A stretch of 50,779 nt of DNA from Nemertoderma westbladi. Its lineage: Eukaryota; Animalia; Xenacoelomorpha. This document shows positions 1-50,779 of this stretch, piece after piece. The stretch covers positions 1 through 50,779 of the forward strand of contig JAUCBJ010003498.1 of NCBI GenBank assembly GCA_032718475.1. Reading direction: 5' to 3'. The translations under genes were made by a program, and so were the position numbers. Below the pieces are notes generated by a model. The model worked only from the letters and a program-made list of their open reading frames with translations. It had not been told where the DNA came from and made no database searches. How positions within the stretch are numbered: position 1 is the stretch's first letter; every line of letters begins with the position of its first letter.

Positions 1-5
1 CAGGA

Positions 6-77
6 GCCTCCGTGGTGTAATGGTTAGCATACCTGAACGTTTATCGGGAAACGCGGGTTCGATCCCCGCTGGTGGCG
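6..77 (+). ncRNA. tRNA-like sequence (SINE head or tRNA pseudogene)
   Basis: A box TGGTGTAATGG and B box GGTTCGATCCC; T stem GCGGG/CCCGC; anticodon stem CCTGA/TCGGG; T-run downstream. The anticodon loop (ACGTTTA) lacks U33 and the acceptor stem has a T-T mismatch. Confidence 0.55.
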
Positions 78-199
78 AATTTATTTTTTCCGCTCCATTT
101 GCTAGAGTTGGATCATCCTTAGTCCTGTTTAATTACTTAATAATTAATTTGAAATATTTCAACTGAATATTAATATAACTAGACGGGTGCATCAGTGGA

Positions 200-555
200 C
201 TGTTGGTGTTTGCAATTAGATGGAATTCATATAAATTAATTTAAAAATTTCAAACTTGTTTTTCTCGGTGGTGCCAAATTTTGGTGCAGCACCAAATTTT
301 TAAATATGTCAATTTTGTAAATTGATTGTTTGAACCTGTTTTTTCACGCAATAGGGGTTTTTTGGGTTTCTGGTTTCGATAGAATATTCAGTATACGAGT
401 TTCACCAGACGTATCAAACTTGTATTTTTCGGTGCAGTTTTGCAATTTTGGTGCCAGCACGAAATTTTGAAAATCCTTTCAATAGTTCAATTGCTTGTGA
501 CAACTTATTTCTCGCGTTTTAGAGGTTTATGGTTTATCTTAATGCAAGCCTTGTT
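200..555 (+). repeat. Dispersed repeat fragment homologous to the internal ~163-bp repeats of the piggyBac-like element at 34972..36528
   Basis: Near-colinear match to ~35250..35600 (gatggaattcatataaatt...ttcaaacttgttttt...ggtgc.gcaccaaatttt...gtcaattttgtaaattgattg). Confidence 0.75.
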
Positions 556-1583
556 TTTTTTCTCGGGAAAAAAAAGTTCCAGGGTAAAAATATTTGTTCT
601 AGAACATTATTTTTTCAATAACAAATAGCTGACATTTTTCTTGAACATTTAAAGAATTATTATCTAAAATTAATTTGTGTTCATTTCGATCGTTCATTTG
701 ATTAAATTGCCGACTTGTTTTATTTTATTTGAACAAAATATTATATTTGTTCCAGTTACCATATAAAAACTAAAAAAAAAATATTTTAAAAATGCTGCAA
801 AATTTCAAAAAACGCTCACACATCGGGCTATGCTAAAGTGCCCCTTCAATATTACCGCTGTTTTATTGCTGACAACTGTTCTATTCCTATTAGCTATAAA
901 AATAACATAATTTTATAAGTATTTAAATTTGTCATTAATAGAAATTGTTTCCAACTTTATAACATAATTTATTACCAGGTTATTTAGTTATTTTATGAGT
1001 TATTTACCCGAGGGACATGTTATAGACCCGAGGCGAAGCCGAGGGTTTATAACTGGCCCGAGAGCAGATGTAGGTGAGAAATGGAGCCGATTGCACCGTA
1101 ACATTTTTTTATTTTGGTTTTTATATGGTTGGTGAAGCACAGCGCTGTTTGTAGGGTGACACGAGGTATTCATACTTATTTGACATTGTAACGGGTTTGT
1201 AGTCGTAAAGTATGTGAAAGAGTCATTTTGAGTGAGACGGCCGGCTTTTCTAATCTTAACTATTTTTGTTTCTACCATATTTACTTCCATTCCGTTTCAA
1301 ATGTTGTAACTTATTAAGGTATAAATGTTCTATTTCATGGCAGTGATTACAAGAAGGTGTATTCTGAAAATTTTCCAAATTTTTTTACAATAATATAATG
1401 GATAGCTATTACTTTACTAAATCAGTAACAGTATTAGTTTGTTAAGACTCCGCCAACTTCGTGGCTCCCGTGACGACATTAATTAATCAAACGATATTAG
1501 ATACTACTGATTAATGTAGTAAGGAATGTTGATTGGCTATTCGAATAGCTATTCTGATAGGCTGTGCCAGATGGTGTCATAGT

Positions 1584-3278
1584 AATTTATTTAATAATTA
1601 TTTTACTAATGTTGCCTCTAATTTAGTTAAGAAATTACCGTTATCAAGTAATAAATATAGTATAGGGTCCGAAACTCTAAATAATTTTTATTTAGAAAAG
1701 TTACAAAATTCAGAAAAGTTATTTTTAAAACCCGTTTCTGAGGATTTCGTTTTTAAAAATCTACTTAGCCTATCAGCCTCAAAAAGTACCGGTCTAGATC
1801 TAATACCTGCCCGTTTTCTTAAGGATGGTGCTGAAGTACTTAAAGTGCCTATTACTTTTATTATTAATTACTCTATCGTAGATAATGTAGTACCAGACGA
1901 ACTGAAATTAGCTAAGGTTGTTCCTCTGTATAAAAAGAATAGTAAAGTAGAACCCTGTAATTACAGACCTGTTAGTATCTTAAGTATTGTATCTAAAATT
2001 CTAGTACGTTCTGTTTTTCTACAGCTGGAAGCACATCTTAGTAGGCTAAATCTGATCTATGAACTTCAGTCCGGTTTTCGTAAATCATATTCTACAGACA
2101 CCTGCCTTATTAACTTAACTGATACAATTAGATGTAATAACGCAAAGGGTTTATATACTGGTATGGTAATGTTGGACCTACAAAAGGCTTTCGATACTGT
2201 AGATCACGAAATTCTGCTTGGTAAGTTAGGCCTGATGGGTGTAGGTTCTATAGACTGGTTCAAGTCCTACCTGTCAGACAGAGGTCAAACTGTAGTCATT
2301 AACAAATCGCAGTCTACTGTACAAGAGATTACCTGTGGTGTACCGCAAGGTAGTATATTAGGTCCTCTGCTTTTTGTATGCTATGTAAATGATATGATAA
2401 GTAGTATAGATCCCGATTTTAAACTCATTTTATATGCCGACGACAGTGCTCTTATTTTCTCTCATAAAGATCCTATCCATATTTCCCAAAAGTTAAGTGC
2501 AGTTCTAGAATCCTGTAATGAGTGGTTGGTTGATAATAAGCTATCCATTCACTACGGTAAAACTGAAAGTATTTTGTTTGGTTCCATAAGAAAGTTAAAG
2601 AAGGTAACTAAGTTTGAAGTCACTAGTAATGGACATAAGATTGAAAATAAAAAGGAAGTTAAATATTTAGGCGCCACATTGGATAACTGCTTATCAGGAG
2701 AAAGTACAGTGAAAAATATTTTCTCGAAAGTTAACAGTAGGCTTAGGTTTCTATACAGAAATAAAAATAGTTTAAACACCGACTCCCGCAAGTTACTTTG
2801 CTCTTCTTTAATACAGTGTCACATGGACTATGCGTGCTCTTCTTGGTATGAAGGCTTAACCAAACAGCTTAAATGTAAATTACAAGTAGCTCAGAATAAA
2901 GTAGTACGATTTATTAACTCCAGATGACTTTTCTGAATCTGGACTACTTAACTTAGATAGTAGAGTTAAGCAGCTATACGCCTTAACCATGTGCATAAAG
3001 TGTATAATGGTAAATGTCCCAATTACCTAAAACAAAAATTCAACAGAGTACGCGATACACACTCTTACAGTACCAGAGCTAGTGCTTCAAACTTCTACCT
3101 CCCGAATTGTAAATCCTTTGAATCTGATACTTTCTTTTTTAACGGCATAAAAAATTGGAACGCTCTGCCTAATGAAATTAAAAACCTAAATAATCAACAT
3201 TCTTTTAAATCTGCAGTTAAATCTCATCTCCGTGTGCAATGTAAAAATAGGTACAATAGTCCTACAGTAAGTTATTAG
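1584..3278 (+). pseudogene. LINE ORF2 reverse transcriptase remnant, broken at ~2927
   Basis: ORFs 1533..2927 and 2991..3278 are consecutive parts of one ORF2, separated by a stop and a deletion. Homology begins at about NLFNNYF. Confidence 0.85.
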
Positions 3279-3608
3279 CTTATTAATTATTTACTATTTA
3301 TGCTGTAAATACGTTTTATAATAAATTGTTCTGTACATTATATCTTTATCGTTGAGTCGGGCATTGTCACGCTCTCGGTAAAGTTGTACATGTACATAGT
3401 GTAATTACGTTTTATATTGGTTTTAGGTTAGCGTAGTGTAATATTGTATTTGTAACCAAGTAACATAGAGGACCCCCTTGGAAATAAGCTGCAAAGCTTT
3501 AGGGGTAATCCTATATGTTATGTTGGACAATACCTTTATACCGGTACATTGTTTGGTGTATTTGTTATTGTTTTTACATAATGTATAAATAAATCTATCT
3601 ATCTATAT
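1584..3608 (+). mobile_element. 5'-truncated non-LTR retrotransposon, CR1/L2 group (Crack-like)
   Basis: RT motifs [39 protein letters not shown] and a C-terminal HSYSTR...WNALP domain; 3' UTR stem-loop (gaggacccc...ggaaataag...ggggtaatcct); AATAAA followed by a (TCTA)n tail. No endonuclease domain. Confidence 0.88.
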
Positions 3609-4425
3609 AATTCTTGGCCAGGGGAAAGGGCGAGGGGGGGGGGGGGTGGTGGGTTAACATGTGTTAACCACTCCTATCATATTGGTTGCTAGGTTACCAG
3701 GCACTGTTCGCCAACTTTGCTATACAAGGTCCAATATTATTATGATTGCTTAGGCTGAGCTATTGGCAAGAAATATTTACCGTATTTAATATTACAATTA
3801 TCTGCCTATTGGTTTACAAACACGAATCTCTCATGTAGAATTCTGACGGATATATATTAATTTAATCACCATTTATAAAATATTACTGTGATAATATAAA
3901 TGTTATACCGATATACAAAAAGTTATCCTTATTTAGTGTTTCATAGCTCTTATTTATATATTTTAACTTGTACCTATAATAATTTTATTGTTTTGGTTAG
4001 ACATTGTCTGGGTTTAGAATCAGCCTTTCTGTAACCTGAGTTTTATCTGAAAACCTGACATATTTCACATGGCGGTAAACTGCAAAGTGAAATACAACAG
4101 CAGAAAGTCTAGTAAACATGGACCTTGATTTGTACAGATAGTGGTGTAAATTGACGGGAAGTGAAATAAAGTCGCGTTTATTGTTTTGGTTAGGAAACAG
4201 CTCCCCTTAATGTTTTAAAATAATATAAATAATTTTAAAAATAGTTTTTAAATAAAATTAAACTAATTTTTCAAACCCACTAAATACATAGTTGTTGTTT
4301 TTGGTCGTTTTGCGCCACTGACTCGATTTTTTACAGCTCAAACTATATTATAATCATTAATAAAGGTTTATATTATTTTGTATATTATTTTACGAAATTA
4401 TATAAACTAAACTAAATTTTTTAAA

Positions 4426-4829
4426 CGGGGGTGAGACCTGGACACTGACTAAATCACTTGAACAACGATTTCATGGTTGCTACACAAGACTACTGGGGGC
4501 AGCCCTAAACATCACCTGTAGACAACACATACAAACGCCGTGCTTTATGGTACAAAACCACCTGTATCAACCACCCTCCGTGAACGCAGATTAAGATTCA
4601 GTGGGCACCGCTGGCGAAGTAAAGACGAGGTCATACCAGATCTACTTTTCTGGCGACCAACTCATGGAAAGCGTAGTCGTGTCCGACCGGCCATAACATA
4701 TATAGATCAGCTTGAAAGGGATACTGAACTTGGGAGAAACGAAATTGCGACAAACTACGGAGAATCGGGAAGCCTGGAAGGATCTCATTTCCACTGTCCG
4801 AGTTCGCTCGACCTAGTAGTAGTAATAGT
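4426..4829 (+). mobile_element. 3' end fragment of an RTE-type LINE
   Basis: Translates (with a frameshift) to GETWTLTKSLEQRFHGCYTRLL...LYG..PPVSTTLRERRLRFSGH...LLFWRPTHGKRSR.RP, then a (TAG)n tail. Confidence 0.8.
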
Positions 4830-5013
4830 ATATAAACTAAGTTATTGTTTAAAAAAACCTAGTTATATTAATTGCGTAGATATATAAAATTAAATATTGT
4901 AAACACTTTGACAACTTGTTGGTCAGTTTATTGACAAAAGTAGCTTGATAAATTACGTGCGTACAGCATAAATCTATTAATAACAACATAAACTACAAAG
5001 CTTATTTTATGTT

Positions 5014-7225
5014 ATGGCGGAATCAAACTCATACAAAATTACAGGAGATGGTAAACAATTATGTCTGATAATAAATATTACAGATTATCGCGGTACTAAA
5101 TACTCTGACAGAGGAGAAGGGTCATCACATGATGTAAAAATCATTAAGGAAATATTTGGAGGCAAGTTGGGTTGTGAGATAGTGGAATATATAGATGAGA
5201 AAGGTGAAGTGAAGAAGAACATAACAGATGATGAGTTGATACAATTCCTAACTGAATTTAGTAATCAGAAACAATTAAATGACATTAAGTGTCTTTTTGT
5301 ATTCCTTATGAGTCATGGAATTGAGGGTGAGCTTGTTTGTTCCAACGAAGTAACAGTACCTATAAAAAAAATTGTGGAACTATTCTCAACGGAATGTTTG
5401 GCACTAAGTGGTCCGGTTCCAAAACCTCGGATATTCTTCGTAGAAGCTTGTCAATCAAACCCTTATCCAGACTTCGATTTAAATTTCTCTGATCGTATAT
5501 TTGAACATACAGCTGTAGCAATCGGTTGCAGTCCAGGTGAGACGTTACCAATGTACAAAGACCAGGGGTCGACTTTCATACATTATGTTTGTAAAGTAGT
5601 TAACAATATCCTAAATAAAAAAACAGCTGGGGATGATGTTAAAGTGGATTTATTACCAGTGTTGAGGAATTATAACATTGTGCATCGAGGTACAGATGAA
5701 AATTCTATTATATCACATCCACAAATATATGACTATTTAGCAAAATCAGTACACCTTTTAGAATTTGTTCCACAAATTCCACCTGATTTTCCGCGCTGGT
5801 TAATTCCAAAGGTTCCCAATTATCACATTCCCCGCCCCGACATGGTAGAAAAGGTTAGAAAGGGTCTGAATGAGCTGAAAGGTCAACCAGGTTGGGTAGT
5901 TATATCGGGAATGGCTGCCATAGGGAAAACAACTTTGGCAATCGATTCAGTAAACGATGAAGTTATTATAAAATCGTTTCCCGATGGTATAATTTGGCAG
6001 AATATTGGACCTTTGGGAGTCAGTCCTGGTGGTGAAAATAGTCTCCTGCAGAAAATGAAAGAAATCTGTTTAATGTTAGATGAATCAAGTTCTCAATTAG
6101 TCGGCCAGTTGTTTAGTATTAAGAGCTGCAAAAATGCATTGAATAAAATAATTCACAAGTTTCCCTCAAAACGTATATTGATAGTTTTAGATGATGTTTG
6201 GGATGAATTTGTAACAGAAGCTTTCGATATAAATTGCCTAATTATGCTGACAACACGTGATAAGATGTGTATTTATTCTGATTGCTCTACCAATGTATGT
6301 GAAATTGAAGTTAAGGTTGGATTAAGTGAACTTCAATGTTCTGAGTTACTTGCAAAATGGCTTGGAGATGGAGAAATTTTAAAGATGACGGAAGTTAAAC
6401 ATTTAATTTCTAAATGCCATGGCTCACCTTTGGCAGTAAACATAGTAGGGGCCATAAAGAAATACAATCCTCAAGTAACATGGAGCAATATTGAAGATCG
6501 TCTATGTCAAATAGATGGGAGAAAAATGTCAAAGTTGAAATATAAAGATTCAATCAATTCAACAATCGAACTCAGTATTGAGTATCTATCAGAGGCAGAT
6601 AGAGACCGTTATATTAATCTTGCTCTTTTTTCACAAGTTGGCTGTCAACAATTTCAAAAAGAAATTGTTGCATTCTTCTGGGATTTAGATATTTTCGATA
6701 CAATATTTACATTGAATAATCTGGTAAATAAATCTCTTCTATCCTATAATTCAGGTTTTGAACTTTGGTCTTTACATCCATTGTTGAATGAATTTATTAA
6801 CGAGAAGCAAGAAGATGCATTTAAATATCATCGGCTAATAGTTTATAAGTTCAATGAATTGAAATTAGCGGAGGAGGGACAGAAACTTTCCAACTATAAG
6901 TATGAATTCCTTGCTAATCATATGGCGAAAGCAACTCTCTGGGAAGAAAGACACCAACTACTAACTAACATTCTTTGGATTAAATCAAAGATTAAGTTCA
7001 GTGGACCTGCGAATCTTATTGCTGATTACGAATTGGCTGACCAGAAACTTTCGGAAGACCAAAAAGCAGAACAGGAAATATTCCGATCGACAATCCGTCG
7101 ACTATGTGCGAACCTCACTGGGACAGAAAGGTGCGACATAATTCAAGTCGGATTGATGGCTCCAAAAACATCGGGATTTTACAAAAAGTCACGGGAATTC
7201 GCAGTTCAAGAGTTATGCAATGATG
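5014..7225 (+). CDS. APAF1-like: Exon 1 of caspase-NB-ARC-WD40 fusion gene: caspase (peptidase C14) domain aa ~5-250, then Apaf-1-type NB-ARC and helical domains
   Basis: Caspase: CLIIN, R33, MSHG (H101), KPRIFFVEAC (C146), PG....GSTFI, PQ. NB-ARC: GWVVISGMAAIGKT (Walker A), LIVLDDVWD (Walker B), LTTRD, CHGSPLAV, LVNKSLL, LHP, LWIKSKIKFSGPANLI, DIIQVGL, all colinear with Apaf-1 as I recall it. Donor G|GTAAGT at 7225/7226. Confidence 0.92.
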
Positions 7226-7686
7226 GTAAGTGTGTAAACTAAATATGTAACACACTGTATAACCTACATAAAAATGTATAGAAGTAAGTGAGAGACATTG
7301 AGCTGAATTATAAAATTCGCACAATCTATCCCAGTAACATACTATGGAATAATACGTAGTTAATGGATAAGGTGTAAGTTACCCATTACATGAGTGAGTT
7401 TCCACTCAACAGTCTTTCTAATAGTTATTTAATTAGTTTTAATGACGAAATGCATATCATTTAACAATAATTAAATAATTAACAATATACAACAAGCGCG
7501 CCGACCGTCCAATAGTTGCATAAACTTATATAACAGATAAACACAAATACATAATAATACCCAACATTATTGATTAATGTAGATGGTATAATATTAATTA
7601 ATGTAGCACAGAATATACTGTACATAAGTTTGTAAAATCTAAGTTTACGTAATTTCTGAGCGACTCAGGGCAATGTTACAGGGGAT

Positions 7687-10600
7687 TGTTAACTGAATCT
7701 GGAGATTGTGCGACATGAGACGTAGTCTGTTAACTCAATCCGGAGATTGTGCGACATGATACGGAGTCTGTTAACTCAATCCGGAGATTGTGCGACATGA
7801 TACGGAGTCTGTTAACTCAATCCGGAGATTGTGCGACATGATAAGGAGTCTGTTAACTCAATCTGGAGATTGTGCGACATGAGACGGAGTCTGTTAACTC
7901 AATCCAGAGATTGTGCGACATGAGACGGAGTCTGTTAACTCAATCCGGAGATTGTGCGACATGAGTCGTCGTCTGTTAACTCAATTCGGAGATTGTGCGA
8001 CATGAGACGTAGTCTGTTAACTCAATCCGGAGATTGTGCGACATGAGACGTAGTCTGTTAACTCAATCCGGAGATTGTGCGACATGAGACGTAGTCTGTT
8101 AACTCAATCCGGAGATTGTGCGACATGATACGGAGTCTTTTAACTCAATCCGGAGATTGTGCGACATGATACGTAGTCTGTTAACTCAATCCGGAGATTG
8201 TGCAGCATGATACGGAGTCTGTTAACACATTCCAGAGATTGTGCGACATGAGAAGGAGTCTGTTAACTCAATCCGGAGATTGTGCGACATGATACGGAGT
8301 CTTTTAACACAATCCAGAGATTGTGCGACATGAGAAGGAGTCTGTTAACTCAATCCGGAGATTGTGCAGCATGATACGGAGTCTGTTTACTCAATCCGGA
8401 GATTGTGCGACATGATACGGAGTCTGTTAACTCAATCCGGAGATTGTGCGACATCAGGCGTAGTCTGTTAACTCAATTCGGAGATTGTGCAGCATGATAC
8501 GGAGTCTGTTAACTCAATCCGGAGATTGTGCGACATGAGAAGGAGTCTGTTAACTCAATCCGGAGATTGTGCGACATGTGACGTAGTCTGTCAACTCAAT
8601 CCGGAGATTGTGCGACATGAGACGTAGTCTGTTAACTCAATCCGGAGATTGTGCGGCATGAGACGGAGTCTGTTAACTCAATCCAGAGATTGTGCGACAT
8701 GAGAAGGAGTCTGTTAACTCAATCCAGAGAATGTGCGACATGAGACGGAGTCTGTTAACTCATTCCAGAGTTTGTGCGACATGAGACGGAGACTGTTAAC
8801 TCAATCCAGAGATTGTGCGACATGAGAAGGAGTCTGTTAACTCAATCAAGAGATTGTTCGACATGAGACGGAGTCTGTTAACTCAATCCAGAGATTGTGC
8901 GACATGAAACGGAGTCTGTTAATTCAATCCAGAGATTGTGCGACATGATACGGAGTCTGTTAACTCAATACGGAGATTGTGCGACATGAGACGGAGTCTG
9001 TTAAATCAATCCAGAGATTGTGCGACATGAGACGGAGTCTGTTAAATCAATCCAGAGATTGTGCGACATGAGACGGACTCCGTTAACTCAATCCGGAGAT
9101 TGTGCGACATGAGACGGAGTCTGTTAACTCAATACGGAGATTGTGCGACATGAGACGGAGTATGTTAACTCAATCCGGAGATTGTGCGACATGAGACGGA
9201 GTCTGTTAACTCAATCCAGAGATTGTGCGACTTGAGACGGAGTCTGTTAACTCAATCCAGAGATTGTGCGACATGAAACGGAGTCTGTTAACTCAATACG
9301 TATATATATTGTGCGACATGAGACGGAGTCTGTTAACTCAATGCGGAGATTGTGCGACATGAGACGGAGTCTGTTAACTCAATCCGGAGATTGTGCGACA
9401 TGAGACGGGGTCTGTTAACTCAATCCGGAGATTGTGCGACATGAGACGGAGTCTGTTAACTTAATCCGGAGATTGTGCGACTGTGCGACATGAGAAGGAG
9501 TCTGTTAACTCAATACGGAGATTGTGCGACATGAGATGTAGTCTGTTAACTCAATCCGGAGATTGTGCGACATGAGAAGGAGTCTGTTAACTCAATCAAG
9601 AGATTGTTCGACATGAGACGGAGTCTGTTAACTCAATCCAGAGATTGTGCGACATGAAACGGAGTCTGTTAATTCAATCCAGAGATTGTGCGACATGATA
9701 CGGAGTCTGTTAACTCAATACGGAGATTGTGCGCCATGAGACGGAGTCTGTTAAATCAATCCAGAGATTGTGCGACATGAGACGGACTCCGTTAACTCAA
9801 TCCGGAGATTGTGCGACATGAGACGGAGTCTGTTAACTCAATACGGAGATTGTGCGACATGAGACGGAGTATGTTAACTCAATCCGGAGATTGTGCGACA
9901 TGAGACGGAGTCTGTTAACTCAATCCAGAGATTGTGCGACTTGAGACGGAGACTGTTAACTCAATCCAGAGATTGTGCGACATGAGACGGAGTCTGTTAA
10001 ATCAATCCAGAGATTGTGCGACATGAGACGGAGTCTGTTAAATCAATCCAGAGATTGTGCGACATGAGACGGACTCCGTTAACTCAATCCGGAGATTGTG
10101 CGACATGAGACGGAGTCTGTTAACTCAATACGGAGATTGTGCGACATGAGACGGAGTATGTTAACTCAATCCGGAGATTGTGCGACATGAGACGGAGTCT
10201 GTTAACTCAATCCAGAGATTGTGCGACTTGAGACGGAGACTGTTAACTCAATCCAGAGATTGTGCGACATGAAACGGAGTCTGTTAACTCAATACGTATA
10301 TATATTGTGCGACATGAGACGGAGTCTGTTAACTCAATGCGGAGATTGTGCGACATGAGACGGAGTCTGTTAACTCAATCCGGAGATTGTGCGACATGAG
10401 ACGGGGTCTGTTAACTCAATCCGGAGATTGTGCGACATGAGACGGAGTCTGTTAACTCAATCCAGAGATTGTGCGACTTGAGACGGAGTCTGTTAACTCA
10501 ATCCAGAGATTGTGCGACATGAAACGGAGTCTGTTAACTCAATACGTATATTGTGCGACATGAGACGGAGTCTGTTAACTCAATGCGGAGATTGTGCGAC

Positions 10601-12412
10601 ATGAGACGGAGTCTGTTAACTCAATCGGGAGATTGTGCGACATGAGACGGGGTCTGTTAACTCAATCCGGAGATTGTGCGACATGAGACGGAGTCTGTTA
10701 ACTCAATCCGGAGATTGTGCGACATGAGACGGAGTCTGTTAACTCAATCCGGAGATTGTGCGACATGAGGCGGAGTCTGTTAACTCAATCCGGAGATTGT
10801 GCGACATGATACGGCGTCTGTTAACTCAAAACGGAGATTGTGCGACATGAGACGGAGTCTGTTAACTCAATCCGGAGATTGTGCGACATTAGACGGAGTC
10901 TGTTAACTCAATCCGGCGATTGTGCGACATGAGACGGAGTCTGTTAACTCAAACCGGAGATTGTGCGACATGAGACGGGGTCTGTTAACTCAATCCGGAG
11001 ATTGTGCGACATGAGACGGAGTCTGTTAACGCAATCCGGAGATTGTGCGACATGAGACGGAGTCTGTTAACTCAATTCGGAGGTTGTGCAAGATGAGACG
11101 GAGTCTGTTAACTACATCCGGAGATTGTGCGAGATGAGACGGAGTCTGTTAACTCAATCCGGAGATTGTGCGAGGTGAGACGGAGTCTGTTAACTCAATC
11201 CGGAGATTGTGCGACATGAAACGGAGACTGTTAACTCAATCCGGAGATTGTTCGACATGAGACGGAGACTGTTAACTCAATCCGGAGATTGTGCGACATG
11301 AGACGGAGTCTGTTAACTACATCCGGAGATTGTGCGAGATGAGACGGAGTCTGTTAACTCAATCCGGAGATTGTGCGAGGTGAGACGGAGTCTGTTAACT
11401 CAATCCGGAGATCGTGCGACATGAGACGGAGTCTGTTAACTCAATCCGGAGATTGTGCGACATGAGACGGAGTCTGTTAACTCAATCCAGAGATTGTGCG
11501 ACTTGAGACGGAGTCTGTTAACTCAATCCAGAGATTGTGCGACATGAGACGGAGTCTGTTAACTCAATACGGAGATTGTGCGACATGAGACGGAGTATGT
11601 TAACTCAATCCGGAGATTGTGCGACATGAGACGGAGTCTGTTAACTCAATCCAGAGATTGTGCGACTTGAGACGGAGACTGTTAACTCAATCCAGAGATT
11701 GTGCGACATGAAACGGAGTCTGTTAACTCAATACGTATATATATTGTGCGACATGAGACGGAGTCTGTTAACTCAATGCGGAGATTGTGCGACATGAGAC
11801 GGAGTCTGTTAACTCAATCCGGAGATTGTGCGACATGAGACGGGGTCTGTTAACTCAATCCGGAGATTGTGCGACATGAGACGGAGTCTGTTAACTCAAT
11901 CCAGAGATTGTGCGACTTGAGACGGAGTCTGTTAACTCAATCCAGAGATTGTGCGACATGATCCGGAGTCTGTTAACTCAATCCGGAGATTGTGCGACAT
12001 GAGACGGAGTCTGTTAACTCAATCCGGAGATTGTGCGACATGAGACGGAGTCTGTTAACTCAATCCGGAGATTGTGCGACATGAGACGGAAACTGTTAAC
12101 TCAATCCGGAGATTGTGCGACATGAGACGGAGTTTGTTAACTCAATACAGAGATTGTGCGACATGAGACGGAGTCTGTTAACTCAATCCAGGAGATTGTG
12201 CGACATGAATCGGAGTCTGTTAACTCAATCCGGAGATTGTGCGACATGAGATGCAGTCTGTTACCTCAATCCGGAGATTGTGCGACATGATCCGGAGTCT
12301 GTTAACTCAATCCGGAGATTGTGCGACATGAGACGGAGACTGTTAACTCAATCCGGAGATTGTGCGACATGAGACGGAGACTGTTAACTCAATCCGGAGA
12401 TTGTGCGACATG
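7687..12412. repeat. 41-bp tandem satellite, about 115 units, consensus GAGATTGTGCGACATGAGACGGAGTCTGTTAACTCAATCCG
   Basis: Directly visible; period 41 (7702 to 7743); units differ only by point variants and rare small indels. Confidence 0.98.
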
Positions 12413-12420
12413 TATGTTAG

Positions 12421-12655
12421 TCCCACCTTCTTGGTGTAGTGGTTCATATCTCTCCGGAGGTCGTGGTTTTGATCCCCGCATGGAGGCCGGCGAGAATGTT
12501 TTAAAGCCAGGGCGCAAATCTGTCTTGCAAACTTAAATGGAAGTTAAATGAGTACTAGAGTTTCCTCAGGGGGACCGCACTGGAAATAGTAATCATACGT
12601 TAACGTTGTGCGTATTCCCTGGCCTAACGGCTGAATAAGTACCTCTAGTAGTAAG
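12421..12655 (+). mobile_element. tRNA-derived SINE abutting the satellite
   Basis: A box TGGTGTAGTGG, degenerate B box GGTTTTGATCCC, central taaatgagtac motif, short tagtag tail. Confidence 0.6.
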
Positions 12656-13544
12656 TTTCGGCGCTGATTCCGTAAATGGCAAGATATTTCGAAATTTTTG
12701 TGTGTTTTATGATCATTTTTTGGTGTCAAATGTGGTGCTGCACCAAAATTACAAATTTTTCAATTTTGGGTGAAAATTACAAAAGTTTCCATAACTCGAG
12801 AATGAAACAACGTAAAGTGGAATAAGCGAAATATCGATAACAAATTCACTAAATTTAGTCTATGAAATAAGTTAGTAGAAAATTTAATTTCATACGAATA
12901 AAAAATGCACTTTACATTTATTTGAAAGGCTATTTATTACTCAGTACTGAATAACTGAATCGAAAAAATAATCTTCTTAACTGTTTCTCCTGTCACAACA
13001 TGTACCCCCAGGCAGCCTTTGCAACAATACGCCTCTCACCTGCTCCCTGCAAAAATACCGCAATACTGCAAATAAATTAATTTTAGTGAGCCATAAAATC
13101 TTTTATTATTGTGTTAGGGCGAATGAGTGGTTTCAAATTATTATGGTGTGATATTATGGTTTTGTTCAGAAATGGAAAAAATAATTTATTTTATCCATCC
13201 ATTTAATTTAATTCATTATTAGGCCCTATAACTTTTTGTTGGGCACAGCTTTAAATTTATATTTTAATATTGAATTATTTATTTTCAAATTAATTATTAA
13301 TTAAATTATTAATTTATTTTTTTGTATTTTTCATGTATGAAAGTGAGGTATGCGCGTTTTGTTGACCCCACTACTCCTAAAATATAATGATCTTTTATAA
13401 AGGCTGGACTTTGAATTTTAGTTCTTAGTTTCTTTCTGTGGGTCGGCGTCATGGCCTACTTTATAAGAGGCCATGACAATGCACGGGCAAATAGCTGACT
13501 TGGAGGCCACTTTGTTTATGGGTGTAAGTCGGAATATATGGTAG

Positions 13545-14901
13545 ATACAAACTTCTAACCTTTACCTACCCCCACTAAGTCGATGCTGAGGATCTCAAAT
13601 ATCATATTTAAAATTGTTTATCTCGAGACCCTGTTGCTATGGCAACATCTAATCAGTGGATACCGGTTGACCGGTATTTGTCTGTCTGTATAGCATGTAG
13701 CCTATATCTGTATATGCCTACTGGCCTAGTTTCTAGTGGGGCGGCCTACTTCATGTGTACTTCTGTATTCTGTTTTCTTCCAAATGTATAGCATATAGTA
13801 CTTATCCTTTATCGGTGTCCGTGACCACTTATGACTTAATACTCCTTGCTTAATACATGTTGTTGTTTGTGATACCGGTACCTCGTTTTATTATGTTTGA
13901 CAGTTGATGTGGTAGGCCTAGCCTATTAATTCGGTAATTCAGTAATTACCGTCTGAGATCTGACCGTGACCGACAGATTGAACAGTTGAAGCAGTAATCA
14001 TCGCCTCGGAGTCCTTACTTACCTGCATTCAGTATTTACATGCGGTTTTCTAGTTGCATTGCATGCGATGCCTAGAAAGTGCTGCGTTCCACTTTGTCGC
14101 TCCAACTATGCAAATGAATCACCGGTAACCGTTTATCGAGTTCCTAGTGACAAGCCGTACCATTCTCAATGGATGAGCGTTCTATTGAAAGTTATAACAG
14201 ATGTTTATCTAAACATTCAATCTTCTAATGGTAATGTTATTGCAATTCTTGGTGACAATATGTCTGTCAATCGAAGCTTTTTTGCTTTATTTGAAACTGA
14301 GGTAGGAAAGCCTTGGTTAACCACTCAGGGAACATTTCTTATTCACAAAGCTGTATACCCGAAACCTATTGAGAGACAAGACGTTTGTTTAATGCTTCGA
14401 GTATTTTGTGACGAAATTGTAACAGCTTTACGTACTCATACGAAATCAAACAAAACTGACAAAGACACGGCAGATTTCATAGAAGATTTTGTGAAGGCAT
14501 TCAATATATTAAATGTGAAGTCCAAGAACGAGGCTAGGCCTATACATTTAAATGATGAATGGCGGAGTCCCATATCAGATCCTGGTGATAAACGGTTGGA
14601 TATACTGCTCGATATAGCTTCTAATGTTGAGAAAATGAGGTGTGTAAATGGTAAAACTCGCTATCAGACATTTACAACAGATACAGCTAGCGCCATTGTG
14701 CATACGTTAACGTTTCGTGGTTTTGTAGATTTGGTGAAATCGTTACGCGATTACGACTCACATAAATTGGTACTGGTAATTGGTATCCACTGATTAGATG
14801 TTGCCATAGCAGCAGGGCCTCGAGATAAACAATTTTAAATATGATATTTGAGATCCTCAGCATCGACTTAGTGGGGGTAGGTAAAGGTTAGAAGTTTGTA
14901 T
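13545..14901 (+). mobile_element. Internally deleted P-superfamily (THAP/Galileo-like) DNA transposon with long inverted repeats
   Basis: 120-bp inverted repeats at 13545..13664 and 14782..14901 (2 mismatches seen) enclose a THAP-transposase remnant. The true left end may extend to CATGGCCTAC at ~13450. Confidence 0.85.
14068..14793 (+). pseudogene. THAP / P-element transposase with in-frame internal deletions
   Basis: MPRKCCVPLC...P...W (first half of THAP), ILGDNMSVN (catalytic Asp region), PIERQDV...VF, TADFI...FNILN. Confidence 0.8.
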
Positions 14902-14902
14902 T

Positions 14903-15270
14903 AAAATCATATAAATCCACTTTTCTTAGTCGTGGAAAAATCTTATAAAACTACTTTTATTTACCGTGCAAGTTTTAATAAACATATAAAACCACTTTTC
15001 CAGGTCTATTAAATATCATATAAAACCATTTTTCCAGGTCTATTAAATATCATATAAAGCCATTTTTCCAGGTCTATTAAATATCATATAAAACCATTTT
15101 TCCAGGTCTGTTAAATATTAATTACTACAGTAATATAAAACCACTTCTCTCAAGTCGAGTAAAAATCATATAAAACCATAAATCATTTTAATCATATTAT
15201 TATCATATATTAAATCTGCACACATCATTAGTGGTTTTTATATGATTTTATGACTAAGAAAATTGGTTTT
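14903..15270. repeat. 34-bp tandem repeat (4 copies) within a short element with inverted subterminal motifs
   Basis: Unit atataaaaccatttttccaggtctattaaatatc, period 34; reverse-complement motifs at 15231..15270. Confidence 0.75.
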
Positions 15271-15668
15271 ATTGGGCCTGATTCAGCCACCGCAGCTTAT
15301 GTTTTCTCCATAAATTTATTGTCATCTTAACTTTTTTAATGCATCGTGTAAAATTTATTTTTTCTATTTTGGTAGTATCAGATGATATTAAAACACCGAG
15401 GACATTGAAGGGTTAATCCGGCTCTAACCATTTTAATTTACGATGGGGGCATAGTTTTACTCTAGAATTCTTTGTTTTGCCGATACGGATAACTTCGGTT
15501 TTGGATTCATTTAGTTCGAGGCCTAAGACCAGAGAAAATTGTTATAATAAAACTAGTAGGAATTCTAGAACATCAGCGTAATCAATTATAAAAAACTTTG
15601 TATCATCGGCGTACTGTGATACTTTATTTACCAGATCGAATTGTTATTTCCAGGTCTATTTTTTTACC

Positions 15669-15745
15669 TGGCCGCTAGCTGAATGGTTAGAGCGTCAAAC
15701 TTCCAACCCGGAGGTCACCAGTTCGATCCCATCTGGATGTCATAG
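15669..15745 (+). mobile_element. tRNA-derived SINE head
   Basis: A box TAGCTGAATGG, B box AGTTCGATCCC. Confidence 0.55.
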
Positions 15746-16278
15746 CCGACTTTGCAAAAGCAGTGCCAACAAAAAGTTATAATATAATCTGTTGCAATTT
15801 TAGCACAGAAAATACTGAGATGGGTACAAGAAAGGGACGAAAGAGATGTTTTGGCGTTTGCTCTGTTAGATTGCCCATTAAACTTTAGGAAAAGTCACGA
15901 AATCTCTGCTTTTCCAACGACCCTGACTCAAAGATACAGATGTATTACAAAGAAATTTCAAAAATGCACCCCCCCAGGGCAAGCTACTACAGAATTACTT
16001 AAGCTGCTACAGAATTACTTATACTGTCGCACTGCACACCGGTAAATGTACCGGTTGCGCGGTAGCTGTAATGTGGGAATGTAGGTTTATAGCATGGATA
16101 TTAATTAATATTGGATAGCAGATTATTCGTACCGGTATTATAAATATCCCTCTCTATTAGAAGTAGATCAATATTAATATTTGTAAATTGTAATATTGTA
16201 AATAATATTTTATTATTAATCAATTATAATTTATTATAATCATCTGATTAGTTTGTGTTGTTATTTTATTATTTGCAG

Positions 16279-18548
16279 AAAATAAACTTTATTTCGATCT
16301 CAGCAACTCAATGAATAGAACAAGAGATGAAACAGATGAAACCTTATCGATAAAGTTACTGAAGGATTACGAGACCCGGTTGACGCATGGAATTCAGTTA
16401 TCTGCTGATGGAAAAACGATTCTAGTTTACGTCAATAATAAGTTAATGATTTGCGATGCTGCCAGTGGGAAGAAGATTATTACAGAAGATAAAATTAATA
16501 TCAAACCATCGCTATATCTATATGATGCAAAATTATCGGCTGATGGAAGAAGAATATGTTATCGAACTTTAGATGGTTTTATTCATATTCGGGATTCTAC
16601 TGATGGAGAATTAATATTCGATCATTTTGATTCCCATTCGGTAATAAAGGAGGAAGATTTAATCAATAAAACATCACCGATACTCACAAACAGTATAAAC
16701 TTCCATCCTAAGGATTCAAATATATTCTGTTTCTCGTCCCACAACGGGACTATCAGTTGTATCAATACGGAGGTCACCGACTCCACTATAACTTGGGAGG
16801 CCCACTCCCCTTCCCAGATAGGAGTTTCATTCTCACCAACAGCTAAACATCTAATAACCTACTCCACTCACCCAACTCCAACTCCGGGAGTTAAACTTTG
16901 GGATTTTATTAATTTATCTTCAATACAAAAGCCAATTAAAGTCTTTGAGTTCAGTAAATTTGGTATAGAATGTCTAGATTGGGTTGCGGACGATATAATA
17001 ATTATAGGTTATAACGTTAATGTTGGGTTTTGGGGGTTCCGTGTAGATTGTTGGAACTTATTGGATGGGAAGCCGATATGGGGGAGGAGATTTACCAACA
17101 AGTTATACAACATTCATCTCCAAGGAATTAAATACCTCGGAGCGGTGGATCGCGTTCTTATAATAACCGGATATACATCGGGGCGATCGGGTGCGGAACT
17201 ACTGGATGGTAAAACCGGAGAACTAACCCACCGAATGGTAACCGGTACAATCGGACCGGTTAAGTTGACATCCAGCCGCGTGGATGTAACTCAGTCTGGT
17301 AAGTTTATGTGTTACTGTAACATTGGGGCCGATACTGTAACACTAAACATTAACAGCGTCGGTACAGAATCGTCCAGCGGTGGTAAACTAACTGGATACG
17401 GCGGGGTTCGAGTTCTAGATACGGAACCGATTACCATAGCAGCGAGTACGCGGGACTCCCTCCATATAATGGATATGGAAGGGAATATTAAACTAAATAA
17501 AGAGGTAGAGAGTCCGATATGGTCGTTAACTGGAATAGAAAACCAACCGGTTTTCGCTTACGGGTGTGTCAACGGAATTATTTGTGTTTATTATGGAAAT
17601 AAATTTATTAATTTACCAACAACATCTAGTGAACGTGTAGAGAAATTAGTTTTTGTTGCTCCATCGAACTATTTAGTTAGTAAAGCGGCTGATAAACTCA
17701 GTGTGTGGAGTTATAAAGAGTCGGCTGAGTTACTCCGAGAATATTATCGATATGGAAGATTATCGATATGGGAATTATATCGTTGCTTGGTAGGGAAACC
17801 GGGGCACTTAATTAGAGAATTACAACCCAATCCGGGGTCTAAGATTAGGTGGTTAGTAGCATTAAACTGTAACAATACAGTAGCAACTCTAGATGAGAGC
17901 GGTAAATTAATTCTTACCGATATATTAACTGGGAAACATTCGGTTGTTGGTGAATTCCCAAAGGGTTGTGGGTTGGTAGTTTTACCTGATTCTAGAATTA
18001 TTCTTGTATCTGGGTTAAGTAACAATAAGTTACTCAGTTGGTTAGTAAAAGTAACTGACGACGGATTCCCAGTTACTGAGTTAGAAAGTTTCAGTTTAAC
18101 CACATTCGCTTTCTCTCCCAACAGCTCCTACATAGCCGTAGTAAAGGGTTCAGTTGTATTAGTTTATTCTAAAGACGGAATTCAGTTTCCTATAAATAAT
18201 GAAAGTTTAAATATAAAGGAATTAGATTGGATTAGCGAAGCGACTAATTGGGTTAATAAACTCTCTATTATCACTAAGTTTAATTACAAACCTACGGCTG
18301 TAATAAACACTGTAGAGGGGGTCGGAAAGGTGGACTTTGTAAACAAAGATTGTGATACGATTATTATTAGAGGCGATTTAAATATTTCGATATTTTCAGT
18401 TAAAGGTGAATTTTTACAAAGAATTCCTATAAGAATTGTTCCTACTTCTTCTACTATCAGCTGTTCTTTAAACTCATTGATGTTTGTAGTTGTTGGTGAG
18501 GATCTCAATATTTATATGTTTAAACAATTAAATAGGTTAATTCAATAA
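16279..18548 (+). CDS. APAF1-like: Exon 2 of caspase-NB-ARC-WD40 fusion gene: divergent WD40/beta-propeller sensor region (~755 aa)
   Basis: Uninterrupted 2.27-kb ORF with WD40-type blades (LSADGKTI, LSADGRRI...HIRD, FHPKD, WEAH...VSFSP...VKLWD, VDCWN, LSVWS, FAFSPNSSYIA); in frame with the acceptor at 16278; stop TAA at 18546..18548. Confidence 0.88.
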
Positions 18549-18682
18549 TTATTATGTTATTATTATACCTATTGACATTTAATACTAAATTTTTCGCGGG
18601 AAGATATTAACTTCCAATGTAAATTACTTGGAATAACTATTTATCATTGTATCAAAATGCAAATTCAAACAGCTCAACTCGC

Positions 18683-18688
18683 AATAAA
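18683..18688 (+). terminator. Candidate polyadenylation signal
   Basis: First AATAAA noticed after the stop, ~135 nt downstream; the AT-rich context makes a chance match plausible. Confidence 0.3.
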
Positions 18689-18823
18689 TTATTTTTTTAA
18701 CAAATATTAACAATTAAGTGAATACAGGTGGTTTAATTATTATTTTAAATACATTCAATTACATATAAATATATTAATTTGTTATAATAATTTAATATTT
18801 TAATACCAATAACTAGACTTTAA

Positions 18824-19358
18824 GACCCGGTTTAGCGACGCGCTTTGCTTTGGCTTTCAAAGCACTTTCAGCGCATTTTAGATCTTTAACGACAACGCAT
18901 TTCAAATGCGTTGAGAGTGCGTTCAAAGTGCTCTGAAAACCCAGAGTTGAGAAATGTTTAACTTTCCGCTCTAAATCGTTCCATTTTATCAGTACGGCTA
19001 TTTTATACTTTTCATACTTTTCTCATTAATTCCCTAGTATAAAATATATTTCCTAGCGATTAATTAATACTGGTAGTTTATTGTAGTTGTATTGTTAATA
19101 GTTTATTGTTATTGATCTTTCGCTTTTCTCAAACATTGTCGCAGCTGTTTAAATATTTCTGCAACCACATTTACACAAAGCGTTGTTGCTAAAGCGATAA
19201 CGCTTCGCTCTGCAGTTTCGCTTTTACGATGCTTTTAATGCTCTCAACGCACTAAGAACTCGTTTTTCAAGTTGTCCCAGCGCGTTAAGAGTTCTCTCAA
19301 AGTGTTCTGAAAGTGCGTGGAAAGTACATGGAAAGCAAGCGTGTCGATAAACCAGGCC
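18824..19358. mobile_element. PIF/Harbinger-type MITE
   Basis: Imperfect TIRs GACCCGGTTTAGCGACGCGCTT / AAGCGTGTCGATAAACCAGGCC, flanked by TAA on both sides. Confidence 0.75.
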
Positions 19359-19959
19359 TAAATGGGTACATAAACAAACACTCAACAGGTTAGGGAAAGT
19401 TTCTTAAGAATCCTGTAAATTAATTAGGATAATTTTCTTTAGATATTTATTCATTTAAATTGCAGATAATTAACATTTTATTTTCTTTGCAAACTCAGAG
19501 CGGTTTATATTTAAATAATGAACATTTATATATTCCTTTAGCAGAGTAAACTGCTCTTTCCCAGTTTCGATTTTTAATAATTATTATTTAATTGGTAGTG
19601 CTGTTATTGATAATTTAATATTTGTAAAATTTGGTATGTATTGTGTTTTTCGTTTTTATAATAATTATTAAATATTTTCAAAATTAATTGTAGCCTTAGA
19701 CTAAGGTCGACGTTATTAGATAATTAATTTTACATTGAACGTCATTTGCGACAATTCAATATACAATATTTAAATCCAGAATTAGTTGTCCTACATTTTG
19801 TATTTTAGTATAATTTTTTTACACAACTGCGCAGATCCGAAGTTATGAATCAATGAGATAAAATTATTGGGAAGAAATCTAATTTTGAGTTCGGCGGATA
19901 AAATATATAAAGTTATCTAAAAGCTATTAGCCGTGAACGTGAGTGAAACTTACTGGAGG

Positions 19960-20195
19960 CAACCTGAAGTCTCATCAATCTTGGCTGTTATCTGTAAGGC
20001 AGAGAGGGCACCACACTTACTCACAATGTTGAATACTCATCACTAGCCAACCTCTTTCTTTACTCCCCCCAGATTCCAGGTTCCCATATCGCTGTACTGA
20101 CGTACCAGTTACGAAATTGAAACTGATTCAGCCCGGGTTCGAACTCGGGATCTCTAATATAGAGGATAATAGAGTAACTCCTCCACTAACTAGAC
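19960..20195 (-). mobile_element. tRNA-derived SINE, minus-strand copy
   Basis: Reverse complement has B box GAGTTCGAACCC and aligns with 20452..20685 (caatttcgtaactgg, cagcgata.ggga, gagtattcaac, gtgtgg). Confidence 0.75.
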
Positions 20196-20451
20196 AGATT
20201 CTAGATATGGAGTTAAATGGAGCAATATTGTTGTGTGTGTGATTATCTGGCGGCGATGTGCTGCCTACGGCAAGTATTGAATCAATTACGGTTGGGGTTA
20301 TTTAATACCTGGCGGCAACATACTCCACGGCAAGTATTGTAATATTATATATAGAGTATGTAGTCGGGGTAATATGTATCGAAGTTGGATTTTATACGGG
20401 AGTATAAGATTGATAAATATGGTATCCAAATATTCATCTCGTAACCCCTTC

Positions 20452-20685
20452 ACCATGGCGACCAATGAATGAGTCACACCTTTGATCTCCAGCTGGGAGG
20501 TCCCGTGTTCGATTCCGGGTCAGGTCAGTTACAATTTCGTAACTGGAAAGTCGAAGCAGCGATAAGGGAGCATGGGATCCGTGGGGACTGAAGAATGGGG
20601 TTGGATGGTGAGAGTATTCAACTTTGGGAGTTAGTGTGGCGACCTCTCTAACTGTCAGGTAACTGCCAAGAGAGAGAAGTCTCCA
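20452..20685 (+). mobile_element. tRNA-derived SINE, plus-strand copy of the same family
   Basis: B box GTGTTCGATTCC; body homologous to the inverted copy ~260 bp upstream. Confidence 0.75.
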
Positions 20686-21439
20686 ATAATTCGTTTTTTT
20701 CGTCCATTGTTTTTCTTAAAATTGCCAGTTATTGAGTAACGTCGATTTGCCTGGTGAATTAATTAACTAATTTTAGTCGGAATAAAAATTAATAATATTG
20801 TTCCAAAAATGGGTTCGTTTCATAAACCAATAAATAATATTGTGGTATAACTATAAATAACAATTCGGTTTTAGGTTCAGCGCTGTTGGATCTCAGTTAA
20901 TTTACAATAATTTAATGTTATATTTTGTTTATGTTTGTTTGTTAATGTATGTGATATATTTGATTAAAGTTTAATCTAAAGAATTAAATGGTTTATTTAG
21001 TTTTATTTATACGAAGGTAAATTATACGAAATAATTGTCACGGTGGTTACCATAGAATAATATATTTTTAGCCTTTTCGGTAAAACAGCATCTGTAATAA
21101 GAAGAGATATCGTTGATAGGTTGTTTAGATTCTCAACTCAATTTCTACAATTTTAATATTATATGACTCATTCATGCCGTCAAAAATTCAGACATACCAG
21201 ATTTTAGCAGGTTGAGATTTTGCAGGTTGGCGAATTTATTTCAGATGTCATTTATTGTGCCAGAATGTCTAAAGGGTCGCAGCTTTAGCTGTGGAAATAT
21301 TTCACTATTAGGTAGCTATTTGTATTTTAGTACTACGTAAAAACTTTTAAAATCCGATGTATTTTGCCTTGCTTTCACAGTTTCGTTATAAATTCATATA
21401 TTACCCATATTTAGTACATTTTGGCACAAGTTTACTACC

Positions 21440-23900
21440 TGGTCCAGTGGCCCGGTAGGTTAGCGCGCAGGTCGTACCGGTATATGTTATAGTTCGAGAG
21501 TTCGAATTTAGTTCAGTAGATTTTACATTTTTTGAGCATCTTTATTTCTGTTTCGTTAAGAATAGATAAGCCAATGCAGTGCGTAGAATACATGAACTGA
21601 TTAGTTGGGCCAATCATAAGGTGCTTAATAATTTATTGGTCCAATGTGAGCCCATGGAATGTGGTAGAATGTTCCAGTGCGATTCCATGCTTAGGATTTC
21701 CTATATAAGGTGCCGTTTGCCCTTCGGTTATGACTACCTAACTAACATACTATAGTTAAACTTGTCATTCCTAACTATTTGTTATCTAATTGCTTTTATG
21801 TCAAGTTTAGTGTAAATTTCATCAAATCATTTGGTTACTTACGTTAAAATATACTGCAAACTCAGAACACGTTCGTGGGGCCTTCGCGCAGGACGAGGCC
21901 CAGTTATGAGATACAAATTGAAATTGAGCGACTGTATCACAAAATCAGTATTTGAGAAATTTAACCACACCGACAATCAATCAAAGAAAGGGGGACAGTA
22001 CGTGTTCAGCCCTTTTACTCCTACCAACCAATACATAACCGCGACATCTACCACCCAAGGGGCGGAAGGGTAGCACAAACTTATTTCCAATCACACGTTC
22101 AATATGCAAAGCAATGTGGTTTATAGGAAATATCGAGAATTCGAGAAAATCGAGAATATGAGAAACTTGATCGAAATACCTGCTCATCCCAGTATCCGTC
22201 CGTAGTCACCGGACAGCTGCGGTTTATTCCCGTAGAACAGTAGAATTCCCGCAGCTTCCAACCCAATTCGACAACGAATTCGCCTCACACTTTCGCGTGG
22301 CAGAGAACGTAATCCTGTACGATCACGTCTGCCCGACTTTCAACAATTTCCCCCAGGCTATCCCAGGATCCGGCTGTCCGGGCCGCCGCTAAACCCAAAT
22401 CGCAATCCTCGTCGATTCGTCCAGTCGTCGACGTAAGTCGGACTCTTCCCACCGCACTCCAAGGTGGGTGGCCTGAGTGAGGCATGAGGAACTCGGCGGT
22501 GGCCCGCATAACGATCCGACCGACCGCCGCATTTCCAGTGTAGTAAATAGAATCTTACTGACAAGCAAGCAATTCCGTAGTATTTATTCCTCAGTTAATC
22601 GCATCTTGATGCCACTCGGCTGCTCGGGTCCAGATACACTGGACTGTCGGAAGCTGTTTAGATGAAGAAGTTGTTTAGATGGCCTTGCCAACGACCAACG
22701 ACCTGAAGACGGTACCGGTAACTCTGTACCACTGTAACAGTTAACAGTACCGGTACCGTACTGTAATCCTGTAGTCTCCTAGCAACCAGCTGATGCCAAG
22801 CCTAATAATTTTTGGGTAGATTAATTTTTTATAACTGTAAGACAGTTACACAGATGCTGCACGAAGACCCCACGCAAATTCAACTTGGAAAATTTCTAAA
22901 CTTTGGCCAGATTACATGTGTACCAAGTTTGGTTAAATTTCATTAACATTTGGCTGAGTTATTAACGTTTAAAATTGGATACAACAGAACGACAGAACAA
23001 CAGATCGACAGAGACAGATCAACAGAGCAACAGACACACCGATTGAGTTAGTGGTACCTGTATGCTAAGCTCGCTTACTTTCGTCGCTCGCCCCACATGT
23101 AGCTTTTAGCGTATCTATCTTGAACAGCCGGCGTGCTAAATCTGCCTAAATCTTTAGGCCACAGCAACGCAAGGGGGAGGAATGCCCACACCGCATAAGG
23201 GAACCCGCACCATTTGCCCATGCCCATTTGAAACTAAGACTTTGCTTGACGCCCTTGCCTGTAGATCAGAGGGAGGTGTGACACTGTCCTGGGACGCCAC
23301 AAAGTGTAGGAGCAAAATACATCAGATTAGGACAGAAACCCCTCGGTCAACCTGTACCTCTTACAGATGCGAGCCGATGCTGTTTGTTAGTACGTGCAAG
23401 TACGCTAGGTGCAAATAGCACGCTCTATAATTTGGTGACTTTGCCGTACTAGCGGTACAGTACCGGTTAGCACTGTAGGCCTTGCAGTTTGACTGATCTG
23501 TCTGAGTCCAACGTATTTTCTCAGACAAGGGGGCAGCCTTCTGCTACCAGCACGCATTTAGGCTAAAGGGCGGTTTACTAACATTCTACAACGCCCTTGC
23601 CACGTACTGATAGGTATTTGCTGTATACCACTGCAGCAACAAAGTTCTAGAATGAAACACATACCAGATCAGCTAGACGTATGGTAGTAAATTAACACCC
23701 TATTCTCTATTTTCACAATCAGTGTCTGGTATCAGTGCCTGTGCCAATCACGGGCGTAGTTATTAACACCGTAATTGCCCGGTTGAGTTGTGAATGAAGG
23801 AGGAGAGAGCCCTTTTGACGTCAGTTTGTAAGTATTGCGCCTACAGCGTGCGACTAGCTTATTCGAGTAGCTAGCGCCCGGTATTGTTATTTTGATTAAA
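21440..23900 (+). other. Unclassified element, copy 1: tRNA-like head, 3x CCAAT, TATA and a GC-richer non-coding body
   Basis: B box GAGTTCGAAT ~21498; CCAAT at 21571, 21610, 21641; TATATAA at 21702; body shares ordered motifs with 27735..29100. Ends uncertain. Confidence 0.55.
22860..23100 (+). mobile_element. Short non-autonomous Helitron/Helentron-like element
   Basis: accaagtttgg motif, ACAG-rich microsatellite-like tract, end gccccacatgt; related copy at 33977..34130 on the minus strand. Superfamily call is tentative. Confidence 0.45.
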
Positions 23901-23950
23901 ATCACCAAAACCTAGTATAACAGCGATATACCAAAATTGTTTTATTCGTA

Positions 23951-23986
23951 ACACACACACACACACACATACACACACACACACAC
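23951..23986. repeat. (AC)n microsatellite
   Basis: Directly visible, one interruption. Confidence 0.95.
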
Positions 23987-24142
23987 GTATACCGGCAAAC
24001 CACTCGAAACGCTAACGTGCTCTTTTTCGTCCAAAGTGCTAACTGTTCCAGACGCATGCAAATCAACTATACACCTAACTAACAAATTCTCTGGAAGGTC
24101 GCTAGAGTACAAGGGTGGTAAAGACTACACATATACCATAGC

Positions 24143-24352
24143 CCTAACTGCATTGTCTATTAATGTTGTGCTAACTGCAAACCTGAACAGTATTACTATA
24201 CACCTAACTGCAAGGTCTAATTAATGTTGTGCTAACTGCAAACCCGAACAGTATTATTATACACCTAACTGCATGGTCAAATTAATGTTGTGCTAATTGC
24301 AAACCCGAACAGTATTACTATACACCTGACTGCATGGTTTATTCATGTTGTA
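24143..24352. repeat. 60-61-bp tandem repeat, ~3.5 copies
   Basis: cct(a/g)actgca...atgttg units start at 24143, 24203, 24264, 24325. Confidence 0.9.
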
Positions 24353-24464
24353 GGCCTACTAACTAAGTGTTTAAACAGGATCAAACATTTCAGCATTTCT
24401 GTAATTCGTCTCGTGATCCTTATTTTGGCATTCGGCCAATTCGGCATTCGTGGGACCAGGGATA

Positions 24465-25541
24465 CCCGAAGGATAATTGAAGAGTTATCAAAAAAGAAAG
24501 ATAGGCATCTGGCTGTTATCTTTGTTGACTTCTTCAAGGCCTTTGATTCAGTCTCTCTCTCACGTATGTTCAGCATACTTTCATTATATGGGATTCCTGA
24601 TGAAATTATTGCAGCAATCAGATCAGTATACGATGGTTCGACAACATTTGTCTCTACTGTTGACGGTGACAGAGAACCATTTGAAGTGTAATGGGATGTC
24701 CTCCAGGGAGACACACTTGCACCATTCTTGTTCATAATTGTGGTTGACTATGTTCTACGCACGTCCTTAGATCATCATAATGATGATGGGGTGATGATAA
24801 CTCCACCTACTGGCTCCAGAAGTCGAGGAAATCCTGCCAAGTACCTAACTGATCTAGACTTTGCTGATGACTTAGGAGTACTCTCAGAATCACTAGAGGG
24901 AGCCCAACGGCTCCTCAGCTCATTAGAACATGCTGCTTCTAGTGTTGGTCTTTTTATGAACTCCAGAAAGACCAAAATTTTGACAGTTAACTTTGAAAGT
25001 CCTCAGCAAGTCTCTGATCGGATGAGCATAAGCTCAAAGGATGGTATGCTTGAGCATGTGGACGACTTCTGTTACCTGGGATCATGGATCCGGAAGTCAG
25101 ATGAGGGACCTTCGAATACGTAAGGGAAAGCATTGGGCAGCTTTGAATATATGCTTTGCAGAATTTGGAAGTCACCGAGAATTAATCGGAAACTTAAGGT
25201 CCGATTATTTAGAGCAGCAGTAGTTCCAGCATCTCTGGATGGCACATTCACAAGAATGCTACGCCGGGTACATTGTGTCAAGTACAATGCACACATCTCC
25301 AACCAGACACTATATAACATTGGAGGTGTCTCATTGGTTCCCCCAAGCTTGACACTAGAACAAAATCGCCTCCGCTTTGCAGGACATTGCTTTCACCGTG
25401 AGGACCAGCCAGTGCATAAACTTATACTTTGGCAGCCTCATGGACTGAATAAGCATGGTGGACAGCCCATGACTTTCTTGAGACGCATCTTAAAGGAAAC
25501 TGGCCTTGAAGAAGCGGGTGATCTAGCAAATGTCATGGGTG
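24465..25541 (+). mobile_element. 5'-truncated, degenerate RTE-type LINE interrupted by a hAT element (continues at 30746)
   Basis: RRIIEE, FVDFFKAFDSV, QGDTLAPFLF, LDFADD, DFCYLGS, RLRFAGH; stops and frameshifts present. Confidence 0.88.
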
Positions 25542-25713
25542 CAGGGTTGATAAAAATCATGATTTTTTTTAAAAATCTGATTTTTTTTATTTAAATCAGA
25601 TTTTATAGAATTATATTCCCTAAATGCCGTGGATTTTCAAAATTTTATTTTTATTCGAATTAACTTTGTAAAGATTGCTTTGAGTTCTCATTCGTATTGG
25701 TTCTATCATTTGT

Positions 25714-25990
25714 GCGCCTATCGGTCAAGTGGTTCAGTAGCTCAGGCAGAATACCTAAGGACTGTGGTAAATCTAAGGTTGAGAGTAGGCTGGAGCTAAG
25801 GTCGCCAGTAGCGTGGAGGTGAGGAAGGGAGTAGCTTGCTTAGGTGGATGGTAGGAAAAACCCGGCTTTCTATTGGCTGTTATAAATAGCTTACATAGTT
25901 TAAACTATATAGTAGTTCCCCTGGTTGAGGAGATGGGAAATCATGTACTGGGATAGGCTGCTAAGTTAACCCAACAAAACAACTAAACTT
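25714..25990 (+). mobile_element. Probable SINE
   Basis: A-box-like TCGGTCAAGTGG, GC-richer body, A/C-rich tail; B box not clear. Confidence 0.4.
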
Positions 25991-27050
25991 TTAATTAATT
26001 ATTGATTACAGGCAAGGATTTGGAAGGAATTTTTTAATTTCATCAAAGGTTTACGTTTAATTAAACGAGTATCAGTTAATCGTGTTATATTGACAAATAA
26101 ATTATCATATTACAAATATATTATCTAGTTTTCTATACTTATGAGTAAATAATAAACTTTCTATAATATGTCATGACTTCAAATGCATCCACGAATACCG
26201 TGTTTTGTTTGATAAGGGAATTAGCAAAGGAGACCTGCCATTTAGCGGAGGGGGGGGGGGGGTCATTTTTGGGGGTTTTAGAGCATGTAGTCGTAGGCCT
26301 AGGTTTTTGTACTACATGGTGTTGATCGTGTGGGTGGACCACCGAACAGTTGCGAATTTTAGACTAAAATAGACAATTGTTTAAAATTTATTGTTTATTT
26401 GGTAATCCGATACTCACATTGCACATATAGAGTAAGATATACAAATACAGTATTGTATAATTGCAATATTAAAAGTTAAGTTACAATAATACTTTGGACA
26501 ATGGTGTGGCTAGTATTATAGCCCAATGTATTGTCTGGGAGTGCCGGGCAGGTAGGTATGTAGTGTAGGTAGGTAGGTAGGTAGGTGTGCAGTGCTTGCA
26601 AAAAAAAAGGGGGGGGGGATATTACTATTATGTGAATTGTGAGGTGTGAGATTGTTACTGTTGTTGTTGATAGGGAAATAATTAATTATCCTAAGTTAAT
26701 CTCCAGCGCAATCAATTGTTTCACTGGAGTTCCGATGCTGATCCAGGTATATAAAACTAAACTAATGAGTCGAGTTAGGAAATACATAAAATATAAAGTA
26801 TTGGATGGAAAAGGTTATGGAAAATTGGTAAAATCTATGTTTTATTGATTGTTTACAGTGTACTTTAATTTAATATTTTAGAAGGTGACCTATTTCGAAA
26901 AGGGTACTATATTTTAGATTTTTTATGTTTTACGTCAGCAAAGGAATCAGAGTTCCATATCGTTGGCCCTGAAAAATAATTATTAGTGTTTGGAAATTAT
27001 TGGAAAACTAATGTATCTTTGAGATGAGCAATGCGCATATCCTTGCCTTA

Positions 27051-27433
27051 AGGCCTGTTTACGCGTGGCAACTTTTAGAGCAACTTTCTCGGCAACTTTT
27101 AGAGCAAACCAGGTTGCCGATCAAGTTGCTCCGTGTAAACACGTAAGTTGCTGAAAAAAAATGCCGTAAAATTTGCTCAACTTTTACGGCAACTTGAAGG
27201 AATTTGCGTTGGGGAATTAAAGCGGGATAATCAGATGTAATTATCAAAAACTAGCTAGTAGATAAAATGACCCACTATTTTACAGTTAAACTCGCCAAGT
27301 TGCTCTAAAAGTTGCCGGCCAAGTTGCTGGTAAAGTTGCCACGTGTAAACAGCGATTAAATTAAGTTGCTCCAAAAAAAGTTGCTAGTTTGCCGAGAAAG
27401 TTGATCTAAAAGTTTCCACGTGTAAACAGACCT
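27051..27433. mobile_element. PIF/Harbinger (Tourist-like) MITE
   Basis: ~45-bp TIRs AGGCCTGTTTACGCGTGGCAACTTTTAG... / ...CTAAAAGTTTCCACGTGTAAACAGACCT; TTA TSD; internal GCAACT/AGTTGC repeats. Confidence 0.88.
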
Positions 27434-27734
27434 TTAGGGGTCGAATAGCCTACGTTGATAGTTAGACGTAAAGGATAATATATTATTTGTTGAATAAGTT
27501 AAATTTGTATAAGTTACTGTATAATGTACAATGCTCTATATGTATATTACATGTTCTCATACTGTATAATATTAATATTGATGTTTCAATATTTACAAAG
27601 TATAATAATTCTAATAAAAATATGTATGGTAGAAAAATACATTATTGCGTTTTTCCTTTCTCTCTGCGTTTTTCCTCCCTCTCTGGTCATTTTTCCGCGT
27701 AATTCTTTTCCCCCCTTGTTTACAGTCTGTTTTG

Positions 27735-29100
27735 CCCCAGCCCTAGCTCAGTCGGTAGAGCGTTGGAAATTATATGCGTAGTAGGTATTGAGTTCGAATC
27801 CTAGTAAGTGCGAATTATTTTTTGTGCAGAATTTCAACTCATTTAAATTAACCGCTACAAATTAATTGCATTTGTCTGTACCAATGAGACTGTAGTTATT
27901 TGATTGTAACCAATGTCGTGCAAGTTATATATTAGCTGGACCAATAGCTATCTTTAAAACCCTGTTAGAACCAACCCATAGAACAATCGATAATTTTCTC
28001 GATTGATTGCGGCACAAATTTAGTATATAAAGGTGCGATTTGTTCATTAGTTATCTACTTCAATCACAATCTATTATATCAATATTCACATCTATTCTGT
28101 CGTGCTTAGTTTATTTCAGATTACATTGTACATATTATTATAATCTTTTGTAATAAAAGTTAGAAATACTTGTCAATCTCAGCCCTTTTCTATCTGTTTT
28201 ACCATGGATTCACTACGGTGAACAAACTTAGGGACAGGATGGCCGGCTAGAGATCGGGCCGCAGCAATGAACGGGAACATCACGGGAATGTAGACGAGAG
28301 ACAACCCGCAATACCATCTAGAGTTATTCGCCCATCGCCTGAAAGGTTAGACAGCGTTCGACGCCTTGCTACCTAAGTATAAGACCAAAAGATCAAAAGG
28401 TAGACGTAGTGACACGCTGTAAGCCTAAAATTACATCTAAGGGACTGTACTGTCTTGATTCAGGAAAAACCGCAGTAGACCTTCATATTCCTACGGGGGG
28501 GGAGAGCGCAGGCAGATACTAGTACGCAGATAGGACGTAGGCACACCGGTACGAAGCATACAAATTGGTAGGGTGCAGCAACTGTACGCCTAACTCTTGC
28601 TAAGTACAGGTGTGTGTGCGACTATTTGTAGTACGACAGTGTCCATTGCATTAGAACTTGTAGGCTAGGGGGGTTGCTGTGTTTTCACCTGAATTGGGAT
28701 TGTACCGTTCAGGCGGTAGGGCAGTTTACACTAGGCGCAAATAAATTGAGGCTATCAGGGATATACTAACATCTACCGTGTCCCCGCCAACGCCCTAATA
28801 GGAAGTTACCCGGACTACCTGGGTGACTAAAATTCTAGATAGGAGCCAGGATAGCTATTAGTAACTGTACGCCTACAGTAGTAAACTAACACATCTCTTC
28901 TTAGTATCAGGGACCTGGTACCTAAAATTGCCGAATTCTGGGCGTAGCATTAACCCTATGCCTGAATTTGAGTCCTGGAAATACGCAAGAGGGGAAGGAA
29001 CCTTATCATTCGTGAGTATTGGACCTACAAGTTATAAAATTAGAATATTCGTAAAATGCACACCGTACCCAGTAATTATATATGTGAAGGAGCAAAACTG
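27735..29100 (+). other. Unclassified element, copy 2: tRNA-like head, 3x CCAAT, TATA and a non-coding body
   Basis: A box TAGCTCAGTCGG at 27744, B box GAGTTCGAATCC ~27790, T-run, CCAAT at 27881, 27910, 27941, TATATAAA at 28024 followed by ggtgcgatttg, similar to copy 1. Confidence 0.55.
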
Positions 29101-29559
29101 CTTTTGACCGTTCAGAATTAACACACGCGCGTTAGAAATTATTTACACCTCAAAATATATAAAATTAACTTTCGTCCTTACTGCACTTTGCTCGCTAGTT
29201 AGACATCTCCAAATATCTGCCTCTGTACCTAGCTAGCGTCCCTTTCGCCCAACCATATAAATCACACCGCGGCAAAGTATACGAGCCCCTTAGTCCGTCA
29301 GTGAGTCAGCCTGATTTTAGGATTCGCTGCGCGGGATTTTGTTTTATCGAAGTTTGTCTGCTCGTAGACTGTTTTATGCCTCACCGGTTATAAGAGATCG
29401 ATACTGCAATATATTCGCTTACTTAGAGTTTACTGTTTTGGTGAGAAGGTCGGATTTACGATTTGATTCACAAACTTTACAGTAGGATATTGCAGGTATT
29501 GTTACCGTCTCTTCGCATAGATTTATTTGAGTTAAATCAGATTTTTTTTCATTTAAATC

Positions 29560-29936
29560 GCGTGACTAAAAAGCAAAGACCCAAATAACAAAGACCTGTA
29601 TGAAACACATGTGTTAACTTTCGTTTATTGTTTTGGTTCCCCAAACACGCCTCTGTAACCTGCTCCTTTACAAACCTGCTCCTGTAAATGGCAATGGGAC
29701 CTAACGCTATATGGCAATGGGACCTAATCGCCTTTAGGACGTAACGCGACTTTATATCTTTGTTTTGTACAGGTGCCAAAGAGCGTTAGGTTACATTGCA
29801 TTTAAAGGAACAGGTTAGTAAAGGAGCATGTTGCAGAGGCTTGTTGAGGGAACCAAACAATAAACGAAAGTTAACACATGTTTCAAAGATTATGCAGGTT
29901 ACTCAGGTTATTTAGGTCTTTGTTTTGTAGTCACCC
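29560..29936. mobile_element. Mutator-like (foldback) MITE
   Basis: Long imperfect inverted arms (G.GTGACTA.AAA.CAAAGACC.AAATAAC...); 9-bp TSD ATTTAAATC / ATTTAAGTC. Confidence 0.8.
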
Positions 29937-30068
29937 ATTTAAGTCACTTTTTTCTTATTTAAATCAGATTTTTTTATTTAAATCAGATTTTTTTATTTAA
30001 ATCGGATTTTATATTTAAACAATCGGAAGACTTCTGGCTTCATCAATGCACTAATGTTTAAAAAAAAA

Positions 30069-30432
30069 CCGAAAAACCGGGATCCCAGCGAATTATCGAA
30101 TTCCGATTCCGACTTTTTTGAAACGGGATCCCGAAGTTTAAATGGTTAAATAAATTTGTTGAACATCTAAAAAAAAGTTCCAGCACAACGGAAATGTTTT
30201 GATTATATCTAATTTTTATTTCAGATTTTTATTTCAATTATAAGATAATTTTAATATAACTTTATCTTACTAATATTTCAGAAGTGTAAAATAAAGTGAG
30301 TGTTACTGAAAACCTGCCTCATATACTATTAACTTTGATGAATTTAATCCAAAATTGCAATACCGATCCCGTAAAACGGGATCTCGAGAGGAATAATCCC
30401 GATCCCGGAAATCCCGAAAAGTCTGAATTCGA
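30069..30432. mobile_element. Degraded MITE-like remnant with CGGGATCCCG subterminal motifs
   Basis: Clusters of cgggatcccg / aatcccg at both ends of an AT-rich core; no clear TIR or TSD. Confidence 0.4.
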
Positions 30433-30745
30433 ATATAAACTAAATAAACAACAAACTGAATAGAATTCTAAAGTACAACTTAATTAATGGGCCTGTGAAT
30501 ACTGTATGGTATTGGAAATACGAGATGATACTGTATTTTCATGTAAATATTTAGGTAATTTGAATCATTTATTAATAATCAGTAATGCAATGTTTATCCT
30601 GGCCTTTAAAGCATGATTGATAAAATTCATGATTTTAAAAAAATCAAAACTATCTGATTTTTTTTTATTTTTTATGTGATTTAAATCATGATTTAAATCA
30701 ATGATTTAAATCAAATGATTTAATTCAAACAACCCTGCATGGGTG

Positions 30746-30831
30746 ATAGGGAGTTGTGGCGGCGCAATTTTGTCGACAAGCCGTCACAGCATTTTTAAAA
30801 ATGCAGCTGCAATGCAGCATGCCGATCCTAG
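30746..30831 (+). mobile_element. 3' terminus of the RTE-type LINE split by the hAT element
   Basis: atagggagttgtgg...aatgcagctgcaatgcagcatgccgatcctag matches 37435..37520. Confidence 0.9.
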
Positions 30832-31547
30832 CTAGTTGGCATTTGGGATACCTGATTTTTCATTTATCAGAAAACCTTGTCAAAGATTACAGTAGTGACG
30901 ATATGAAACTTGGTTTTGAAAATTTCAGATCAGTTTATAGGTCTATTTATTGCAAGGGAATGTTATATTAAATTTGGTAATGGATCATCATTTTACAGTA
31001 ACGGATTCAAAACAAAACTTGGGAAAAAGACTCCTGGGAAAATTCTAAGAGATACAAAATATCAAAATTGCCGTAGCTCCTATATAATAATTCAAGGCTA
31101 TTCATTTGAATCAGTGCAATGAGATGAGTCCTATTTCAGTTAATGATGCAACTAATGCTTCATATTTTTCATCAAAATTATTATTATACAGTATATCTTG
31201 TGTTTTATCAGTGTCCACGATATATTAGTTAGGTGCGGCTCCAATTCTAGGACTGTGTTAATTTATTTTCCCCCGGCACTCAAAATTTCTAAAATGATCG
31301 CATAATTAACATTTTTATATTTAATTTCTCCCACGCGGATAGAATTCACTCAAGGGAATTATTTATGTGGGTTTAAGTTACTCTGAGCAGCCTATCATTA
31401 TAGTGAATTTTAATTGTTTTGAATTTTAACAATTGTTAATTATTAATCTGACGCATATTATATTTATTGTTTCACTAACTAATTTCACCAATTTACAACC
31501 CAAATTAAATTTGCCACAGTTTGAGTTTGTGTTTTATGTATTTTATT

Positions 31548-31925
31548 ATATCTCAACAATAGACGAAACGAGGACATATTCTAATAACGATTGTCTATCT
31601 ATGTGTAAGTTTTCCATTTCACCATTCTTATTCGTTTCAGTCTGGGAATAAATTTCGGTTTGCCTATGTTTCATTAGACTAGTTGTCAATGTCCAGGTAA
31701 GAAACCATTAGGTTTCCATGACAATACAAAATTATCGGGTTAGGACTTTGTATAAAGTACTTTCAAAAGAAAGTATAAGTTAGGACTTTAGCGCTCCCGG
31801 AGTTTATGCAAACGGTTTTATTTTTGTGTTCGATGTGAAATTGGTTATTTGCGAAACTGAGGGGTATTCGCAATCAATATTTTCGGTCTTACAATCATTT
31901 AGCACTTAGTACAAATTGAATATAA
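31548..31925. repeat. Diverged direct repeat, copy 1
   Basis: Colinear with 32764..33178 (tatctcaacaat, tgtccaggtaagaaaccatta, ttatcgggttaggactttgtata, atcatttagcactt). Confidence 0.85.
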
Positions 31926-32763
31926 GTGTGATTGACTAACCAACGAAAATTAAAATAACACGAGAGAAAGTAAAAATAATTATTGATAATAGGTAAAAAA
32001 ATTAAAATATAGCAGACAATATAGTCAGAAAAACCGACGTAATAATTTATGTAAAGGAACTTTCATATTTTACCGATTTATAACTGATGTTACACGAATA
32101 ATGATTGAATTGTATTATTTTTTCCTGCAAATATTGTAAATTGATAAAAGTGAAACTATAACTATTTTACATGATTGTTTGAAAGGTTTCACATAAGCAG
32201 TATTTATGTACCGAGCGAGGGTGGCGAGGAATGTTTCCATAAATATACAAGGGTCCTTCATTCATAAACGTTGACAGTGCCCTTTTCACAAAATGGTGCC
32301 ATTTTGTTAAATTATGTCAATTTTGAGGGCGTTCTGAATGCTTAATTATTAGCGTTAATATTGTAATGTTTAGGAATATTAATGAAATTCATATCCTTTT
32401 TATGCAATTAATTGCAGTTGGTACATCAACTAAACTTACACTTCGCCTACAATCAATGGTTATCAGTAATGGGAAATACTATCAATATTTGTTATAGAAG
32501 TTTATTGTTACTAAGTTGGTGATTATTACTTAGATGCGTTACGAGGATATCACCACATCGAGAAGTTGTTAATTTTCATAAAAACAGCGCACGTTTAGGT
32601 ACGCCTATAATGCACTAATTATTGCAATTTACCTGCTATAAAAGAAAAGGCAACTTTGTGGAATAAAATTACGCATTACTCTACATAAAAACAAATAGAG
32701 TTTTCTCTTTAACCATAAAATTGTTTCACTAATATTTTCACAAATTTAGAACCTCAATTTGGG

Positions 32764-33178
32764 GTATCTCAACAATTAGACCGGATGAATTTTGAAATAA
32801 CGATTGTCAATATATCTAGGTATTTCCATTTCACGGCAATCACTCACTACATAATAATAATATGTCGCCTGTGCAATAAATTGAAATACATTGTATGGAT
32901 GTCCAGGTAAGAAACCATTACGTTTCCATGACAATACACAGTTATCGGGTTAGGACTTTGTATAGAGTACTTTCAAAGACTATCTAAAAGTAATAAGTTA
33001 AGACTTTAGCGCCCCCGCAGTTTGTGCAAAACGCTTTTATTATTAGGTTATACGTGTACAATTGGCTATTCGCGAAACGGAGGGGTATTCGCAATTAACA
33101 TTCAGCGAGTTAGCGTATTAGTGTATTTGCGGTCTTATAATCATTTAGCACTTGGTAGTTGGTACAAATGGAATGTAA
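32764..33178. repeat. Diverged direct repeat, copy 2
   Basis: See copy 1; offset ~1.2 kb. Confidence 0.85.
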
Positions 33179-33477
33179 GTGTAAGAAGTGCGTTTGTAAG
33201 TTAGCATTATGGCCATTCCATACTCTTGAGTGTTTAAGTGTGTTTGAAAAGTACCAGTTCCCATAATGCCGCTAAGGGGGGCCAAGTTTTTCATACACAT
33301 GACACACTGGACTGCAAAAGTGGTAAAATGCTAACTTGTGGGAAATGGTCTAAAAAACGTTTTGACAAAGTTTCAGATTGCAAGGACCACGAGTTAGCAC
33401 TTTGAGTTAGCACTTTGGAAAAGTTAGCACAATAGCGGAAAAAGAGCTTGCAAAGTTAGCCCTTTGGTATATTTGCC

Positions 33478-33478
<1 letters not shown>

Positions 33479-33554
<76 letters not shown>
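33479..33554. repeat. (AC)38 microsatellite
   Basis: Directly visible. Confidence 0.97.
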
Positions 33555-33556
<2 letters not shown>

Positions 33557-33683
33557 CTACCCGCATAATAGTATTTATCTTAACTTAATATTTGCACAAG
33601 TAGAGATATACTTGCCTTAACATTTTAGCATCTCAGTTTTATCCTGCAAAGGTATCTTACACATCACACACTGTTCATTTTCG

Positions 33684-33702
33684 GTCCACCAGAGGGCGAC
33701 TA
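33684..33702 (+). promoter_or_regulatory. CTCF-like motif
   Basis: GTCCACCAGAGGGCGACTA resembles the CTCF core CCACCAGRGGGCG. Confidence 0.35.
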
Positions 33703-33976
33703 CGTGTTGCTACACTTAACATTTTAGTCAGAGCAGTACTTATCTTCACTTTCACTCTTTATTCTACGAAACGGCCTTACACATCACATTAATATCCATG
33801 AGTCTACACTTAACATAGTATCAACACTTAACATGGCAACAACACTTAGCAATTGCCGCCTTACACATCACATTGAATATCCATGAGTCTACACTTAAAT
33901 ATACTGTCAACTACTTTAGAGAATAATATGCATCATACTACTTTAGAGAATATAACCTGATTTAATTTACAGTATA

Positions 33977-34130
33977 ACATGTGGGGCAAGCCATTAAGTA
34001 ATGTGATTCGATAGCGTAGGGGTACCATTAATCAACCTGTCGGTCTGTCGTTCTGTTGAACTGTCGTGGCCAATATTTGAACATTGAACATGAAGAAGTT
34101 TTTTAAATTTCCAATTTGTGTGTGGCTTTC
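33977..34130 (-). mobile_element. Second copy of the short Helitron-like family seen at 22860..23100
   Basis: Reverse complement reads caacagaacgacag...tggtacc...gccccacatgt, with the same terminus. Confidence 0.5.
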
Positions 34131-34529
34131 AAGAAGCTAAGATAAAAGCAGCTAATTAGATAATGAAGTTGATTGCGGTAAAAAAAAAGAAGCTTTTTTC
34201 TGCAGCCCTTTAATGGTAATTAATTATTTTCTATTACAAGATTTAAATAATTATACTTAAAAATTATACAGTTGTAATCCCCGTACGCCATTACATTATA
34301 GTTTTAATTAGTTCAAGAGAATTGCTTTAAGAAATGTGTTTTTAATTAAGAATGCACAGTAACTGTACCATTGAAATTAATAATAAATAATAAATATTAT
34401 TTATTATAAATATTAAATAATAAATATTATTACATAAATCTTACCAATATATTAAACCATGTCCTGGAATATAGTATCGTAATTCGACGCCCCCCCCCCC
34501 CCCCCCCCACCCCACCCCCGATATTTAGC

Positions 34530-36665
34530 CTACCTCTAGTAAAGGTTAGTTACTGTTATAGTAGGTTGTGTTTACAACTAGAATGTGTCTGTGCTACATT
34601 TCAATATTATAAATTCACAAGCAAATACATTTTACACAACTAATAGTTAATGGTAGTTGTATTAACAATCACGATATTTACCTCTAGTAGAGGTTAGTTG
34701 TGTTTACAACTAGAATGTGTCTGTGATACCTTTCATTGGAGATCACAAATTGCAATATATGATAAATTGACAAGCAAATACATTTTACACAACTAATAGT
34801 TAATGGTAGTTGTATTAACAATCACGATATTTACTTCTAGTAGAGGTTAGTTGTGTTTACAACTAGAATGTGTCTGTGATACCTTTCATTGGAGATCAAA
34901 AATTGCAATATATGATAAATTGACAAGCAAATACATTTTACACAACTAATAGTTAATGGTAGTTGTATTAACCCTATTAAACCCGGGGGGGGGGGTCAAT
35001 ATGACCCCCCCCGTGGTTTTTTTATTATAATTCTGAAACAAACGCAGTTGCGAATCTGAAATTTTATGACTTTTCCTAAAAATCTATTGTCTTCATAGTA
35101 GTGAAAACCGTTTTCAAAAATATTGGGTAGTTTTCGAGTTATAGCACCATTTTTTAACCCTACTTTTGGCCCTTTTTTTGAGACGTTTTTTGAAAATTAC
35201 ATTTCAGTAAATATGAATTGTAACATCTCTATTTTTGATTTACACCGGTTTTTTGGTGTTAGAAATTGGATGGAATTCATATAAATTGATTTAGAAATTT
35301 CAAACTTGTTTTTTTCGGCGGGTGCTAATTTTTGGTGCCAGCACCAAATTTTGAAATATGTCAATTTTGTAAATTGATTGTGTGAAACTTGTTTTTTACG
35401 CAATTGGGGTTTTTTGGGGTTCTGGTTTCGATGAAATATATACGAGTTGCACCAAGCGTATCAAAATTGTATTTTTCAGTGTTGGGTGCAAATTTTGGTG
35501 CTAGCACGAAATTTTGAAAATCCATTCAATTGATAAAATTGTTTGTGACAATTTATTTCTTGCGTTTTAGAGGTTTATGGCTATTCTGAATTGAATGGAA
35601 TATATAATTTTCGAACTAGGCATCTCAAACTTGTATTTTTTGGAAGTGGGTGCAAAATGTGGTGCTAGCACCAAATTTTGAAAACCATCAAATATATAAA
35701 TTGATTGTGTCACCTTGTTTCTTGCGTTATACGGGTTTGTGAGGGTTCTGAATTCAATGGAATCAGTAAAAATTTCATAAGAGTTTTCAAACTTGTATTT
35801 TTCGCCGGTTGGTGAAAATTGTTGTGCCAGCACCAAATTTTGGAAAATAAGCAAATTGATCAGTAGATAGTATCATCTTGTTTCTTACGTTATACGGGTT
35901 TATGAGGATCCTGAATCCGATGGAATCAATAAAAACAGCACTGGACATCGCAAACTTGTACTTTTTGGTGATGGGTACGAAATTTGGTCCTAGCACCAAA
36001 ATTTGCCAAATTACGCCGAAAAATACAAGTAGCAATGATGGGGCATTTTCGAAATGCATTCCATTAGAATCAGCGCCCTAGAAAACCTGAAAATGTGAAT
36101 TTATAGCATCGTATAAGTGAATTAAAAATTTTGTGATCTAACTGAAAAGTGCTGGTTACTTGTTTTTTTCATTTTTTTCCTACGCAGATAGGACTAAACA
36201 GCCATTTATAGTAATCATATCATTTTTAAATATTTTCCAATGTATTTTGCGCCCCAGAAAACCTGTATTGAAAAACAATTACACGAAAAATTTAACTTTC
36301 AAATTTTCTGAAAATTGTGCACTACTTGTAATTTTGGTGCTGCAATATAACCACCCCAGTACATTTTTTCGAAAATTTTTTTTTTCGGTCGGATCCTGAC
36401 TAGTGATACCTACGTACAAACAAAAAATCAGACGTTTTCGTAAAAATTTGTAGATTTTAGAGGGGGGGGGGTCAATATGACCCCCTCCCGGTATTTGTAC
36501 AACATTTTATAGCCCGGTACTAATAGGGTTAACAATCACGATATTTACCTCTAGTAGAGGTTAGTTGTGTTTACAACTAGAATGTGTCTGTGATACCTTT
36601 CATTGGAGATCAAAAATTGCAATATATGATAAATTGACAAGCAAATACCCAAACACAACTAGTAC
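34530..36665. repeat. 153-bp tandem repeat (~3.5-4 units) interrupted by a piggyBac-like element
   Basis: attaac at 34661, 34814, 34967; the unit resumes at 36529. Confidence 0.92.
34972..36528. mobile_element. Non-autonomous piggyBac-type element with internal ~163-bp tandem repeats
   Basis: TTAA TSD; CCCTATTA...TAATAGGG termini; palindromic GGGGGTCAATATGACCCCC at both subtermini; empty site gtattaacaatc in neighbouring repeat units; five GGTGC.AGCACC-type units. Confidence 0.92.
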
Positions 36666-36864
36666 TTAATAGTAGTTGGATTCACAGTCAATCACAGTTA
36701 TTCCTTACAACTCGCTGCAGAATATAGTTTTTAAACAGGAGCTAATAAACCAACAGGTTGATGTCACTTTATAGAACTGTAGATATCCTCTAGTAGTGAG
36801 TGTAGCTGTAGATGTTCAACCAGTTGTGCTTGTGATTTAGCCGAAGATGTTCAACCAGTAGTAA

Positions 36865-37540
36865 TGCAATGCAGCATGCCGATCCTAGTAGTAGTAGTAG
36901 TATGCTTGAGCATGTGGATGACTTCTGTTACCTGGGATCATGGATCCGGAAGTCAGGTGAGGACCTTCGAATACGTAAGGGAAAGGCATGGGCAGCCTTG
37001 AATAGGCTTTCCAGGATTTGGAAGTCACCGAGAATTAATCGGAAACTTAAGGTCCGGTTATTTAGAGCAGCAGTAGTTCCAGTACTCTTCTATGGGAGTC
37101 CATGCTGGGCTCTAACTGCTGAGGACTCTGGATGGCACATTCACAAGAATGCTACGCCGGGTTCATTGTGTCAAGTTCAATGCACACATCTCCAACCAGA
37201 CACTATATAACATTGGAGGTGTCTCATTGGTGCCCCCAAGCTTGACACTAGAACAAAATCGCCTCCCCTTTGCAGGACATTGCTTTCGCCGTGAGGACCA
37301 GCCAGTGCATAATCTTGTACTTTGGCAGCCTCATGGAGTGAATAAGCATGGTGGACAGCCCATGACTTTCTTGAGACGCATCTTAAAGGACACTGGCCTT
37401 GAAGATGCGGATGATCTAGCAAATGTCATGGGTGATAGGGAGTTGTGGTGGTGCAATTTTGTCGATAGGCCGGCACAGCATTCTTAAAAATGCAGCTGCA
37501 ATGCAGCATGCCGATCCTAGTAGTAGTAGTAGTAGTAGTA
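36865..37540 (+). mobile_element. Two tandem 5'-truncated RTE-type LINE copies (a ~36-bp tail-only copy, then a ~640-bp copy)
   Basis: tgcaatgcagcatgccgatcc(TAG)n occurs at 36865 and ~37497; the body is highly similar to 25047..25541 plus 30746..30831. Confidence 0.88.
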
Positions 37541-37820
37541 TGGATAACCAGATTACTAAAGATCACCCATCATCAATGGATAACCAGATGTCTCTGGATA
37601 TACCTTTGACTTCAGGTGATGAGGAAATGTTCAGCATTGGCACACAATATGCAGATGAACTGACTTTAAAATCAAATTGGAATGCTGATATATGTGAATA
37701 CTCACCAATCACCAACGATAAGTCTACTATTGATAATTCAGGCAATGGTTCTCTCACGATTTTATCCGAAACATTGAATACAAAGAAAAATGTATGTTTA
37801 TATTGTAACGATTCAAGAGA

Positions 37821-38937
37821 TGTTCGCGCTTTTAGACCTTTAGCAGTTTAACCTGCCAATTTTAGTTGTCCTCTTGTTTATAAATCGACTTTAGCCTTTA
37901 CCAATTACCTAGTGTACTGAAGTTACATCAGCCGAAGCCAGTCCGTGCGCGGCGTATGACCCACGGTGTGGGAGACTGGATTCGGATTCCTTGGGAGTTA
38001 TTGCAGTGTAGACCTACTGTATTATTCGATTGATCGCTACTATATAATCTCTGACAACTATATTTACTTTCGGGGAAATATTAACAGTTCCTTTAGGACG
38101 TGGCGCTTTAAGTATAAAACAGAGTTATGACTTATACTAATCACAACTAGATGGCCACAGAGTTTCGTAAATAGCGCATTCTTTAGGAGATGCTTTATTA
38201 ACCTTCACACTACTTCACACGACTTCACATTAGTTCACACTACTGCGCACTGATCTGCCGACCGTCACTGAATTTGATCATATATAAGGAGGATCGCAAC
38301 TGACACATGTAGGGATTATGAAATAGCATTTAATTCACACAAAACCACTATAATTTAAGTCGCAGTTGCTACCGGTAAACTCTATTCCTCTTACCTCAGT
38401 AATCAATAAGATTGAGGGGTTTATGATTATTTATCGGTATTCTCCAAATATAACATCAATATCCATTAATATAACAACAATTAATACTATAAAACAGAAG
38501 TAAAATAATGCGGTGAACAGTCAGTATGTCAGTTATTCAGTGGTCAGTAATATGAAATGTTACGAGCGATGATCAATGTTAATAGATTTACGTTCTTATA
38601 ACCAAGGCCATCTGATGTTCCTAGGCCAAAGTCTGAAACTTCCGTACAGAAGCACAGAATTCTGAGTTGGTTCTGATTCTCAGAAAAATAGTAAACAAAG
38701 ACCGTAATGCATTGCGCGAGTTTCCATAGGTTTCTGTTAGCCATAAAGTGAAAATTGCTCTGATTGGCTGAATAAGACAGAACAAAGAACTTCCACGTCC
38801 ACAAAGAATCAGCTGACAGATTTCGTCATCTTGGTTCTAATTCCTTCCCGTCGCGTAGTTGGATAATTTTAGGGCTATTTTAGAGTATTCTGCGCATTGC
38901 GTAAAAATGACTTGTTATGTCCGCAAAAGCTTTTACA
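37821..38937. mobile_element. Insert A: non-coding TG...CA element with 5-bp TSD (AGAGA)
   Basis: Starts TGTTCGCGCTTTTAG, ends CGCAAAAGCTTTTACA; TSD at 37816..37820 and 38938..38942; homologous to both ends of insert B. Confidence 0.85.
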
Positions 38938-39686
38938 AGAGAAGTGACGAATCCCGTTCGGCATTTGAAAGATAATCATCGATCTGAACCTTAGGTGACT
39001 AGATTGATATATCTCGACAAAGACTTGGATCTAAAGAAAATCCAACGAAATCGAAACTCATCTGAAAATGCACAATACGAAGCTCGAACTACACTTGTGA
39101 ACTATATTCGAAATAAGTGTTTGCGCTTTTAAGACCTTTGGCAGTTTAACCTGCCAAATTGGGATGTCTTTTAGATGATATATAGTCTTTAGCCTATGAC
39201 GAGTATTTGATACACTACATTAGCCGAAGCCAGTCTATGCGCAATCATTCACCCGCTGGATATACCCGGGAGACTGAATTCGGGGCCATATACTGGTATT
39301 TGGTCCGCGGTCCAAATACTTTTTCGGGGGGTCTGGGGTGGGGGTGGCATTGTTATTAAACCTTCTGACCTTACAGCAAAGACTACCTGCTTGTACACTT
39401 ACTGTAATTAATCTCGTCCACATATTCTAACTCTCAGGACCTGTAATTAATGATTTGATCCAGCTAAAAATTAGTAGTACTGAACATGACTAGCTAGAGC
39501 TAGATGAACTGTACCTACAGTACTTCAATGCCAGCTGTTTGGTCTTCCAATCGGCCAATACCACATCTGATTACCTCAACACACCACTGAATGAAATCAA
39601 TTAATGAAGCCGTATTGAAACACGAAAAGTATTTGGTCCATTACAGTACAATCAGTATGACTTACAACCAACTGATTGCTTAAGAC

Positions 39687-40400
39687 CGGACCAAATACCA
39701 GGAGTATGTATATTATACTACCGATAGTTGGTCCGCTCCTATAGGCTTCCATTACAAATTTTACATTGAAAAGCATTACGCCGGAACAAATACCTGTAGT
39801 ACAGTATATATAGGCAATCACTTGTTTCTGTAATTAAAAATCTCATAGTGCGGACCAAATACCAGGAGTATGATATACTACCGATAGTTGGTCCGCTCCT
39901 ATAGGCTTCCATTACAAATTTTACATTGAAAAGCATTAGGCCGGACCAAATACCAGTAGTATATATATAGGCAATCACTTATTACTAAATCATTTAGCAA
40001 CAGTGTTGTGTTTGTTCTGGGGGAAGTTCCCCCGGGAAAAGGGTTTCTTTGGGGGCCAAATCAGAAAAAATGGGGCTTGGAATGTTTTGGGGTTGGTGTT
40101 TAAAAATCCAATAGCTCGGGTATTTAATTATCCCATAGTGCGGACCAAATACCAGGAGTATGATATACTACCGATAGTTGGTCCGCTCCTATAGGCTTCC
40201 ATTACAAATTTTACATTGAAAAGCATTACGCCGGAACAAATACCAGTAGTATATATATAGGCAATCACTTATTTCTAAATCATTCAGCAACAGTATTGTG
40301 TTTGTTCTGGGGGAAGTTCCCCTGGGAAAAGGGTTTCTTTGGGGGCCACATCAGAAAAAATGGGGCTTGGAATGTTTTGGGGTTGCTGTTTAAAAATCCA
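39687..40400. repeat. Local irregular tandem repeats
   Basis: cggaccaaataccaggagtatg...ggtccgctcctataggcttccattacaaattttac recurs at ~39687, 39851, 40141; the gtgtttgttctgggggaagttccc block recurs at ~40008 and ~40298. Confidence 0.85.
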
Positions 40401-43400
40401 GTATCTATTACTTTTTTATTGTCGGACTCGGAAGCAGTAGTTTAGCCTTTTGATAGCATCCCAATTCCGCTAGGTAAGAAAATGTTAGGTAGAGTACATT
40501 ATATTGTCTTATAATCTATGCTTCCGATTCTTTTAATTAAGCCGCCCCTTTCACACCTGATCTAACAACAAGTTAGGACGGCAGCATACAGGTATACTGT
40601 ATACAGAGGTCATCACGCTTGTTCATGATTAGTCATGAACAATTACATACTGTAGACGGCCCTCCCATCAATGAAGGGTATATTTTATTACCATACAGCC
40701 ATATGGCAGTATGGTCAAATACAGAAATATACATACGAATAATCTTTAATGAGTCAGCAGATTTACACATCACCTAACATGTTAGATCGGGTACAGTACA
40801 GCAAACCAGCTGGCACACAAACATTTAATGTTGGACGTCGCATCAGGACGTCGCATCAATATCTGTTTAATGATTACCAACCTATAATTATTCTTTGGGT
40901 TTATTGTTTAGCCATCAAAACTATCGTCCCTTTTCCATAAATGGTGGGCTACCGCTATCGTATATATTGTTATATTCCAAATTTGAACCAAAGTTACACG
41001 ACTAGATCTATTCTTTGATTCATCACATTTAAGCATTTATACATGACCTTGAAACATGATAGGTCGGGTACAGTACTAGTACATCAGAACAGCTGGTACA
41101 TGCACATGTTATTTCGGGTATATTAGACGGGATGGAGGGGGGTTCAGCGGATCGGCTCAAACTAAGATTTATGATGAGTTGCAACTGGCCACTACAGTAC
41201 AACCACATGGTCACTACTGTTAATTAACACTTCATCTAATCTGCTAAAGCTAATAACGTTAGGTATGGTACAGTACACATATGTCATAGGGATGGCTTAC
41301 TAATATTTATATTACACAGCTCCTCACATCAATGTAGGGTATATTATATTAACACATACATGTTATGTTGGGAAAGGGGGGGGGGGGGGGGGGGGGGGGG
41401 TAATTCATCATACATCCCCAATGTTTTGGGGTTGGTGTTTAAAAATCCAATAGCTCGGGTATTTAATTATCCCATAGTGCGGACCAAATACCAGGAGTAT
41501 GATATACTACCGATAGTTGGTCCGCTCCTATAGGCTTCCATTACAAATTTTACATTGAAAAGCATTACGCCGGAACAAATACCAGTAGTATATATATAGG
41601 CAATCACTTATTTCTAAATCATTCAGCAACAGTATTGTGTTTGTTCTGGGGGAAGTTCCCCTGGGAAAAGGGTTTCTTTGGGGGCCACATCAGAAAAAAT
41701 GGGGCTTGGAATGTTTTGGGGTTGCTGTTTAAAAATCCAGTATCTATTACTTTTTTATTGTCGGACTCGGAAGCAGTAGTTTAGCCTTTTGATAGCATCC
41801 CAATTCCGCTAGGTAAGAAAATGTTAGGTAGAGTACATTATATTGTCTTATAATCTATGCTTCCGATTCTTTTAATTAAGCCGCCCCTTTCACACCTGAT
41901 CTAACAACAAGTTAGGACGGCAGCATACAGGTATACTGTATACAGAGGTCATCACGCTTGTTCATGATTAGTCATGAACAATTACATACTGTAGACGGCC
42001 CTCCCATCAATGAAGGGTATATTTTATTACCATACAGCCATATGGCAGTATGGTCAAATACAGAAATATACATACGAATAATCTTTAATGAGTCAGCAGA
42101 TTTACACATCACCTAACATGTTAGATCGGGTACAGTACAGCAAACCAGCTGGCACACAAACATTTAATGTTGGACGTCGCATCAGGACGTCGCATCAATA
42201 TCTGTTTAATGATTACCAACCTATAATTATTCTTTGGGTTTATTGTTTAGCCATCAAAACTATCGTCCCTTTTCCATAAATGGTGGGCTACCGCTATCGT
42301 ATATATTGTTATATTCCAAATTTGAACCAAAGTTACACGACTAGATCTATTCTTTGATTCATCACATTTAAGCATTTATACATGACCTTGAAACATGATA
42401 GGTCGGGTACAGTACTAGTACATCAGAACAGCTGGTACATGCACATGTTATTTCGGGTATATTAGACGGGATGGAGGGGGGTTCAGCGGATCGGCTCAAA
42501 CTAAGATTTATGATGAGTTGCAACTGGCCACTACAGTACAACCACATGGTCACTACTGTTAATTAACACTTCATCTAATCTGCTAAAGCTAATAACGTTA
42601 GGTATGGTACAGTACACATATGTCATAGGGATGGCTTACTAATATTTATATTACACAGCTCCTCACATCAATGTAGGGTATATTATATTAACACATACAT
42701 GTTATGTTGGGAAAGGGGGGGGGGGGGGGGGGGGGGGGGGGGTAATTCATCATACATCATCTGATTTCTTCACAGGTTATCGTTAGGTCTTAGGTCCGGT
42801 ACAGTAAAGCTGTAGAATTTTAAAACAATAGCTGATTTACATTTATAGTTGTAATTTATAAATACATCTATCTATCTGTCTATAGTCTGATAGTGGGCAA
42901 AGAACATATACAGTATATTTCTGTATTTAATTGTACATGATTATATTATACAAAAAGCTATTATGTCGATGTACTGTTAATATTACATAATTAAAATCTG
43001 CAATTTGGGTACCTCGGTCCGCGGTCCAGAAGGCAGTATAATGCCGAATTCGGAAGCTTAACTTGATTGATGGTGTAAGCCTACTGTATTATTCGACTGA
43101 TCGTAATATATAATCTCTGACAAATATTATTCACTTTCGGGAAATATTAACAGTTCCTTTAGGACGTGGCGCTCTAAATATGTAAACAGAGTTATGACTT
43201 AAACTAGACACAACGAAATGGCTATAGATTCATGTATATGGCGCATTCTTTAGGAGATGCTTTGTTATCAGTTACAATCATATACAATGCTGCACAATAC
43301 TGCACACTAATCTGCCGACCTTCACTAAATTTAGTCACGTATAAAGAGAGCAACATACAATTTATGTCGGGCCTATGAAATAGCATTAGATTCACTTCAA

Positions 43401-46281
43401 ACCACTTAACATAGGTCGCAATCGTTTATATGTAACCGGTCTCTCTAACCTTTAGTATATCAAGAAGATTGGGGTGTCCGATTATTGATCAGTATTCCGA
43501 TATAATATTTCATCAACAAATATAATGAATAACCGACAGCAAAAGCAGTAAAGTTAAGGTATAAATGATTATTAAGTGAGATTTGTATAATATAGTATGG
43601 ATTGGTTTGGTTTGGTAACTCGGTTTGATAACAGATATACACTCTATAATTAAGCCTACTAATGTTAAGCTAAAGACTGAAACACGGAGGTGCCAAAAGC
43701 CGGTGTTCTTAGGCTCTGGGCAAAAACATAACACTGAATTCATGAGTTTCTGTATCCAACCTCCAACACAGAGTCAAAAAACGCTCTGATTGGTCGACCG
43801 AACAAAGAGAGAACAAAGAACAAAGAGATGTTCGACGTGGCATTATATAAAATATAATATATATGGAATATTCGACGTGTTTAAAAATCCAATAGCTCGG
43901 GTATTTAATTATCCCATAGTGCGGACCAAATACCAGGAGTATGATATACTACCGATAGTTGGTCCGCTCCTATAGGCTTCCATTACAAATTTTACATTGA
44001 AAAGCATTACGCCGGAACAAATACCAGTAGTATATATATAGGCAATCACTTATTTCTAAATCATTCAGCAACAGTATTGTGTTTGTTCTGGGGGAAGTTC
44101 CCCTGGGAAAAGGGTTTCTTTGGGGGCCACATCAGAAAAAATGGGGCTTGGAATGTTTTGGGGTTGCTGTTTAAAAATCCAGTATCTATTACTTTTTTAT
44201 TGTCGGACTCGGAAGCAGTAGTTTAGCCTTTTGATAGCATCCCAATTCCGCTAGGTAAGAAAATGTTAGGTAGAGTACATTATATTGTCTTATAATCTAT
44301 GCTTCCGATTCTTTTAATTAAGCCGCCCCTTTCACACCTGATCTAACAACAAGTTAGGACGGCAGCATACAGGTATACTGTATACAGAGGTCATCACGCT
44401 TGTTCATGATTAGTCATGAACAATTACATACTGTAGACGGCCCTCCCATCAATGAAGGGTATATTTTATTACCATACAGCCATATGGCAGTATGGTCAAA
44501 TACAGAAATATACATACGAATAATCTTTAATGAGTCAGCAGATTTACACATCACCTAACATGTTAGATCGGGTACAGTACAGCAAACCAGCTGGCACACA
44601 AACATTTAATGTTGGACGTCGCATCAGGACGTCGCATCAATATCTGTTTAATGATTACCAACCTATAATTATTCTTTGGGTTTATTGTTTAGCCATCAAA
44701 ACTATCGTCCCTTTTCCATAAATGGTGGGCTACCGCTATCGTATATATTGTTATATTCCAAATTTGAACCAAAGTTACACGACTAGATCTATTCTTTGAT
44801 TCATCACATTTAAGCATTTATACATGACCTTGAAACATGATAGGTCGGGTACAGTACTAGTACATCAGAACAGCTGGTACATGCACATGTTATTTCGGGT
44901 ATATTAGACGGGATGGAGGGGGGTTCAGCGGATCGGCTCAAACTAAGATTTATGATGAGTTGCAACTGGCCACTACAGTACAACCACATGGTCACTACTG
45001 TTAATTAACACTTCATCTAATCTGCTAAAGCTAATAACGTTAGGTATGGTACAGTACACATATGTCATAGGGATGGCTTACTAATATTTATATTACACAG
45101 CTCCTCACATCAATGTAGGGTATATTATATTAACACATACATGTTATGTTGGGAAAGGGGGGGGGGGGGGGGGGGGGGGGGTAATTCATCATACATCATC
45201 TGATTTCTTCACAGGTTATCGTTAGGTCTTAGGTCCGGTACAGTAAAGCTGTAGAATTTTAAAACAATAGCTGATTTACATTTATAGTTGTAATTTATAA
45301 ATACATCTATCTATCTGTCTATAGTCTGATAGTGGGCAAAGAACATATACAGTATATTTCTGTATTTAATTGTACATGATTATATTATACAAAAAGCTAT
45401 TATGTCGATGTACTGTTAATATTACATAATTAAAATCTGCAATTTGGGTACCTCGGTCCGCGGTCCAGAAGGCAGTATAATGCCGAATTCGGAAGCTTAA
45501 CTTGATTGATGGTGTAAGCCTACTGTATTATTCGACTGATCGTAATATATAATCTCTGACAAATATTATTCACTTTCGGGAAATATTAACAGTTCCTTTA
45601 GGACGTGGCGCTCTAAATATGTAAACAGAGTTATGACTTAAACTAGACACAACGAAATGGCTATAGATTCATGTATATGGCGCATTCTTTAGGAGATGCT
45701 TTGTTATCAGTTACAATCATATACAATGCTGCACAATACTGCACACTAATCTGCCGACCTTCACTAAATTTAGTCACGTATAAAGAGAGCAACATACAAT
45801 TTATGTCGGGCCTATGAAATAGCATTAGATTCACTTCAAACCACTTAACATAGGTCGCAATCGTTTATATGTAACCGGTCTCTCTAACCTTTAGTATATC
45901 AAGAAGATTGGGGTGTCCGATTATTGATCAGTATTCCGATATAATATTTCATCAACAAATATAATGAATAACCGACAGCAAAAGCAGTAAAGTTAAGGTA
46001 TAAATGATTATTAAGTGAGATTTGTATAATATAGTATGGATTGGTTTGGTTTGGTAACTCGGTTTGATAACAGATATACACTCTATAATTAAGCCTACTA
46101 ATGTTAAGCTAAAGACTGAAACACGGAGGTGCCAAAAGCCGGTGTTCTTAGGCTCTGGGCAAAAACATAACACTGAATTCATGAGTTTCTGTATCCAACC
46201 TCCAACACAGAGTCAAAAAACGCTCTGATTGGTCGACCGAACAAAGAGAGAACAAAGAACAAAGAGATGTTCGACGTGGCA
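40081..46281. repeat. Near-identical tandem duplications: a 1339-bp block in three copies and a ~2.44-kb block in two copies
   Basis: Identical small ORFs at 40749/42088/44530 and 43460/45899; copy starts at 40081, 41420, 43877; poly-G runs of 25, 28 and 25. Confidence 0.95.
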
Positions 46282-46902
46282 ATATCAGCTGTTAGCCGTC
46301 GTCATGGTAGCGACACTGTTTTCAAGAGGATCCAGCTTATTGCCTCACAAAATTGCGGATTATGTCCTCTAAAGTACACATACCGAAGAAATGACTTTTA
46401 TGTCCTCTAAAACACCAGTACAGTAAGGACACGGCCCTTTTATGCCTGGTAAACCAACTACAGAGTACTTTACGGGAAAATAACCGGCTAATTACGCAAA
46501 AGCTTTTACAATAAGGGAAACTTTCAGCACAATAAATCAGTTATATCAAAGGGTTATGGAGAACTTAAGGTGGTCCGTCGAAATTTACAAGGAAATGATT
46601 TACATGATCTGGGTGTTTGTTTGTGGTGTTTTGGTATGTATAAAAAGTCTTTGCTAGGTAAACATGGAAAGGTTTGCCAATTGAGACATTGTACTTCACA
46701 GGTTCGTGGAATCACAGCATCTAGTAGTAATATGCTTCTGCTCCCTGATTCCTATACATTAGATGGACCCACCATGCCATCGAATTTGAAATCTCTATTA
46801 GGGAAAATGCGTGACGACGATGTAACCATGTGTGTTAAAGGCGATTTAAATATATTACGTTTGGGTGCGTGGCTTCTGGAATCAATGAATGATGCTAAAG
46901 AT

Positions 46903-49900
46903 TCAGATGAAGACATTCGGCAATCTCTTCGATAACTGATGTCGCACATTCCAGAATGGGCGTATGTGCACAGAACATTGTGTGGATGTTGAGGGAAATC
47001 CAGAAATAACAGCATCCACCAAAGCCATGTAAGAAATATCATCCTTTGCAGATGATCGGATAGACTCAATATATGAATCCTTGAGATGACTTGGAGCATC
47101 AGAGACAACAATTGAGGTAGACACGTGACGAATGACTGCAGAAACATGGTCATTGACATCTGTATCACAAAGAATATCCTCTGGAGTAGGATCCGAAACA
47201 GGGGCACGGGAAAGTGCGTCTGGAATGGAATGTTCACTTCCCTTTCTCCATGTTGTATTGAAGAAATAAAGGGTGAGTTTCTCTTTAAGACGTTGGATTC
47301 GGGGATTGTCTATCATATCCAAAGTATAATTGTTTAGGATAGGAAGAAGAGGTTTATGGTCAATTACCAACTCGAATGATGGGAGACCCATAAGATACAC
47401 CTTACACTTCCTAGTAGCCCATACGACGGCTAACAGTTCAAGCTCTATCATTGCATAACGTGATTCAGTGTCAGTTATGAATCTTGAACCGCACTGAATG
47501 AGTTTCCAAAAGCTGTCGTGTTTCTGAAGAAGTGAGAAACCAAGACCCTTCAAACGTGAAGCATCTGTCTGCAACATTGTAGGCAGCAATGGATCATATG
47601 GAGCTAGAATTGGAGGACTTACAAGAGCTTTCTTAACTGCTTGAAATGCAGTTTCTTGGGGTTCTGACCAACAGAAGACATTTTTAACTTTAAGAAGGTC
47701 CCGAAGAGGGCCTGCCTTTTCGCTAATAGAGGAAGTGAACTCACCTAGTTGGTTCACAAGACCCAAGAAAGATCTAAGTTCAGAAATGTTGGTCGGAACA
47801 GGAAAGTCAGCAATAGCATTAAGTTTGGAAGGATTCGCTTGAATACCATTACTACTAATTATATATCCTGCGAAGCACACCTCAGGGGTAGCTAATTTGA
47901 ATTTCGCAGCTTTGAGACTGATCTGGTGTTCACGACACCGATCCAGAACGGCAATAATATGTGCGAGATGACTGTGACTATCGGAAGAATGAATTAGAAT
48001 GTCATCAACTACTTTAGCAATGCCATCCAATCCCTGTAAAGCTATATCACCACGAAGACAAAACACATCTTGTGCTGAAGTTAATCCCATGGGATTCCTA
48101 AGAAACTTGAATCGACCCCAAGGGGAAATGAATGTTGTTAAATTCTGACTGGATTCATCAAGAGGTATCTGCCAATATCCATCCTTGGCATCTAATGAAG
48201 AAAAGAAGCAATCTGATGGAGAAATCGAATTGACAGCCTCACGAGGAGTAACCGATGGATGATACGGACGTTTAACATGTTTGTTTAGTTTAGTCAAATC
48301 AACACAAAGGCGCCAACCGCCTGTTGGTTTAGGAACTACAACAAGAGGATGGACCCAATCAGTTGGTTCGTTATCCAGAACTGGACAAATAATACCTTGT
48401 TCAACCATTTTCTCTAAGCGAGCTTTAGCCCAGTCTCTAATGGCTAAAGGAAGTTGCCTGGCTGTATGAATAGCATATGGTTGGGCATCATCTTTTAATG
48501 AAATGGTCATGGGTGGGCCATTCATTGGACGAAGTTTGTCATCTTGGTCAAAAACATCAGAATAAGCCTTTATGAGTTTCTGCTTAACAGTATCCCATTC
48601 TGAAGGCGAAGGTTCATCAGAAAGATGGAAGTCAACCTTGAATGATGTTGTTGGAATTGAGTTTTTAATACCAATAGGTGACATATTAGAAGAATTAGAA
48701 GAAGCAACAGACTGAATTTCTGCCACTGGTTCTGGATATGAACTTGAAATAATTCCTAGGTTTTGACAAGTATACCATGCCAAAAGAATTCCATTGACTT
48801 CTTCACAAATGCAGATAAGCTCATCAGTTGAATATTCACCATAGGAAATTGTGGTGTGGAGGAGACCAATGCATGAAAGAAGACTACCATTAGCAGCAGA
48901 AAGATCATCATGGTCTGGTGGAAGTAAATTTTCTTTGTCAATAGAAAGGGCCTGAAGAAAATCTAAGCCGGCAACAGTGGCCTCAGCACCAGTATCTGGA
49001 GTTGCTTTGAGAGAACCGAATAAATGTCCTGTTGCGATATGACAGAAGTTCAGAAATACTTTCGGAGCTTGTCGATTATGGCTTCCAACCAAATTGAGGG
49101 TGATGCGGCTAATGGGTTTTGTCTTAGGTTTTGAAGATGAATTCGAATTATTTTGTTTAGACCGACAAACATTGGCAAAGTGGCCTTCCTTGCCACAATA
49201 AGAACAATCTTTGTTCCTTGCTGGACAGTCAGCGCGTTTATGGTCTGTTTTACCACAACCATAACAAACTATAGGGCCAGTAGTTGAAGAATTGTTTCTG
49301 GAATTGGATTTAGAAGAATTGTTGCGCCTGGAATTATAAGGCTTTTTGTTGTGAAAACGAGATTGTCGAGAAGCTTGGTTGATTGAAGGGTTTTTTAAAT
49401 CCTGAACTCCAGCTTGGGCTGATTCCTCAGACCTACAAAGATTTACAGCATCTTCAAGCGATGGAAATGGAGTCAATGCAAGAAGTTTAGATCTGGTGTC
49501 CTCGCAAGAAATACCAGACATAATTCGAGTAGTCAACCGCCGATCGAAACAATGACGACATAGATCAGCATCTCGAGCAAGATCTTTAATAGCAACCAGG
49601 TAGCTATCAAAATTTTCACTTTGACGTTGTTTCCTATTATCAAACTGAACACAATCAAGGGCTATATTCCGTTTACCACGAAAATAACTTTGAATACAAT
49701 CTATTAACACCTGAACTGTTAAAGGATTATCATGTGTGTCAGGAGGAATGTCAATAACTTGTTCCAGTGTAGAGCGCATACCTATAGAAAGGTAACTCCT
49801 GAAAATACAGATTTGCCTATCCCTAGCCATTCTATCCATCTGAAATGCAGAATAATAATCCGCCCAAACCGACTTCCAAGTTTCAAATTTTGCTAAACTG

Positions 49901-50169
49901 AAATCCGGTTCTAAAGCAATTGGTGCTTTAATTTGAAGATTACGAGGGGTTGAGTCAGCCTGATGAACTACAGGTTGATGTGGTTGACCAAGTAATTGTT
50001 GAAATTGATGGGCATTTTGGGCTTGGGATTGTGCTAAGGAATCAGCCAAATCGCGTTGTGATTTAACTAAAGCATGTAGAAGAGCTGAGGTGGGATCAGG
50101 ATTACCACGACCAGCCAACTGTTCTCTTAAAACCTCCAGTTCGGTTTCGAGTTCAGCTTTAGTAGGCAT
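46903..50169 (-). CDS. Ty3/Gypsy gag-pol polyprotein (Mag-like), truncated before integrase
   Basis: Two CCHC knuckles (CYGCGKTDHKRADC, CSYCGKEGHFANVC), protease PDTGA, RT (WRLCVD, LDAKDGYWQ, NPMG, VVDD), RNase H (TDAS, ELE, IDH, DALSR). Homology ends at FWNVRHQLS (~46930). Confidence 0.93.
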   Translation of the reverse strand: MPTKAELETELEVLREQLAGRGNPDPTSALLHALVKSQRDLADSLAQSQAQNAHQFQQLLGQPHQPVVHQADSTPRNLQIKAPIALEPDFSLAKFETWKSVWADYYSAFQMDRMARDRQICIFRSYLSIGMRSTLEQVIDIPPDTHDNPLTVQVLIDCIQSYFRGKRNIALDCVQFDNRKQRQSENFDSYLVAIKDLARDADLCRHCFDRRLTTRIMSGISCEDTRSKLLALTPFPSLEDAVNLCRSEESAQAGVQDLKNPSINQASRQSRFHNKKPYNSRRNNSSKSNSRNNSSTTGPIVCYGCGKTDHKRADCPARNKDCSYCGKEGHFANVCRSKQNNSNSSSKPKTKPISRITLNLVGSHNRQAPKVFLNFCHIATGHLFGSLKATPDTGAEATVAGLDFLQALSIDKENLLPPDHDDLSAANGSLLSCIGLLHTTISYGEYSTDELICICEEVNGILLAWYTCQNLGIISSSYPEPVAEIQSVASSNSSNMSPIGIKNSIPTTSFKVDFHLSDEPSPSEWDTVKQKLIKAYSDVFDQDDKLRPMNGPPMTISLKDDAQPYAIHTARQLPLAIRDWAKARLEKMVEQGIICPVLDNEPTDWVHPLVVVPKPTGGWRLCVDLTKLNKHVKRPYHPSVTPREAVNSISPSDCFFSSLDAKDGYWQIPLDESSQNLTTFISPWGRFKFLRNPMGLTSAQDVFCLRGDIALQGLDGIAKVVDDILIHSSDSHSHLAHIIAVLDRCREHQISLKAAKFKLATPEVCFAGYIISSNGIQANPSKLNAIADFPVPTNISELRSFLGLVNQLGEFTSSISEKAGPLRDLLKVKNVFCWSEPQETAFQAVKKALVSPPILAPYDPLLPTMLQTDASRLKGLGFSLLQKHDSFWKLIQCGSRFITDTESRYAMIELELLAVVWATRKCKVYLMGLPSFELVIDHKPLLPILNNYTLDMIDNPRIQRLKEKLTLYFFNTTWRKGSEHSIPDALSRAPVSDPTPEDILCDTDVNDHVSAVIRHVSTSIVVSDAPSHLKDSYIESIRSSAKDDISYMALVDAVISGFPSTSTQCSVHIRPFWNVRHQLSKRLPNVFI

Positions 50170-50779
50170 ATCTGACTGTTGAATATTAGAGAAATTTCAG
50201 GAAATTAAATATCCGAAAAAATTTGAAAAATCCGAAAAGAAAAAATTTTGCAAAAATGTGCAAAACTTTTGCACGCAAATCAGCCAAAATCTGTAGTTAT
50301 CGAATACTGGCAGACTGGAATACCGCCTGACTGCTGAATGTGAATTGAATAGGTACCGGTAGTTATAATTAGGCTAGCGGGCGTCGCTGCCTACCCCTCA
50401 CGGCCCCCGGACAGCGCAAGGTCCTCAGCGCCGATGTAGGCTACCGTCGTCGCTGTGTTTTTCGCCAACGTAGTAGCTACACAACGACAACGATAACCAG
50501 CGCGAGTCACTCCACTGTCCGTCCCAAGGGCTTAGTTTAGAAGAGTACTGGAGTAGGTACACCACCAGAAGTATAGGTAGGTAGCTAGGCCTAGATCAGA
50601 ATCAGTAGAGGCGACCGGTAGAATAATGTTGAATTATCTAACCTGCTGAATGCGCTGGAATGTCCACCATTTGAATAGGGTTGTAGGAACATCAAGTACA
50701 TCACTGCGCCATATTGGGATCGGAAATAAATGAATACCAGCTGCATCAGTTTATTAATGGTCGACATACAGAACAGCAT
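46930..50779 (-). mobile_element. 3'-truncated Ty3/Gypsy LTR retrotransposon running off the window end
   Basis: gag-pol ORF, ~530-bp leader, candidate PBS and probable 3' edge of the 5' LTR at ~50715..50779. Confidence 0.88.
50701..50711 (-). promoter_or_regulatory. Candidate primer-binding site TGGCGCAGTGA (tRNA-Ser-like)
   Basis: On the minus strand it lies 3 nt after a CA dinucleotide and upstream of gag. Confidence 0.55.

Follow-up and report, generated by a model that had tools for sequence, protein, structure and literature searches.

In the apoptosome, caspase-9 is activated as a homodimer and through contact with the NOD of Apaf-1; whether the decisive step is formation of proximity-driven homodimers or docking on the hub is still debated (PMC5123071). 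In the closed state of Apaf-1, His438 contacts ADP (PMC7583971), and dimerization is also what activates initiator caspases and MALT1 (PMC4357240). Bacterial Apaf-1 orthologues have been described in which a caspase-like domain replaces the CARD and WD40 repeats are present as well (PMC13581612). Here we analyzed a 50,779-nt stretch of Nemertoderma westbladi DNA (the window). It is probable, if only modestly so, that the locus under study encodes an animal caspase fused in frame to a CARD-less animal Apaf-1-type switch, likely acting as a one-chain sensor-protease with a non-aspartate or relaxed cleavage preference.

An earlier note on this DNA had joined two open reading frames (4984–7242, with an ATG at 5014, and 16248–18548, both on the plus strand) through a phase-1 intron into a protein of 1493 residues. 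The resulting layout is as follows.

5014–7225, plus strand: coding exon 1, intronless, residues 1–737 plus one base; caspase, short linker, NB-ARC, winged-helix and helical domain 2.
7226–16278, plus strand: predicted GT-AG intron of 9053 nt, phase 1.
7687–12412, no strand assigned: intronic 41-bp satellite, about 115 copies.
13545–14901, no strand assigned: intronic element with 120-nt terminal inverted repeats, carrying a decayed THAP-like ORF (13990–14793).
16279–18548, plus strand: coding exon 2, residues 738–1493; divergent Apaf-1-type beta-propeller region followed by the Apaf-1 C-terminal signature.

The join held up as a sequence-level prediction. The donor is GTAAGT from 7226, the acceptor is a T-rich tract plus CAG with its last base at 16278, and the joined coding sequence contains no internal stops. 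When the 40 open GT-AG pairs were compared by full-length Apaf-1 profile score, the predicted junction (7225/16279) ranked first (381.9 vs 374.5 for the next pair); this scoring replaced a biased ranking over unequal windows, in which the predicted junction had been seventh of 40. The joined protein aligns over positions 114–1233 of the 1236 in the profile. Additional Apaf-1-like or caspase-like exons were looked for in the intron and none were detected, and the THAP match of the intronic ORF was below the Pfam cut-off (E 0.003).

The fusion is independent of the intron, since the caspase, the NB-ARC and the APAF-1 helical domain share one open frame, 5014–7225. The probability that a 742-codon open frame occurs by chance is approximately 1e-26 at the local composition. 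Pfam analysis of exon 1 gave Peptidase_C14 at residues 15–198 (75.5 bits, cut-off 21.4), NB-ARC at 276–523 (93.3 bits) and APAF1_C at 606–732 (74.6 bits), the last two also above their cut-offs. The order caspase, NB-ARC, helical domain that the note had read is therefore correct, and the Peptidase_C14 match for residues 1–250 that it had proposed as a check is present. It had also claimed that there is neither a CARD nor a caspase prodomain, and this was borne out within the window: Pfam found no CARD, a profile made from the CARDs of 17 Apaf-1 N-termini found nothing across the 50,779 nt although it detected CARDs in three control caspase ORFs, and similarity to caspase-3/6/7 begins at residue 4 of the predicted protein.

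A CARD or DED prodomain exon could lie beyond the window, which shows just 5 kb upstream of the gene, or exon 1 could be expressed without exon 2, as it may read through to the stop at 7240–7242. We regard such an incomplete or different gene model as very improbable. Weak AG sites are found at 5000 and 5044, but AG sites close to the start contain at most 7 pyrimidines per 14 bases, position 4981 holds an in-frame stop, and splicing into 5044 is disfavored because residues 4–9 match caspase-3/6/7. The silence of the CARD profile also speaks against this model, and the caspase-STAND fusion would survive under either variant.

The remainder of exon 1 encodes the linker and the switch.

5758–5802, plus strand: proline-rich linker of about 15 residues, from the last caspase strand to the nucleotide-binding domain.
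5803–6582, plus strand: Apaf-1-type NB-ARC with Walker A (K305), Walker B (D393/D394), sensor-1 (R415) and a GxP motif.
6583–7224, plus strand: winged-helix and APAF-1 helical domain; His588 retained, the next residue changed from Asp to Pro589.

The results showed that Walker A and B, sensor-1 and the winged-helix His are all present, with the APAF-1 helical domain behind them, and that the nucleotide-switch residues K305 (where the note had placed it), D393, R415 and H588 are retained. A PDB sequence search with residues 264–736 returned Apaf-1 as the best match (E 1e-57). The switch is nearest to animal CARD-containing Apaf-1, with approximately 30% identity, and the relatives that rank highest are animal proteins annotated as Apaf-1, which upholds the Apaf-1-type identity first proposed for it. 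Among 21 relatives, 18 have Asp directly after the winged-helix His. Proteases tethered in a ring would demand tight autoinhibition, yet this position is Pro here, an observation that counts against the preferred reading.

The propellers assigned to exon 2 are supported by the Apaf-1 profile and the C-terminal signature, although all Pfam beta-propeller matches are sub-threshold. Exon 2 contributes 59 bits to the Apaf-1 profile (maximum 6 bits in 100 exon 2 shuffles), and the C-terminal WD40 propellers reach 50 bits (E 2e-17). A single-sequence model of exon 2 had a pLDDT of 35.5 and gives no blade count.

The descent of the STAND part was examined with profiles and trees. It scored 382 bits with the animal-type profile vs 261 bits with the other profile. 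In the free tree it was split from 20 other-type rows with a branch support of 100 and formed a long branch outside the 21 sampled animal-type sequences (SH-aLRT 89), with its unusual composition flagged. In AU tests, for which the groups were picked after the tree had been viewed, grouping with two prokaryote-type subsets was disfavored (p-AU 0.049 and 0.018), and grouping with two arthropod sequences was compatible with the data (p 0.51). On these data the STAND part appears to lean towards animal over prokaryotic NB-ARC/WD40 descent. The best sequence matches of the caspase domain are animal caspases, and GC3 is alike, at 0.27 for the caspase part and 0.30 for the STAND part. Both halves of the protein look animal-derived.

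We searched for relatives of the same architecture. None of the best 150 relatives contains a caspase domain; word-index protein searches gave four weak matches among longer proteins, none of them carrying a caspase domain, and the same type of search with the caspase domain gave no match. No orthologue was found in protein, metagenome or prokaryote-contig searches: metagenome contigs and prokaryote genome contigs yielded no related loci, plasmids no match, and the caspase motif pattern occurred in 0 viral contigs. In 115 metagenome caspase loci (from approximately 10/64 of the collection), the Apaf-1 profile matched the CARD region only, with no NB-ARC. An Atlas search with residues 1–560 produced leads that were all below 0.9, mainly bacterial protease-STAND clusters. 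No animal caspase-Apaf-1 fusion was found in the text of the literature, where figures and supplements might show further architectures; in the portion available, the supplement of PMC10959488 lists names and accessions, and no domain terms were found in it.

This lack of relatives with the same architecture in protein searches, together with the long STAND branch (SH-aLRT 89), would fit a non-functional gene, whether a pseudogene, a chimera of the assembly or a fusion that arose recently by chance, and would also fit whole-gene transfer from bacteria, where the same design exists (PMC13581612). We consider this the least probable of the explanations. The 1493 codons are open and the key motifs intact, while the intron is filled with repeats; the similar GC3 of the two parts, the higher animal-type profile score, the AU tests and the animal caspases as best matches also speak against it.

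The features of the caspase domain are listed below.

5014–5757, plus strand: caspase catalytic domain (Pfam Peptidase_C14), large and small subunit regions, residues 1–248, without prodomain.
5110–5115, plus strand: R33-G34; the first S1 Arg column is Gly, and the Arg one residue earlier is ambiguous.
5314–5316, plus strand: catalytic His101, then Gly102; H and G in 35/35 aligned caspases.
5443–5451, plus strand: E144-A-C146; catalytic Cys retained, Glu in place of the S1 Gln.
5545–5553, plus strand: L178-P179-M180 in the substrate-binding loop, in place of the S/A, aromatic residue and Arg of caspases; the column is that of the caspase-7 motif.

The structure model of the domain (pLDDT 87.6) shows the full fold including the last strand. 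It matched caspase-8 with a Z of 26.5 over residues 4–250; Z was 25–26.5 against caspase-8/-3/-9, 18.8 against MALT1 and at most 17 against metacaspases, but the model was folded from 35 aligned canonical caspases and is biased towards them. An alignment that forced CARDs onto the caspase part was left out of the folding. The His-Gly/Cys dyad of caspases is present (H101, G102 and C146, with H101 and C146 as the note had positioned them). The retention of these residues at an identity of only 18–26% to the 35 aligned caspases suggests selection on catalysis. By sequence the small-subunit half is poor: scored on its own as a profile domain it reached about 0 bits, and residues 139–259 searched alone gave no caspase match.

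P1 specificity is set by three positions, at which clan CD enzymes switch specificity: binding of P1 Asp by caspase-7 requires Arg87, Gln184 and Arg233, and the MALT1 S1 pocket for P1 Arg/Lys has three acidic residues, Asp365, Asp462 and Glu500 (PMC4357240). The Arg-Gln-Arg pocket for P1 Asp is absent here, the corresponding residues being G34 (with R33 adjacent), E144 and M180. The first Arg column is R in 34/35 aligned caspases. The Gln column is Q in all 35, and in motif-bearing metagenome ORFs, retrieved with a pattern that accepted both Q and E, it is Q in 112/115 and E in 3/115. In the loop, the M180 column is R in 32/35 and the L178 column S/A in 35/35; S148, H165 and S234 are further changes at conserved caspase columns. 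Set against an acidic pocket of the MALT1 type, the residues give a mixed picture: E144 suits the position of Asp462, Glu500 has no counterpart in M180, and D40 is a residue that ordinary caspases also keep without exception; the fold is nearer to that of caspases.

This remodeling makes an ordinary Asp-cutting death protease unlikely, and ordinary caspase activity of the domain is doubtful. A pocket that has lost one Arg, may have lost the other and has acquired an acid would cease to favor Asp, and we predict from the sequence a non-aspartate or relaxed P1 preference; by analogy with MALT1, P1 could plausibly be basic or neutral. A canonical single-chain apoptosome, i.e. an Asp-specific initiator caspase activating effector caspases, is consequently improbable. 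The animal caspase fold and dyad would suit it, R33 might act as the first S1 Arg, and Glu at the Gln position also occurs in the three metagenome ORFs mentioned above; however, the second S1 Arg is Met, the two of these three ORFs that span the loop (L081 and L109) both retain Arg there, as judged by eye, and all three pocket residues are necessary in caspase-7 (PMC4357240).

A weak or dead caspase domain is unlikely but remains a serious rival. Such a domain would serve as an adaptor or decoy, recruiting or restraining a free caspase as in a c-FLIP-like heterodimer, or baiting pathogen caspase inhibitors. The replacement of two S1 residues and of the S/A-aromatic-Arg loop and the poor score of the small-subunit half are consistent with this, and animals do have inactive regulators of active caspases, coral caspase-X and c-FLIP (PMC4715348). 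The caspase-X pseudo-domain is, however, without His and Cys (PMC4715348), whereas H101, G102 and C146 are kept here despite the low overall identity, and specificity shifts in clan CD occur at exactly these positions (PMC4357240). The heavy change of the substrate loop fits lost activity as well as new specificity, which tells against the preferred reading.

Since the caspase domain occupies the usual place of the adaptor and lies in the same frame, the product is likely a one-protein sensor-plus-protease. For this preferred reading, self-activation through oligomerization is the most likely mechanism, its steps being drawn from Apaf-1 and initiator-caspase biochemistry. The resting protein would be closed and ADP-bound via His588. 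Binding of some ligand to the divergent propellers would permit nucleotide exchange and ring assembly; tethers of about 15 residues would then create a high local caspase concentration, leading to dimerization or to docking on the hub, and the clustered caspase domains would cut a dedicated substrate. With the P1 preference altered as predicted, the output would more likely belong to a specialized branch of immunity or cell death than to canonical apoptosis. The earlier note is thus supported in part: its fusion architecture stands, and its self-contained death or immune receptor would be the likely product, but an Asp-cutting caspase is unlikely in view of the changed S1 residues, which the note had missed.

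More tentatively, and with less confidence than in the fusion reading itself, we suggest that the lineage has rebuilt a bacterial-style one-chain protease-STAND-propeller receptor from its own caspase and Apaf-1, rewired away from Asp and possibly forming a small family. If true, this animal immune or death receptor would activate itself without an adaptor and use a caspase-fold effector with a non-Asp preference, and would show that animals, like bacteria and fungi, can couple an enzyme directly to the Apaf-1 switch. CARD-less and with one caspase per Apaf-1 subunit, the protein would be a natural test, at a fixed 1:1 stoichiometry, of the debate on caspase activation in the apoptosome, and it may add to the animal caspase-fold proteases one that prefers a new kind of cleavage site.

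Compared with animal Apaf-1 (PDB 1Z6T and 5JUY; lamprey XP_078459825, zebrafish NP_571683), the protein is collinear from NB-ARC through winged-helix, helical domain 2 and propellers to the C-terminus. It differs in that the CARD is absent and the caspase domain stands in its place, in propellers that are approximately 100 residues longer and about 19% identical, and in the Pro after the winged-helix His. With animal C14A caspases (caspase-3/7/8/9) it has in common the full fold, large and small subunit regions and the His-Gly/Cys dyad, but it lacks a prodomain, carries a STAND ATPase at the C-terminal side and has the S1 changes Gln to Glu, Arg to Met and a first Arg that is shifted or lost. 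CARD-less invertebrate Apaf-1-like proteins have likewise exchanged the N-terminal domain, for a double CARD, death, DED or TIR domain, or have lost it; no caspase is mentioned in the available portions of these reports (PMC2246300, PMC10959488). The amphioxus TNFR-caspase and LRR-caspase hybrids similarly carry receptor and caspase-clan protease on a single chain that bypasses adaptors, but as far as they are described they are without NB-ARC and retain QACxG (PMC2575513). Fungal CHAT-NLRs, also adaptor-free one-chain combinations of receptor and caspase-clan protease, use CHAT or S8 proteases with gasdermin control (PMC12881547). The bacterial proteins share the order protease, STAND, propeller sensor and have no CARD (PMC13581612); unlike them, the locus described here has halves that look animal-derived and a predicted spliceosomal intron, and the two versions are likely convergent. 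The novelty claimed for the fusion is therefore narrower than first proposed, as no animal case was found in the literature but bacterial caspase-like/Apaf-1/WD40 proteins and amphioxus receptor-caspase fusions have been described: the design itself is already known from bacteria, and what is new is its animal-built version.

Two long open frames were read in the window:

4984–7242, + strand, long open frame
16248–18548, + strand, long open frame

Started at ATG 5014 and spliced from donor 7226 to an acceptor that closes at 16278, these frames join at a phase-1 junction into 1493 codons with no stop; the joining of two ORFs across a phase-1 intron, as proposed in the earlier note, thus held on re-reading, and H101, C146 and K305 lie at the positions named there. 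When the first frame was searched with Pfam, Peptidase_C14 (aa 15–198), NB-ARC (aa 276–523) and APAF1_C (aa 606–732) all exceeded the cut-off, which supported the domains claimed. Since all three lie within this one frame, the fusion of caspase and STAND part (the Apaf-1-type NB-ARC, winged-helix and helical region) can be read directly from uninterrupted sequence, and the intron is needed only to attach the propellers. An in-frame stop lies 33 bases upstream of ATG 5014, the AG sites near the start ATG are weak, and the gene is real and looks intact. One intron-free exon of 2.2 kb (5014–7225) encodes both the caspase and the entire STAND part, and the fusion may have arisen by retroposition.

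The closest solved structure to aa 264–736 was Apaf-1 (E 1e-57). A search of 1.84 billion representatives gave 4005 matches, and the top ten among the best 150 listed were all animal (lamprey, zebrafish, hemichordate, nemertean, amphioxus, jellyfish, sea urchin, horseshoe crab, hagfish and sponge), with approximately 30% identity and with seven belonging to clusters that carry the name Apaf-1 or Apaf-1-like. Conserved residues are K305 of Walker A, D393/D394 of Walker B, R415 of the sensor and H588 of the winged helix; position G302 is Ala in the window protein and Gly in 21 of 21 relatives. H588 is followed by Pro (6775–6780), where 18 of 21 Apaf-1-type relatives have Asp. In plant NLRs, a change at the Asp following the winged-helix His can loosen autoinhibition, and the Pro may change autoinhibition here. 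The equivalent His in closed Apaf-1 binds ADP (PMC7583971, excerpt).

To place the STAND part, trees were built from 60 rows of 133 passing the coverage filter and from 41 of those rows. The window protein formed a long branch in both. A branch with support 100 split it from the other group, where two of nine rows looked up were named bacteria and the remainder had no taxon; it also fell outside the 21 animal-type rows (support 89), 16 of which bear animal names and five of which were assigned by tree position. In AU tests on groups picked after viewing the tree, two placements in the other group were disfavoured (p 0.049 and 0.018) and a placement with two arthropod sequences was not rejected (p 0.51). 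The STAND part is likely of animal origin, judging from these sequence comparisons. With this and the stop-free frame on one side, and the long branch outside the animal-type rows on the other, a non-functional or transferred gene is hardly to be expected.

The absence of a CARD, also claimed earlier, was borne out within the window: a CARD profile search, covering the 5 kb upstream of the gene, found none and detected CARDs in three control ORFs. Neither the window caspase sequence, run against 154 proteins, nor a caspase profile, run against the 154 relatives and named cluster members, matched a caspase domain in this set, which takes in the best 150 of 4005 matches as representatives of 50% clusters.

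Exon 2 (16279–18548) was examined with an Apaf-1 profile built from 21 of the best 150 relatives listed. The results showed that the joined protein spans profile positions 114–1233 of 1236, that the first residues of exon 2 align with the Apaf-1 motif just after helical domain 2, and that its final 70 residues match the Apaf-1 C-terminus. Exon 2 contributed 59 bits to the score, and 100 shuffles of it gave at most 6 bits. The proposed junction, with a perfect GTAAGT donor, had the top full-length score among 40 open in-frame GT-AG pairs; an earlier ranking with unequal windows had placed it seventh of 40. Pfam matches in exon 2 were below the cut-off, and its second half had none. A six-frame scan of the intron found no additional Apaf-1-like or caspase-like exon. 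The intron 7226–16278 is predicted, and a different gene model is highly improbable. A short internal repeat of the pattern L-S-x-W...L-x-R-E occupies 17690–17835 (aa ~1209–1255) and may reflect partial duplication of a blade. At 17739–17771, 16 bp are duplicated in tandem and the frame stays open. The intron holds a 41-bp satellite and a transposon remnant, and further features were found in the window:

13545–14901, in the intron, element with 120-nt terminal inverted repeats (98% matching) and a decayed THAP-like ORF, transposon remnant
6–77, tRNA-Asn(GTT)-like gene
~12420–12490 and ~15670–15740, tRNA-like stretches seen by eye, partial repeat, may be SINEs
1533–3278, 4522–4887, 24269–25594 and 36836–37487, + strand, LINE reverse-transcriptase fragments
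46903–50196, − strand, gag-pol-like LTR-retrotransposon long frame of 1097 aa
39708–45456, near-identical repeat blocks spaced 290, 1339 and 2442 bases, explained either by recent duplication in tandem or by an assembly repeat
41376, 42715 and 45157, long G runs amid these blocks

The protease part matched animal caspases from residue 4 on, and 29 of 30 Atlas matches fell in Peptidase_C14 clusters, the best three being animal (0.90). Comparators came from part of a metagenome collection scanned with an active-site pattern, giving 115 loci, 35 with the whole catalytic domain. The domain model (pLDDT 87.6), which leans toward the 35-caspase alignment used as its input, matched caspase-8, -3 and -9 with Z 25–26.5 over residues 1–251, ahead of MALT1 (Z 18.8) and metacaspases. 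H101, G102 and C146, invariant columns among the 35, are kept. Caspase-7 binds P1 Asp through Arg87, Gln184 and Arg233, and similar positions in MALT1 are acidic (PMC4357240, in part). The first Arg column is G34 here, with R33 adjoining (R in 34/35); the Gln column is E144 (Q in 35/35 and in 112/115 overall); and the second Arg column is M180 (R in 32/35), with the loop before it also altered. In sequence terms, then, the aspartate pocket, unlike the His/Cys dyad, is not conserved, and the output likely shifts away from canonical apoptosis. The caspase identity and H101/C146 dyad reported earlier stood; the implied canonical output, proposed with the pocket changes overlooked, became doubtful, and a canonical apoptosome cutting after Asp is very unlikely in spite of the dyad. 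The same two observations bear on a weak or dead caspase domain serving as an adaptor or decoy, which the altered pocket might suit and the kept dyad would not; we regard this as less likely than the main reading but as a serious rival.

Three metagenome caspase fragments (L109:115-546, L079:322-588 and L081:3-632) also have Glu, not Gln, before the catalytic Cys; L109 has E-A-C-Q in common with the window protein and keeps the loop Arg. Another locus (L040:887-3424) has an open frame of 846 aa in which three CARD matches precede a caspase domain.

Domain order, motifs and pocket changes were read directly. We lean towards a receptor in which a ligand would dock on the propellers and open the switch, opened switches would assemble into rings, and the caspase domains, on their ~15-residue tethers, would dimerise or dock on the hub and cut a dedicated, probably non-Asp substrate. 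Caspase-9 on the apoptosome is activated by dimerisation or docking on the hub (PMC5123071, in part).

In animal Apaf-1 the N-terminal domain has been described as either lost or swapped for a double CARD, death, DED or TIR domain (excerpts of PMC2246300 and PMC10959488). TNFR-caspase and LRR-caspase hybrids are known from amphioxus (PMC2575513, in part), and bacteria have Apaf-1 orthologues that combine a caspase-like domain, standing where the CARD would be, with WD40 repeats (PMC13581612). The available portions of PMC13760059 and PMC4715348 do not mention a caspase–Apaf-1 fusion, and a text search of literature mostly outside subscription journals found no animal caspase–NB-ARC–WD40 protein. 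The animal version appears to be new; the receptor design itself is already known from microbes (PMC13581612).
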